A stretch of DNA of 63,627 nucleotides, the filler included, from Licmophora abbreviata (lineage: Eukaryota), in the NCBI GenBank assembly GCA_900291995.1. It is 10 parts of 10 records of this genome, joined end to end, with 100 filler letters (N's around TTAATTAATTAA, not from the genome) between each part and the next. Parts side by side here need not be neighbours in the genome. Positions count along the whole stretch, not along the records: positions 9,513 to 35,197 come from OLMU01004636.1; 9 more parts are not named here. One strand, given 5' to 3'. Shown here piece by piece: positions 1 through 63,627 of the stretch. The notes under the pieces were generated by a model. That model did no database searches. It was not told the DNA's origin and saw only the letters and a list, made by a program, of their open reading frames with translations. The translations under genes were made by a program, and so were the position numbers. The first letter of the stretch is position 1. Every line of letters begins with the position of its first letter.

Positions 1-135
1 GTTGTCTTGTTCCAAACCAATTTATAAGCTACCCACTACAAGTACTCGGCTGTAACTACGTAATGAGTTCGAATCTTCTTCCAATCACCAATTTCTTTTT
101 AGTGTTCGCATTTCAAACGTTGCATCGGTACCCCC

Positions 136-1416
136 TTACAAGAAGAAGTCGCCAATCATACTGATGGCAACCACGACAGCAGCAACAGCACCCGGATTTT
201 TCCACGTAAAAGCCGCAGAAGTAGAGCTGTCCGTGTACGCCACGACCTCATCCGTCGTACGAAAGCACTGGCAGGTGTTGTTGTAGGCGACTTGTCCACC
301 GAACGAGTAAATCGTGTTGGTCGCATCCCACGCCATGGAGGCGAAGCGAAAGCGGTGATTGGGCAAACTCGCCAAGACAACCCACTCTCCGCCCTCCAAT
401 ACTTCCACATCGTCCACTGGCACCGTCAGCTCGCCCGCCTCTGGAAGATTCTCTTCCGCAATCTGGCAGACGTTCTCAATCTGACGTTCGCCGCCAACGG
501 CAAACAAGCGTCCATTCAAGAGGACCATACCCTTGTCACTGCGAGGTGTGTTGAGCTTGGGCATGACACCCGCTTCCCACTCGTCCGTGGCAAAGTTGTA
601 ACGCTCGACGGTGTCCAATGCCGAGCAAAAGTCGTTGGTGTGCGTAAACCCGCCCGAGGCGTAGCCGTAGGTGGCATCTGACGCGGTACTGACGTCGCCG
701 CGGGGAGTGGCCAAAGGCGCCATCTCGGTCACCACGAGAGTGGATGCGGCAAGGTCAAGGCGGATCAAGGTGTCGTAGGAAGTGTACTCGACGTCGTAGC
801 CTGCCACGAGGTACATGAAGTTGCCGTTGCTGAAGGAACCGAGATCGGAAAGAGAATAGTTGGCTAGCGTCCCGTAGGACTCCCACGTATTGGAGGCAAT
901 GTCATAGACCTATGAGAAGACAGATTGCAACAGTGAGTAAGAAAGAGTGAGTTTCATACAAGAAGAAGACGATACGAAGCCCAGAGCCATCCTACAAGCA
1001 CACAATAGTGCAACACTCACGTCGACTTCGGTAATGAGTCCCTCCTCGCCATCACGACCACCCACGAGCCACAATTTGGAGTTATCGGCGCCATTCACAG
1101 CCGCCGCATGACGGTAGCGCGGGCGAGGCATGAAAGTGAGCTCTTGAAACGTTTCCGTCGCAACATCAAAGGAATAAAAGGCATCGGAAATGCTGCTGCA
1201 GACAAACTGACCGTCGGTTGAATTGAATTCATTGCCAAGCGCACTGTCGCAGCCTCCAGCCAAGTAGACAGTGCCCGTGTCAGTAACAAGAGTAGCGGTG
1301 AAATCAGAGAGAGCCTTGGGGAGGCGAGAATCCAAGGAGCGCCAGGTGAGGCTTTCCTGCGAAGATGCAGATCCCAACAAGAGGACGAGAGCTGCGATAC
1401 GGCTAGAACCGAACAT
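136..1416 (-). CDS. Secreted/surface Kelch-repeat (beta-propeller) protein, 2 exons (1416-1021, 909-136)
   Basis: N-terminal signal peptide (RIAALVLLLGSASSQ); repeated Kelch GG...W motifs (VYLAGGC, LWLVGGRD, LFAVGGER, YSFGGQ); GT-AG intron 910-1020 joins the two ORFs in frame; hydrophobic C-terminus. Confidence 0.8.
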
Positions 1417-1867
1417 CCTGGTCGTATACTAGCTAGGTACGGGTGAATGTAGTAAGATCCCGAGTTCTGGCACAAAAAGATGCCTGAGAATGGACGCGTT
1501 TGAAAGAACCCGGGGAGGAAGGAAACGCGTTGAGCTCTTGACAATCCGACTGAAACACTGTCGAAGGATGATGTTCTCAGCAAAGAGGAAAGGCAAGGGG
1601 ACGATTCGATCTTGAGTACCCTGGTGGAGAGAAAGCAGAAGTGACTAAGTTCCTAAGTGGAAAATGGACGGCTGATCATGAGAGACTTTCTTGAGAATGG
1701 CGCGCCATCGCGCGTTGCAGGGTCGCAGCGCTCGAGCATGAAACCACCCGGATGCTCAGAACTTGCTGCCACTGGAGGATGCGTTGAAAGCCGACTTTGA
1801 CCTTGATAGTCTGCCTCGACGATGATACGCGGTGAGCTCAGCTTACATTGAAGTTACATGTAACCCA

Positions 1868-2644
1868 TTACATATACTTGGCATGACGCTTCAAGCCTTT
1901 CACCGCCGGCTCGTACTTTTTGTATGCTCCCCCAATCACAGGATCTCCGTGAGAGGGCAGGAGATGGTCAAACTTGAGCTTCTGTAGCAGCTCCTCCAGC
2001 TCCATGCTGTCAGTTTGTGTAGCACCATAGAATCCAGGACCAACGCTGTAGGGCTTGATGAAGCCCATGAGCTTCATGATGAGTCGACCCATGCAGTTGA
2101 AGAGACGGTCCGTGGTGGCGTAGTTCTGAAAGGCATCTCCACAGATCACGATTCTTCCCTCGGAACGATCGTTCAGAACCAATAGACCTTCGTTGGGTTC
2201 GGCCGTTTCGATCACCGCGAGGGATCCCACTGGAGGATTGGTGTTCTTGTTCATTCTCCGATCAGGCTCAAAGTATGCTTCACCATCGCGTTCGAATCCT
2301 TGAAAGTACTTGGTATTCTCCAAAGCCCAGATCTGCACTCCGTCATACCGCTCTTTGTAGAAGGGATCATCCATGCCGTGAAAGCCCGCCAGACGGATGA
2401 CATGACGAACAGTGCCAAGTGCTTCGAGCTCCTCCAAGCCACGCTCGTCGAGTCGAACACTGTTCACCAGAATGAGATCTTTCTCGTTGGGAGTTCGCAG
2501 AATGGTCATGTTGCGACTAAAGCGCATCGTTGTCCATCCCATGGTCATCTCCACTGTCCCTTTCACCAAAAAGATGTCTTCGAATATCTTTTCAATACTC
2601 CCATGGGGGAGGGCAGGAGGATGGGGACGAGAAGAAACGTTCAT
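1868..2644 (-). CDS. Intronless conserved hypothetical protein, probable metallo-beta-lactamase-like/DUF4336-like fold
   Basis: 258-aa ORF with FSRNMTI, LVNSVRL, RLAGFHGMDDPFY, CGDA and LLPSHG motifs typical of MBL-fold hypothetical proteins. Confidence 0.6.
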   Translation of the reverse strand: MNVSSRPHPPALPHGSIEKIFEDIFLVKGTVEMTMGWTTMRFSRNMTILRTPNEKDLILVNSVRLDERGLEELEALGTVRHVIRLAGFHGMDDPFYKERYDGVQIWALENTKYFQGFERDGEAYFEPDRRMNKNTNPPVGSLAVIETAEPNEGLLVLNDRSEGRIVICGDAFQNYATTDRLFNCMGRLIMKLMGFIKPYSVGPGFYGATQTDSMELEELLQKLKFDHLLPSHGDPVIGGAYKKYEPAVKGLKRHAKYM

Positions 2645-2961
2645 CTTGACCAGAGAGCAATGAAATGAGAGTTGATGTGGTTTGGTTTCAAACTTTTTGT
2701 GAGAAAAAAGGCGCGAAAGTCAGTCCGTCACCTCTTGAAAGAATGAATCAAATCGAATCTCCAGCCGAAGATCTAAGTAACGCCACGTGGAGCTTCCCTG
2801 AACCTTTCGTCAGTCCATCTCTCATGCGTGATGCGAAGCCAACACAAAACGGGAGATGGGCAAAGTGATGGTGTGTTCTGCTTGATGTATTCAATCATTC
2901 AACACCCTGACAACAGCATCTGTCGGACGGCTAGAGCTACCGTAGAGGCAGTTCCACTACT

Positions 2962-4340
2962 ATGAGAAGGCCCTTGATGAGTCCCAGGGGGCGAACAGAA
3001 AAAAGAATTGCTGCGACAGCAGTCGTATCAAGACTGAAATTCTTTCTATTTGTTGCCATCAGTCTCCTCCTGTTTCAGTCTCTCCATCATGTTCCGGGAG
3101 TTGATGCCTCGCTCGAGAGTTCGAGACTTTCGACATCGAAATTTTCCAAGATTTCACAATCTAGGCTACGCCGAAGACCACTGGCACTGCGAGGGGGCTC
3201 TTCTGTCTCCTCTAGTGCACCCAGTGCGGCGGCGTCACTGAGTCCGAAANNNNNNNNNNNNNNNNNNNNNNNNNNNNNNNNNNNNNNNNNNNNTTAATTA
3301 ATTAANNNNNNNNNNNNNNNNNNNNNNNNNNNNNNNNNNNNNNNNNNNNGAAACAGAGCGACGGCAGCACGTCAAGGCGATGGCACGCGGCGAGGACAGG
3401 ACCATCAAGCCCAAGAAAGAGCAAGCATACATTGGCGAAGGATTACGCCTGCTATTTCAAAATGGCGAGGCCATTTTGTTCTTCTTTCTAGTCTTTGTCG
3501 TGGGTGTCTCAAGTGGAATCATCGAGAACTTTGCCTACGTGCGAATGCGCGAAGTGGGTGGGTCGGGCAAGGAGATGGGCTTGTCGCGACTCGTATCGAG
3601 TGCTGCGGGCGCTCCCATGTTTTGGTTTTCGGGCCCCCTGACAGAACGACTTGGTGCAGATCGTGTGTTGACGCTCAGCCTATTGAGTTATGTGACGAGG
3701 TTTTTCATCTATGCCCTAATGCGCAATCCATATCATGGATTGCCTGCTGAGGCACTGCGGGGAGTGACCTTTGCTGCCTTTTGGAGTACTGGTACCATCT
3801 ATGCACATCGTATCAGTCCGCCAGGAATGGGAGCCACGATGGTAAGTACTGTCGCTTCTGAAATGTCCAGAGCGTCGGTCGCGCGCGTAGTTTCACTCAT
3901 CGCTGTCGTTTTTTGGCTTATCTTCTTAGCTCATGTTTCTAAATGCAATGTACGGTGGACTGGGACAGTCGTTAGGGGCCATCATCGGCGGGAAACTCCA
4001 ATCCAAGTTTGGAACCGTGAAGACCTTTGTCTATTCGGGCATCTTTGACTTTTGCTTTGTGGGATTCGTGGTGATTTACTTGAAGTTTCGGAAGAACTCT
4101 AGCTTCCGCGACCCGAAGCCTATCCGGCCGAGGGAAGATACAATAGCCAGTGTTGCGTCCTCGGTGATGGAAGGACGATCCGGATCGGCGGTGACTCCGG
4201 TTGCAAGAACAGAGCAAACAAAAGAGGGATCGTCAACGCCCGGCTCAGCGACGGTGTCACAATTGCCTTCTGCATCGTCACCGGCGTCTTTGAGAAGCGA
4301 CGATCAGGGGAATGATAGAAGGAATGCACCGAGGTTATAG
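2962..4340 (+). CDS. MFS transporter (MFSD6/MFS_1-like), interrupted by assembly gap; intron 3842-3929
   Basis: Multiple TM segments; motifs GIIENFAY, AEALRGVTFAAFWS, YGGLGQSLGAIIGG; GT-AG intron restores the frame. Confidence 0.75.
3250..3349. other. Artificial contig spacer N44-TTAATTAATTAA-N44 (also at 9413, 35198, 43167, 47207, 48655, 50945, 52854, 62330)
   Basis: Identical 100-nt unit whose 12-mer core gives stops in all six frames. Confidence 0.97.
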
Positions 4341-4646
4341 CATTGAGTTTTTCGTGACTGGGCACTATCATAGGAGGTATGGTTTGCTATAAAGCTAGCT
4401 ACAGTAGCATGCTACATGCTGTACGATTACCATGTATCGAAAGCACCTGAACGTCGACTGCTTTAAGGTGTAAAATCACAAATCACGATGAGTGTAACAT
4501 GATAAATCGGAGGCCTGGAAATTTCTAGCTGCTTAAGAGTACGGCCTACTAGCTTAAAGCTGTCGATAGAACGGCACTGGAACCCTTTGTGCGTCTCCGA
4601 TTTACAGAGGTCGACATGATCAGTTGCCGTAGCCATAGTGAACTGG

Positions 4647-6211
4647 TTAGTATCCGCTGTTAAGGGGACGAAGACAAACAATCTTCCCACCCCAGCGAGT
4701 CTCGCATGCCTCGTCCTTTTTCTCACTCGCAACCTTCTTTTTGTCATTCGCGCGGTTTCGAAGCTCTCGGGCCTGCTTCTCGACGATCTAATGAAACGAG
4801 TCAAGTCTTTGGTGTTAGAACATACATTTCAGGTAAAATTTCACCGGCATGATACTGACTTACCTTGGCGTCGTCATCAGCAGCGAGGAAGTCATTTCGA
4901 GCCTGACGAGCTGTCTCGTCTCGCACTTCCTGAGGCGCCAAGACCGACCCGTCTGAACTGGTCGAGCCACCGTCAAATATGGCCATCTTTGGCATTTCGA
5001 CCTTGGGCATATCGACCTTGGGCATGTCGAGCTTGCCATCGAATGAGGGAGCCTTGGGCATGTCGAGCTTGCCATCGAACGAAGGAGCCTTGGGCATGTC
5101 GAGCTTGATGTCTGGCGCCTTGAAGGATTCAGGGGCTTTGAAGTCTGGGATTGAGGGTGCCTTGAAGTCAGGCACCTTGAAGTCAGGGGCCTTGAATTCT
5201 GGAAGCTTGACGTCGACATCTGGTGCCTTAAAGTCGGGCATTGCCGGCGCTTTGAACTCAGGGATCTTGACATCCGGCATTTCGGGTGCCTTGAAGTCGG
5301 GCATGGAGATCGGCAAAGATGGCGCAGCTTCGTCGTCCTAAATGTACATGACAATAGTATGATAACAAAGGTGAGACACTAGAACAGCACAAGGAGACGA
5401 TCCTCCTCACTTCCGCAAAATGAGGCTTACCTTTTGCTTGGATCGTTCCACAGAGGCCTTTTGCAGCTCAAGCTGCTCTTTTTTTCTGGCTTCCTTGGCC
5501 GCCTTCTCTTCCGCTTTTTTGGCGTCGGCTTCCGCCTTTTCGTCCGCCTTGCGTTGTTTCTCCGCTTCCTGGGCCGCCTTCTTCTCCGCCTTGGTCGGTC
5601 CCGCTGCCTCCTCGGGCTCAGACGGCTCATCAGACGACGAACCAAACGGATTGGTAAAGGCCGGAGCAATCTTTGTTGGACTGGACTTGCTCGAGGAATC
5701 GTAGGAGGGCATCGAAAAGTCCAACGTTTCGAGGGGTGCCGAGATGAGCATGAGATTCGAATAGGCCGAAGACGAGGAAACGACCTCTTCAATCACCGGT
5801 TTGTCTGGGGCAAAACAAAAGGGTTATCCTCGATCGTGAGAAGGTACATATATATATATACTACGTGATACAACGAGCAAACTTGAACTTGCGACATCAC
5901 AGCAGTCACATGCCCCCTCTCGGAATCATCGCGTGTCATGTCACTGCATCATACATACACACACACATTCACTCACCTAGAGGCATAGGAGGGATTTCCT
6001 TAGCCGGCGCAGCAAAGGTGGCCTGCGCTGCCACTGCCCACCCCGCGACAACGACAGCCGCCGGCGCCCACCAGTCTCCTGCCGCCGAATCTAGTTTCTT
6101 GCCCGCCTGAAGGCGTGTTGAAACCGATGTCCATGCCTTGGGCGACGACTGCGACACGAACGCATGACTGCTACTCGCCACAAGGGCCAGAGCCAACAGG
6201 GAAAACTTCAT
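4647..6211 (-). CDS. Multi-exon plastid-targeted (probably thylakoid-lumen) protein with Pro/Lys/Asp repeats
   Basis: Signal peptide with ASAFAP-like cleavage (SSSHA/FVSQ), transit peptide, then a hydrophobic AxA segment; GT-AG introns link ORFs 5969-6211, 5407-5796, 4801-5316 and a last exon 4787-4647 ending ACETRWGGKIVCLRPLNSGY*. Confidence 0.7.
4981..5310 (-). repeat. Coding tandem repeats (PDFKAP / KLDMPKAPSFDG units)
   Basis: gccttgggcatgtcgagcttg recurs at about 36-nt period around 5017-5107; repeated ttgaagtc units; visible in the translation. Confidence 0.85.
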
Positions 6212-6538
6212 CGTTCAGTTGTATTAGTTGGATGAGAGCTCGGAGGTCCAACGCCAGTAAAAAGGCAAGAGGGTGGTGGTGTCAACCATCAAGCATCACA
6301 CGGTTGATTCAAACGGATCATCCTCGCAAAAAAAGGCCGCGCCCTCTCTCCCGCGTGCGTGGTATCTTTTGACTGCAAGTTGGAGCGAAGGACGTACCGT
6401 CGCGCGCCTTTGGAGTCGCGCGCAGCACTTCGCAACGCGAGTTTCACACACACACTCCGCGCGGGCGGGCGACACAGCACGACGACGACGACTTGAATGC
6501 ACTCTTCCTACACTTTCGTACCATTCATTGATTATTCC

Positions 6539-7001
6539 ATGTCGGGCTACGCATCAGTTCCAAAGACGACTCTGCAGGTAAGAAGAAAAAGAAGCATGAC
6601 TGCTGAGCTTGTATATTCAATATGCGAGAAACTTAAGTAGTGGCTCACGGACGCTCTCTTGCGTCTTGCTTGCTCTTGTTCTACACCTCTCTTTTCCTAA
6701 AACACAGCTCTATCGAGACTGCTTGAGACTCGTCCGTCATGTTGCTCCTGGGCACACCAAGAAGGCCATGGCTCTGAAAATGACTGTACGGGCCCAGTTT
6801 GCGGCCAACCGAGACCTTACGGACGAACACGTGATTGCGGCTAAAAAGGGAGATGCCGTGAGGGCCTTGTCGAATTACTTGTTGCTGGGGAGTGCACAAA
6901 AGGATGGAAAATTGACTACTGCTATGAATAACTATCATGACACTTCAGTGAAAGAGGCCAAGTCTAGACAAACGGGTGGTGATGACAAAGAACTGAAATG
7001 A
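6539..7001 (+). CDS. LYR-motif (Complex1_LYR) mitochondrial protein; intron 6579-6707
   Basis: Exon 1 MSGYASVPKTTLQ spliced to LYRDCLRLVRH...VRAQFAANRDLTD. Confidence 0.8.
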
Positions 7002-7920
7002 AGTGTGCACGGGTGAGACAAGCGATCAGGTCACTCTAGAGTACTCAATCTACTGGACGAGTGATGTTTTCCTGGCGATACTGTCTGATGGATTGCCTGA
7101 CTGGGCTCATGGTTCGAGTGTATTCGCAGGTAATCCCTGCTTTTTGAAAATGCAAATCTTCACCGTGGACCGTTTGCGTTCGGTACGATCGACAACAGAT
7201 TCTTCTTTTTTTATTTCCTTCCTTGGAGAGCTGGGCGAAGGACTCGAACTTCGGTCGGGTCTACTAGACTAGCTGCAAGTCGACTGACTGACTTGACTGT
7301 CATGGCACCGGTCAACATGCTCTCCACTACCGGTAATCCACTTTAAAATGACCTCATGAAATGTGCTGTAATAGAAGGGTTGGTGTTGTGGGTGTGTGTG
7401 TGTGTGGTCTCTTCTAACCTTTCCCAAATAGGTTGCAGTAGCGAGAGGAGACGTTCCAGCATCCCCCGAACTTTGGGGGCAATTGTCAAATGGCGCGTAG
7501 ATACATATGGACTTCGGTCGTCATTGATGTTTTGGTCTCAATTTTAGAATGACTGACTCTCACACAACTACGAGTAAACTTGACACCACTTTCCCGCAAA
7601 AAAAACCTCAGTCGCGATTCATCGTCCATCGAAGCGACAAGCGACTCTCCCTCCCTCTCCAAGGAAGCAAAACGGCGACCATGTCTCCGTATTCTCAGCC
7701 GTTGATGGGACTGTGGGAGGTACGATAGTCATGCTTCGTCTCTGTTGGATACAAGGAATGCCCTGTCCTCGTGCGTCAACCTGGGTTTGAACTGACCGTA
7801 TCAGTCGCACAGTATTTTGTCGACCCGTCTCATCATCGTCGTCTCTTTCATCTTTAGTCTGTTACGACATCCTTCTCGTCACAAGCAGTAGAACAACCAT
7901 CTCCCAAGGAAAAGACTGCC

Positions 7921-8463
7921 TTGCATCGTTTGGATATTGCAACGCGAGCTCTTCTTCACGGCTTGCGCGAACAGCGCAGTGTCTCGAATCAAAGTGTGGA
8001 CGAACTTTATGGCTTTTTGCAAGACGACACTACGAGAAGTAGTACTAGTGTAGAGTCCTGCTCTTGCGTGTTGCAACGAGCCACCTCCTATGTAACATGC
8101 TTACCAATCCACGAGCAGAAGTTGCTAGTCGGACAGCTGCTACTACACGCATACGAAGCGCAGTGTTACTATCATGCCGTCCGACACCGAGCGACCTACA
8201 AGGAGTGCCGTCGACTCTCCTTGCAACACATGAAGACCAGACAAGAAGGGCAGCAAGACGAAAATGATCAAGAATGCACCAATACTACGTCGTCATCATC
8301 AAAACATCATCATCATCATCAGCACCACCGATCGCTGCAAACATATAGGGAGGAATTGGCGTGGGAGTGTGCGGCGGCGCAGGTGAGGCTGTACAAGGTG
8401 GGAAAGTGGTATGAGTCGCAAGAACGACTTGCACAACGGAGTATGCGTCGGGCTTCCGTGTAG
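7921..8463 (+). CDS. Hypothetical protein (5' end uncertain)
   Basis: 180-aa open frame with a His tract; no recognisable domain. Confidence 0.35.
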   Translation: MHRLDIATRALLHGLREQRSVSNQSVDELYGFLQDDTTRSSTSVESCSCVLQRATSYVTCLPIHEQKLLVGQLLLHAYEAQCYYHAVRHRATYKECRRLSLQHMKTRQEGQQDENDQECTNTTSSSSKHHHHHQHHRSLQTYREELAWECAAAQVRLYKVGKWYESQERLAQRSMRRASV

Positions 8464-8573
8464 CGCGCTATCCCTTGCTACGACGGTGCAAACAAAAAAT
8501 TCCTAAAGCGCCTTTTGTACTTGATGACAATGATTTTGATAGTATCAAACTCAGCTCTCTATCCATTCCGTTT

Positions 8574-9412
8574 TCAATCCGCCTTGAGCGCAAAGGAGAT
8601 TTTTTCGACTCCCTCTTTTCGCACCACCATGACTTCCAACTGATCTCCCGTATAGATATCACGCTCCCCCGCCGTCACAAAGGCATCCTTGACAATCTCC
8701 ACCACCTCGGCACTGGGCAAGTCTCTCTTGGCATCCAGTCGATTCTTGTGTCCAATCACGTTGTCCAAGAGAGGAATAATGTAGGCTTGGCCACTGCCGT
8801 TGGCCGAGTACTGTGTCTTTTCGAAACTTCCAATGGCATCGTACGAGTAGACAAAGCCGTTGCCGTCATTGTCAACACCGCCCAAGACATTGAATGCGTA
8901 GTAGGGAAAGAAGCGTTTGTAGTACAAGGTATTTCCAAGCATCTGCGCAATGCTGGGCAAGCTCATGCTCTTGCGATGATTGTGCTGGTAGACCTGACAG
9001 TGTAAGAGAGTAATGAAGTACCAGGGGAAGGTGTAAGATGTCGTGATACACAGCATGTCTCCGTTCCTTTTTCTCTATTCCAGTAGAGTCCTTGTGCGCC
9101 CCTTTCTTATATTCCATGTACTCACTTTCATGTTGATATCCAACACACTCCGCAGCTGATCGACATCCGTCTTGCAGCCACTGCTGGCCAAGACACTGTG
9201 CTGGGTCAGAGCATGGAGCTTCGTCACGTTCCTGCTAAGAATCTCGTAGCCACTGCTCAATCTCGTATCGCTGGCAATGATGCAATAGTCCGTGCCCGCG
9301 ATGGCCACCACGGTACCCCCATTGAACTCGTAGGGCGAAAAGCCTCGTTCGTACGGAGCTTGCGTCACGCCGTGGTCGATGGAATTATTGTCAGCAGCCT
9401 TATTCAAGATGT
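8574..9412 (-). CDS. PSMB1: 20S proteasome subunit beta type-1 (beta6/PRE7); intron 8994-9125; 5' end runs into the gap
   Basis: FSPYEFNGGTVVAIAG, ASDTRLS, LYYKRFFPYY, YSYDAIGS, AGERDIYTGD motifs. Confidence 0.93.
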
Positions 9413-9791
9413 NNNNNNNNNNNNNNNNNNNNNNNNNNNNNNNNNNNNNNNNNNNNTTAATTAATTAANNNNNNNNNNNNNNNNNNNNNNNNNNNNNNNN
9501 NNNNNNNNNNNNTTTTCTTGCAACATCAACTTTCGAACTCGGTCATCGGTGAGAGCGAGGCGACCATAATGTGACGATGATGACGTGTCAAAAATGGCGT
9601 TCACGTACGCTGGACAGACTGTCCGTCATCTCTCTTTTCGTTTGGTCGCGTCACGTCACTCACAAAAGTTCAGTCGATCTAGATTTGACAATGGTCTTTC
9701 TTGTTCCTCTTCTTTCTTTTTCTTGTGCTGACCCTACTGTTGATTTCCATTGATTAGACTTTCATTCGACTTGTACTGCTGCATCAATATC

Positions 9792-12611
9792 ATGACAGCA
9801 ACAGCTTTTACTGCTTCCTCGATGCTTCGTCGCGCCGTCATGCAGCGTGCCACTCGAATGTTTCGGCATCCCCAGGTCAGCGTCGCCGCATCGACCAGAC
9901 GACAGCGGTCGTTTGTTTCAACGTCGATTTCATCCTACAGTGGCCGCGATCTTTCTTTTTCCCTAAAAAGAAAGTCGACGCTGTTTCCAAAGTACTACAG
10001 TGTAGTGATGTCTGCGAATGAACAAGACGAAGAAAAAGGCAGCAACGATAATGTTGGTGCAGTCTGTTACAACGCCGCCTCTGGACCACCCAAGAAGGGC
10101 AGCGGCTTTGATGAATTCTTTCCCAAGAAGACTGAAACGGAAAAGGAGAGTACCGATGCAGATGAAGAAGCGACAAAAGAGTCCGAGATGGATTCAAAGG
10201 GGAAAAGTAGTACTGAGCAGAAGGAGACTCGCAAGGAAGAGAGTGATGACAAAAACAGCGACGACAAGGAAACGACGTCTGTAAGCGACAAAGATCCCTC
10301 TTCTTCTTCTTCTTCTTCTTCTTCGTTTCAATCGAAGAATGGTGGTTCTGACGAAGACAAAAGTCATCAACGCAACAACAGCTCTCCTCCTCCACCACCA
10401 CCACCACCGCCTTCCTACGATCTGGGATATGCCTTCCTAGTTCTGTTGGTGCTTGCATTGACGAATCCACTCGGTCTTGGTAGTAATGACGGTGAGGATA
10501 ACGAATCTGAGGAACGAAATCATTCATCGGCAATGCATCAGCAGGATAATGAGGACATTTCATGGCATGATTTACATGATTTGATTGAAAGTCGACAAAT
10601 TGAAAAATTGGTCGTCTATAATCCATCCGGAGAGAATTGTGCGGTGCGAGTCATTTTGAAACCGGGCAAGATGGGATTGAAGAGTCGTCGCAGTCGCAGT
10701 ATTGCGCATGAACAACGCCATGACAAGGTCCGACCTCATGACCGCGATGCGACGCCGGACGTGGTGGATGGACTGGGTGAGACGTCGAGTCATGCATCCT
10801 TGTCCTCTCGTCTGCAGCGTCCCAGCATAATTTATCGTTTGAACATTGGTTCGGTTGTGACTTTCGAGCACAATTTGGATGAAATTCAGCGTTCCTTGAA
10901 TAGGCCCATGCGGGACTACGTGCCAGTCCAGTACAAGCCGGACAGTACGGTAGCGAGTGAATTGCTGGCGCTGGTACCCAATCTGGTCATGGTGGGGATC
11001 TTTGCTGCCATTGTCATGGGAATGAGAGGGCAGGGGGGTGCGAGTGCTAGTGGAGGGAGTGGTGGAGGTGGGATGGGTGGGATCTTTCAGATTGGAAAGT
11101 CGACGGCCAAAAAGATTAGCAAGGAAGAAATCAGTGTGACATTCAAGGATGTGGCGGGATGTCAAGAAGCCAAGAAGGAAATTATGGAGTTCGTAGATTT
11201 TTTGCAAGACTCGTCTCGATTTACGGAATTGGGGGCGAAAATTCCAAAGGGGGCCTTGTTGTCCGGTCCTCCAGGTACCGGCAAGACTCTCTTGGCCAAG
11301 GCTGTGGCGGGCGAAGCCAATGTGCCGTTCTATTCCATTTCGGGATCGGACTTTATCGAAATGTTCGTTGGAGTAGGGCCGTCGCGAGTGCGTGACTTGT
11401 TCAAGGAAGCGAGACAGAATGCACCCTGTATTGTCTTTATTGATGAAATCGATGCAGTGGGACGGCAGCGTGGACGTGGTGGAGTCGGTGGGAATGATGA
11501 ACGTGAGAATACATTGAATCAACTGTTGGTGGAGATGGACGGATTTTCGCCGTCGACCAATGTGGTGGTATTGGCGGGCACGAACCGTGCAGATATCTTG
11601 GATCAGGCATTAACACGTCCGGGTCGCTTCGATCGACAGATTCAAGTCGATAAGCCTGATTTACAGGGACGCAAGGAGATTTTCTTGGTGCACTTGAAGG
11701 GTATTGAGCTGGAGGAAGAGGCCGAGGCGATTGCTGGACGGCTGGCGGGGCTGACGCCTGGCTTTGCCGGTGCCGACATTGCCAATATCTGCAACGAGGC
11801 GGCGATTGTGGCGGCGCGTCGCAAAGCCGATTCTGTGTCTATGGACGATTTCGAAAAGGCGACAGACCGCATTGTCGGAGGTCTAGAAAGCAACAAGATC
11901 ATGTCCAAGGAGGAGCGAAGTATCGTTGCTCACCACGAGGCTGGCCACGCCGTGGCAGGGTGGTTCTTAGAGCATGCAGACCCCTTGTTAAAGGTGACTA
12001 TCATCCCCCGTAGCAGTGGAGCACTGGGATACGCACAGTACTTGCCCAAGGAAGTTTTCTTGCGGACGCAACAGCAAATTATGGATATTGTGTGTATGGC
12101 GCTTGCTGGTCGTGCCGCCGAAGAGATTTTCTTTAAGCGAGTCACAACGGGCGCGTCCGACGACCTGCGTCGTGTCACTGATATTGTCTATAGCACCATT
12201 CAGCTTTACGGAATGAACGAGCGTTTGGGTCAACTCGCTTTCCCCAAAGATCCAAACGCCATGTTTGACGACCGACCGTACTCGGACGCTACCGCGAAAG
12301 CCATGGATGAGGAGGCAAAACGGATTGTCGATGCGGCCTACCAGCGTACCCTGGATCTGCTGACGGAGAAGAAAGAGGCGGTTGAGCAGGTCGCTGCCAC
12401 ATTGTTGGAAAAGGAAACTATCACGCACGACGACATTGTTGAGGTTCTCGGTGATCGACCATTCCAGCGTGACAGTGCCTACGATGAGTTTGTGAAGAGA
12501 CGTCGAACCATCCTCCATGACAAGACGGATGAAGACAACGGTGAGAAAGAAGAGGGAAAGGAGTCTACAACCGTTGATGAAGCAGGACCCTTGAATCCAG
12601 GGATGGCCTAA
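9792..12611 (+). CDS. AFG3: Mitochondrial m-AAA protease subunit, AFG3-like (FtsH family), intronless paralog
   Basis: Mitochondrial-type presequence, two TM segments, Walker A GPPGTGKT, Walker [17 protein letters not shown] zinc motif, [20 protein letters not shown]3 signature. Confidence 0.93.
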
Positions 12612-12709
12612 GACTAGCTACACATGTGTATAAAATGAGACTAGCTGAACATTTATCGTCCCGTCGCAAGATGAGGCTTTCGCACATGCATGTCTTGGAC
12701 ACTCCTCAA

Positions 12710-14438
12710 TCATGCACCGATCGATGGTTGATTACCTTCCGCCTCTTCATCGTCTTCGACAATTGAGCTCTTGGCGAGCGTTAGACACGGTCCACACTTG
12801 AGTCCCTGCTCGTGATCGTCCAGCCTTATGGTGATGAGCGTTGAAAGGATACTGCTGACGGTTCCCGCCAGAAAGCACGCAGCCATCCCGGCCACTGCAT
12901 CCGACCCCGCCAAGGATCCGAAGTTCTCTCCCACGTACGTATAGAGCAGTCCACTCCCTATAGTCCCCATCAGTCGTCCCAGTGCATTACTCATGTAGTA
13001 AAATCCAACACTGACAGCCACCTTATCCGATTTGGCGTATTTGACAACCAAGTAGGAATGAATCGATGAGTTTACGGCAAAGATGACAGCAAACGAAATG
13101 ATCACAGTAATGATCCACGCTAGCATGGCTGATTCATCGTGATCCTCAAAGGACTGTGAGAATGCCAAGACAGCGGCCATGACCGCAGTGGGGATGCAGT
13201 TGATGGCATTCCAAAGGATTTCCGTCAGTTTGTTAGGTGGTCTGGTGGCATAGACGACAGATAATCGTTGTGAGACGACGACAACCACATCCATCGCTAC
13301 ATCTAGTCCCTGCTACTCACGTTTGTCGCAAAGGCCCCGTCACCAGTTGAGGTGTCCAGCTCTGCACTTGTCCATACAAGATAATGTAACCTCCTAGAAA
13401 GGCTCCAACGACCACACGATCCAATCCAAGTCCACCACAACCACCACCCGGGTTGATGTTCGCACATAGATCGAGAGCCTCGTCACATACGGCGTTGGTA
13501 ACGCACTCGTCATTGGCATTGCATGTGTCTACCCCCAGTCCCGCACAGTCCGGGCTGCGCAGAAAGAACGGTAGCGGCACTTCAAACCAAAAGTCTCGCG
13601 AGGCAAACAGAAAGAGTCGTGCGAGCGATAAAATGTTGAGATTGTAATTGTCCATGACAAAAATCTCCCTCCATGAGGCATTCTTCGTCTTGGCCGTTCC
13701 CAGGTTCTTATCCAACCGAAGGATTACCCATGGCATGGCCAAAAGTATGAGTCCCATCATGACTCCCAGTGCCAGTTCATAGCTGACCGTGATCAAGGCA
13801 CTGCCTAGAAAGTATCCGACACCCTTCAACGAGTTTTTCCATCCCGTAATGAGCGATACGAGCTTGAACAACTGCGTGCTGCGTTCCTCGGGTGTCACAA
13901 GTTTCGTCACCGTCTTGCCTCCCAATTTTGTAAGATCCTTTGCGACGCCGGCCAGCAACTGTGCAAACGTAACATAGATTATGCTCTGCGTCTTGTTCCA
14001 GCTGTCCTGCCAGCCAAACAACATGCCATATGCTCCTAGCTGCAGAGATAATCCCAGAATGAGCGTAAACCGGATACCCCACTTGGCCCCCATGACACCG
14101 GCCGCCAGATTCGTCACGACACCGGCCAATTCGTAGAGAGTAAACATGACTGCCACTTCGAATGCACTAAAGGACTTGTTGTAGGCGTGTAAGAGTACAA
14201 TCATACGGATCGCACCATCAGTAATGGTAAAAAGAAGGTATGAAGATGAAATGATGACAAAGGGGCGCAGGGCTTCGCTCGTGGCAGCCTCCATGAAGGA
14301 TTGATGGGCGGGCTGTTCTTCCGACGTTTCGCCCTCTTGCCCGGCGGAGTTGGGACTCTTGCCATCATGGTGTGCTTTGGAGGGTATGTCGTCTTCCATG
14401 AATGAAACATTCTCGCTATTGTCAGCTTCTAATGTCAT
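12710..14438 (-). CDS. arsJ: ArsJ-type organoarsenical (1-arseno-3-phosphoglycerate) efflux MFS transporter; exons 14438-13321 and 13241-12710
   Basis: Motifs matching bacterial ArsJ as recalled: FTITDGAIRM, LYELAGVVTNL, AGVAKDLTKL, LITGWKNSLKGVGYFLG, LSLARLFLFASRDFWF, FAVNSSIHSYL, VGFYYMSNALGRLMGT; 79-nt GT-AG intron 13242-13320. Confidence 0.88.
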
Positions 14439-14966
14439 GGTACTTGGATATCTGAGAAGGGACTTTCTTCCTTGTCTTGTCACGTCAGTCGCCTTTTTCC
14501 CACTTTGAGGATCGAACTGAATCTCGACTGAATCTTGGGTTTGATGTTTCGATTTTTTGTCGTTTCTCTTCCCAGTTAGACTACAACACAGTGCAGTCAC
14601 ACCTGTTCAAAATGAAGCACGAGGAGAGAGGAAAAGTACTGTTGTCGCCAAGGAGCACTTCGCAAGGAATAGCATCGCCTCTGCCAACACAATGCATCCT
14701 CGAAACAAACAAGGTTCGAAACTGCAATCTGGAAACAAAAAAACCGCGTCCTATTTTTGTCCAAATTTTGGATGTCGTTTAAACCAAGATGACTTTAACA
14801 CGTTTTAATATTAGCGCATCTTCCTAGTGCGACATAGAATCTTCGAAACAACGTGGAATGGTGAAACCGAAAAAGATATCGGATTGCGATCCTCTCGCCA
14901 CCTTCACTCTCAACTCTCGTGCGTTGGAGCCTTCACGACAACGACTGACAGCCTCCTATAATCACC
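14439..14966. promoter_or_regulatory. Divergent promoter region shared by arsJ and GAPDH, with tandem YGAATCTH (PSR-like) motifs
   Basis: Head-to-head starts about 530 nt apart; TGAATCTC 14518-14525, TGAATCTT 14529-14536, AGAATCTT 14836-14843. Confidence 0.6.
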
Positions 14967-16022
14967 ATGGTCAAGTGCGCAGTCAATGGTTTCGGCCGCA
15001 TCGGCCGTTTGGTCTTTCGCTATGCATGGGACGATCCGACTCTCGAGATTGTCCATGTGAACGATCTCTGCTCCTGCGAAAGTGCCGCGTACCTCGTCCA
15101 GTACGACTCTGTGCATGGCACCTGGGACAAGACTGTCGAAAAGAAGGAAGACAGCAGTGGTTTCACTGTCGACGGAACTCTCGTCACTTTCAGTTCCGAA
15201 AAGGACTTTACGCAGGTCGACTATGCCGCCATGGGAGTCGAGCTCGTCATGGAGTGCACGGGCAAGTTCTTGAAGGTCGCCACGTTGCAGCCCTATTTTG
15301 ACACGTGCGGTGTCAAGCAAGTCGTCGTCAGCGCTCCCGTCAAGGAAGCTGGCGCCTTGAACGTAGTCTTGGGCTGCAATCATACCAAACTGAGTAACGA
15401 AACGACGCTCGTGACGAACGCCTCCTGTACTACCAACTGTCTGGGGCCTGTTGTCAAGGTGATTCAGGAGAATTTTGGTATCAAGCATGGCTGCATCACC
15501 ACTATTCATGATGTGACTGGTACGCAGACCATTGTGGATATGCCCAATACCAAAAAGAGTGACTTGCGACGTGCCCGCAGCGGCATGGTCAATCTCGTTC
15601 CGACCAGCACCGGCAGTGCGACTGCCATTGTCGAGATTTATCCCGAACTCAAGGGCAAACTAAATGGACTGGCGGTCCGAGTGCCACTGCTCAATGGTAG
15701 TCTGACAGATTGTGTCTTTGAAGTGAACAAGAAAGTAACGAAGGAAGAAGTCAATGCCGCCTTAAAGGCGGCGTCCGAGAGCGGGCCTTTGAAGGGCATT
15801 TTGGGCTATGAAACGAAACCCCTCGTGTCGACCGACTACACCAACGACACGCGCAGTAGCATCATTGATGCTCTTTCCACCCAAGTGATTGACGATACTC
15901 TGATCAAGATCTATGCGTGGTATGACAATGAAGCTGGATACTCCAAGCGCATGGCGGAATTGTGTCACATTGTAGCGGCCATGAACATTACCAAGACGGA
16001 ATCGGAGTTCAAGTATGAATGA
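14967..16022 (+). CDS. gap: ArsJ-associated (Gap3-type) glyceraldehyde-3-phosphate dehydrogenase, cytosolic, intronless
   Basis: [17 protein letters not shown] and WYDNE motifs; the segment [14 protein letters not shown]...DLRRARS...[10 protein letters not shown]...[18 protein letters not shown] resembles ArsJ-associated/Gap3 enzymes rather than eukaryotic GapC; no targeting peptide. Confidence 0.9.
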
Positions 16023-16432
16023 GTGAGTGACCTGTCGAGCGTGCGACAGCCTAGGAATGGATGCATATGCTTCTTATACCAAGAACAGTTATACCAGTTT
16101 AAATTCCTTTCAATGTGTACACCTTAGGCTAATTATACCTCTAAGGTCTGTTCTATCGTACCGGGTAGTGTAGAGCTCTCTCGTCGTCCTTCGCGCGTTC
16201 GCCTCGAGTGTATCCGCATACTGGTACAAAAGCTAATGTAGAAAGTACGTACATACATTCTACGTGGAAGCTGGTACGAGGTGCCAGAATCTTTCCCGCT
16301 GCGTTGTTTTCCAAGACGACGCTTTTTTTTGTGCGCACCCCGCTAAGATACAATGGTGAAGAAGCCTTGAAGTTCTGTCGTTTGTTTTGTCATTCCACAC
16401 GCAAGTAGAGTGCATCGAAACTACCGCCCATC

Positions 16433-18048
16433 ATGGCTGCTATCGCCCGTCCTACCGAAGCAACCTACGTGACTCATGAGCAAGTGACGGTGGATACGGC
16501 TGGTACGGCGAGGATGATTAGCAATCTCAGTTTGAAACGTATTGTTCTTTTTGAGATCTCATCAGACTAACAAAATCTTGTTCTTGCCTTCTCTTCTGAT
16601 TCCGTGTCGTCTGCAGACCACGAAGATCATACTTTTTGGTACGTCTCATCGAAAACTTATTGCTTGGGAGGGCCGACTGTTCTCCTTCTCATCGCTTTCT
16701 TTTCGCTCTCACCATCACCAAACTTCACAGTGGCATTATGTTTCCAGTCAAGTGCAAAGAGCTCGTACCTGTCGATCATATCGTCATTACAAGCGTAGCC
16801 GTTCGTGGAAATCTTGGTCCTTTGACGGTCTGGGTTTCGAACGAGGACGATCCGGCTCATCAGGACAACTCCTTCCGCGTCATGGCGCAGCACTGGACGA
16901 AAATATACGAACGCACGCATCCTCCGTCTCGTCGTCACTACTGCCAGCTTGATTTGAGTCACAGTCCCATTCGTCTCCGTCCAGGACAGGTCAGAGCCAT
17001 TTATGTCCATTCCACACTTCCTGGGGTAAGTTTTTTGGAAGGCTCTTTTGTCAAATGTAGAGGAGAGCTTGTGGATGCACTCACGCTAACAGTGTCCACG
17101 TTCCTTTCTTATCATTTCATTGCATTGCATCAGGACGAAGCGATCGTGTACGACAATCGTCATTCGCGTCGTACGTACGACGACGCTCTGATCAGTCTCT
17201 TACCAGGACGCGCTCACGTCTCGGAACGCCCGTTCGGAACGATGCCCATTTGGGGATGGGGCAATCCGTGGCGCGACGAACGTGAATTCGTCGGCCGCAT
17301 CGAATACGGGGCCGTGTTTCGGTTGTGGAATCCGAATGAATTTCGGATTTTTGGAGATCGCTTCCAGCAGCTCACGCGGACTCTGTTCCTATGTCAGCGA
17401 CGATGGGAATCCAACATGTCGCGACTTCCTGACGATTGTATCTTTTACATTCTCAACATGTGTCGTTGGGATTGGGCGGGAGATACGGCGGCGACGATGA
17501 AGGATATGCATCGGCGTAGGAAGTCGATACAACTTGCGTCGGAAGAAGTGGCGATGGCTGATGCGATTCCATTCGATATGGATGTAGAAGAAGAAGACGG
17601 AGAAGCAGAGGTACAGGCGAGCTCGTGTTGTCAGCGGACGGCGTCGGCACTGAATGAGAGTGACGAGTCGGAATATGAAGAGGCACAGGAGGATGACGGC
17701 GAAGAAGAAGATGAAGATGATCTTTACGAGGACGAGGAGGGAAACGTGTATCGTGTAGTGGAGGCTGCAGAGGATGTTGATATCGAGGAAGACGTTGACG
17801 AGGAGATTGACGAAGATGATGACGACGACGACGACGACGACGAGGATTGGGACGAAGATGACTTTGGGTTTGGTGGCCACCGAAATCACACTTTCTCTTA
17901 CAGAGATGATGACTCGGACGAGGAAGATCGAAGAGTAAGTTCCTACGAACGGGGTAGGCGCGCGTGGATACGTCGCCAGTTCGCTCGCGTTCAAGTTCTG
18001 CAGGTATTGAACGCACGCGCTCGTGACATGGACGATTCGAGCACGTGA
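16433..18048 (+). CDS. Multi-exon hypothetical protein with a long Asp/Glu-rich C-terminal region
   Basis: GT-AG introns at 16503-16616, 16639-16730 and about 17026-17132 give a continuous frame; globular N-terminal part, then LPDDCIFYILNMC segment and acidic tail. Confidence 0.7.
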
Positions 18049-18448
18049 TCTCTTATCTCGCTGCCATGGAAGAATAGTAGAGGATGTGTGCGAACGGACT
18101 AGTCATCAGTTTTGCATTCCATAGTAGGAGAGCTTAGTACCTTATGGGAAATCGTATTTTACGTCGTGGTTTCATCTCGAAAGATTTCTATAGAGTCCTG
18201 TTCAGTCCAACGCATGTCCTTTGGTCGCATTTCACTCTCGCCCAATTAGACGGCTGTGGCAGTGCACCAGCGACGACAACGACAAGGAGGAGCTTCTCGA
18301 ACAGACAAAACACAAGGAAGAAATGCAACTGCTGCAAGGGCGAGTTACAATACTGTCCAGGGGGAGCAAGCAATGTCTACCATGCCTACATGATCTAGAG
18401 CTCACGAAAGTAAATCATATTCCGACTAGATTCATTCTACTCCTGGAT

Positions 18449-19853
18449 TCATTCAAAGTAATGAAAGATATTGTCCCACGTGGTAGCAAGTGCCAACGCC
18501 TTCATTCCTTCCTTGACAGCCGCCTGCTCCTCCTCTGTAAAGTATTCGACGTACTCTTTGCCCTTGATGAACTCGGGCGCATCGCCCTTGACTTCGAGTT
18601 CCAAAAAAGCAAACAGGGCTTGCAGCGTTTCATCAAAGTGCGTCTCGTAATCTTCATAGTGCAAAATAAAGGAGGGTATTCCCAAATTCACCTGCGTCGT
18701 GACGAATGCCAGGTTATGCCAAAAGATCCACCGGAAAAAAGTCGGCGTGGCACGGGACCGTCTTGAGAATGCTGTAGACAGTCGGATCCATCCATCGCGA
18801 TGACTCTTCCTCTTCCGCGTGTTGGGCATCGAGAAACTCGCAAAAGTTCCGAAAGCCCCGACGCGAGTTGGGAAAGGCTTCCAACTTGTCCGTTTCATTC
18901 TTTTTGGCAAGCGAGTGGAGTTCGAGGTGGAAGCGTGATACAATGTTGTCGAATGGATTGCGAATCAAATGGACGGCGCGTCCTACCAAGTGCGACGAGT
19001 ACGTGACCTCGGCGGCGTTCTGATGCCTCGTAGTGTTGTCGTCGTCCTGTAGTGCCGTGTAGGCACGGTTTCCAGTCAGACAGCGATGCAAGAAGCTGTG
19101 TGGGTTCTCAATGTACTTTTCAGGGCCACACTTTTCACAGCGGCCGCCGCAGTGTGTCTTGGTGAGCACGTACTTGGTGGGGTGCGAGAACTCGGGAACA
19201 TCGTTGATATTCGGGTCAATCCAAAAGGGACCATCGTATCGACTGCGATTGGGAAAGACTGGAATCGAATTGCCGTAAATATCGCGATTCTCGTGTCCAT
19301 AGTTGCTGGCCGTACTCATTTGACTGACATGACGAACGAGTTTGGAAGTAAAGGATGTTCCCGAGTTGGGAAAGGACATGAGCCACGCCACCCAGGGGCC
19401 GTCCGAGGTGGATGCAGAGGATAGAGAGGGAAATTTGTTGGAATGCAGTTTGAGTTTAACTTGCGTTGAATCCGTGCCAAGGAGAATAGAAGGACTGGTG
19501 TGGCAGGATCTTGTAGTCGAGGAGGATCCACTAGCAGACTGCTGTAGAGCTACTCCCAGTACAAGACCTGCACACAACCCTAGAGCCAAATGAAAGTATC
19601 CAACGGCAAATCGACGACGACACGTTTTGTTCGTTTCGGCACGTGACAAGGACGTTTCCGTCTGCAGGGCCATGCGCTCAAAGCCGTCGCCGTGGATCAT
19701 GTTGTTGTTGTAGTGATGAGATAGCGTCATGATGGGAGCTTCGAAAAGTTCGCGTTGTATAGGACGACGATCGTTCACCAGCAGTTCGATCAATGCAGTT
19801 GACTCCCACTCTCCTCGAGAGACTCCCGTTTTCAAAATGGTACCTGTTCCCAC
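18449..19853 (-). CDS. Sulfotransferase-like type II membrane protein (diatom-expanded family) with an apparent 1-nt frameshift near 18735-18740
   Basis: TM anchor, 5'-PSB loop WLMSFPNSGTSFT, LTKTHCGG, HLIRNPFDNIVSRF and LHYEDY motifs split over two frames at a T6 homopolymer. Confidence 0.75.
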
Positions 19854-20497
19854 ATGATAGATTTCGACTTCCAGCCACGGTGCGATACGCTATACCATCA
19901 CACAGCATCCTCATCCTCCTCACATCGTGGACACACACTACACACACACTGCACGGGCACGTTTTCGAAATGAGTTTCAAACTGAGAAAAATGGCGGGAA
20001 ACTGATGAGAGCTCGAGAGTTTAGCTCGTCATGTGAAGTTACGGCTAATTCGTACAGCATTTTATGTATGTACGAGATGCGTAGAGACTAGTACTTGCCA
20101 TCATCGTCCACTCGTGGTATGATACTGGTGTCACGTAGATCTCTACGCAAATGACGCCAAAAGGTCCCGTTCGGAAGTCCGACGAAGAAACAAACTCACA
20201 ACTTCAAACTCTCCTAAACTATCACCACCATGACCATGAGCAGCTCTTCCGCTTCCTCTGCCGCTTCTACAGCGCCTTCTTCTTCACGCCGACGCAAGAG
20301 CAAACGGACCAAGGCCTCTTCGACCCTGCGTCGCTCGAAGCGACATCGCAGTGATCTCTCGCGGATTTACGGAGAGGACTATGGAATTCTTCCCAGCGAC
20401 TGATCCATGGTGGCCGCTTCGGCCACGGACCGGTGCGTACAACTCGTACCGGCGCGCGCGTGTGGAGTCGTAATTTGAAACACACCGAGTCAGTCGA

Positions 20498-21202
20498 GTG
20501 AGTCGTGCCTCGTTCGTGTTTTCTCACACGATGTTCTGTTTACTACTACGATCATACTCTAGAGTACCGCTTGGCTTTGTCTGTGGCTATCCATTGAGCG
20601 GTCGTGGTGGAGAGCTCTACGGCGGCTCCATGTTTATCAAATCGGCCGCGACCGACACGCTCCAGGGCAAGGCGATTCATGCCATCAATCAACGATGGGG
20701 CGAAGATCATTGCGGTCGACATGGACGAGAAACCATTGGTATTCCCGTCTGCAAGAAAAAGTATGCGCCCTTTCATTTTACAATTCTTTCTCAACGGGAC
20801 AGTGCTACGATTCAGGTGGAGCGCATGTTTGGATGTCGTGTGCACAATACGCTACGGAAGAGTGTCATTGAACAACATGGGTGTCGACCGGGGTGGGAGC
20901 CTTTTGGGCAATGGAGTATGAGGAAGGCGTTAGAACAAGCCAGGGTCGAAACGGAGAAACTCAATACTAGTAGCGGCGTTGGAGGTAGTGATGATGCGGT
21001 GGGAGAGACGACAATGACCGATGAAGGCGTCAGTACGGATGATGAGCGGAGTAGCACTGGAAATCTTTCGATTTGTGCCAATGGAAAGTGTGCATGGAAA
21101 ATGAAAGAAAAGTATGATGACATTCATTCGGAACTTCGACATGACGACGAAGAACAAAAACTGGTATATGCCAAGCACTATCCGCCCAAGAGTATTCGAT
21201 AA
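20498..21202 (+). CDS. Hypothetical protein (exon structure uncertain)
   Basis: 234-aa open frame; possible upstream exon near 20230-20451 followed by a GT donor. Confidence 0.4.
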   Translation: MSRASFVFSHTMFCLLLRSYSRVPLGFVCGYPLSGRGGELYGGSMFIKSAATDTLQGKAIHAINQRWGEDHCGRHGRETIGIPVCKKKYAPFHFTILSQRDSATIQVERMFGCRVHNTLRKSVIEQHGCRPGWEPFGQWSMRKALEQARVETEKLNTSSGVGGSDDAVGETTMTDEGVSTDDERSSTGNLSICANGKCAWKMKEKYDDIHSELRHDDEEQKLVYAKHYPPKSIR

Positions 21203-21964
21203 ATCAGGGTAAGACACCGAACATGGACAAACAGGTTTGCGTCACATCAAAGACACAAGGTTCACAGCAACGACAAAACATCCCAATCGGTCAAGCGATT
21301 CAATTCCATGCATGGCCTTTATGCGAAAGTAGTCTGGAGTAAGCGGAAGATTTCGGTACTTCCCGAATGACTCAAAGACACGTCAACTCTATCGAGCGAC
21401 ATCTTTGATGACAGTGGAAGTGTCAATCAACAATCACCGCTTGCTTAAGTCTTACTTTTGTGGTGTAAGAAGAGACTGGTGGGCGGGAAACACTTCACAG
21501 TGTACATATAGCTAGACCTAGCAGTACTTCAAGTGTGGAGTCCCAGTATGCTGTAAAGCAAGTTGTAATAATAAGTTGCAGAATAGAGTGAGCCAAAAGA
21601 GAATTCATCCGTTTTGAAAGATGACTTTTGTGTCTCCTATTAGAAGTGCCTTGCATAGACTACCACGGTTCGTTCCAGTCTAACAAACATCCACGTTGCA
21701 CCGCGTTGTCAGTGTGCCGCAACGGGAAATTGTGTGTGCCTTCCGCGCGTGCACGCCATTCTGAAAGATACCAAAAAGGGCGCGCAGATCGTTTTTCCGT
21801 GAACCTTTTGGATCGGCCAATCAGCGTGTTCGCCGCTGCGTCTAGACTGGACTACCTTTTTTCTCGATAAACCAGCTGCTGCTGTTCTCCTTGGTCTCCG
21901 AGACGAAGATCAGAGATAAAAGGAACTGAAGAAGAAGAGCAAAACTCACCCGTCCATTGGTAGA

Positions 21965-23164
21965 ATGAAGTCGTCCCAGCGTAACGCCAGTATCTTTGCG
22001 TTGTGGTTGTTGTTTTTGGCTGCTCCTATGTTGGCCTTCCAGGTCTGTCCTGGTCGCAGCTCCATGATCAAAGGGACTTGCTATGCTTCCTCTTGTCGCC
22101 GTCCAAGCACTCATTTATCGGTCTTTCCCGAACTATTCGCTGGCATGGACGTGGCGTCATGGATGGCGGCTGGCCTTACCACCGCCGCGGTCGCTGCTAC
22201 TGTATCGTCGGGCGGGGCTTTCTCCCCCAAAACAGATCCAAAGGACGTTCTGATGAATGGAGTCGTCGTTGACGACGACGACGACGACAAGTCGAAGGAT
22301 GATGTGGTCAAACTTGATCTGGTAGAATCAAAGAATGGCGCGGCGAAGAAAGTCAACAATAACAAGAAGCAGTTGAAAGATCTGGTTGCTACGCCAGTGG
22401 CAACAGAAACGAAGAAAACCGTTGAGGCGGTCCTTGAGTCGCAGGACGAGGAATTGCTGGAGCCCGCGGAAGATCCTTCTGAAGCACAGACTATTGTCGC
22501 TGCAAGCGCGCCAGCGGCGACTGTGTCGGCTGATGCTGCAACGGGCAAGGCGTCTGCAAAAGTGGGAGCGTCTGTTCAAGCATTCTTTCGTAAGAACGAT
22601 GAACCCATTCAAGTTGTCGACATGCCGAAAGAGACGGTGTCTAAGGAACCCATCTCTAAGCTTGACTCCGTTTCGAATGGATCTGAGAAGATGCTTCAGA
22701 ACGGCGCAGCCGTGGCGACAGCTACTGTGGCAGCGGCAGCCGCTGTCCAGGTGGGACTAGAGAAGTATGCGCCCTCCTCTGCTGAGCGCGATGGACTAAC
22801 TGACGAAATTCGCGACCGCATTGAAAAACAAGCGAGGGATCAAACTCGGGCCAGAATGGAATTGAAGAAACAGAGAAAGCAGGATGAAACTGTATTCGGA
22901 AAAGTGAAAGCGAAAATGGCAGAGGACCCTTCGAGTGAGAAGCCGGGTCTCATCAAGACGGAAGACGAAGTCGTTGGAGAGGTTAAGGTGTTGAAGCTTC
23001 CAAAAGACGATAGCAAAGCTGTCGCCGTCGAAGGTGGTTCAAAGGGAGTCACGCCGATTGTCCGTCCATGGATGAAAAAGAAGCGCTCGCTGGTGGTGCT
23101 TGCGGCTGCCATTGTGATCGGGAAGCGACTAATTACTACCATCATCTCACGGGGAATCATTTAA
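21965..23164 (+). CDS. Plastid-targeted low-complexity protein with a C-terminal membrane segment
   Basis: Signal peptide ending MLA/FQV (ASAFAP-like), Ser/Arg-rich transit peptide, hydrophobic C-terminus. Confidence 0.7.
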   Translation: MKSSQRNASIFALWLLFLAAPMLAFQVCPGRSSMIKGTCYASSCRRPSTHLSVFPELFAGMDVASWMAAGLTTAAVAATVSSGGAFSPKTDPKDVLMNGVVVDDDDDDKSKDDVVKLDLVESKNGAAKKVNNNKKQLKDLVATPVATETKKTVEAVLESQDEELLEPAEDPSEAQTIVAASAPAATVSADAATGKASAKVGASVQAFFRKNDEPIQVVDMPKETVSKEPISKLDSVSNGSEKMLQNGAAVATATVAAAAAVQVGLEKYAPSSAERDGLTDEIRDRIEKQARDQTRARMELKKQRKQDETVFGKVKAKMAEDPSSEKPGLIKTEDEVVGEVKVLKLPKDDSKAVAVEGGSKGVTPIVRPWMKKKRSLVVLAAAIVIGKRLITTIISRGII

Positions 23165-25168
23165 GACTGAACAACTGCATCAAAGGACGACGGCTATCAA
23201 CTACTTATACCCAAGCCAGCGACTGTAAAGGGCTTTGGTCGTGGAGGACCTGTACGAGTCGAATAGAAGATGATAGATTCGCTAGAGTATCGGTAGACAG
23301 TAAGGAGAGATTCGGGATTTGGTTGTTGCTTCCAATAGCACAATCGTACTGTTTTTGATCAGTTCAGGTTTGGCCCTTGTCATTTCCCGATGGCGTAAAC
23401 CCTTGTCGTCGTCATTGCAATGCTTGAGACCGGCACGGAGGCTAGGCTATTCTGATTCTGACTGGCTCGACTCAACTCGACTGACTCGACTGACTGAATG
23501 TGTCACAGCCACAACCCGCCGGCTTCCGGGACCCAGACCGGTACTCAAACCACCCGTAACCGCCAAAACTCAATTGCTCGACGTATATTGAATCAAGCGT
23601 GACGTCGCGAATTTTGGCGAAACCTCCATACATGTGGACGCTCTAGTGATATGATTGTATATGTAGAGATAGGAAATCATAAATTATGATAGCATTCGTT
23701 TACGTCTACCTATGACGCGCTCTTAATTTTTGGTATTTAGAGGCGTAGACAAGAATCAATGAAGTGTCTCTAATCCTGCAAAAAAATTCGTCGCAACCGG
23801 GGCAACAATCTCCAAGGAGGTACACGACTTTGTCGCGGACTGTCTCTCGCTGGCTCGTTATTGAGCCCTCGAGGCACTAACAGTCGCTGGTGCTGTAAGC
23901 AAATAACGGAAAACGTGGTCCAGAGTTAATGTAAGTTGTGAACAGCAGGATTTCTCGGAAGGACCATGGCGGTCTCGCCAGTTCATTTATAATTCGGATG
24001 GGCAGCCACTTCACAAGATGCGGCCGATAAATTGATGCTGCTTCGTATCCGAACATGCTTCGACTGATCCTCTTCGGTTTGAAATTCAATGGAGATACTA
24101 CAATGGGAGTTGGAACAAGCAAAGATGCAGCTGTGGCTAGTATTCTTGATGCGCGACACTAGGCGACAAAATGGCAAACCGGGCGGCGAAGCCACTTTCC
24201 CTGAGACCCCTCTTGCGCTTGTTCCGCCAAATTTCTCGATTTTGACAACGGTTTCATGTTTTATGGTGGTATCATGCCCCTAATGAAGACATCTGGGTCT
24301 GTGTTGCGGTGAATTGGTTCCGCATTGAGCCGCTGTTTTCGCCATGGCGCAGGCCATTCCTCATTTTCCGCGAACCGCGACGCCCTCGCGCTCTGAATTT
24401 TTCGGCACTTTTCTCCTTGGACGAGCAAGGTCGCGTTTCAACATTCCCCTCTGAGGACTTTTCCATTTTTCTACGTGCATTGGTACGCGTATGCAGGATA
24501 GCATTCGGCAGTATCCATTCTGTTAGACACTTTGGCCGGCTGGCTTGGGTGAAGGTTTGAATCCCGTAGTCTTTGAAGACTCAGAACCTGATGCGGCTGC
24601 CAGACAGACGACAATTTTGGTTGGGGATCTTTGATCTTGTCACGCAAGCCGTCATTGGTCTCTGCGTTGAGCATTTCTGTCGATTGTGAGCGCCCGACAC
24701 TCTCCTCCTCCCTCTAGAGCGTCCCCCCTTTTCTGCGTTACCTCCGCACGAAAGGAAAGGCGGCTGCCGTTGGCCTCATTTTCCTCTTTTCGGGCAAACT
24801 CGCGTAGAAGCTCTGCTTCCACCCTTTCAACTGTGACTCACGCGACTTGGCGCTGCTTCTGCTTCTCTCTCCTCCCTCCCTCACTGTGACCGACGCGACT
24901 GCCACACACTTTGATCGAATTGACTCGCCGCTGCTTTGATTTCACGACCGTTGGACGCCTCTTTGCTTCGTGTGCATCGGTGCGGATTCGTCGCTATTCA
25001 AATTCCATTGGACCGGTACTCGATCTACGTATATTTCTACGTGTACATTCCAACCGTCATTTTTGCCACGTTCTGGCGACTATTGACATTCACTCCATCA
25101 TCACTATCACACTGTGGACGTCTCCGCCTCTCTGCCTGCCATCGTGATTGATCCTTCGCTCCGTGTGC

Positions 25169-27850
25169 ATGTCAACAACTGCTACAATGGAATCCTCGCT
25201 TTGGTCTCACTTATTCTCGTCGACCGATGGTCTCACAGTGGATCCGTCTTTCGAAGACAGCGCCGCTCTTGCACCGCCACCGGGTTTTGATACGTTGAGC
25301 GGACATTCTGAAAGCACTACTCGCCTTTTCATGGGATCGCACAGTAACGGATCGACAGCGATCGCTGTGATACCGGCCGACGGACAACGAGACGACCATC
25401 CGTCGACCTCGGAACCTTCCATTCCACGTCGTAATCTCACGGAAGCATTCGAAGAGCTGTACGTCGAGACACCGGCCACAGACGACACGGTGACACCGGA
25501 AGTCCAGCCGGAAGACATCGAGTCATCGAACGCTTCCAAGACCTCGATCGTGTCTCCCACTGGCGTCGCAGAGCTTCATGCGAGTTCGACGGGCGTCTCG
25601 TCGCCTGTAGCTAGCGAATCCTCTGGTGAGGAGAGTGCGCTTGCGCTCACCCTTCCGTCATTTTCTCTTCATCCGCTACTACAACGAGACCTGTCACAGT
25701 CCCTCGTAAATCGAGTTTCTCTACATTCCATCATTCATGATGTCAATAAAGAAGCAACGTCCATGGCTGCCAACGACGACTCTTCTTTCTCTCAGACAGG
25801 ATCCATGGATGAGGACAAGATCGTTACAGCGGCGCTTATTGACGAAGAAAAGTGGCTCTTGTCGGTCATTGAAGCTCGCGATCTTCCAGAAGTCGACACA
25901 GTTTCGGCGTGTCCTCCTACTTTTCTGCAAGCGATGGGTGAGAAGGAGTACGATAGCTCCTTGTCCACGGCGAGTCGAGAAACGAACCGGACGACTCTGT
26001 GGAAGCCCTCGCGAAGCTGGTGGGAGGCCAAGAGCGGCAAAAATCCTTGGATTGAACCAAGTAGTCACAATAAGCGTTGGCGGTACGTAGTGACATGACC
26101 ATCGCTCGTAACCATTGAATCTGAGACGATGGTGCTTCTGACCTCTCGATTGTTTTACGCTTTCCTTTTACAGCTTCCTTTGGCCTCTTATTCATTATCA
26201 CAAGCTACTAACAAAGTGCATCAAGAAACTCAAGCGAAACGGAGTTGACGTCAAGACATCGTTGTCTCCTGTTGCTGTCTTTCTTCGCGAAGAAGTATGC
26301 GCGGTTTCCGATCATCTGGCAGCTGTCTCATTGTACGATTCAGCAGAGTGGATGGATTGTCTTTCATTTTTCCGAGGCTGGACCGATACGGACCCGAAGT
26401 CTGAAAAGCGACTTCGGTCTATAATCTCCAGTATCGAACTGCGACCCTTGTCAGAACCACAAGACGTGGACAGCGCTTTGTCGCGAAATCAGATCGACGA
26501 GAAGTTCCTTCGAGCAATGTCTTCGGCGCGGGAGCAGATTGACAAGTACCGCGGCAGTGATGGCCAAGTGAAGACCGATGGAAGACCCCCACGTCACTTT
26601 GAGAAGTCAGCTCGCCGGAAATTTGCTGGTGCTAACCAGAATTCATTGAAGGTACGCTTGTGACGACAAGAGCGCTTCGCGTTCATTGGCGACGTAGATC
26701 CACCGCTGACGTGTCTATTCTATTTCTACTTTCTGAACTTCAGGCGCCCTCTGGTGGAAATATCTCGAAGGCAAAGTCGAGTCCTCGGCACTTGTCCCTC
26801 AACTCATCCAAGCAGCTGAGTATGGATGCTGCCAAACATCGATGGGGATATCCTTCACACGGCGGCCAGTGGTGGGGAGGCGGATGGCCGCAGTACGCGT
26901 ACTGCGACGAGACTAGTGTCCATTCCGCTCTCACTCATGATAGTCACACGAAGCCGCAGCATCAGAATGGCGGAATGTACACTGGATACGGACCTCATGC
27001 GCCACCATTTTATCCGCCTCCGATGACACGAGAACAGTACGAGTACTACTACGGCCATGTGCCGCAGTATTCCGGTCAATACCATCATCAGGTAGATCCA
27101 GCGTTTGCCGACTCGGGGTGGGTGGGTCATCCTCGACCGTGCATGGATCCTGGACTAGCGTATGGTCCGCCTCAGCAAACAATGGACAGCTCGGGATATA
27201 TGGCGCCGCCTGGCACCCCTGGTGGTCCATCGTCGCCGTATCAAATGGTAAACCCGTATGTTCAGTCTCCAGCACAGGGCACTGTAGGGGGTGGTAGCGA
27301 GGGCGAGCACACTCCTTTCAACTACGACCCAAGTGCGGTTCCAGTTTCGCCATTCTTTGGGGAATGGCGACACATTGATGCGGCAATCATGCAAGGTTTG
27401 ATGACTCCGGGCAAGGCATCGCCACATACTCCTCCTCGTGAGACAAGCAATGAAGCCGGTGAAGCTTGCGAAACGCGGGAAGATTCGGTCGAGTTTGCCA
27501 AGACTGCGAATCCACTACTCATCAACGGATCTCACTACTACCATTTCGGATACGGGGCACAAGAAGGCTATGCTCCCCCCAGCCCCGCGACGCAATTCAT
27601 GATGTCCCCATCAAATCCTGGATCGGTACCATTTTACCCACAAGCTCAGAGCTACGGGTCGCACGGCTTCTCTCCTCGCCGATCAGTATCTCATCAGAAG
27701 AAACCTCCGCCGTCTACCGTTGCAGAAAGCAGTGACATAGACGAATCTACTGCACCGACGACGGACGCGGAAGAGGAAGGTGTGGTCACCCCTCCACCAG
27801 CTGTCCGAAAAATGACGATCGATGAGAGTGTTGAAGCCTCGTCGACGTAA
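25169..27850 (+). CDS. Multi-exon hypothetical protein with a Trp-rich core and a Pro/Tyr/Gly-rich disordered tail
   Basis: ORFs 25148-26098, 26262-26663 and 26660-27850 joinable via GT-AG introns near 26083-26173 and 26652-26743; LWKPSRSWWEAKSGKNPWIEP motif. Confidence 0.7.
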
Positions 27851-28007
27851 CGTCATTTTTCGGTCCGTGCGCAGACGTTTACAGTATCTATTTTCCGATA
27901 TTGACGCGTCTCGGTGATGTACATGTTGTTGACCTGGCATCTATGATAGGTATGCCATGTCTATAGATCTCATAAGACTCACTCCTACGCTAGCTAGAAA
28001 CAAGTCT

Positions 28008-30408
28008 CTAGCTGTACTGCTCCTCAGCATCGTCCTTTTGCTTGTTGGCTTCATCTAGGAGATCCTGCTTGCGTTCAGTGCCTTGCTGAACCATGCGATC
28101 GATCTTCTGCGCTTCTTCGTCGTTTCTTTCTTGAATGCGGTTCAGCTCTTCGTCCACGTCGGAATCGACGATTTTGGTTTCCGGCTCGAATTCGTGAAAT
28201 TCGCCATCCCCATACTCCTCGGTTTCTTCCATGTCGGACTTTCCTTCGGCCGCCTCGGCTTCGGACTTTTGGTTCCTCTTGAGAAATGTACGAAAGATCG
28301 GGTTTTCGCTTTGTGCCTCGACTTCCTCGTCATCAAAGGCACCAAGTAGGCGCCCTACCTTCGCCGTGAGCACCTTCTTATCGTCGGCGTTGACGACTTC
28401 AAAGCACCATCCCTGGGTCATGACGAAATCTCCTGTTCGTGGAATTTCTCCAGCGCACATACAGAGGAAGCCACTCAAAGTCGCAAACTCCTTCAAGGCT
28501 TGTTCCGGATCCAAGTTCAGTTGCAGGATCGCGTCGCAGTCTTCCAAGTCGGCATCACCTCGAATCAAGAAAGTTCCGTCCTCCTGCATGGTGATGGAGT
28601 CCTCCGAGAACTCGAAATCGTCCTCGTCGTCCTCGTCATAAATTTCGCCAACCACTTCTTCGACAATATCCTCCAAAGATACCAGCCCCTCGGTGCCACC
28701 ATATTCGTCCACGACAATCGCGATGTGCACACGACGCCGGCGCATCTCCTGAAGCACCGACCAGCCATCAGCGGTGTCAGGAACAAAGTAACATGACTCA
28801 ATGAGACCAGCATCCGAGATTGAGGTCTCCATACGCGACGCGAGTTCTGTCCCCGTAAGAGAGCGCACATATTTCTGCTGTGCGTTGCCTTGATTTCCGA
28901 TTGGAATCCGTTCGGTCGAGTACAGTGCCCCTACCTCTGCCAACGTTGAACTTTCGGCCGTTGCGGCCACATCTTCGCTCTTGTTGCTGCTGCCGCTGCT
29001 TTTCTTCTTCATTACGTCGCCATCTTCCACAATTACACCCTTTACGAAAAAGTCCAGGACACTCTTGGCCAAGCAAATCCCGACAATGTTATCAATCTCC
29101 CCGTCATAGACCGGAATCCGACTGTATCCACTCTCACGGACAATGCCCAGCACACTTGCCACGCTCATATCCTTGGGGACCGCGATGATTTCCACGCGCG
29201 GCTTCATAATTTCTTTGACGCGTTGATCCTGTAAGTTCAATACACCCTGAATCATCTCCTGCTCGCCATGATCAATCGTTCCCGAGTCTCTGGCTCCCGT
29301 CACAATAAGCCTCAATTCTGAGTCTGATACCATGCCCGATCCACCATTCTTTCCTTTGAACCCCAACATCGAAAGCGTCTTTTTCGACAGATATGACAAG
29401 GAAATTCCCAACGGAGCCACGACCCCTGAAAGGATATTGACTGGGGGGACAATCAACCGCGCCACGCGCTCTGCATTACTCACACCTATCGACTTTGGCA
29501 AGAGCTCGACAAAGAACAATGTAATGATGGTTAATGCGATAGCTCCATACCGTTCCCCGCGCGTTCCAAAGACACTGGCCACCAAGTGGGTGAATATGGT
29601 CGTCGCAAAAATCGATGCCGCCGTGGATGTTACAAGAATCGTCGTCAAGACACGGGTAATGTCTTCGTTCAGGATTTTAAAGGTGCCTCTCTTATTACCA
29701 CCCTGCTTTTCTTCTTCTTCGGCAAACTCACGAACCTTCCAGGGATACAAGGTTGTAATCGCAATTTCGGCAGCGTGCAATAGAGCAAGGCAGACAAAGA
29801 GACTGAAAAAGACGGCACCGGCTGTAATCGCCTCGTTTCTAAGAAGAAGGAAGAGTCAAACAGATAAGAAAAGTAAGAAAAACGATAATATACGCGAGAA
29901 GCAGAATTTTAATAGCAGTATTCAACGATCGTACGTACTTTGCCATGGGCGGAATGGGATTGTTGGAGGAGCTCATGCCACCTCCCATGGCCGCAAGAGC
30001 GGCTCTTGGCTTCGAAATGGAAAGCATGCCGATGAGCATCATCGCCGCCGCCTTGATGCGCTGTCTCTTGGAACCTTGATGATGAGGGCCTATTCGCGAT
30101 CTCGATGCCCCCATCCGCTGCCGTAGACGGGAGAAGCTGGCGCGGATGGATGGTCTCGACTCCCGTTCTGGAGGAGTATTCAATGATGCTGTCTCCGACA
30201 CCATCAGGAGCGAGCTAGTAGCAGGCCTTGACGGGGGTGGTTTGGCATGATAAAAATGGAGATTTATCAGTGACGGAGAGTGCATGCGCCCGACCCGTGA
30301 TGAATCAGCGGTTCTTGACAAAGACGGTGGAGGTCGAAAGGCAAGAGTCGTCGGTGAACTCATGTAAACAGCCACGGCTGTCAGTATCAACCTTCTGAAA
30401 TCGCCCAT
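28008..30408 (-). CDS. CNNM/DUF21-CBS-CorC Mg2+/Co2+ transport protein, probably plastid-targeted; intron 29839-29938
   Basis: AAEIAITTL, FVELLPKS, EIMKPRV, SGYSRIPVY, AIVVDEYGGTEGLVSLEDIVEEVVGEIYDE and CorC_HlyC tail; signal peptide (TLA/FRP). Confidence 0.9.
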
Positions 30409-31134
30409 CCTTTCTATTCTAGTATCGCAGGGTCACTTCACGGGGTTTCGGTTGGAGAGGGGGGCAGAGACGAATGAGAAGAAGATTTAGCCTCGACCTG
30501 AAAGCATAAAGCAGGAATGTATGGCCATCATCGTCCTTACTACGAGTATGAGGTTTTTTTTCTTTTTTCGTATTGTCGTTTTGCCGCCGGTCAGCTTTCA
30601 AGCGTTTCGTCAGAACGGCCTGACGGACAGGCCCGGTCCCTAAAAGTCTAAAGTTTAAAGCTCGATTTCGGGTACTGGTAGACCACTTCTTCTTCCATCG
30701 GGCCTGGCATTTTAGCTTGCCGGTACTCCTAGTTTGGCGCTATACTGGACTTCTGACTGAGACCAGAGAAAGCGTCGCGTTGTGGACAAGTGCCATCTCA
30801 TTGATTGGAAAGATTGCTCAATTAGAAATAATTTCGCGTTCAAGAAAGTGGCAGTGCGGTCCATCATGCGGCAATGCCTCTGGTACGTACGATAGCTTCT
30901 GTACCGGCAACTTGATCGTACCGGGTACAGCTTGACTTTAAGAGAAACTACAACACTCAATGTATACCACTCATGAAAGTAAGAGCCAGAGTTACACTTT
31001 TACAGTGCATCGAGGCGTAGGCCGTTCGCATGCGACTATATAATGCTGTATGGTTCAAACAGTACAACCGGTAGAGCAAGAGTCGATACGATCGTACAAA
31101 TCGTGACGCGTGACACGCACGTAGCATAGTCTCT

Positions 31135-32634
31135 CTAGGCAGTGCCCGATGCGGGCAGAGTAGGAGACGGAGAACTCTCGGTTCGCGGTACAAAGGCTGG
31201 TTGAGGGGAAGTCCGATGACCGCCCGTCAGAAAACGGGATGACGCAGCCTCTGCAATCACATCCGGTCCAGCTCGTTCCACCGTTCGGAGCCACTCGTAC
31301 GCCTTTCGTTCCTTATTGTTCTTTTTCGTTCTCTTCTTATGACGTGCCGCCTTGTGAACGTCGTCAAGTTCATCCTTCTCGTCATCTGCCTCGTCACTCC
31401 ACTGTACCTGGGCTTCTGGATAAGCGTCGCCCATGACCACCGGTGGCACTGGATTCGGAAATGTAGAGACGCCTCCCAACTTTAGAACAGCGCTCCCGAC
31501 TGCTTCTTCCTCCGGTAAATACAAACTAGACCCCCGACTACTCAGACTAATATCGTCCTCTTCTTCGTACGCTCCCACTAGCACGTCTTCTTCGTCAGTG
31601 TACGAGGTAGTACTTCCATTCAATTGATTGGCCATGCGAATGGACGGAGTGGAAAACTGACGCTCCTCCATTGGCAACGCCGGCTGGAAAATCTGGTGGA
31701 CACTATCAGCGCCAATCCCCACCACCAAATCATCTCGCGTCGGCTGATAGGGCTGCACTGTGGACGGCAGAAGCACACCGTGTTGTTGCTCATAGGAACG
31801 CTGGGACTGAAACGAGTAAAACTGACGTCGCGACGGAAACTGTACAGACGGAATCGATGCCTGCTGCTGCTCCTCCTCCCCGTGAACGTCGTTCTGTACT
31901 TCCACTTCATTCTCATAATTGTAAGCACCAAAGGTTTGTTCGAGCGACGGGACGCTCTTGCTGCGTTCCGCAGTGGGAAGAGGGGGCAGAGGAGGCCCCC
32001 TTGCAGAGGTCGATGGCCGAGGCTTCAGGTCACGGCGTGAGGGAAGAGTCAAGTGTTCCCCTTGTAACATGGCCGTGTCATCAGGAGAAACAACCATGCC
32101 TTGAGCATTTTCGACAAATTCGGCGCTTGTATTGTCGGTGACGGGTGTCAGCTCGGCCGCTGCAGGTAGCCGAAAGGCAGAGGTGCCCGTGTTGGTGCGA
32201 GGGGTAGGCCGCCGCTGTCGGACCGCTGGAGAATCCAAGAACTGCGTTCGAGGTGGACTCTTTCGAATTCCGGATGTACCTTCCCTCGAGACTTTCGGAG
32301 ACGTGTCTACAAGACTTGGGCTGGAATGGTTCCGCATGATCGCTCCGCCCCTTGGTGCCTCGGGCGGCGGCATCGGATGGGCCGGCGTCATGAGCGCGTT
32401 GCCAGGCATGCCCTTGCCGCTCATCACTGTCGTGGCTTGCGTGTTCGGAGGTGGAGGTGTCATGATCCGCCAAGGAGATTGATCTCTTCTTTGTCTTGGA
32501 GGAGATACAGACAGCTCCATCATGCGCTCGTTCATACCCCCAAGTCCCGCTTGACGTCGGAGTGCCGACATTTCCCGTTTCTCGTTTCGCTGCGACTGAC
32601 GGTCGTTCCCCCTGCTATCCGACGTCTCTGTCAT
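31135..32634 (-). CDS. Hypothetical low-complexity (Pro/Ser-rich) protein
   Basis: 499-aa ATG-initiated ORF; C-terminal basic stretch and AYEWLRTV...IAEAASSRFL motif. Confidence 0.65.
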   Translation of the reverse strand: MTETSDSRGNDRQSQRNEKREMSALRRQAGLGGMNERMMELSVSPPRQRRDQSPWRIMTPPPPNTQATTVMSGKGMPGNALMTPAHPMPPPEAPRGGAIMRNHSSPSLVDTSPKVSREGTSGIRKSPPRTQFLDSPAVRQRRPTPRTNTGTSAFRLPAAAELTPVTDNTSAEFVENAQGMVVSPDDTAMLQGEHLTLPSRRDLKPRPSTSARGPPLPPLPTAERSKSVPSLEQTFGAYNYENEVEVQNDVHGEEEQQQASIPSVQFPSRRQFYSFQSQRSYEQQHGVLLPSTVQPYQPTRDDLVVGIGADSVHQIFQPALPMEERQFSTPSIRMANQLNGSTTSYTDEEDVLVGAYEEEDDISLSSRGSSLYLPEEEAVGSAVLKLGGVSTFPNPVPPVVMGDAYPEAQVQWSDEADDEKDELDDVHKAARHKKRTKKNNKERKAYEWLRTVERAGPDVIAEAASSRFLTGGHRTSPQPAFVPRTESSPSPTLPASGTA

Positions 32635-33763
32635 GGCCTTCTATGTGTTCCCCTCTTTCACAGGACTCGGAATCACTTCTGAATCAGAGGAAAGGAAAAA
32701 CTGCACTGTCACGCCGAATATATGGTGGCTGATGGCCTCTTCCTTTGAAATTGAGATGTCATGACTCTCCTTCGCAGTCTAAAACGTGCACCTACGTAGG
32801 ATCAACGTGTCCACTAGTACGAAACCCAGGACCACCACCTCCTTGGCCAAAAAAGTTCCGCGAAGCTATATTTTTCGAACGGACAAGTTTCGAATTATTT
32901 AGTGGTGGTTCGATAAGTATCTATGGTACGTCTCCGTTGGGGGTCTTGTATGTCCATAAGAAATTGTGGCGGGAAAATTTGAGTATAAATGTGGTGAAGA
33001 AATCGATAGATTTATGGTATTCAGCTATGAGGTGTGAAGAATTACTTGAAAAAATTATGTCGGTTGGTCCTGATAGACATCAGTTGCATGTCTTTGATAT
33101 TTTTCCAATGACGTGGCAGCTTGTTTCCAAATGTCGTATGTGACGATCTGACCTCATTCTTGCAGTAAGGCCACGTAGCGATAGTACCACGAGATGTGTG
33201 GGTGACGTATGTCTCCGGATCGTCTTGTCGGTGCAACTTCAATGATCCAACGCAACTGCAACTTGGATCGAACCCGGAGAAATTCTTGAAGATGGGAACT
33301 CGAAGAACTTCCGGCGAGAAGTTGTATGACTCCTGATCGGTCGTGTCAAAGTGGTCGTATTTTGAGTGAGGTTTTGCAAACCTTGGAACGATGGATTTTG
33401 GCGCAGTTTCGGATCAAGTCGCGGAGTCCCGTGTGTTCTCAACGGTTCGTTCCACGATATGCCCAATCCCGTCTTTCGGAACGCCGCGACCATGGTGCTG
33501 ATTGGATCTTACGATGGGCAACACCGCCATCACCCTCGTCTTGATTAGTTCTAAGGGAGCCTGTACTTTGAAGATAGAGCACTATTTGAGACCAAGGTTG
33601 TACTTTTCGCTACCATCCTCAAACATCAAGCAACGTCTTGGTAGAGACCGAGAGTGTAACACTAGAGAACATTTCGTGTAGTTATCATGATTTTCATTAG
33701 TTGGCGTTAATGGTCGCATCATGATTTCTCTTTCTATTCTATCATTCCACAATATTATGAATT

Positions 33764-34675
33764 TCACTGGCTGGTAGTTACACAACGAGGCGAGCCATGG
33801 ACAGATCCGTGGTTTGCCATGGCAGTCTTGGCCACCGACGCCTTAGGCGTCAGGTGACTGCGGACCGAGCTGGACGAGTTGCTCCCAATGATCTCAAACA
33901 ATTTGTGCTGCATCTCCACTACTTCCACAGTATTCAATGAAGGGATCATTTTGACAAGTTCGCTCTGAATTTCTGTGGCGTCTTTCATGGAGACCGTGTC
34001 CACCGCATTGAGTACAGCCCCCAATGCGACCGTGGAGGGTGCCACGGTGACCAAGTCGTACTGGTTGACGGCCACTTCGGTCTGGAACTTGGCAAGCTCG
34101 TAAGCCGAATCTTTCTCCGAGTCCGACAAGATGTTTCTCTCGGACAAGAGAGCAAAGAAACTGTGCGCAAATGAGAGCGGCGTAGGAGGGTTCATGCGCC
34201 ACTGAATCGCCGCTAGAATGGAGACTTCCATGTCGGTGACTTGCTGTTCCGTATAGGCGCCGCGGCTGAGTCCAGCGACAATCTTGGGCTCCATGGCTTC
34301 GGGCTCGTGGATCTTGACAGCAGTGTACAAGCAAACCATGGCGGCGAGCTGGAACATCTTGCGGTCGGTCAGACAGTGGCTCCCCGCGGGCGTGGAGAGG
34401 TACCGATCGAGGTAGTTCATGGAGACGGCGACGGTCTCGCGGTTGAACTTGCAAAAGTCAACTACCTGGTAGCACCATTCAGCCATCTTGAAGCGACAGT
34501 CGGCGTCGACGGGGGAAGATGGGATGGTTTCGGACTGGGCGAGATGCACCGACGGCAGTTGGGGTTCCTGCTGGTAGAGATACGCCTCGCAGCGGTATCC
34601 AGTTGCTTCTTGCATGCGCATCACCTCAACGGTCGAGATGATGTCTTCAAAGGCCATGTTGGAGAAGTCGGTCAT
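33764..34675 (-). CDS. Diatom-specific cyclin (dsCYC family)
   Basis: Cyclin box: VDADCRFKMAEWCYQVVDFCKFNRETVAVSMNYLDRYL, FQLAAMVCLYTAVKIHE, MEVSILAAIQWRMNPPT. Confidence 0.9.
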   Translation of the reverse strand: MTDFSNMAFEDIISTVEVMRMQEATGYRCEAYLYQQEPQLPSVHLAQSETIPSSPVDADCRFKMAEWCYQVVDFCKFNRETVAVSMNYLDRYLSTPAGSHCLTDRKMFQLAAMVCLYTAVKIHEPEAMEPKIVAGLSRGAYTEQQVTDMEVSILAAIQWRMNPPTPLSFAHSFFALLSERNILSDSEKDSAYELAKFQTEVAVNQYDLVTVAPSTVALGAVLNAVDTVSMKDATEIQSELVKMIPSLNTVEVVEMQHKLFEIIGSNSSSSVRSHLTPKASVAKTAMANHGSVHGSPRCVTTSQ

Positions 34676-34832
34676 GTTGTTGGAAGATTGTGGCAAGGTC
34701 AGGGGCAAAAGTGGGAAGAGAAGAGTGTTGTCAACGTGTTCGTGATCAGATTTGTGAGACACTTCGCGGGCAATTTCGATTTTTGTTCCTCCGGAATCGT
34801 GTCACTTGCATCCAAGATGTGACAGGTTCCGA

Positions 34833-34865
34833 CCACGTACACGCCACGTACATTTGGTACACGTG
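34833..34865. promoter_or_regulatory. Cluster of ACGT/G-box elements upstream of the cyclin
   Basis: CCACGTACA at 34833 and 34844 plus CACGTG at 34860-34865, about 160-190 nt upstream of the cyclin ATG. Confidence 0.4.
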
Positions 34866-36315
34866 GGTGATTCAATCTTTCGCGAGCATCTTTGTTGTGC
34901 GTGACTGATAAATGACTTATGGGAAAGTCATTTCAGCGATATCGTCGAAAATGGACTTAAGCCAAATGATAAGCCCGGACAGGCTTATGACATAAGAAGA
35001 GTATGTTCTGTATATGCTCATGAGGATATAGCCATACCTTCGACTAGAGACTAATGACTTCCTGAATGACCATGACCCACGACTGCCCAACGCCCGGAAG
35101 CAAGAACAAAGCAAGACTGCTGGAAGATCTTCTCGCCAAAGAAGATTGATTCCAAGATTCCATTCTCGAGCTCGCGCAGGAAGTTTCGACGTTGTTCNNN
35201 NNNNNNNNNNNNNNNNNNNNNNNNNNNNNNNNNNNNNNNNNTTAATTAATTAANNNNNNNNNNNNNNNNNNNNNNNNNNNNNNNNNNNNNNNNNNNNGTT
35301 CTGACCACGAATTCCAGCACATCGCGCCACATCCATGGCACATCGATCTTGGAAGACACTCAGCACACGTCATTCGCTTGCTCAGCAATCGGATCCGTCG
35401 TCAGAGCTCTCTCACCACCTGCGACACTGTTCTGCACAAAGCCCCCTCAACAAAGTTAATAGAGCACATGATGCAGAGTCTCGCCCTTCGTCAATGCCGT
35501 CCAGTCTTTCTCACAGGGCCAAGCCTCGCTCCGCTCGCCGCAGTGGCCGGGGCAACGACCTTTGCTATTTTTTGGGTGCGACATTCGATCAACAATTCCA
35601 GCTCATCTCGACCCTACGCTGTTCGTACACTGCATCATCATTCCAAAGTTCGACGACATACGACTCGACAGTACTTGGTTTTCGAACGAGATGGTGGTGT
35701 AAAGAACTACGAGGCATCTCGAATGTCCAACGACAGTTTCTCGCCGGGCCATGACCGATCCATGTTTCAAGACCTGGCCAATGAATCAATCGGATGACGT
35801 CTTCACTGTCCTTACACACGCGACCCCAATAGAACGCGAGACAATGATTGAGACAAGCAAAGGAACTCTTAGAACTATAGACCATCACACTTCCAACTAT
35901 CAGCTAGTAGTGCATGTGCCAGTGTACTTGTTTGCCAGCGTATAATAAGATAGCTGAGCACCATCGTCAACAACGTAAAAGTGCCTTCAAATCAAATCTA
36001 GTATACGAGTGGTGAGATTGTGAAAGAGACATGTGGAATATCTTGGAGGGATTGCTCAAGACTCGAGCGGCCCTTGGTCTCTCGTTGTGTGGCTGCCAGC
36101 CTGCTGCTTGTTTGTTAGCTGTCTTCCGAAAGGGGGCCATGCCTAACATGAGATGTCAATTCCAGGCAGGGGACCCCCCTGTTTACCAGGGTCGTAGCTA
36201 CCTCTCGCCCCCAGCAATCATTAATCGTGGATGGGCTTGACTGTTCGCACTAATCGCTTTCCTTTTACGTTTATTAAGAGGGAAGTGAACCGACGCACTG
36301 CCGGAAGTCATGTAA

Positions 36316-36594
36316 CCGAATGTTACAGCAGCCTCCACAGACGAGGTGGGGCAGGGAACAGCTTTTGAAGTCTCAGTCCGACACGAGCGGCTCGGTCAGA
36401 TCTACTTCCGAGTCAGTCCGCGAACCAGTCTGGAGAAAATCACTGGGAACTTTGCTGCTAGGGTCGCAGGGATGGGAATCGAAGATTTTCTCTTGTTCAA
36501 GGGCAAACACTTGCGACCACGACAAGATGTTGTCGAGAGTTGTGGCGCCCACGATGGTGATCTTATTGGCGTAGTGGTCGTTTCGACAGGATAA
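36316..36594 (+). CDS. Small SUMO/ubiquitin-like domain ORF (start uncertain; possible pseudogene or terminal exon)
   Basis: IYFRVSPRTSLEKI...FLLFKGKHLRP...GAHDGDLIGVVVVSTG resembles the SUMO/Rad60-SLD fold. Confidence 0.5.
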   Translation, partial: PNVTAASTDEVGQGTAFEVSVRHERLGQIYFRVSPRTSLEKITGNFAARVAGMGIEDFLLFKGKHLRPRQDVVESCGAHDGDLIGVVVVSTG

Positions 36595-37190
36595 GATGCA
36601 AAGGAGAAGCCCAAGGACACCGGTAGATGTCAAAGTTCCACTAGGATGTAGCGGTCTCGTGTTACATAGTAGCTTTTGCAGCATCTCTTCTTGTTGCTTT
36701 CGAGACTGATGGTGTTACGGGCATGATTGTTTATTCGAGCCTGACCACCGCAAGCACAGAGTACGTTTGCTCTCTAGATTGCAGTTCGCATATTTCTACT
36801 TTGGTTACGATTGAGTTCATTCCGCTCCATTTGGCAGGCAAACGACCATTCCGGCACGAAGAAGCGTTTAAAAGTTCGTCTCTCCGTGTGTCGAAAAGCT
36901 TCTATCGGAGCTCGAGGTGCGCCATGCATGAAAGCTCGAGCCAGCAAGGCCGAGTCGCACCCACAGTTGAACGATTTAGCTATTCAAATGTGGAGTGACA
37001 CGCCGGCACCTCCACTGGAGTTTTGAAAGCAACCTCCCTCCGACAACGGCAACAAAAAAGAACATCACCGCAGGAAACACCATGGCGTGTGTGTCTTCCT
37101 CTCACGTTCTTGTCGCTGATGCGGTAGCTTCCCCTCATCTTCTTTCGCCTCGTCAATGGAAGACGGTTCAGACAAACCAGTCGACTCCTG

Positions 37191-38069
37191 GTGCGAAATC
37201 CATGCCGCTGCCGAACCACAAGCCTCTTCTTGGGAAGAGTCCCATGTCACTGTGTATCGCGACGATCATGGGAGCTGGTAAGTCTCTTCGGATTGCAGGA
37301 TATGAAATCGCGACGCTCAGGTCATCAGGTTTCGAACTTAGCCGGAACTCATACCGCCATACTCGCTCGTTCTCTCGCAGCGGCAGCAGTCCATGAGGAA
37401 GATGTCACGATGGTGCAGCAAAAATGGATGAAGAAATCAAAACGTACCTCTAGCAAAAAGGGGGGAGCAAAAGGATCCCCCGCCGAGTCTCCCCTTGCAT
37501 TTTCTGTGCGCCCATCTGATCCTTTGGCAGTTCAGCTCGCAGACGAAGTTTTCTTCAAACGGCTTGTCTTCACCATGGCTCTTGAACGTCCTCGCGTAGT
37601 CGTGGGTGGTTCCCAGGATTCACAGATCAGCCACAACAAAGTACCTCCTCAAACGATTGGGGAAGGATTCTACTGGAAAGATTATCCTCATCTTGAAAAG
37701 GTTTTATTGGTCCACATGGAAGAGTACTACGAATGGAGTACTAAGGAACGCCAGTCGAAACAACAACAACATTTCAACAACGCCTTGGTGGAAAAGGTTC
37801 GTCATGTGGCAACTTCTCATGGGAACGACTTTGATTCACTGATCTTTGATGACAAGCGACTTCGCGATCGCATTCGATGCTTTTACAAGACCAGCCTACA
37901 GAATGCCAAGAAGCGCTTGAGAACCATGAAGAAGAATCTGACGCGTCATGGAACGCTTCTTATGGCGCTCGTAAACAAGACCCACCGTCCTCCCAAGAAT
38001 GGCAGACCGCGGCTCGTGTCGATTTCGTCTCTGGACGATGAGAGACGGCCAGAGAGAAAAGGTTTTTGA
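37191..38069 (+). CDS. Hypothetical protein with a helical domain of a type common in diatoms (5' end uncertain)
   Basis: FYWKDYPHLEKVL...EEYY...QQQHFNNALV...LRDRIRCFYKT...NAKKR motif. Confidence 0.6.
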   Translation: MRNPCRCRTTSLFLGRVPCHCVSRRSWELVSLFGLQDMKSRRSGHQVSNLAGTHTAILARSLAAAAVHEEDVTMVQQKWMKKSKRTSSKKGGAKGSPAESPLAFSVRPSDPLAVQLADEVFFKRLVFTMALERPRVVVGGSQDSQISHNKVPPQTIGEGFYWKDYPHLEKVLLVHMEEYYEWSTKERQSKQQQHFNNALVEKVRHVATSHGNDFDSLIFDDKRLRDRIRCFYKTSLQNAKKRLRTMKKNLTRHGTLLMALVNKTHRPPKNGRPRLVSISSLDDERRPERKGF

Positions 38070-38284
38070 GAGGTGCATGTTCCGCGAGCATAAGAGCGTA
38101 ATGAGCAGGGACAAAGTTTAGGGTCCATGTGATACCTGGAAGGGGTGGTCTCACCGACAGCGTGTTAGAACGATGAGCTGCCGAGCTGTTGACTGGGTAA
38201 GTTTTTGTGGTCTGACCCTATCGGCTAGGGTCCTCTATTGAATAGTTTTGGGTGTCCCGGTAAAGCAAGAGGTTAAAGTGTTTA

Positions 38285-41200
38285 CTATGATCCGCCGTTG
38301 CCCTCCAAAAGACTTTCCGCCATGTTGATGTTGCCAATTGTAATTGCCACGGCATGCTCTTCGTCGGATAAGCCTGCCTGTCGATACGAATCCAGTGCCT
38401 GTGTCCAGTGATCTAGAGCTTCTTCGTATTGTCGGAGCTTGCCGTAGAGCGTACCGATATTGTGCAATGTTTGGGCGACTTCCACTGAAGATGCTCCAAT
38501 CTTCTCTTTTCGAATGGTCAAGGATGCTGTGTAGCACTCCATGGCCTTGTCAAGGTCGTCTAGCTCGCTAAAGATTACACCCATACCAAACAATGTCGTT
38601 CCGATGGCCAAATCGTGCTTCTCTAACTTCAGTGTGCGAATGCGCAAAGCTTCCTTGAGAGTGTGTAAGGCCTTCATGGGATTAGGTTGCTTCATATACA
38701 GGGTGGCAATGTTGTCTAGACTGCTCGCAACAGACAAGTGATCCTCGCCCGATAGCCGACGGCGCAGTCTAAACGCTTCCTTATGGTACTTCATGGACTC
38801 CTTGTATTCGCCTCTCGAGTCTGATTAAACAGAGACGATTTTTAACAAGCATAACTTTGGTTAGCCATCAGCGGTGTGCAGGTGAGTACATTTCTTCTCG
38901 TTCAGCTTACCGTAGGTGAGACCAATGTGAAACAGAGTATTGGACACGCTCAGGTTCTCGTCTCCGAGGAGCACTCTTTTTAGAGCAAGGGACGAGACAA
39001 ACCGTTTCAATGCTGCACCGTAATTCTGAAGCGCGTACTCGGCCGTCCCGATGGAATGAAGCAAGTCAGCGACCGTCTCGTCGTCGCCGACCGATTCCCG
39101 CCAGGCCTTGAGAAATCCACTCCAGCATCTCAGAGCTTCGTGGTGCTCTCCATTTGTCATATGAACTTCACCAATATATCGGTTGACCTCAAGACAGTCG
39201 AGGTGAGAGTCTTCCATATGACTCTGGCGAATCAGACGGGCCTGTTCGAAATACATTGTTGCCTCGTCAGGACTCTTAATTTCAACGCAAACTCTTCCAA
39301 GCGCTAGAGCAGTAGTCGCAACCTGGAGGTGGTCCTCTCCGAGAATCTTTGTCTCTATTTCCATACTTTCTCGAAGCAGCTCTTCGGCTTTCGCAAAGTC
39401 TTCTCGCTTGAAGGACGCAATGCCAAGGGCATGGCTGGCTTCTGCAACAGGAAGCGAGTCTGGCCCTGTTCGTAACCGTATGGCAAGACATCGTTCGAAG
39501 TGTTGTGTGGCCAAGTTCAGGTCACCGTGGTGTTGATGACAGGAACCAAGACGATAGTAAGCATCCGCTTCTGACGCAGCATGATCTTCCGTGTCGTTAG
39601 TGAAAATATCCAACGCCTCCTTGAAAGATTCGATTGCGGCATGGCTGTGCCCATCAGAGCTCTGTACGTCACCGAGATTCAAAAGGCTCTCTCCAATCAA
39701 AGGGTGTTTACTGTGCAAAAGGGAACGCCGTATTCTTAATGCCTCCGCGAAACATTTGCCAGCAACGCCGATTTGCTTCAGCTTCATTTGTAGCCTTCCG
39801 GCATCTGAGATTATCTTCGCAATATCCAAGTCGTTTCTTCCGTTCGCCTTTTTCCGAATCCGAGTAGCTATTTTCGTGTTTGAATTGAAATCTGTGAGAC
39901 GATCGTCGTACAGGTCCATAGTGCAATATGCCGAGTCCGTGGAGGCTCCACTCACCTGATTGAAATGAAGCGAGTGCGTCGTGATCTAGGCTCAGCCCTC
40001 GCTGAAGTATTCCGACCCTGTAGTGCAGAGTTGCCAAAGCTATCTCGTTCTCCGACAACTTGTTGTGAGCCTTCAGCGCTTTCTCCAGATAGGCCAGTGC
40101 CTTGGAGTATGCTTGTTTCTTTTCGTGAATTGTACCCAATGCTTCACATACGATAGAAATATTGGCATGCTGGTCTTTCCTGGACTTGTATATCGCGAGA
40201 GCTTGGTCGAGGGATCGGACGGCTTCGTCGCCTTCTCCGATTTGTATGTACAACGCGCCAAGCTGCTGGAGCGTATCTGCCACGGATGGGTGGTTCTTCC
40301 CTAGTCTTTGTCGCTTGATTCGAAGTGCGGCACTCAAACTTTTACGCGCGTCGTCAATCTCATGCGTTTGCTTATATATCTTGCCGATACTGGTTCATGA
40401 AACGAGGTGAGGCATGCGAGGTGGGGTGAGAACAAGAGCCCAGGTGCCTGAGAAAGCTACCCCTGCGGCAGGCAGAGCACTGATTCTCACCAATGTAATG
40501 AATATGCAACGTCCAAATTGTCCTCTCCTAGACATGCCTTTCGGATCGTGAGTGCCTCCTGGAAGTTCTTGACGGCTGAGGCACTCTCGTTCTGCTCACT
40601 CAAGACGTTTCCTATGTTGTGGAGAGTCTGCGCCGTTGATGCGTGTTTGTTCCCTAAGACACTACGTTTAATACGCAGAGATTCGTCGTAGTGGACGCGG
40701 GCATCACTCAGGCGCCCACACTTCGCGGCACAGTTACCCATGTTGTGCAATGTCTCGGCGCAGTCTATGTGATTCTCTCCGTGGACAGATTTTCGCAGAG
40801 ACAGCGCCTCCTGGAAGGCGGACATAGCATCCTCGTAGCTTCTGCGCTTTCCGTGAGCTATTCCCATCGCGTTTAATACTTTTGCTGCTTTCGCAGGGTC
40901 ATTTGTCGTCCTTCGAATCTCGAGGGACTTCTCGAAAAAGTCAATGGCTCGATCGTAGTTGTTTGCATCATCGTAAAGGTGTCCCAGTGATAACAGAATA
41001 TCGGCGATTTCATCTTGCAAGGGGGCATTGTGCTCGTCGCGCCCTAGCAACTGCTTAAGAATTGCCAGAACGTCCTCGTGTGCTTCTAGAAGTGCACGAG
41101 CAGATTTCATATTGGCATTCTTTGACTTCGATATCTTCTTCTGCAAGTCAAGTGCCATTCGGAAGATGGCTGCTGCCATCTCAACATCGCCGACGGAGCG

Positions 41201-43166
41201 ATGAATGCTTCCGACGCAAGCCAATACTTCGCAAACATCCTCATGTTCATCGCCGAGCAGCTCTCTCCGAATTTTTAGGCTCCTGTTGTACAGCTCGAGG
41301 CTCCTCTCCAAGTCATGCTCGTCTTCAAGAATCACGGCAATGTTCTTAACGACCTCGGCAACTTCCAGTGACTTCTTGCCGAAGAGCTGCTCCTTCGCTT
41401 TCAGCGCTGTCTCAAAGTACTTTAGCGCCTTCTCTGAATCACCTTCATCTCGATACACCTTGCCGATCCAGCAGAGTGTGTCAGTAGTGTGCTCATCGTA
41501 CCGCTCGCTCGCGACAATCCCCTTGCGTATCTTCAGAGAAGTCTTAAAGCGATTCATTGCTACGTCCAGTTCGGACCGTTCGCAGTGAATGACGCCCATA
41601 GCGTGAAGACACTTTGCGACCTTTTCGTGTTCGTTCCCAAGGTGTGTTTGGAACATGTCGTGGGCCTCTTCGTAGCAGCTCATGGCCGCGCTGAGATTGC
41701 CCTGACTGACGTTGCTGGCGCCCATACACAACAGTGTGTTCGCGACAGCCTCGCCGCCATAGTCGCCTGCGTTCCGGTGAAGTTTGAGTGACTTGACGTA
41801 GAGCTGCATTTCGAATTCGTAGTCTCCCCAGTCTCCAACAGCCATACCGAGGCAGTGCAAAGCTGAAGCAATCTCCAGCTGCTGACCGCTAGAGCCCCTG
41901 GAATGTCCAGTCGTCTGGCCTAGACGGTACAAAGTGGTAGCGACCTGCTGGGCGGCATCGAATGCAAGGCTGATCCCAATCGACGTGATGGGCTCCATAC
42001 AAGAGTCGTCGTAGTCAATGCCCTTTCTGAGTGTAAGTCGTTCCTTGCGAGCTTCTGACTGCACTCTTGCGATAAAACGTTGGCAGTCCAGGACGTGCCG
42101 TTGGGTTCCACTGACAACACCCACAATATCCAATCGGCTCTGAATGAGCTCTGGGTCCTTCAGCAGATCACGAACTTTGTCAGAGCCGTCAGGTCCGCCT
42201 AGCACAATCGTCGGCAACGCGTACCGTCCATACCAAAGCTGCATATCCTCCGACAAGTCTTTTGCCAGCGATTGAATCCACCCCGCGCTCTTTTCTTCCA
42301 TGACTGGCAGCGATATGCCTATGCGAAGTAAAGACGAGCTCTGGTGAATACGCACCCATGTCAAATGGGGCATGTCCCCATCATCCTCGCGTCGCCTGTA
42401 GACTTCCACCACCTTGATCTCCACCAAACTCTGGTAGAGGTTTGTGCAAGTTTCCACAATCGGCTCGCGTCGATGGGTGTTATCTTCTGTCAAGGCGGCC
42501 TTCCACAACAGCTCAACGACTTCGTACGGTAACCACGGCGGATTCACAGACACCTCCCCATCCAACGAAGCACCGGATGATCGCCTATCGTCATTCATGG
42601 GAAGTCCCATGCCATCTAGAGAAAGATCCGCACACAGGAGTGAAAGTTTACAAAGCGCCGCCCAGCACGGTTGAAATGCGGGGGACGCAGTCTGAAGTGT
42701 CAGACAGATATCCTTCCATCCTTTTTCAGTGTCCTCCTCATCTTCCCCTAAATCTTCCACAAGCAGTTTTCGCGAGGATCCACGCAAGACATGACGCGCC
42801 CTGGCGCGTTCCTTCATTTGTGCAATGCGTCGATTCACGGGTGGTGATGGTGTATCCTCATGATCACCACCATCGATCGCCGCGTCACCCTCCAGTGACA
42901 TCAAGTCGTCAGAGGACAGAATACGGGATGCCCTGTTGTGAATGGTGGGTGTCGATGGTTGCTTTTGGTCCACTGGACTCTCTCTCTGCTTTATCTTGTC
43001 GGGTGAGATAGGTGATGACGCTGGCGTGCTGACGGAGAACTCATTGCTTTTATTTTCGGAGAGTGCCATGGAGATTTTGTTCTCCAATTCATCCAACATA
43101 GTCGACGATGGAGAGGGGTTATCAATGGATATTTCAAAGGATGGTGATGCAGTGACTGGTTCTTCA
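38285..43166 (-). CDS. Large TPR-repeat protein (kinesin-light-chain/nephrocystin-3-like TPRs), at least 4 exons; 5' part crosses the gap
   Basis: Many 42-aa-type TPR units (e.g. EALSLRKSVHGENHIDCAETLHNMG); GT-AG introns at about 40390-40490, 39869-39955 and 38821-38910 give a continuous frame. Confidence 0.85.
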
Positions 43167-43266
43167 NNNNNNNNNNNNNNNNNNNNNNNNNNNNNNNNNN
43201 NNNNNNNNNNTTAATTAATTAANNNNNNNNNNNNNNNNNNNNNNNNNNNNNNNNNNNNNNNNNNNN

Positions 43267-43902
43267 CATTGACACTGTAGGGTTTTCTGGAGAAGAATGG
43301 AGTGGCATCTGCTGTACTACTGGAGCTCTCGTCGTCCCAGACTTGTTGTCGCCTGGATCCTCCGCCGCAGTGACACGGCTAGTCTCCTCCTGTAAGCCGT
43401 TCGTTGTTATGGAATGAGTCGACGATGGTTCTTGGGGCTTGAGTGGCATGGGAGTCGTCGCCAAGCCCAGCTCCTTGGCACGGTCCTGCAAGGCGGCACG
43501 CGCCTGCCACAACCATGACTTGGACTCGGCCCGCAACTCCAACACACCACTACTGTGCTCTCGAAAGCCACACGTCTCTAAAAACTTCAACCCCCCGGGC
43601 TGGTTCAAGACACGTCGTGCAAAGGCCGCGTTGGTAGTTTTCAGTCTGCGCGTCTTGGGTGTAAACTTGGGTTCGTTGAGAATGTTATCGAGGATCCGAT
43701 TCAGCGTGATGAGACATTCTTGAGTGGAAATAGCAGAGGCGAGCTGTTGTGGGAAGGCTTCGGATGATGATGACTGTGTACACAGTGTTGTTGTGGGAGT
43801 CACTGCGCCGTTACTCTCCGTCGACACCATCATCGTCATCGTCGAGAAAAAAGTGGCATTCATTAGTTTCGAATTCATGTCGGCGGCATTTCTCAGGGTC
43901 AT
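43267..43902 (-). CDS. PUB (p97/Cdc48-binding) domain; probably the N-terminus of the TPR gene
   Basis: CLITLNRILDNILNEP...RRLKTTNAAFARRVLNQPGGLKFLETCGF is a PUB signature; the frame stays open into the gap. Confidence 0.75.
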
Positions 43903-44163
43903 TCTGGAGTCTGGGCTGGTAGAGAATCAACGTATCTTTGCACATAAATGACCTGTGACATGGCTGGGACGGATGACGGACAGACGAGCGGGGCTTCCTC
44001 GGGAGACCCGGAGGCCAACTCATTCCGAACGACAGACTTCGTCGTTCGTCATCCTTCTTTGTTTTTTGAACAGCACACACATAGCACATGACGATGATGG
44101 TGATGAGTGCAAGAGAGAAAAGAGTCCAAAAGAAGAGCGCCTTTTTCTTGTGAATGTCAAAAG

Positions 44164-45910
44164 ATGAGCAGCAGCGCATGGTTGCTACGAACAGCCGCGA
44201 GCAGGAGGAGAGCCCCGACTACGATGTTTGGAGCAGGAAAACTCCCAATACTCCGAAATAGTGCCAGGCCGTTTTCCCGAGTCGCTTCTTCTTCTCAGTC
44301 TGTAGTATTAGGATCCAGGAATACAAACAGCTTCGGTGTATCCTTGCTTCCGATGGACTCGTACGCACCGCTTCGAACAGTGTCGACGTTTCCGTCCTTG
44401 GACTGGATCTGGAATCAAGTCAAGGTTCCAAAAGGTGAGTCAGTCAAGTTTGAAGTCCATTTCAAAGTGTTAGTGGCGGTCAAGTGCTTCGAAACGTGCA
44501 TTTTTCCTTGTGCGCTAACACATCAGTCACCACCCATCGCGTTGCTCGCTATCCCTCATCATTGTTACAACTCCAGGCTTTGAAAACTTCTTTCCAAAGG
44601 GGCACGTTCCCAAGAAGGAGAAGAAGAACCAGCCGAAAGAAGCAAAGAAGGAAGAGGCAAGCACGTCTCAGAATGCCGACGAATCGTCTTCCTCTACGCA
44701 ACGGCAGGGTGCTGCCTCTTCGAAATCTCGGAAAAGAGGCTTTGATCCCTTTCGAGAATCATCTTCTGGCAGCAACAACAGTGGTGACAATGGCGACAGC
44801 GTTCCTCCCGATCAGGTTGCCGGTTTGGCAGCCGCACTTCTCCTCGTCCTACTCTTGCGCAGTCTCCTCGCAGACGATGATGCCCCCAGTCGGGAAGTTA
44901 CGTGGGAAAAGGTCTTCCCACTGCTCGAACAAGAAAAGGTTGAAAAGATTGTTGTTGTCAACAAGACACTGGCACGACTGTACCTAAAAGAGGGAGTCGA
45001 GTACAACAACACTACTGGAGGAGGCACTATGATGATGAATGCAACCACAGCTGCGGCGAATCCTACTACTGCGATAGCGTCCCAACAACAGCAACAACAA
45101 GATTGGAATGACGGTACTGTCATGGACATGGGTGCCAGTCATGGGAGTATGTCATCCGAACAATCAACTGCACCGGGATTGTCTCGCAATGCACTGTCAC
45201 GATCTCGTCACGCCGGCACATCTTCGCTCGAGGACCAGAAGCGGTTGCACTTTTACATTGGATCGGTCCAGTCGTTTGAAGACAAGTTGGAAAAGGCTCA
45301 GCAAGCCATGGGGAGGGCGCCACGAGACTATGTTCCTGTGAAGTACGCCTCGGAAACAAATTGGGCTTTGGAGCTCATCAAATTGACTCCGTCTCTCATC
45401 GTCATGGGAATCATGGTGAGCATCTTTCGCAATATGGCTGGCATGTCGGGAGCAGGGGGACGAGGAGGACCCGGGGGGATCTTTCAAATTGGAAAGTCTA
45501 ATGCCAAGAAAATCAGCAAGGAAGACGTCAGTGTCACCTTCAAGGATGTGGCGGGATGTCAAGAGGCAAAGAAGGAGATTATGGAGTTTGTGGACTTTTT
45601 GCAGGATTCGACACGATTTACCAAGCTCGGGGCGAAGATCCCAAAGGGTGCGTTGCTGTGTGGGCCGCCAGGTACTGGCAAGACGCTCTTGGCCAAGGCT
45701 GTGGCAGGCGAAGCGAATGTGCCATTCTATTCCATTTCGGGATCGGACTTTATTGAAATGTTTGTTGGTGTGGGACCGTCGCGTGTGCGTGACTTGTTCA
45801 AGGAAGCGAGGAAGAACGCACCTTGTATTGTCTTTATCGATGAAATTGATGCTGTGGGGCGGCAGCGTGGCAAGGGTGGGTTTTCGGGTGGTAACGATGA
45901 ACGCGAAAAT

Positions 45911-45942
<32 letters not shown>

Positions 45943-47002
45943 ATTTTCTCCCACGACAGGCGTTGTTGTCCTGGCGGGGACGAACCGTGCAGATATTCTG
46001 GACCAGGCGTTGACGCGGCCGGGTCGATTCGATCGTCAGATTCAAGTTGACAAGCCAGACCTAGAGGGGCGCAAAGATATTTTCTTGGTCCATCTTCGCG
46101 GTATCAAGTTGGAAGACGACGCCGAAGATATAGCGGGACGGCTGGCAGGATTGACACCTGGCTTTGCCGGTGCTGACATTTCTAACATTTGTAACGAGGC
46201 AGCTATTGTAGCGGCTCGACGAAAGGGCGAGTCTGTGTCCATGGAAGACTTTGAGAAGGCAACGGATCGTATCATTGGAGGTCTTGAAAGCAACAAGATC
46301 ATGTCAAAGGAGGAACGAAGTGTCGTGGCACATCATGAAGCCGGTCACGCCGTGGCAGGTTGGTTCTTGGAGCATGCGGATCCCTTGTTGAAGGTTACCA
46401 TCATCCCTCGTAGTAGTGGAGCTCTGGGGTACGCGCAGTACTTGCCCAAGGAGGTTTTCTTGCGCACACAGGAACAAATCATGGATATCGTGTGCATGGC
46501 ACTGGCCGGGAGAGCAGCAGAAGAAGTTTTCTTTGGGAAAGTGACTACCGGTGCTTCTGACGACTTGAAGCGAGTTACAGAGCTGGTGTATAGCACCATT
46601 CAAATATATGGCATGAACTCGCGAGTCGGTCAGCTGGCTTTTCAGAAGAACCCGAATGCCATGCCAGGAGAAAGGCCGTACTCTGATGCTACGGCCGAAG
46701 CGATGGACGAAGAAGCCCGTGCAATTGTTGATGCGGCCTATGAGCGAACGGTGAATCTCCTCCGTGAGAGAAAGGATGAGTGTGAGAAGGTCGCAAACTT
46801 GCTTTTGGACAAGGAGACCATTACACATGATGACATGGTGGAGCTAGTTGGCCCTCGACCCTTTGAAGGTGATACCTTGTACAAGGAATTTGTCAGTCGT
46901 AAACCGAGATCGCCTAGAAAGGAAGATGTGACGCAAGACGATTCTGCCAAGGAAGAGGACGGCGTGGTTGGAGATGACGGACTTTCTCCCGGCCTCGCGT
47001 AA
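44164..47002 (+). CDS. AFG3: Mitochondrial m-AAA protease subunit, AFG3-like, second paralog; intron 44435-44576
   Basis: Mitochondrial presequence, [11 protein letters not shown] across the intron, Walker [24 protein letters not shown]. Confidence 0.93.
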
Positions 47003-48428
47003 GCTATGAGATGTACGAGATAAATAGACTGTGAGCGAGGCGATTCAAAACACTGCTTAGTAGAACGAACACAAACACAGAGTGAATAACCTCTCATAAG
47101 CGATTGAACAATCCTCATGCAACGAGTACCCGTTGTCTAATTTGCTATCAAAATCGTCCGATAGTACCTCCGGTACCGTTATGTAGGTTAGAATGCAGTT
47201 GATGAGNNNNNNNNNNNNNNNNNNNNNNNNNNNNNNNNNNNNNNNNNNNNTTAATTAATTAANNNNNNNNNNNNNNNNNNNNNNNNNNNNNNNNNNNNNN
47301 NNNNNNCTCATTACAAGGTCATTGATACAAGGGTCAGTCGCCATGGGGAATCACAAGATAAGCGACGCCAATGAAAGACCCATGTCATGCGCGAGAAATT
47401 GACCATGCCTCCCTCTTATCTTGTTGGTGCAACGCGTTCGACTGATGCTTGATACAAGGGCTTTGCACATGTTAGGGTTGTGAGGATGGTCTGGCTGGTG
47501 AGCATGGCGTTTTCCAGTGGTCAACGATCGACCAGGCCTCGGCAGCTACATAGATTTAAGGCTCTGCGACAATTGACAATACATCTTTCTAGAGGACGCG
47601 TGTAGTAGATTCATAACCCACGACAATCAATCATCCAGGAGGTGAGGCAGCCTATATGTGCTCTTTCATGCAGAGGTGGTTTGTAGCTGTTATGTGGGAA
47701 CAGAAGCATCGCGGTCGCGTGTTTGAGGCATCACACGCCATCGTTCCCCATTCTCGGTTGTACATATGCGTATACTAAGGGTCCAGGCTTGCTATAACAA
47801 TGTTCAATGAACTTGTGGACGGTCATTCTCCTCACAAAAGGTAAATGTCGAGATGCACCTGTCTCTGTGGAAGGCTACTGGCATGAATTCTCTTGACGGA
47901 ATCGTAGTCGAAGAGCAGGTGCGTGGCTGGTTTTGACGTCAAAGGTTTGACGCCAAGAGTGAAGGAGGAGCAGTCAAAGGGATCGCTGCTTTGCGTCAAC
48001 CAGTGGCCGCAAGTACTACTGTGCAGCAATAGCGCGACCTGTTCTTGTTCCTATTAGCACGAGCACGATGCGTCAGACTTTCATGAAGCTGCTTGTCATC
48101 TGAGATCTAATTGTACACTAAACACTAGTCCCCTGATTGTTTACGCTACCTCAAGCACGTATTTCTTGGGTCGAAGCAGAAATTGATGGCAGCCCCAATG
48201 ATCTCTTCCCATAATCTCTCATGGCGGGACCAAGATTCGATCCTCTCGTTCTTAAGCCAATCTGGCGTCAACCTGATGCTTGTACTCTTCAAGCAAGTCC
48301 TCCCATTCCTGCGGGGTTTCAGGGTCAAACCGCATGGATTTGATTTCTTGCTGCCCCTAACGTGCTTGGAGCATGTAGAAGTGTCGCTTCAAATCATGGT
48401 AGCTCTGAAGATATTATACAAATGGTGG

Positions 48429-49527
48429 TCAGTGGTCAGAACGACTTTGGTCTTTGCGGACCCGAAAAAGCTCTGGACAATCAAGACAAGACCAGATTGC
48501 ATGTATTGCAGGATAAGTTACAAGATTCATGCCTTCCTGGTTGCTGATAGATCCAGCAGCTGCTGACTTCCACAGTTCCCCATACTCAGGGTCTTCTTCC
48601 AAAGCCCATTTTCGATACACAAGGACATTCGAATAATTGAACTCTGGATCTGCANNNNNNNNNNNNNNNNNNNNNNNNNNNNNNNNNNNNNNNNNNNNTT
48701 AATTAATTAANNNNNNNNNNNNNNNNNNNNNNNNNNNNNNNNNNNNNNNNNNNNACATTCGAATAATTGAACTCTGGATCTGCATAAGCAACGTCAGTGG
48801 GTGCAGCGGCAGGGTCGGCAAGAGCAGCAGCATCGGCATCGTCAGCCGCAGCAAAGCCATGAACAGCGCTGGGAGGACCGTCGCCCAGAGCAGCATCACG
48901 ACCATTCTTGCTACGAGCCGCAACAGCCAACAAGCAAGGCAGTAGAATCAACACGTTTAGTAGGATCAGCAACGCCGTCGGTAGGAGTAGAGTCATGACG
49001 AGCGCCAGGAAGAGGAGTTTCAAAAGCGCCGGCGCGATAGGCATCGAGATTAGGCACAGGAGCTTTTCCTTCCAGGTCTTCGGCTCCTCGGTGCGATTGA
49101 TGCAATTCTCCTTGTCGTTGCAAGCCGAAGGTGGATGTTCGTCCCAGGAAATCTCCGAAACCGACGTGGAAACATTCAACAGGCCCTTCTCCATCTTTTT
49201 CCGATCAAAAATGACGACACGGCGAGAACGCTGAAGTTCCTTTTCGTACTTGAGAGCAGCTCGTGTTGCCGTTACGCATTCTTTGAAAGCCATTTTCTTT
49301 TCGTTTCGCTTCTGCTGCAGTTCCATCTCTAATTGGTCGTTTTTCTTTCGCTTCTGCTGCAGTTCTGCCTCCAACAGCTTGAGCTCATTCTTGTTCTTGG
49401 TCGCCACTTCCGACAAGCGTTGCTCCTCCTCTTCCTTTTCCTTGTAAACGTTTTCTTTTTCTTCCTTGTTAACGTTTTCTTTTTCGTCGGCCTCGTTACT
49501 GAGCTTCTCCAGTTCTTCGTCCGTCAT
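48429..49527 (-). pseudogene. Coiled-coil/low-complexity ORF, probably repeat- or TE-derived and degenerating
   Basis: ORF 48703-49527 continues in frame into 48429-48620 if the 30-nt overlapping contig ends are merged; downstream continuation contains stops. Confidence 0.35.
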
Positions 49528-50215
49528 TTTGGGAAGTAAAATAGTAATAAGAGAATAGCAGAGACAACAAACGAGAGAGGTTTTGACGATGAGAGTGTGA
49601 GAGTAATCAGGGCTGCTAGGGGACCTCCGCGGGACGAACGAGATAGTGATGGGGGCCCATCACTATACATTCATATCCGCGATGAAGACACATCAATGCT
49701 GATGTCACAACATCACTTTTCGAACACACATGCGAACACCGGACGCAAGCAATTCCATCTGGACGAGAATACTCCGGGAAGAACCTCCTGGTTGTTCTTT
49801 CTGGGCCGCAGCAAAGCCATTGACAGCGTTGGGAGGACCGCCGCCCAAAGGAGTAGCGTCGGCATCGTCCACCGAAGGAGAATCATGGCCAGTGCCACGA
49901 GGAGCATCGTAGAGAGCAGCAGTGGAAAAGTCCCAGTCTCAATTGTACAATGGTTGGCAGTATGTGCTGCAGCTTTGGTCGGCCAGGAGCTTCAAAATTT
50001 TGGGCGAATGGGGTGATTGACTGTTCCTTGCACCCTCTAGCAGATGTGACGGGAATGTTGGTTGTTTTGCTGCTCCTCGATTTGAGACAGATGAGATCTA
50101 CTCCTGTCTAGTTTGAATGATCATTGCAGGTGATACAAACTTACCATTTGCTTTTCCTTTTTGATTTCTTTTTCTGTGTTTCTTTGCCAATGAAGGGGAG
50201 TGCATTGGTACCTAT

Positions 50216-52481
50216 ATGGGGAAGGCCATATGGACTGCTAAGAAGCCAGGAACACTAGTACCAGAAGCACCAGAGCCAACCAATGATCTAGAGAAGCTCT
50301 ATAGCTACTACAACCTGTCATGTTATGATTGCAAGGATGTGGGACAGATCCGGCAACCGGAACCAATGACAATCCATGAGGAACGTGCGCAGCTTTTCAT
50401 GGGGTTGCACTACATCAATGATCCAAAGCTGGACTACTTGGATGGAACTAAGGAAGCTCAGAAAGCAAAGAGATTGGTTAATACAAAGTTGGTGGATGAT
50501 GGAGGAGTGATAGCAAGGAAGAGACTTCATACTTGTTGGAGTGGAAATTTTGCACGGGTATGATATGATGGAGTTCAGTGCCTTGTCCGGCGGTGCTGAT
50601 AGTGATGAATCAGTTGCAGAAGAACAGAAGTCCAAGCATTCCAGGACAGCTTTCAGCGGCTCCCTCCTTTGAAGCGAAAGAAGGTAGTACCACCCAAGTG
50701 GCGACTGTTGATCTTACCTCCTTTGGTATCTCTTCTCCTCCTCCCAAGAAGAAAAACAAGAGCTACACATTGAAGGCCACAGTCCTCCAAGCACTGCCTG
50801 GCATGGGTGCCACCATTCTCTGTTGTGAAGCAAAGGACCCGTCAAAGATCTGTTGGGCAAAAAAGTACTTCTCTGACACACTCTACAAGGAGGCAGACTG
50901 GGTTGTGGGATGTAATGTGGATGCTACTACTCAGAAGTGGCACGNNNNNNNNNNNNNNNNNNNNNNNNNNNNNNNNNNNNNNNNNNNNTTAATTAATTAA
51001 NNNNNNNNNNNNNNNNNNNNNNNNNNNNNNNNNNNNNNNNNNNNATGATTCAGTTCTTAAACTAGAGGAGGAGTATGTGTGCTCACAGCTCAACACCATT
51101 GAGCAGCTCTACAATCCTATTGCGGTTGATCCGGACAATTTCTTTTTGGATAGTACATCAAAGGAAGACGTTTTGTATATGAATTATCTGCCATCGTCCT
51201 TGATTGAGGATTACCGAAAATGTTGGTCAGGCCTTTCATATTCCAGAAATTCTGGAAACTCCCTGAGGTAGCTACAACATGAATTCCTTGACTGCCTCTA
51301 AGACATGGGCTTTCACGATTTGATTTTCCTGCTGGTCCTGTGTGTCGTACACCACATGAATTGCGTTTCCACTTTTCCATTGTACTACTATCGTCACGTT
51401 CCTTTCTGGCATCATCTCTTTAACTAGCCCAGTCAAGATATCCTCCACGGTCAAGTTATGCTGGGACCCATCCTTGCTGGACCAAGTCATCTCCATCATT
51501 TTGTCTTGCACACCTACGATCCTGATTGCCTGTTTCTTGCTTAGTACAGTAGTTGGTTCTGGTGGTGGAACACCATCTGCTCCATCTTGTTGGAAATCTT
51601 GTTTCTAGGGATAAATCCAATGCTTTCTTTCTGTTGCATTGGGAGGCTGTCACGGAGTTGTTGGGGGAGGTGGGTAGTGCGTGTTCCGGGCTGCAGTAGA
51701 CCGTGAAGGCCCTTGTTTTCTTGTCCTGTCCCGCCCTCGAGCCAAACGTTTCCACAGGGATTTCAAATGGTGCTAGGGCCGTGCCGTGTTGTTCTCCGTC
51801 TTGTATTTCTCTTGGATCTGGGTCTGTAGTGCTTTCTCGGAGCCCGACCAATCGGGATGTACTCCATAGATCCAGCCTGCCATCGCTGTCCTCACTAGTT
51901 TGGTACCGGTCCCTAATTTCATCATTGTCTGGCTCTGTTTGAGAAGATCCAAAAACCTCGTCAGCTTTCCTTCACGCCATTTCAACTGTCCCAGGGCTTT
52001 TGTGAATCGTCCTCGGAAAAGCACCATTCAAATAGTTTTGGAGCTGGATGTTGTCCATCTGTTGGAGGTTCGGTTTCGTGGTGATCGCTGCTGTACTCTG
52101 GTCTTTTGCATCGATTGGGAGTAATGCCAGGGTTGGGTCGACTTGGCACAGGCTTGCGATCAGAGCAAAGCTCGACATATTGTAGCACTTTCGTGGCTAG
52201 TGATACACAACGCCTAGGGTCATCACAGTGCTGCGTTTCATAATGTTGGTCGTTTTCTGGTTCTGGGTTGTCAAACTTGATGGGAATTCGCCCCTCATAC
52301 CTTCCTGGGGTTGATAGTTGCCGGGAGCTTGCATCCATTGGGGTGGCTTGTCGGCGTTGGCCTGAACCGCCGCAGAGGTGAACGTCATGGTGGATGACAA
52401 CGTGAGCAACTTTCCGCGTAGGTTATTACGTAGATTTATTACTAAGAGAGCTTTGACCAATATTGTATATCTCTGCACCAA
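50216..52481. mobile_element. Degenerate transposable-element-like relics (minus-strand frameshifted ORF at about 51270-52390 resembling a non-LTR ORF1; plus-strand fragments 50216-51271)
   Basis: Chains of short frameshifted ORFs (...AGWIYGVHPDW..., TRAFTVYC), local CpG depletion, short fragmented contigs; no RT or transposase motif seen. Confidence 0.4.
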
Positions 52482-53743
52482 ATTCTATTCTCACCAACAA
52501 TACAACACCTCTTACGCACACGTTGGTCGTCCCCAGGGTCCCCAGGCCCCCTTGCACTACTGCTGATAATCAGTGTCTACTCTAGGCTTTGATTGAATAC
52601 AGTACCAGACTACTCGATGGCAATTAGAGACGAAAGAGAAAGAGTGCAGCTAACGAACAACTACCACCTGGTGCCTCGTGCCAGAGAACTTGACTCCGAT
52701 ACAACAAGAGCACTGATCACTGATGTCTTTGATCAGTGATCATAGAGCCAGGATACCTGTCATCGACCTGTGATGAGAAATTTTTGGCTTGGGGAGGCTC
52801 AAATGCGTGATCCTGCGGCGTAGCTGGCGAGCTGGTCCTGGCTTCAGGCTCTANNNNNNNNNNNNNNNNNNNNNNNNNNNNNNNNNNNNNNNNNNNNTTA
52901 ATTAATTAANNNNNNNNNNNNNNNNNNNNNNNNNNNNNNNNNNNNNNNNNNNNACCACGAGACTCGGGCAACCCTCTGGTTGGAACAAGTTTGATAGGTT
53001 GTCTACAATAACTGCCATGATGGCAGCACTTTCTCTCGTTATCGACCCATGAGTAAAATGACAAACATCCTCTGCCATGGATTCCTATCTTGTGTTTGGC
53101 ACTGGCCCTTCCTCGCCAGAGACAATTAAGAAACTTTTACGTATGTGAGTAAGGAACTGGTACCTTATACCAGGGAAACACGTACTGTTGTTGCTGATGA
53201 TACTGTCAATGGCTCCGCGTCGCGGTTTTAATAGAAATAGCTAAAACCGTGCTCTTTTTGTTGATGATGTTAATGTTGATGTTGTTCTTTGTCTTTGTTT
53301 TCTTCCAAAGGAGGACTAAGTCTTATCCTACCCAAAGGCGATCACTAGTTGAAACCATGGTTTGAAGTGCTACAGCACTTCAGTCTCAGGCTTGTGCAAC
53401 AATCCACTGTTCTGCACGGCTGGATAGCATGGACCACTCTCTGGGACTCATGAAGGTCCGCGGCAAGGCTGATTTGGGGCGGCAACGAAAGCTATCTACT
53501 TCTTGTTCGCAACACCAGAGCCTTGCAACAACAAGAACAATATGAGGACTCTTGCCTGGTTTTCGTCGTAGCCGGAATGCTACCTGCTGCTGCCTCCACC
53601 ATCCCGCAAGGCGCTAAGGACTCCTGCGTTGGCTCTTGCGCTGAAGCTTTACGAGTAGTCTCTACCATTGCCTACCTGGATACTAAAACCTCTCTCGAGG
53701 GAAGCTCTTGATGAGAATATCAAGGTACCACCAGGTACATTAA

Positions 53744-54904
53744 TTAGTTTGTTGAAGAAGTAAGCAGTGCAATGTGGTCCTGGGTCTCATATTTTACGGC
53801 CACATCAAAAGGAGTTAGGCCGTTTCGATCAGCTAGATGAGGATTAGCGCCAGCATCCAATAGCATTTTGGAGCAGGACGTGTGTCCGGCTCTTGTGGAC
53901 AGCCATAAAGGTGAACAACCAGCATTCGTTTGTTGATCGAGCAAGCTAGGATGCGATCGAAGAAGGACTTGTAGAGTGTCGGCACTACCACAAAAGGCTG
54001 CAACGGCCAAGGGAGAGCCATCAATCCGTCCGTCCCGTACGCCTTCTGCGGATGCGCCGTCCCTCAACAGTCGTTGAAGCAAGTCAGGCCAGTTACGTTC
54101 ACAAGCGATTAGGAGCGGAGTCGAGCCTGCCGAATTGGTGCTGTTTATTATGGATCCGTCCACCAACAAGTCAACTAGGCTCGAGGGTGGCTCTTCGATA
54201 GCGAGAAGTGACGCCGAGAGGGGCGAGTCGCAATTCACGTTTAGTTGAGATTTCAGCTGTTGCTCTACGCCGAGTTTCTCAGCGGAGTTCAACAGTTTCG
54301 CACAGACGTCTTCATGACCGCGGGAAGCTGCAGCGAGAAGTGGTGTATCGCCAGACGAGTTGGCATTGAGAAGAGCCCGTCGACGTTGATCGTCGTCTCT
54401 CATGTGATCCAGCAGGTAAGAGAGTAGGTCGAGGTGCCCGTATCCGGCGGCCAACCAAATAGGAGAACAACCCAGGCCATTGCTCAGTTCAAGCGATGCT
54501 CCACAATAGAGTAGGAACTCGACAATTTCCCTATGATCCCTGAAAACAGCGGCATGAAGAGCCGCATTTCCACTGGAATCTTGTCGGTTGACAAACTCAG
54601 CCAGTTTCGAGTCGGGGAATGCATCATCGCCAGGGGAAGTCAACGTGAAGCTTGCCAAGAAAGCTCCGACAAGCTCTTTCACTCGATCTATCTCGCCCTC
54701 CAGAGATGGCGGTACCAGCGGAGCCGTTCTCTTGGAGGTTGCGAAGGTATTTCCCATTGTGGAGAGTCGAGTCTTGTGTGCTGTGTTTTGCTGTGTTGCT
54801 GGTCGCGCCGCGTGTCGCAATGCACGAGGTACAGCCAGTCGAAAGCACCGCGAGGCGTATAGGAGTATGGTACAAGTAGCAAAGGCACGAGCTCGTCGAC
54901 TCAT
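53744..54904 (-). CDS. Ankyrin-repeat protein
   Basis: Repeated ANK motifs: GNAALHAAV, GCSPIWLAAGYGH, GDTPLLAAASRGH, GSTPLLIACE, GCSPLWLSTRAGH, GLTPFDVA. Confidence 0.9.
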   Translation of the reverse strand: MSRRARAFATCTILLYASRCFRLAVPRALRHAARPATQQNTAHKTRLSTMGNTFATSKRTAPLVPPSLEGEIDRVKELVGAFLASFTLTSPGDDAFPDSKLAEFVNRQDSSGNAALHAAVFRDHREIVEFLLYCGASLELSNGLGCSPIWLAAGYGHLDLLSYLLDHMRDDDQRRRALLNANSSGDTPLLAAASRGHEDVCAKLLNSAEKLGVEQQLKSQLNVNCDSPLSASLLAIEEPPSSLVDLLVDGSIINSTNSAGSTPLLIACERNWPDLLQRLLRDGASAEGVRDGRIDGSPLAVAAFCGSADTLQVLLRSHPSLLDQQTNAGCSPLWLSTRAGHTSCSKMLLDAGANPHLADRNGLTPFDVAVKYETQDHIALLTSSTN

Positions 54905-55157
54905 GATGCCAGAGCGAGACAGCTATCCGAGAACTGGTAGTCAAAAACGTCTACCATGGCAACCACACGACGAATCTCGAGGGGCCGTGTGAGATCAAAC
55001 CCTTACCCGGCCCAGACAGCGCGACATGGTGGGTATTATACACTTCAACTTAGAAGAAGAGCGAGAGCTAGTATCAACCGGTGTCGGAGTATGTGATTGC
55101 GACTATGAAATATGAGCAGGTAAACTTTCGTGTTCTATGATTTTGACTATGAGACAT

Positions 55158-58100
55158 TCATTCCGGGCCTATCATGGACAGGATTACTGGAAGCAAGATC
55201 AAGCCGTGACTCAAGCCCAAAGCAACGACGGAAATGAATGCAATGAAAACAGTCCGGAAAATCGATACTTGCGCGAATGCAAGTGGCATGATACCGAGAA
55301 ACGAGCTGAGTCCTCCTGTCGCCGATTCCAGAATGAGCCGTGGGCCGACATCGCGTGAGATGGGTGCACAAGAGGATGCCACAGTCACGAAATTCAGAGG
55401 AGCACACTTACCGAGCAAAACTGAGCACCCCATGGTGCGGAGCACGTCTTTCGTTTTCTCTTGCCTCCCAACTTTCACAGACGTAAAATAACCATGTGCA
55501 ATATGCATAATAAAGTCGACCAAGAGGCCAATCGACATCGTCAAAGCTATATATGACACTGCAGCACAGGTACGTGCACCGACAGGATAAGCGTGAGTGA
55601 GCGTCGTGCCAATGCAAGCAACTCAAAAGCGCGCTCAGTCTCTTTCCACTTACCTCCGTTGATCGTCACATCAGCTAGCTGCAGCATTCCCATCAGATCG
55701 ATGTAAAGAACAGTTACAAGTGGTCCGACAAAGAGAATTCCAGACCAGTGAGGAAGGAACAGCGCTCCCATGATCGAGACGGCGCAGATCCCGAGGACGG
55801 CAGTCAGTTTCAGCTCGTCGAGTGTGACGGACAGAAACGCCCACACATTGAAGATTCCGTCTTGCGCGAAAAATGCCCAGTCGTCCTGATTCTGGTTGAT
55901 CGGCTGCTCACTTGACACCCGCTTCTGTTCCCTGAAGACGCGCAACACCTCGTCGACATCGGTGTTGTCGTTTATCATGTTCATTCTGGTGCGGGAATCC
56001 CTTACGTTCCCTTGCTCGTCAAATTTGAAATCGCCCCTGTGGTGCTCGTATTTCGCCTCCTCGAGGAAAAGCGCAAGCGTTTCATTGAACGACAGACCGA
56101 ACAGCCGCTCCTCGTTCTCGGATGTGAACACGTTGTAGCTGCTTACCCAGAAATTTGGCACGTCTGAGACGAAATCAAGAGCAAGAAGATCGTTCACATA
56201 ATTTTCCATCTGAGCTCGAGTCTCCGCTCCGGAATGATCCACATTGCGAAAGTAAATATGGGGTCTGATGTCTGCGACCTCCGAGTATTCAGATGTCGCG
56301 TCCATGAATGGGATAATATACGAGTCCTTGGGCAGAAAGGTTGTGAAATCGAACCCAAGCTGCAACTTCAGAGCACTGATAATGCAAAGCACAAACAGAG
56401 CTAGGAATGAAACGACGACAAGCCCTTTCACCCATGTCTTGAGCAGCCGGTCGGCGTACCAAGACATGACTCTATCCGCAAAATGTTCGCGAGGTCGACC
56501 GTCTCCCGAAGCTTCGACTTTCGCGCTCTTGGCGGAAAAGCAGACGAAGCAGTCCCGTCTCTTGGCCTGAACACGTCGCTCGTCAATCTCGATGAGGGCT
56601 ATGAAGAAGGTGATTTGGAATATGAAATCAATAATGATCAAAGGGAAAGCGTACAGGCACAGCCAACGAATCGCTGGGAGAGAGGAAATGCAGCCAAGCG
56701 CAAATGCGAAAGCAGAAGTAGCCGTCGTCATGAAAATACTCATCCCAACTTCTTCCATTGTCTCATGTATGCGATCGACAGCATCCTTCCTGAAGTCAGT
56801 CCTGGCGTAAGCGTTTGAAATAATGAACGCATCATCTAGAGGTTGATAGGACAACGTGGAAATGTGTGTGAGTGTAATGCATTCGTTCATACTAGAAAAA
56901 AAAGCCGCTGCCCTTCCTCTCACCTAACCCGATGCCAAGTAGGACGAAGGGAAGCAGCTGTTATGGACAAGACAGACACAACGTCAGCGTTAGAATAAGA
57001 AAGTACGAATTGAAAGATAATCTGACCAACGACGTCTTCTGTTCTCACCTGTGTCAATGTTGTAAGCGGCACGCCACACAGAAAGAGCAGTCCGTATCCA
57101 GTGAAAAGTGAAAGCAGAACGCAGGAGACCGCGCCGAAGCCTAGTAGACAGCGCGAATGAACCCAGTCCCACTTTGAAAATGCAACGCAGGTGAAGAGTG
57201 CCATGACGGCAAAGACCAGGGGTATGAGGGGCAAGTCTCCGACAATGCCGCGAGTGACTTCATCAGGAAAGGACCGTTTGCCAAGCACCTCGAAGTGGTA
57301 GTCAGTGCCGTTTTGTTTCCATTCGGCCTTGAGTCCCAGCAAATGGTCAAGTAGTCGCCGCTCAAGTTGGCGTGGATTCCCCTCCTTTCCCGTTTCAAAA
57401 ACGGTGACAAAGGCTGTTCCCGACTCGAGTGTACCGTCTTCAGTAAACTCGGGGAATCCAATGACGTTGGTCAAGCTGAACTGTTCGTAGTCTCCCGGAA
57501 AGTTGTCAATAGAGAGCATCCTGGCCACATCGCTGTCCGAGACAGCAACCTTGTCGAAGACCGTCTCATTGTTGAACCAAAACAAGGTAGGACCAGCAAT
57601 TTCGCAAACCTTTGGAGCATCGTCACCAAACGGGATGCCATGAACTTGGCAGATGAATTCGTAGCCCTCGGGACACGGATGAGCTCGGCCATAGACGGGG
57701 CAGTAGTCGTCGTACCTAGGATAGTCCCTGACAGAATCAACAATGTCGAAGACTCTCTTTACTCCTTCAATGCTGACGACATTGTCACTCTGCTTGTGCA
57801 TGAAAACAGTGACAATACCTCGTTGCTCGTTGGTATCGGTGACAGACCAGACAGTGCTGACGTAAGAGGCATGTTCTTCCGTTCGACTGCCCATTGGTGT
57901 CCAGAGTTCCGCCTCGCCCTCTTCAATTCTAAAATTGGTCATGTATCCCGCCGTGATCATGGAGAGAGCCAGAATGACAATGGAAACGACGTATATCCAG
58001 GGATGTAAGGCCGCATGAGTAGATATCGCCAGAAGTGCTCTAAGAATGGGTCTGCAGAAGGCCTGTTGAACTCTGATCCATCGCTGAGAGAAAGTCGGGT

Positions 58101-58365
58101 CTGTCTCATCATCGTCGTCGCTCGGTGGTTCCTGAAACGTGAGCGACGACGAGTCGATAGAAACTTCTTCGGTACCAGCCGTGACGGTGCGCACACGCTG
58201 GCTCTCTATTTCGGTCGGCGGCAAGTCTTTTTGTGGTGTCTGCGGTGTCTGCTGCTGGTAGTTCACTGCGGTTTCGATTTCTTCGGAAAAAGTACTGGCA
58301 GAAACGTGTGCCTCGCCGAGGCGAAACGTCGAGCCTCGCTCCTCGTCAAAACAGAAGGCCTCCAT
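55158..58365 (-). CDS. Patched/NPC1-like sterol-sensing-domain (RND) membrane protein, multi-exon
   Basis: ELWTPMGS, GLDDAFII (across a splice), SIFMTTATSAFAF, FLPKDSY, SIGLLVDFIMHI and LGLSHGLILLPVILS motifs; several GT-AG introns. Confidence 0.88.
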
Positions 58366-59424
58366 GCTCAAGCTTCTGTCTTCTGTTTCTCACCAGGCTG
58401 TACAGCAGACTGTAGCTACCGGAGGACTTCTCGATTCAAGAGCGACAGAGGACAGCAGCACCTCGTGTCGTCTGTGGCGCTTGTGATAGACTAGACCTAC
58501 TCCGTAGTGGCCACGATACCTGTAGGCGATACTAACATGGCTCATCGCTCAGCGTGAGACTTCATTCTTGTAGTGTCTTTTTGCGTTCGTCTTTGCACGC
58601 GCGCGTCGGCGAGTGCTTACATAGAACTATACTTGCCAAACAGTAGTAGGAAAGGACATATTGGAGAGTCGACGTGGCTTCGGTCGTGCGTGTTCTAGTA
58701 CACAAACTCATAGTGAAACGTCCCGTCGAGCATGCCTCGCTTGTTTATACATAAGTATATTGATTACGTAATTCGTGGACGTTTTTAACTTATTTTGATG
58801 TGTACATACATTAACGAATACGCATTAAGAAAAAATGCATATATTCAGTTTTGAATAGTATCCCTCGATGTACTTATTGCAATGTGATTTTCGTGCCGGT
58901 TGCCATTGAGCGAGGCAGCGAGCGTTCGCAATTTTCAATTTTCAGTTTTCGCCCTGCTGTATCAATCGTTTCGTAGACGACCTGTACCCGGAAGACCTAT
59001 CATACTGGACCTGGTAGGCCTCTAGACTACTACTTCCTCTAGTACAGCGTATGACGCACCGCATCGGTGGCTGATATTGTACCGTGTGTTTGACCATCAT
59101 ATCTTTTACCAGCTTCTTGCCAATGCTAGGCGAGGTACGTAGCAGGTTATGACGGAACTACCGGTATGATACGTGCCATGAGCCACCTCTCTAGCGACTT
59201 TCATGTAGATCCTGAATAATACCATTTCTTGAATGACCTGCCTGCTCACTCTTCCAGATCCTTTTTATCATACTGTAGTAGCATACTCATTGTAGGCACC
59301 TGTAGCTCCAGACAAAGCTCAGATGCCCAAGAACATCAACACCACAATCTATCACATTGTTATCGTACACCTACTCTAGCTGCTAGTCTGACCTCCGCGT
59401 GCGTACATTCATCTGGACTACAAC

Positions 59425-62127
59425 CTACATGGCTGCCAGTGTGTCCACGTCGACTGGGGCACTATCCTTCTCAGACTTCTTGCTACGCTTCCTCGACTTG
59501 GCACTGTGTTCCTGCTTTTCGATGACCGCAACTCGCTCGTGTATTTCAGGATTTGGCTGCGAAGAACCTGCCTTGTTCTCTTTCTCTGGAGGTGGCTTGG
59601 GCGTATCTGAGGAGGGAACACTAGCCATAACAGGGCCATTCGGAGTATGGGCGACGCTCATCATGGTGGCCTCTCCAGTGCCATACACACTTTCCCACGT
59701 CTCCATCTCATCCTCAAGTTCCTGTAGGACGGATGCCACCATCGGAAGGGCGCGGACGTCATCCGGCATGAGCTGCAGGCATTTCATCAGCGTCAAACGG
59801 ACATTTGTCACTCGGTCGTTTTTCATTTCCAACGCAGGAGGGAGTAGGTCGTTAACCAGCAACCGACGCAAATGCTTTCGCGCTTCGCCAGAAAGGGATT
59901 GAAATGGCACGTAGGGTCTGTTGGTACCTTTCTCATCAGTTTCCAGCAAGTCTTGCAGGATCTGGTCTGCTGTAAGTGTCTGGTCCGCCTTTTCAATGAC
60001 GTCGCTGAAGCGCACAGCCAGACCAACAGACGCGCAGATTCGACAGTACAGCTGCCTCTTGCTGAAACTTCCAGCCTTGCCGCTCTGTCCACCTGAGATC
60101 TGCCCTTTCGACGATGATCCAAGAATTGTATCCTTCAACCAGGACACCACTTCTTGGCAAGCATCCGTGGCCCATCGCTTGCCGACCGAGGACGAACCAT
60201 TCTCGGATGCAGCGTCGTTATCGGGGCAGTACGAACGAAGCAACAGGGGGATTGACCACTCGACATCTTCGCGTACCAAGCTGACACTATCAATCAAGAG
60301 CATTTTCAGGATTGGCCACAAGACCTTTTGAATGTGAACCGGCTCAACAAGGCCCAGCATGTCAGGCATGCTTCTAGATACGTAGTCACGCTGTCGCCAA
60401 TTCAGAAGCATCGGATTTGTCGCACTTCGTTTGTGTGCCCCAAGCAAGTCTTCGCCTCGGACAATCTCATACCATACGGAAAGATACTCGGTGCGTACTG
60501 ACCCTGGCATCAACGCGAAAAGCCATGGAAAATTTCGAATGACATTCAGTCGCACCGAATCGTCAGTGTCCCGGAAGAATTGTTCACGAAACACTGGCAA
60601 AAGATCAGCATGCGTCAGCTCCGGTCCTAGAATATAGGCCACAGTGTGCAGACTCGACGCCAAACAGCGCTTGACTGGGAGCGGCGGAGCTTCAAGTTCG
60701 TCATCCTTATCCGACCCGTGGTTTGGATTGACAAGTGAAAAGAAACACTCCTTTAGCATGCCTTCCCAGTTCTTGGAACCCAGCAACAAAACGACGGCGG
60801 GGTAAGAGTAGGCACAATACACTCGCATTTCCGCATCAGTATTCTCGTCTCCAGTCGAAACACGGGACAATTCCACGAAGTGCTTCAATAGCATTGAAAT
60901 AATAGCCGTCATATCCTCCGTATCCGGTGGATTCTTTTTCCGATGCGCAACGACAGCACGGAGCGACAGAATTGAGAGTTGATTCGCTCGCAAAAATGGC
61001 GGAAGCTGCTGCTGTAGCTGTTCCATCTCGGTCAGCACCGGGCCGGGAGTGTGAAACGATGCTGGTGTAGGAGTTGGGGCAGATGTGTTGGCGTTCGCTG
61101 AGGAATTGAGACGGCTGACCATGCTGCTCGCGTGCGGAAAGAACTGAGCTCCGATACCAAAATTACTCCCATCCATTGGCGGCAGTCCTTGTGAGTCTAG
61201 ACGACCCGGCAAAATCACGCCCAGCGTCGGGCCGCCCTGGTCGATCGGATAGAACGAAGCTATGAACGGACCAAGGAACTGCATCATGCCGTGTCGGACA
61301 AACTTGTTGCTGTCTTCCAGCAACCGTATCGCAATAGGAATAAGCCAAGACCGCCGCAGCGCGAAAAACTCCGCTTTCTGGGCTGAATCCTTGGTTGCGC
61401 CGGTCAAAATCATGAGGCTTCGGCTCATATCCACCAAGCATTCACCAGTACTCTTTCTCACGCGGTACATGTCATCCTTACTGAGACGATCAAATGCTGG
61501 CAAAATATCTTGCTTGGCGTTCTCCAAAGCTGTTCCTCCGAGCACGCGCGGCAGAGCTTGGGACGCACTCCGGCGGACGCGAAAGCTGGAGTCCTTTGAG
61601 AGTGACAAGACGCAAGGCATGACGTGCTTCTGAATGAGTTTACGCGGCACGCGGCCTGATTCCGACGCCCCGGAAAGTTCCGCAAGCAAGCTTGCTGCAG
61701 TGATGCGAAGCTCTTCTTGTAGTCCTTCGGATTCGTTTTTCTTGGGTTTGGAACTGGGATGAGCGAGACGCAAGGGTATCGGCACGACGATAGCTCCGAT
61801 GTCTTCGGATCGGATCTGCATGGCCAGTCCTGACAGGGCTTCCGATGCAGAGCGTCGCACGTCGGCGTCACTGTCCATTATGAGAGTGTTCAGATGCGTT
61901 ACAATGGTAGACGTAACGACTTTGTATCCTCTTTCATTATACCTCTTTTCCATCGAAGGGTTATCGAGAAAATCACGCACGCTTTTCTGGAGCGGTCCAA
62001 TTTCTTCGAGCATGCACGCGACGCTAAAGGAAAGCAGCTGGGCAGCCAAATGCTGGCGAATAATACTCTCGGGGTCAGAAATCAAGGGAGTCAGGAGTGG
62101 TACAAGAGTCTGCATCGTGGCGGCCGA
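59425..62127 (-). CDS. HEAT-repeat protein, serine/threonine phosphatase 4 regulatory subunit 1-like; 5' exon(s) probably lost in the gap
   Basis: HEAT repeats (DSSFRVRR, DDMYRVRK, DRVTNVR); CAYSYPAVVLLLGSKNW and VKRCLASSLHTVAYILG match the PP4R1 C-terminal signature. Confidence 0.8.
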   Translation of the reverse strand, partial: SAATMQTLVPLLTPLISDPESIIRQHLAAQLLSFSVACMLEEIGPLQKSVRDFLDNPSMEKRYNERGYKVVTSTIVTHLNTLIMDSDADVRRSASEALSGLAMQIRSEDIGAIVVPIPLRLAHPSSKPKKNESEGLQEELRITAASLLAELSGASESGRVPRKLIQKHVMPCVLSLSKDSSFRVRRSASQALPRVLGGTALENAKQDILPAFDRLSKDDMYRVRKSTGECLVDMSRSLMILTGATKDSAQKAEFFALRRSWLIPIAIRLLEDSNKFVRHGMMQFLGPFIASFYPIDQGGPTLGVILPGRLDSQGLPPMDGSNFGIGAQFFPHASSMVSRLNSSANANTSAPTPTPASFHTPGPVLTEMEQLQQQLPPFLRANQLSILSLRAVVAHRKKNPPDTEDMTAIISMLLKHFVELSRVSTGDENTDAEMRVYCAYSYPAVVLLLGSKNWEGMLKECFFSLVNPNHGSDKDDELEAPPLPVKRCLASSLHTVAYILGPELTHADLLPVFREQFFRDTDDSVRLNVIRNFPWLFALMPGSVRTEYLSVWYEIVRGEDLLGAHKRSATNPMLLNWRQRDYVSRSMPDMLGLVEPVHIQKVLWPILKMLLIDSVSLVREDVEWSIPLLLRSYCPDNDAASENGSSSVGKRWATDACQEVVSWLKDTILGSSSKGQISGGQSGKAGSFSKRQLYCRICASVGLAVRFSDVIEKADQTLTADQILQDLLETDEKGTNRPYVPFQSLSGEARKHLRRLLVNDLLPPALEMKNDRVTNVRLTLMKCLQLMPDDVRALPMVASVLQELEDEMETWESVYGTGEATMMSVAHTPNGPVMASVPSSDTPKPPPEKENKAGSSQPNPEIHERVAVIEKQEHSAKSRKRSKKSEKDSAPVDVDTLAAM

Positions 62128-62806
62128 CCTGTGGTTGGCAGAAATGAGGGAATGAAAATGTGAGACGCCTTGCGCTCGGTATCGAAAAGTTTAGCACTCT
62201 TTATGCGTGAGCGAAGGACCAAGCATGCAGTCGGAAGAAGTCGGAACAATGGAGCCACCGACGGCCCAGCAAGTGGACCAAGTTCCCACCGCAGCATCTC
62301 GTGTCATGTGTTTGTGTATGTGTTGACTCNNNNNNNNNNNNNNNNNNNNNNNNNNNNNNNNNNNNNNNNNNNNTTAATTAATTAANNNNNNNNNNNNNNN
62401 NNNNNNNNNNNNNNNNNNNNNNNNNNNNNTTCAGAGACACAGCATGACGAGCGGTCATCATGCATCATTCGAAGCCCATGAGATCTTGTACTTCCGATTC
62501 CTTTTGGCATATTTGTTAACATAGCTTCGAAGGAATCCTGGAAGGAGCATTACCCCTGTCTTGGCTGTGTTGATACCAGCATTGCGAGCTCTGGACGTCA
62601 AAAAATGATATGAGACCTCCACATTCCTACTTACCTGATGTCAACACAATAAGAAAGGAATCTTCAGGGTTGCGTCACCCCCAAACCCGCTTCTCGTTTT
62701 CTACCGTGTTCTCTGAAAAGTCGACCCTTAGGCCTTACTTTGAGGCAATGAGTACTAAAAAAGGCTGCGTTCCAGAACCCCGTGTCACCCTTTCACGCGA
62801 TCCCCC

Positions 62807-63445
62807 TTGAAAACAACGCTGTTTGTCGATGATTTCGAAATTCGCTTTCTTCGCCAACGTCGTGAGTTTACGCCCTTCATCCTCATGACGAGTCCACCAA
62901 CCGTGTTGAGCGGCGATAACAAGCCTGCTGTTGCTCGCGTCCTTCCACAGGCGGCCTTCCATTCTTGTCCTAGCAGAAACAAGGAACCCCCCATGAGTCT
63001 GAAAGAAGAAGAATTTCCCGCAGAAACTCCTGCTCTTCTTACGACTGCATCCGACTCGATGAAAACGTTCGAATATGTATTTCCAGTCAATCGCAGCAAC
63101 ACCACAGTTGCTAATGGACTAGGACCATCCCCTCCCCATCTAACGACCAACGTGGATCTCACGAACGCGCACCAGCAGGACGATATCCGTTCCGGCGACT
63201 CGCCTTCGTGGTCGGCTGGCGCCACGAATGAGCCGATGAACTTGTTGTTTCTCACCATTCAACACTTTCTCTTTGACTCTCCGAGAAATACTGAGGCTGA
63301 CGAGGACGATGCTTTCCGCAGGCTTCCGCCCCCGACACCGCCAAACAGCCCGGTGATGACTCGCCGTGGTGCGGATTTTTGCAGCAGCAGCAGCAGTCGT
63401 CGTATCAACCTGCTGGCTCCTGTTGCCGGTACCAGGAAACTCTAG
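62807..63445 (+). CDS. Hypothetical low-complexity protein
   Basis: 212-aa open frame only. Confidence 0.3.
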   Translation: MKTTLFVDDFEIRFLRQRREFTPFILMTSPPTVLSGDNKPAVARVLPQAAFHSCPSRNKEPPMSLKEEEFPAETPALLTTASDSMKTFEYVFPVNRSNTTVANGLGPSPPHLTTNVDLTNAHQQDDIRSGDSPSWSAGATNEPMNLLFLTIQHFLFDSPRNTEADEDDAFRRLPPPTPPNSPVMTRRGADFCSSSSSRRINLLAPVAGTRKL

Positions 63446-63627
63446 TAGGGGGTCGCCCCCGCCCAAGGGCGCACCCAGTCCAACTGAGTTTCATTGCTCC
63501 CTAATTTTTGAATCAACTTAATGGAATAACAATTTTGCTTGAAACTTCTCGTTGTACTTGCTGCTTCTACACTCTAAAATATATCAGGCGGAGAAGTAGT
63601 GAAACACATCACATAGCTAGGAGGGAG

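What the first reader, a model, noticed from the sequence alone, without database searches (positions are those of the whole stretch)
12710..16022. Bacterial-type gapdh-arsJ arsenate detoxification module as a head-to-head gene pair in a diatom-like nuclear genome
Seen: an ArsJ-like MFS gene (minus strand, one spliceosomal intron) and a Gap3/ArsJ-associated-type GAPDH (plus strand, IHD...DLRRAR...TGSATAI...SLTDCVFEV) start about 530 nt apart. They lie on one ungapped contig among ordinary intron-containing eukaryotic genes. Established: in bacterial ars operons (e.g. Pseudomonas aeruginosa) GAPDH makes 1-arseno-3-phosphoglycerate from arsenate, and ArsJ exports it, giving arsenate resistance. 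Inference: both genes were acquired together by horizontal transfer and domesticated (intron gain, operon converted to a divergent pair), forming a eukaryotic two-gene arsenate-efflux cluster. The intron argues against bacterial contamination.
Basis: partly seen in the sequence, partly recalled or inferred. Interest (0 to 1): 0.93.

Follow-up and report, generated by a model that had tools for sequence, protein, structure and literature searches.

The report
Diatom arsenate-export gene pair (ArsJ–GAPDH)
A diatom chromosome carries, back to back, a special GAPDH enzyme and an ArsJ-like membrane exporter that in bacteria and green algae protect against arsenate; this is the diatom version of an algal gene cluster published in 2020, so it is real but only moderately new.

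Summary
An intronless GAPDH (14958-16022, +) and an ArsJ-like MFS gene with one 79-nt GT..AG intron (14438-12710, -) start 519 nt apart on a clearly eukaryotic contig. The GAPDH passes NCBIfam's ArsJ-associated GAPDH model (479.3 bits, cut-off 450). The transporter hits only ArsJ, but below the cut-off of 400.

76 of the 80 nearest bacterial GAPDH loci have arsJ directly downstream. In a careful tree the GAPDH sits in the ArsJ-type clade (100/100). There it forms one eukaryotic group (96/92) with Chlamydomonas Cre07.g354200. That gene is the GAPDH3 of the green-algal ArsJ-GAPDH3-PGK arsenate neighbourhood of Foflonker and Blaby-Haas 2020, whose arsJ mutant is arsenate-sensitive. Eukaryotic ArsJ-likes also form one group.

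So this is not a diatom-specific bacterial transfer. It is the diatom member of an old, shared algal module. The head-to-head layout recurs in two environmental diatom contigs, and Mayamaea has consecutive locus tags, but four other contigs lack it. No PGK partner was found in the window. My searches found no paper describing the diatom pair. Verdict: new member of a known kind, moderate interest.

The parts
14958..16022 (+). GAPDH of the ArsJ-associated type (the green-algal 'GAPDH3' type). 354 aa, no intron, no N-terminal extension.
   Evidence: Single ORF. NF033735 479.3 bits against a cut-off of 450; next best PRK08955 434.4 and TIGR01534 383.1. Pfam Gp_dh_N and Gp_dh_C. ArsJ-type residue at 11 of 13 signature columns. 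Trees.
13321..14438 (-). ArsJ-like MFS transporter, exon 1. Holds the ATG at 14438, a 57-aa hydrophilic N-terminus and predicted TM1-TM8.
   Evidence: NF033734 ArsJ 251.3 bits, model positions 2-266, the only NCBIfam hit. Pfam MFS_1. 65-81% identity to diatom proteins.
13242..13320 (-). Spliceosomal intron, 79 nt, GT..AG, phase 2.
   Evidence: Sequence. In-frame stop if unspliced. Junction matches transcript-derived P0127 and six other diatom proteins. Same position and phase in L129.
12710..13241 (-). ArsJ-like MFS transporter, exon 2, with the stop at 12712-12710. Holds the last TM helices and a C-terminal tail.
   Evidence: NF033734 94.5 bits, model positions 274-372. Pfam MFS_1 C-terminal part.
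14439..14957 (.). 519-nt divergent intergenic region, presumed to be a shared bidirectional promoter (inference).
   Evidence: Coordinates. Equivalent spacers are 388 nt in L091 and 490 nt in L129. No conserved motif beyond A/T-rich 7-8-mers.
13431..13556 (-). Diatom-specific 42-aa loop insert with six cysteines (SPDC...GGGCGG) between predicted TM7 and TM8. Probably faces outside; this is inferred from standard MFS topology.
   Evidence: Present in 7 of 7 diatom sequences, absent in 2 of 2 green-algal and 3 of 3 bacterial ArsJ in alignment A1. Coordinates.
12785..12796 (-). CGPC motif in the C-terminal tail. It is part of a GL.CG.C motif shared by eukaryotic ArsJ-likes.
   Evidence: Alignment A1 shows it in six further diatoms, Mesostigma and Ulva, and not in the bacterial rows. 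Window coordinates.

Best explanation
This is the diatom copy of the eukaryotic-algal ArsJ-type arsenate detoxification module. It has two nuclear genes transcribed divergently from a roughly 0.5-kb spacer.

Proposed mechanism:
1. The cytosolic GAPDH (no presequence) takes arsenate in place of phosphate when it oxidises glyceraldehyde-3-phosphate. The product is the unstable 1-arseno-3-phosphoglycerate.
2. The ArsJ-like MFS permease exports this compound before it hydrolyses. The net effect is that arsenate, which entered through phosphate transporters, is pumped out.

What is shown here: gene structures, family assignment, eukaryotic residence, recurrence of the linkage, and orthology to the Chlamydomonas GAPDH3 that neighbours ARSJ.

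What is shown elsewhere: the biochemistry in Pseudomonas aeruginosa (Chen et al. 2016, seen only as cited), and the arsenate sensitivity of Chlamydomonas arsJ and pgk3 mutants.

What is inferred: that the diatom proteins do the same, that the exporter sits in the plasma membrane, and that the spacer is a co-regulating promoter.

History: both genes derive from a bacterial gapdh-arsJ operon. The capture predates the diatom radiation and is shared with green algae. It was not a direct bacterium-to-diatom event.
For: GAPDH family:
- The GAPDH passes NF033735 (479.3 bits, cut-off 450), as do four diatom orthologues (478-487) and Chlamydomonas Cre07.g354200 (458.7).
- The 12 ordinary type I representatives used as outgroup score 344-420 on that model, all below the cut-off.
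- The window has the ArsJ-type residue at 11 of 13 columns that separate 28 arsJ-linked bacterial GAPDHs from 12 ordinary ones.

Transporter family:
- ArsJ (NF033734) is the only NCBIfam hit for both exons, covering model positions 2-372 of 392.

Linkage:
- The nearest bacterial GAPDHs are 53-64% identical, and 76 of 80 have arsJ immediately downstream on the same strand. Two of the four misses have under 350 bp of downstream flank.
- Head-to-head ArsJ-GAPDH is also found in L091 and L129. These lie in a different diatom subclade from the window.
- Mayamaea carries consecutive locus tags MPSEU_000337700 and MPSEU_000337800.

Trees:
- Careful GAPDH tree, 41 rows: ArsJ-type clade 100/100, eukaryotes 96/92, diatoms 100/99.
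- ArsJ quick tree: 22 eukaryote-like against 30 bacterial rows on one branch, SH-aLRT 100.

Function and eukaryotic residence:
- P0164, 61% identical to the window GAPDH, is Cre07.g354200. It lies between ARSJ Cre07.g354150 and PGK3 Cre07.g354250, whose mutants are arsenate-sensitive.
- The intron is shared with L129, and other diatoms have introns in the GAPDH gene (split HSPs). Both point to long eukaryotic residence.
Against: - No functional data exist for any diatom.
- The transporter fails NCBIfam's equivalog cut-off. The two window exons score 251.3 and 94.5 bits. Three full-length diatom orthologues score 338-344, and two green-algal ones 381-398, against 400. It is only 30-47% identical to bacterial ArsJ by tblastn and carries eukaryote-specific inserts.
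- The linkage is not universal. 4 of the 6 eukaryote-like contigs with enough flank (L088, L090, L097, L102) have no ArsJ within 2-8 kb. Epithemia, Fistulifera and a Bacillariaceae MAG appear to have the two genes on different contigs.
- The GAPDH is very conserved (77-89%) and common in transcriptomes. It is detected in a Phaeodactylum proteome without arsenic. It may therefore also, or mainly, serve ordinary glycolysis.
- No PGK-like partner is present, unlike most green algae.
- No RNA evidence could be obtained for this locus.
Confidence: 0.75

Rival explanations
1. The GAPDH is simply a third cytosolic glycolytic isoenzyme of diatoms. The neighbouring MFS carries some other phospho-organic or unrelated substrate, and the proximity is an evolutionary leftover without a joint arsenate function.
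For: The GAPDH is highly conserved, catalytically intact and widely transcribed. It also passes the general type I model TIGR01534 (383.1 bits, cut-off 367.2). Kroth et al. 2008 list a 'third cytosolic GAPDH (23598)' in Phaeodactylum without any arsenic context; I could not verify that it is this orthologue. The linkage is lost in several diatoms. The MFS is below the ArsJ cut-off.
Against: The same two families are linked in bacteria (76 of 80), green algae and at least two diatom subclades, in three different orientations. That is hard to explain without selection for joint function. The GAPDH carries the ArsJ-type signature residues. The Chlamydomonas arsJ mutant is arsenate-sensitive.
Confidence: 0.15
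2. One reading: a bacterial gapdh-arsJ operon was transferred directly into the diatom lineage, independently of other algae, and was then domesticated.
For: The closest prokaryotic relatives are gapdh-arsJ operons of marine Alpha- and Gammaproteobacteria and a cyanobacterium. The trees are unrooted within the ArsJ-type clade. The bacterial ArsJ sample was chosen by GAPDH similarity, so a closer unsampled donor cannot be excluded.
Against: Diatom GAPDH groups with Chlamydomonas GAPDH3 and other eukaryote-like rows (96/92; 94% of 200 bootstrap trees). Over exon 1, diatom ArsJ is 57-60% identical to Mesostigma and Ulva but 39-41% to bacteria, and all eukaryote-like rows form one group. PMC9812998 reports arsJ monophyly of red and green algae with other eukaryotic lineages.
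Confidence: 0.08
3. Bacterial contamination or a mis-assembled chimeric contig.
For: Both proteins have bacterial-type family names.
Against: There is a spliceosomal intron conserved with another diatom contig. The pair is flanked on both sides by eukaryotic genes on one contig with even GC. Orthologues at 77-89% identity occur in many diatom genomes and transcriptomes, against only 53-64% and 30-47% identity to bacteria.
Confidence: 0.01

Closest known systems
Green-algal 'ArsJ-type' arsenic-detoxification neighbourhood (ArsJ, GAPDH3, PGK3 or PGK4A). Foflonker and Blaby-Haas 2020, Mol Biol Evol, PMC7826186; passages read.
   Same: It has the same two protein families next to each other in a nuclear genome. 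The window GAPDH is 61% identical to, and in one supported group with, Chlamydomonas Cre07.g354200. The ArsJ-likes of diatoms and green algae form one group. A bacterial origin as a unit was already proposed there.
   Different: The lineage here is diatoms; the words diatom, stramenopile and Phaeodactylum occur 0 times in that paper's main text. No PGK-like third gene was found in the window. The layout is head-to-head. The diatom exporter has a six-cysteine loop insert that the green-algal proteins lack.
Bacterial gapdh-arsJ arsenate resistance pair of ars operons (Pseudomonas aeruginosa DK2; Chen, Yoshinaga, Garbinski and Rosen 2016). Seen only as cited; the paper itself was not read.
   Same: The GAPDH passes the same NCBIfam model. 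ArsJ is the only family hit for the MFS. The two genes are adjacent. The presumed chemistry is the same: 1-arseno-3-phosphoglycerate is made and then exported.
   Different: In bacteria the genes are co-directional, with arsJ 3-150 nt downstream in most loci, and polycistronic. Here they are divergent, monocistronic and intron-bearing. The exporter has long hydrophilic termini and inserts, and it scores below the ArsJ cut-off.
arsJ of Cyanidiales red algae (Cho et al. 2023, PMC9812998; one passage read).
   Same: It is a eukaryotic arsJ reported to be monophyletic with Viridiplantae 'and eukaryotic lineages'.
   Different: There arsJ is said to stand alone, without a GAPDH neighbour. Supplementary Fig. 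14 was not seen, so I do not know whether diatoms are in it.
Pteris vittata PvGAPC1-PvOCT4-PvGSTF1 arsenate tolerance (Cai et al. 2019). Seen only as described.
   Same: It has the same logic: a GAPDH arsenylates and a transporter moves the product.
   Different: It is convergent. It uses a plant GapC and an OCT4-family carrier, not ArsJ-type proteins, and is not a member of this family.

Membership tests
ArsJ-associated GAPDH (NCBIfam NF033735) | Whole-protein score at or above the curated cut-off of 450 bits, and this model as the best-scoring one. | tested here: met
   479.3 bits, top hit. Diatom orthologues score 478-487.
ArsJ-associated GAPDH (NCBIfam NF033735) | Intact phosphorylating-GAPDH catalytic apparatus: the Cys of SCTTNC, the His of the TTIHD segment, the Rossmann GxGxxG, and the anion-site Arg and Thr. 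| tested here: met
   The motifs are present at aa 10, 156, 181, 202 and 218. Which residues are catalytic is recalled knowledge of GAPDH.
ArsJ-associated GAPDH (NCBIfam NF033735) | The gene lies next to an arsJ gene. | tested here: met
   The ArsJ-like gene starts 519 nt away on the opposite strand.
ArsJ-associated GAPDH (NCBIfam NF033735) | Phylogenetic placement with arsJ-linked GAPDHs, apart from ordinary type I GAPDH. | tested here: met
   The clade of 33 rows is separated from 8 ordinary type I rows at 100/100. The quick tree with 77 rows gives 100. No named eukaryotic GapC sequence was in the tree. The GapA/GapC-like model PRK15425 scores only 280.3 bits.
ArsJ-associated GAPDH (NCBIfam NF033735) | The enzyme forms 1-arseno-3-phosphoglycerate from arsenate. 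| not testable with these tools
   This needs an enzyme assay.
ArsJ organoarsenical efflux permease (NCBIfam NF033734) | Whole-protein score at or above the curated cut-off of 400 bits. | tested here: not met
   Exon 1 scores 251.3 and exon 2 scores 94.5 bits, scanned separately. The spliced protein was not scanned. Full-length diatom orthologues score 338.3-343.6, and Mesostigma 398.0 and Ulva 380.8. ArsJ is nevertheless the only NCBIfam family hit.
ArsJ organoarsenical efflux permease (NCBIfam NF033734) | MFS fold, collinear with ArsJ over nearly the full length. | tested here: met
   Pfam MFS_1 on both exons. ArsJ model positions 2-266 and 274-372 of 392 are covered. 63 invariant columns are listed within exon 1 across diatoms, green algae and bacteria.
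ArsJ organoarsenical efflux permease (NCBIfam NF033734) | Genomic partnership with an ArsJ-type GAPDH. | tested here: met
ArsJ organoarsenical efflux permease (NCBIfam NF033734) | Transport of 1-arseno-3-phosphoglycerate, conferring As(V) resistance. | not testable with these tools
   This needs transport and resistance assays. Only the green-algal homologue has a mutant phenotype.
Green-algal ArsJ-type neighbourhood (Foflonker and Blaby-Haas 2020) | ArsJ-like and GAPDH3 genes proximal in a nuclear genome. | tested here: met
Green-algal ArsJ-type neighbourhood (Foflonker and Blaby-Haas 2020) | The GAPDH belongs to the GAPDH3 subfamily. | tested here: met
   It groups with Cre07.g354200 at 96/92.
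Green-algal ArsJ-type neighbourhood (Foflonker and Blaby-Haas 2020) | A non-canonical PGK (PGK3 or PGK4A) neighbour, present in most but not all green algae. | tested here: not met
   No PF00162 hit in 27 of the 38 ORFs of at least 200 aa over the whole window. None in 91 of 123 further ORFs of at least 85 aa in 1-34000. The 32 left out lie inside the long ORFs at 9744-12611, 12710-16022, 28008-29855 and 31135-32640. A PGK elsewhere in the genome could not be sought because no genome is held.

The most novel reading that the evidence does not exclude
The ArsJ-GAPDH pair may be an operon-derived two-gene cluster that has stayed physically linked, or has been passed on as a linked unit, across eukaryotic supergroups (green algae and diatoms, possibly haptophytes). 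Its orientation was reshuffled along the way: co-directional in bacteria, convergent in the green-alga-like contig L120, divergent in diatoms.

In diatoms the exporter additionally gained a six-cysteine outward-facing loop. Together with the other eukaryotic copies it also has a cytosolic CGxC tail. These would make it a redox- or As(III)-regulated exporter, different from the bacterial one.

If so, diatoms, the dominant phytoplankton of phosphate-poor seas, would dispose of arsenate without reducing it. That would be an unmeasured flux in the marine arsenic cycle.
Probability: 0.3. Interest if true: 0.6.

Novelty: new member of a known kind. Interest (0 to 1): 0.4.

Why it matters
Arsenate enters phytoplankton through phosphate transporters and becomes most toxic where phosphate is scarce. 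Diatoms carry out about a fifth of global carbon fixation (abstract of PMC2173943, listed).

A conserved, non-reductive arsenate export route in diatoms would add a pathway to models of marine arsenic cycling and of phosphate-stress physiology. It would also give a clean two-gene target for knockouts in model diatoms.

In evolutionary terms it extends a rare case: a bacterial operon that survives as a nuclear gene pair, now seen in green algae and also in a second, distantly related algal lineage. The different gene orientation argues for selection on proximity itself.

It also corrects an annotation. Genome records name these diatom proteins only 'GAPDH', 'predicted protein', 'Transporter' or 'major facilitator'.

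Tried and rejected
- RNA support for the intron and for expression: no RNA holder was listed. The three coded runs are Logan contigs whose RNA or DNA kind is only guessed. Only X1 laid, as 7 short pieces (33-181 nt laid), none across the intron or the spacer. No conclusion was drawn.
- Whole-genome search: no genome is held for this window. Paralogues, a distant PGK partner and copy number could therefore not be checked.
- Wider synteny: the window's FtsH and six other neighbouring ORFs have no tblastn match in 10 eukaryote-like contigs. Only the pair itself is conserved.
- Shared promoter motif: the three divergent spacers (window, L091, L129) share no 9-mer. They share only two A/T-rich 8-mers, against a shuffle mean of 0.35 and a maximum of 6. 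This was rejected as evidence.
- PGK partner: not found.
- Literature on the diatom pair. 'ArsJ' + 'diatom' gave 2 irrelevant papers. 'arsenate' + 'diatom' + 'glyceraldehyde-3-phosphate dehydrogenase' + 'major facilitator' gave 0. 'arsenate' + 'diatom' + 'GAPDH' + 'efflux' gave 4 irrelevant papers, listings only.
- Identifiers of the Phaeodactylum orthologue (B7GC94, XP_002184760, EEC43819) gave 2 papers. B7GC94 appears only as a row in a proteomics table.
- 'GapC4' is called mitochondrial in PMC6477932, and 32747 is the mitochondrial GAPDH in Kroth 2008. The window protein has no presequence, so it is more likely the 'third cytosolic GAPDH (23598)'. I could not link that number to the accession; the hits for '23598' were seen as a listing only.
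- Supplements of PMC7826186 and PMC9812998 were not opened. They may already show diatom sequences.
- Solved structures: there is no close structure. The best is 1gd1, at 318.6 bits.
- ESM Atlas: the nearest cluster is eukaryotic, with Haptophyta the commonest phylum, followed by cyanobacterial MFS and ArsJ clusters. These are leads only.
- Earlier notes of this scan: none by place, none for the six-word query, and 6 for 'ArsJ'.
- Contamination and chimera were considered and rejected (see the rival explanations).
Full report
**What is there**

On the + strand, 14958-16022 is one open frame of 354 codons that begins [14 protein letters not shown]. It has both Pfam GAPDH domains. Its best NCBIfam model is NF033735, 'ArsJ-associated glyceraldehyde-3-phosphate dehydrogenase', at 479.3 bits against a curated cut-off of 450. 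The general type I model scores 383.1, and the E. coli GapA-like model PRK15425 only 280.3.

On the - strand two frames (13317-14606 and 12710-13312) both hit only NF033734, the ArsJ organoarsenical efflux permease. They cover model positions 2-266 and 274-372. They are joined by a 79-nt GT..AG phase-2 intron (13320-13242). Read without splicing, the frame stops at once. The spliced product has 549 aa.

Its junction GPLRQT|PPNK is collinear with a transcript-derived Conticribra protein (P0127) and six other full-length diatom proteins. The environmental diatom contig L129 has an intron at the identical position and phase. L091 has none there.

The two start codons are divergent, with 519 nt between them.

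**Context**

The contig is eukaryotic. It carries cyclin, Kelch, ankyrin, sterol-sensing, PUB, HEAT and CNNM domains and two FtsH paralogues (27 of the 38 ORFs of at least 200 aa were scanned). A proteasome subunit gene is interrupted by an intron. GC is even along the contig. Contamination is excluded.

**Relatives of the GAPDH**

It is 77-89% identical to proteins of many centric and pennate diatoms: Cylindrotheca, Fragilariopsis, Phaeodactylum XP_002184760, Fistulifera, Epithemia, Cyclotella, Helicotheca, Proboscia, Eucampia and Mayamaea. Four that I scanned also pass NF033735.

In a scan of one genome per prokaryotic species, the best 80 loci are 53-64% identical. 76 of these 80 have an ArsJ homologue directly downstream on the same strand. 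Of the four without, two have under 350 bp of downstream sequence, and two (L046, L071) have 6 kb and none.

Thirteen alignment columns separate 28 arsJ-linked bacterial GAPDHs from 12 ordinary type I representatives. The signature comes from my own sample, so it is supportive rather than independent.

**Trees**

A careful IQ-TREE of 41 GAPDH rows separates the ArsJ-type clade (33 rows) from 8 ordinary type I representatives at 100/100. These eight score below the NF033735 cut-off. Within the clade the 16 eukaryote-like rows form one group (96/92; 94% of 200 bootstrap trees), and the 12 diatom rows form another (100/99). A 77-row quick tree agrees.

One row of the eukaryotic group, P0164, is 61% identical to the window protein. 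It is Chlamydomonas reinhardtii Cre07.g354200.

The ArsJ quick tree puts all 22 eukaryote-like rows on one side of a branch with SH-aLRT 100, against 30 bacterial rows. The eukaryote-like rows are the window, nine diatom-like proteins, Mesostigma, Ulva and ten unnamed long proteins. Over exon 1 the window is 57-60% identical to Mesostigma and Ulva but 39-41% to bacterial ArsJ.

Caveats:
- Unnamed rows were labelled eukaryotic or bacterial by presumption.
- The bacterial ArsJ sample was selected through GAPDH similarity.
- The trees are not rooted inside the clade.
- The ArsJ tree is a quick one with long branches.

**What is already known**

Foflonker and Blaby-Haas (2020, PMC7826186; passages read) described a conserved green-algal neighbourhood of ArsJ, a bacterial-like 'GAPDH3' and a non-canonical PGK. 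[quoted passage not shown] They also showed that Chlamydomonas mutants in ARSJ (Cre07.g354150) and PGK3 (Cre07.g354250) are arsenate-sensitive.

The window's GAPDH is thus the diatom counterpart of the gene lying between those two. Cho et al. (2023, PMC9812998; one passage read) state that arsJ of Cyanidiales is monophyletic with Viridiplantae and 'eukaryotic lineages'.

The words diatom, stramenopile and Phaeodactylum do not occur in the main text of the 2020 paper. Three searches aimed at the diatom pair found nothing relevant. The supplements of both papers were not seen.

Another (e1-2873942) reports Pho-box control of gap-arsJ in marine bacteria.

**How conserved is the linkage in diatoms**

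Of 21 eukaryote-like GAPDH loci from metagenomes, six have at least 1.5 kb upstream.
- Two of the six (L091, L129) carry ArsJ head-to-head, with spacers of 388 and 490 nt.
- Four (L088, L090, L097, L102) have no ArsJ in 2-8 kb on either side.
- L091 and L129 sit in a different diatom subclade from the window.
- L102 sits within the window's subclade. So the arrangement is old and has been lost repeatedly.

Mayamaea has consecutive locus tags for the two genes. Epithemia, Fistulifera and a Bacillariaceae MAG appear to have them on different contigs. This is judged from contig lengths only.

The GC-rich contig L120, whose GAPDH groups with Chlamydomonas (100/98), has ArsJ convergent downstream.

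No PGK-like gene is in the window, and no other neighbour is conserved.

**Mechanism**

The most likely mechanism (confidence 0.75) has two steps. The cytosolic GAPDH arsenylates glyceraldehyde-3-phosphate. The ArsJ-like permease then exports 1-arseno-3-phosphoglycerate, so the cell loses arsenate without reducing it.

Shown here:
- the gene structures and the family assignments;
- orthology to the green-algal module;
- recurrent linkage of the two genes.

Inferred:
- the activity and substrate of the diatom proteins;
- the location of the exporter;
- co-regulation from the spacer.

The main weakness is the exporter. It fails the ArsJ equivalog cut-off, as all eukaryotic copies I scanned do (338-398 bits against 400), and it has eukaryote-specific additions.

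The main rival (0.15) is that the GAPDH is chiefly a housekeeping cytosolic isoenzyme and that the linkage is vestigial.

**Seen in passing**

- All 7 diatom ArsJ-likes aligned have a roughly 40-residue loop with six cysteines between predicted TM7 and TM8. The 2 green-algal and 3 bacterial sequences lack it.
- The eukaryotic copies share a GL.CG.C motif in the C-terminal tail.

**Verdict**

The functional guess is reasonable. However, the kind of system, its eukaryotic occurrence, its bacterial ancestry and a mutant phenotype are already published for green algae. The diatom pair, its divergent layout, its shared intron and the exporter's cysteine-rich loop appear to be undescribed. This is a new member of a known kind, with interest 0.4.

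Noticed in passing
window 13431-13556 (-): A 42-aa loop with six cysteines (SPDC...GGGCGG) lies between predicted TM7 and TM8 of the ArsJ-like protein. It is present in 7 of 7 diatom sequences aligned and absent from 2 green-algal and 3 bacterial ArsJ. It is probably extracellular and disulfide-bonded; that is inference.
   Followed up: partly
window 12785-12796 (-): A CGPC sequence within a GL.CG.C tail motif is shared by diatom, Mesostigma and Ulva ArsJ-likes and is lacking in bacterial ArsJ. A vicinal-thiol motif in an arsenic exporter could bind As(III) or be a lipidation or redox site.
   Followed up: partly
L129 1937-2027 (-) and window 13242-13320 (-): The intron position and phase in the ArsJ-like gene are the same in two diatom subclades (91 nt and 79 nt). 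The intron is absent in L091, so it is an old intron with later loss.
   Followed up: yes
L120 (1759 nt, GC 0.645): On this green-alga-like contig the GAPDH groups with Chlamydomonas GAPDH3. An ArsJ C-terminal fragment lies convergent (tail-to-tail) 246 nt downstream. This is a third orientation of the same pair.
   Followed up: partly
L046 and L071 (genome contigs): Two bacterial ArsJ-type GAPDH genes have 6 kb of flank on each side and no arsJ. The type can therefore occur unlinked in bacteria too.
   Followed up: no
P0162 (2089 aa, ENA contig of 15747 nt) and P0163 (509 aa): The top two hits of the representative search are proteins with four and two GAPDH-like stretches respectively. They may be multi-GAPDH fusions or gene-call artefacts.
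   Followed up: no
window 9744-12611 (+) and 44519-47002 (+): Two FtsH-type AAA/M41 protease paralogues lie 32 kb apart on the same strand, each as one long ORF. The first has a long low-complexity N-terminal extension.
   Followed up: no
window 8577-9464 (-): A proteasome subunit gene is split into two ORFs in the same frame by an intron that contains an in-frame stop. A small LYR-family ORF lies at 6600-6998 (+).
   Followed up: no
window 38861-43210 (-): Three adjacent ORFs are rich in TPR_12/TPR_10 repeats (NPHP3-like). The largest has 907 aa, and a PUB-domain ORF lies next to them at 43219-43926.
   Followed up: no
window 16600-18048 (+): The gene directly downstream of the GAPDH is a 482-codon ORF with an acidic C-terminal half and no Pfam hit.
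   Followed up: no

What the first reader, a model, noticed from the sequence alone, without database searches (positions are those of the whole stretch)
14516..14843. Tandem phosphate-starvation (PSR-like) motifs in the arsJ/GAPDH shared promoter
Seen: ACTGAATCT occurs twice with 11-nt period (14516 and 14527, about one helical turn), 80-100 nt upstream of the arsJ ATG. A third GAATCT lies at 14837, upstream of GAPDH. Established (from recall): the Phaeodactylum Myb factor PtPSR recognises YGAATCTH, and arsenate enters cells through phosphate transporters. Inference: the module is wired into the host P-starvation regulon instead of bacterial ArsR control, since no arsR is present in the window.
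Basis: partly seen in the sequence, partly recalled or inferred. Interest (0 to 1): 0.72.

Follow-up and report, generated by a model that had tools for sequence, protein, structure and literature searches.

The report
Phosphate-starvation switch on diatom arsenate genes
A short DNA word that diatoms appear to use to switch genes on when phosphate runs low sits, doubled, in front of a bacteria-type arsenate-export gene pair and recurs there in many other diatoms, suggesting they prepare to expel arsenate whenever they scavenge for phosphate.

Summary
The pair is real: ACTGAATCT at 14516 and 14527, both YGAATCTH. The third site (14837) misses that consensus. Alone the repeat is weak evidence; comparison makes it strong.

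Across 18 non-redundant diatom-like arsJ loci, the 500 nt upstream hold 33 YGAATCTH against 1.3 expected, and GAATCT ranks first de novo. All 6 with a divergent GAPDH carry a close pair. In this genome, tandem sites peak at an 11-12 nt period (26 vs about 6), and clusters mark GDPD, Na/Pi, SPX, chromate-transporter and GARP-Myb genes. The Phaeodactylum orthologue (J23598) is induced log2 +5.6 under P starvation.

Against: J23598 is absent from the SPX-knockout gene list, Phaeodactylum arsJ was not identified, there are no RNA data here, and the PSR paper was not readable (motif letters recalled). The missing-arsR argument carries no weight in a eukaryote.

Verdict: a conserved, probably PSR-type element wiring GAPDH3/ArsJ to phosphate starvation (about 0.75). 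This scan earlier noted Pho-box wiring of the same module in a bacterium (unchecked).

The parts
12710..13241 (-). arsJ exon 2 (C-terminal part of the ArsJ MFS exporter, with stop)
   Evidence: NF033734 positions 277-373; splicing gives one open frame of 549 aa
13242..13320 (-). 79-nt GT-AG intron in arsJ (shows a eukaryotic, domesticated gene)
13321..14438 (-). arsJ exon 1 from the first in-frame ATG; carries the Cys-rich loop seen in diatom ArsJ proteins
   Evidence: NF033734 positions 2-266; 67-82% identity to diatom proteins among the 120 listed; alignment
14439..14966 (.). 528-nt divergent intergenic region (two 5' leaders plus promoter)
   Evidence: no Rfam match at E<=1
14482..14487 (-). 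TGACGT (bZIP/CRE-like word, label recalled), 44-49 nt upstream of the arsJ ATG; possible second input
   Evidence: sequence; 8 vs 2.5 expected in the 18 orthologous upstreams; weak
14518..14525 (+). YGAATCTH site 1 (TGAATCTC) of the tandem element
   Evidence: conserved word
14529..14536 (+). YGAATCTH site 2 (TGAATCTT), 11-nt period with site 1
   Evidence: 11 is the modal period genome-wide and among orthologues
14806..14813 (.). TAATATTA palindrome, role unknown
   Evidence: 4 vs 0.3 expected in the 18 orthologous upstreams; weak
14836..14843 (+). Off-consensus site AGAATCTT, about 130 nt upstream of the GAPDH ATG; possible weak GAPDH-side site
   Evidence: fails the Y position; AGAATCT is 5 vs 1.65 expected in orthologous upstreams, inconclusive
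14967..16022 (+). ArsJ-associated GAPDH (GAPDH3/gap3 type), 351 aa, intronless
   Evidence: NF033735 479 bits, over cut-off 450; 86% identical to P. tricornutum B7GC94 = Phatr3_J23598

Best explanation
The repeat is a two-site binding element for the diatom phosphate-starvation Myb factor (PSR/PHR, GARP class), with the sites one helical turn apart on the same DNA face. Shown: conservation of the word, its position upstream of arsJ, the 11-12 nt spacing preference, clusters at phosphate genes, and P-starvation induction of the GAPDH orthologue in Phaeodactylum. Inferred: when phosphate falls, PSR binds the pair and induces arsJ, and probably the divergent GAPDH3 through this pair or the weaker site at 14836. 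From established knowledge of the family: induced phosphate transporters also admit arsenate; GAPDH3 converts it with glyceraldehyde-3-phosphate to 1-arseno-3-phosphoglycerate; ArsJ exports that. The cell would therefore arm arsenate export in anticipation, triggered by low phosphate, not by sensing arsenic.
For:: 15 of 18 diatom-like arsJ loci have at least one YGAATCTH within 500 nt upstream, 9 of 18 have two or more, 8 of 18 a pair within 35 nt; 33 sites vs 1.26 expected. GAATCT is the top 6-mer (40 vs 4.4; 16 of 18). 0 of 10 other loci have a site; 33 of the 49 sites in these loci fall in the two 250-nt bins before the ATG; all 6 loci with divergent GAPDH have a same-strand pair (periods 32, 22, 12, 11 and 11, 9, 11); flanks are Y in 34 of 40 and H in 37 of 40; motif-bearing rows interleave with named centric and pennate diatom proteins; background promoters in this genome have a site in 8 of 69, two in 1 of 69, a close pair in 0 of 69; 46 tandem pairs vs 19 for an equally frequent control word; period 11 in 15 vs about 3; clusters at Na/Pi (L041), SPX (L054), GDPD (L058), a choice-of-anchor-I gene (L035), a chromate transporter (L026, near-identical 11-nt pair) and a SHAQKYF-class Myb (L172). 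J23598 log2 +5.64 / +4.19 at 48 / 72 h without P; +2.31 in a second study; a Phaeodactylum chromate transporter +4.22 / +2.75.
Against: J23598 and the chromate transporter J48511 do not appear in the SPX-knockout differential list, whereas three canonical targets do. J23598 also rises under N deprivation (log2 +1.32). Phaeodactylum arsJ was not among the listed hits (120 of 1359 and 120 of 269). Its probable neighbour of J23598 (Phatr2_49905, identity unknown) is not induced (0.12 / -0.41). 3 of 18 orthologous loci lack the site. Only 5 of 29 distinct tandem loci examined have a recognisably phosphate-related Pfam family nearby. 4 of 11 diatom-type Na/Pi, SPX and GDPD loci have no site, and none of 9 weak PhoX-like loci has a close pair. 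Orthology of L172 to PtPSR was not established. The YGAATCTH letters are recalled; the paper was not readable.
Confidence: 0.75

Rival explanations
1. The element is real but is read by another factor (for example the second GARP-like Myb, L176) or responds to another cue such as arsenate, general nutrient stress or growth arrest; the overlap with phosphate genes is partial.
For: J23598 is missing from the SPX-knockout list and is mildly N-inducible. Most tandem loci in the genome sit by kinases, HSF factors, transporters or unknown genes. Two SHLQKY-type Myb genes exist. Related AGATT(C)-type cores are shared by many plant GARP factors (recalled).
Against: The densest clusters found lie at GDPD, Na/Pi, SPX and the L172 Myb. 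P induction of J23598 is far larger than N induction. The de novo flanks match the recalled PSR consensus.
Confidence: 0.13
2. The wiring is as proposed, but its main purpose is phosphate economy, not arsenic: GAPDH3 is a cytosolic isoform that keeps lower glycolysis running at low phosphate, or the pair moves phosphoglycerate-type compounds, with arsenate export as a side activity. This can hold together with the regulatory claim.
For: J23598 is listed as cytosolic and reaches a signal of about 300,000 without P. 8 of 18 diatom-like loci have at least 1.4 kb upstream of arsJ with no GAPDH in it. In Phaeodactylum the gap beside J23598 is only 1,759 nt, tight for a 1.65-kb arsJ plus promoter.
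Against: Both genes match the ArsJ-module models. Chlamydomonas arsJ and pgk3 mutants are arsenate-sensitive, and the genes co-occur in green algae. Divergent linkage is kept in 6 of 18 loci plus this window, and in Mayamaea the two genes have adjacent locus tags.
Confidence: 0.2
3. This copy is a chance duplication, or lies in the transcribed leader of arsJ and has no promoter role.
For: 17 similar short repeats occur in the window. About 17-21 of the 46 genome-wide pairs are expected by chance. The pair is only 78-97 nt from the ATG, beside an A/C-rich stretch on the arsJ strand, and the start of transcription is unknown.
Against: The same word, often with the same period and strand, recurs at this position in diverged diatoms; L098 has an 11-nt pair with an almost identical spacer. 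Orthologous sites also occur 78-120 nt from the ATG. The 11-nt period is not a codon repeat and no in-frame ATG lies upstream.
Confidence: 0.07

Closest known systems
PtPSR (Phatr3_J47256) recognition motif and regulon, Phaeodactylum tricornutum (Sharma et al. 2020; not readable here)
   Same: Word YGAATCTH (letters recalled; recovered de novo); several copies upstream of P-induced genes, as other papers describe for PSR targets.
   Different: Here the target is a bacteria-type arsenate module, and there is a preferred 11-12 nt direct-repeat spacing that I did not see described in the passages read. Binding is untested. Sharma's gene lists may already include J23598.
GAPDH-ArsJ arsenate efflux pair of bacterial ars operons (Pseudomonas aeruginosa; Chen et al. 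2016, seen only as described in PMC7826186)
   Same: Both genes match the NCBIfam module models.
   Different: Divergent nuclear genes with an intron and a Cys-rich loop; no ArsR; a eukaryotic Myb-type element upstream.
Green-algal ArsJ-GAPDH3-PGK3/4 neighbourhood (Foflonker and Blaby-Haas 2020, PMC7826186)
   Same: Eukaryotic, probably horizontally acquired pair kept side by side; arsJ mutant is arsenate-sensitive.
   Different: The main text has no hit for diatom, stramenopile, starvation or depletion. The high-GC loop-less pairs in my set lack the motif. No PGK lies beside the pair among the ORFs listed.
Cyanobacterial P-limitation stimulon (Nodularia spumigena, PMC9846622)
   Same: ArsJ-associated GAPDH and arsJ are induced by P limitation (log2 up to 2.41 and 1.20).
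   Different: Bacterial operon context with ArsR and a phosphate-binding protein gene; different regulator and cis-element.

Membership tests
PSR-type phosphate-starvation element | Matches YGAATCTH | tested here: met
   Sites 14518 and 14529 match; 14837 does not. Consensus letters are recalled and independently recovered.
PSR-type phosphate-starvation element | Enriched and conserved upstream of the orthologous gene | tested here: met
   33 vs 1.26 expected; 15 of 18 loci
PSR-type phosphate-starvation element | Same word clusters at phosphate-acquisition genes of the same genome | tested here: met
   3 of 11 diatom-type Na/Pi, SPX, GDPD loci have three or more sites, 4 have one, 4 have none; background 1 of 69 with two sites
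PSR-type phosphate-starvation element | Downstream genes induced by P starvation | tested here: inconclusive
   Met for the Phaeodactylum GAPDH orthologue; no data for arsJ or for this organism
PSR-type phosphate-starvation element | Dependence on the SPX-PSR circuit | tested here: inconclusive
   J23598 is absent from the SPX-knockout list; psr-knockout data were not readable
PSR-type phosphate-starvation element | A PSR orthologue exists in the genome | tested here: inconclusive
   L172 is a SHAQKYF-class Myb with four GAATCT cores upstream; no match to B7G3R5 among 20 of 150 relatives looked up; PF14379 not found
PSR-type phosphate-starvation element | Direct binding by PSR | not testable with these tools
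   needs EMSA, ChIP or DAP-seq
GAPDH-ArsJ arsenate efflux module | ArsJ-associated GAPDH subfamily | tested here: met
   NF033735 479 bits, cut-off 450
GAPDH-ArsJ arsenate efflux module | Adjacent intact ArsJ | tested here: met
   NF033734 is the only NCBIfam match for both exons (251 and 95 bits, each under the 400 cut-off; the whole protein was not scored); frame intact after a 79-nt intron
GAPDH-ArsJ arsenate efflux module | Confers arsenate resistance through 1-arseno-3-phosphoglycerate export | not testable with these tools
   shown for bacteria and genetically for Chlamydomonas, not for diatoms in anything read
ArsR-controlled ars operon | arsR linked to the genes in an operon | tested here: not met
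   Divergent, intron-bearing genes; 5 of 5 ArsR-family matches lie on other, 60-64% GC contigs

The most novel reading that the evidence does not exclude
Diatoms as a group have placed a horizontally acquired arsenate-export module, together with a chromate-family transporter, under their phosphate-starvation master regulator, through a phased 11-nt tandem element. One of the most strongly P-induced Phaeodactylum genes, long filed as a glycolytic GAPDH, would then be an arsenate-handling enzyme. P-starved diatoms would return arsenic to seawater as arsenate by a pre-armed route that needs no reduction or methylation.
Probability: 0.45. Interest if true: 0.72.

Novelty: new variant of a known kind. 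Interest (0 to 1): 0.57.

Why it matters
Low phosphate raises arsenate uptake. A paper on Aureococcus noted that no metal-detoxification transcripts had been seen induced by low P in Thalassiosira pseudonana or Emiliania. A conserved starvation element on GAPDH3/arsJ offers a hidden route, masked because the enzyme is annotated as ordinary glycolytic GAPDH. It is directly testable in Phaeodactylum with existing psr mutants. It would change how P-starvation transcriptomes are read (glycolysis versus detoxification), bear on arsenic speciation in low-P seas, and supply a compact P-inducible, possibly bidirectional promoter. The 11-12 nt spacing is a separate, testable clue to how diatom PSR binds DNA.

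Tried and rejected
RNA evidence: no RNA holder was listed. Laying three runs gave 12 short contigs from one run and none from two; one contig covers 14459-14603 without differences, which says nothing on expression or start site.

The tool's reversed-pattern control (0 pairs) was set aside as too lenient and replaced by an equally frequent word.

A second arsJ and GAPDH3 in the assembly (L048, L002) were set aside: 61-66% GC, beside acr3, apparently bacterial. Two Na/Pi and three GDPD matches on 59-65% GC contigs were dropped for the same reason.

PhoX search gave 9 weak partial matches with no close pairs. PF14379 was not found, and its control did not ring anywhere. PtPSR orthology could not be fixed. 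Phaeodactylum arsJ could not be identified. No Rfam match. An N-terminal coding origin for the repeat was rejected (no in-frame ATG, period 11). An initiator-type reading (TCAGT on the arsJ strand, recalled) was dropped because only GAATCT and its two flanks are conserved.

Rows dropped before the main count: 24 of 52 clusters had under 300 nt upstream; one representative was used per remaining cluster. Five of 74 background genes were removed because they were the query genes or had been fetched for holding a pair, and one 63% GC stretch was skipped. The tree is the quick version.

Full report
OBSERVATION. ACTGAATCT occurs twice in the window, at 14516 and 14527 on the + strand. Each copy contains YGAATCTH (14518, 14529). 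The third site at 14837 reads AGAATCTT and fails the Y. The pair lies 78-97 nt before the arsJ ATG (14438, minus strand) and about 440 nt before the GAPDH ATG (14967). Within the window alone it is only mildly unusual: 21 YGAATCTH vs 17.5 expected, 17 comparable short repeats, and a pair within 15 nt in 8 of 200 simulations.

THE GENES. The plus-strand gene passes the cut-off of the ArsJ-associated GAPDH model (479 vs 450 bits). The minus-strand gene matches ArsJ in two exons, separated by a 79-nt GT-AG intron with an intact 549-aa frame. Named close relatives are diatom proteins, and a quick tree places the window among rows named for raphid pennate genera, without strong support. The assembly also holds 60-66% GC contigs with a bacterial-type arsJ, acr3, GAPDH and all 5 ArsR-family matches. 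These look like co-assembled bacteria. The absence of arsR beside a spliced nuclear gene is expected and proves nothing.

CONSERVATION, THE DECISIVE TEST. A metagenome scan returned 80 of 141 arsJ loci. They form 52 clusters. 24 had under 300 nt upstream and were dropped; 18 were classed as diatom-like (Cys-rich loop, GC under 58%) and 10 as other. The 500 nt upstream of the 18 hold 33 YGAATCTH in 8,473 nt, against 1.26 expected from the rest of the same loci. 15 of 18 have a site, 9 have two or more, and 8 have a pair within 35 nt. The 10 others have none. Ranking all 6-mers without prior, GAATCT comes first (40 vs 4.4, in 16 of 18). Its flanks are C/T in 34 of 40 and non-G in 37 of 40, so the recalled consensus re-emerges from the data. 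33 of the 49 sites in these loci lie in the two 250-nt bins before the ATG. All 6 loci with a divergent GAPDH carry a same-strand pair, and L098 has two clusters, one nearer each gene. Motif-bearing rows interleave with named centric and pennate diatoms. Start codons were assigned mechanically, and species identity of the loci is inferred from the tree only.

IS IT A GENERIC PROMOTER WORD? No. Among crudely called genes in about 220 kb of this genome, 13 of 74 had a site. After removing the two query genes and three fetched for holding a pair, 8 of 69 had one, 1 of 69 had two and none had a close pair (Fisher p about 1e-8 to 1e-6 against the orthologues).

SPACING. The genome holds 46 same-strand pairs at periods 9-15, of which 15 are at period 11 and 11 at period 12. 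Periods 16-37 average 2.95 each, with no peak at 22. An equally frequent control word gives 19 pairs, 1 at period 11. Among orthologues 11 is also the commonest period (3 of 11). This fits two protein units on one face of the helix; that reading is inference.

WHAT ELSE CARRIES IT. Of 11 diatom-type Na/Pi, SPX and GDPD loci, 3 carry three or more sites (L041; L054, mostly in the first intron; L058), 4 carry one and 4 none. Of 29 distinct tandem loci examined (30 of the 46 matches were fetched), 5 have a phosphate-related family nearby: purple acid phosphatase (sites inside the gene), GDA1 nucleoside phosphatase, GDPD, a choice-of-anchor-I protein (alkaline-phosphatase-like by recall) and a chromate-family transporter whose pair is nearly identical to ours. 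Others lie in coding sequence or beside kinases, HSF factors and unknown genes, consistent with roughly 40% of pairs being chance. A SHAQKYF-class Myb gene (L172) has four GAATCT cores in about 80 nt upstream. It is a candidate self-activating PSR, but orthology was not established.

EXPRESSION IN A RELATIVE. The Phaeodactylum protein P0156 is 86% identical and is B7GC94 = Phatr3_J23598; it also passes NF033735. In the S1 dataset of PMC5825098 it is induced log2 +5.64 and +4.19 without P (row 54 of 6,016), while GapC1, GapC3 and GapC4 fall. In PMC12168105 it is +2.31. A chromate transporter there is +4.22 / +2.75; its orthology to L026 was not tested. Against: J23598 rises +1.32 without N. It and the chromate transporter are absent from the SPX-knockout list of PMC8233357, in which three canonical targets appear. 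The gene probably beside J23598 is not induced and is of unknown identity, and Phaeodactylum arsJ was not found among listed hits. No expression data exist here for this organism or for any diatom arsJ.

MECHANISM. Shown: a conserved, positioned, phased word, shared with phosphate genes, and P induction of the GAPDH orthologue. From family knowledge (as described in PMC7826186): GAPDH3 forms 1-arseno-3-phosphoglycerate and ArsJ exports it; Chlamydomonas arsJ mutants are arsenate-sensitive. Inferred: PSR binds the pair and arms arsenate export as phosphate transporters are induced (confidence 0.75). In this window the pair is nearer arsJ, so whether it also drives GAPDH is open. Rivals are another factor or cue (0.13), a phosphate-economy function for the same wiring (0.2, not exclusive), and chance or a leader location (0.07).

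WHAT IS IN PRINT. The pair is described in bacteria and green algae; PMC7826186 has no hit for diatom, stramenopile, starvation or depletion in its main text. P induction of the pair appears in a Nodularia table. J23598 is described as a cytosolic glycolytic GAPDH. Searches for arsJ + GAPDH + diatom (1 unrelated paper), arsJ + algae + eukaryot + phosphate (10 of 11 listed), PtPSR or YGAATCTH (20 of 33 listed, none with the motif letters), GAATCT + diatom (20 of 110) and diatom P transcriptomes with arsenate or PSR (30 of 162) showed no paper linking diatom arsJ/GAPDH3 to PSR. The library lacks most subscription papers, and the PtPSR paper with its supplements was not readable; it may already list J23598 as a motif-bearing target.

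WHAT I SAW OF EACH PAPER. Passages: PMC7826186, PMC9846622, PMC4109616, PMC2173943, PMC7283521, PMC13701856, PMC8301168, 10.1101/257790, 10.1101/484824, 10.1101/2025.08.30.671211. Passages plus supplement rows: PMC5825098, PMC12168105. Supplement rows only: PMC8233357 (one file unreadable). Term search with no hits: PMC12396336. Nothing (recalled or second-hand): Sharma 2020, Chen 2016.

VERDICT. A real, conserved regulatory element. Both the motif and the module are of known kinds; their coupling across diatoms and the 11-12 nt spacing were not found in the literature searched. New variant of a known kind, interest 0.57.

Noticed in passing
L026:1142-1159 (G000:C1597): A nearly identical 11-nt tandem lies about 130 nt upstream of a chromate-family transporter; a Phaeodactylum chromate transporter is strongly P-induced. 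May be a second oxyanion-export arm of the regulon.
   Followed up: partly
L172 (G000:C2628), about 290-370 nt upstream of the ATG: SHAQKYF-class Myb gene with four GAATCT cores upstream; candidate PSR with self-activation. The related L176 has no YGAATCTH in 3.1 kb.
   Followed up: partly
L054:260-512 (G000:C864): Four YGAATCTH sites lie inside what appears to be the first intron of an SPX gene, suggesting an intronic enhancer.
   Followed up: no
L035:1474-1520 (G000:C3287): Three sites in a short divergent promoter between a choice-of-anchor-I gene and a P-type ATPase.
   Followed up: no
window 13440-13580 (minus strand): Diatom and related ArsJ proteins carry a Cys-rich loop of about 40 residues (about six conserved Cys) that the bacterial-type and loop-less algal proteins lack; function unknown.
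   Followed up: no
window 14858-14860: An out-of-frame ATG 109 nt upstream of the GAPDH start opens a 147-codon overlapping frame; the GAPDH transcript probably starts downstream of it, or it acts as an upstream ORF.
   Followed up: no
L048, L002, L182 (G000:C5143, C7297, C5144): The assembly contains high-GC, apparently bacterial contigs with arsJ, acr3, an ArsR-family gene and a GAPDH; co-assembled bacteria can confuse copy counts.
   Followed up: partly
upstreams of L072-L135: Other words mildly enriched upstream of diatom arsJ: GCGAAAG (6 vs 0.4), TAATATTA (4 vs 0.3), TGACGT (8 vs 2.5).
   Followed up: no
L139-L151, L106: High-GC loci keep the divergent arsJ/GAPDH3 layout but lack the motif, so the linkage may be older than, or independent of, this regulatory word.
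   Followed up: no
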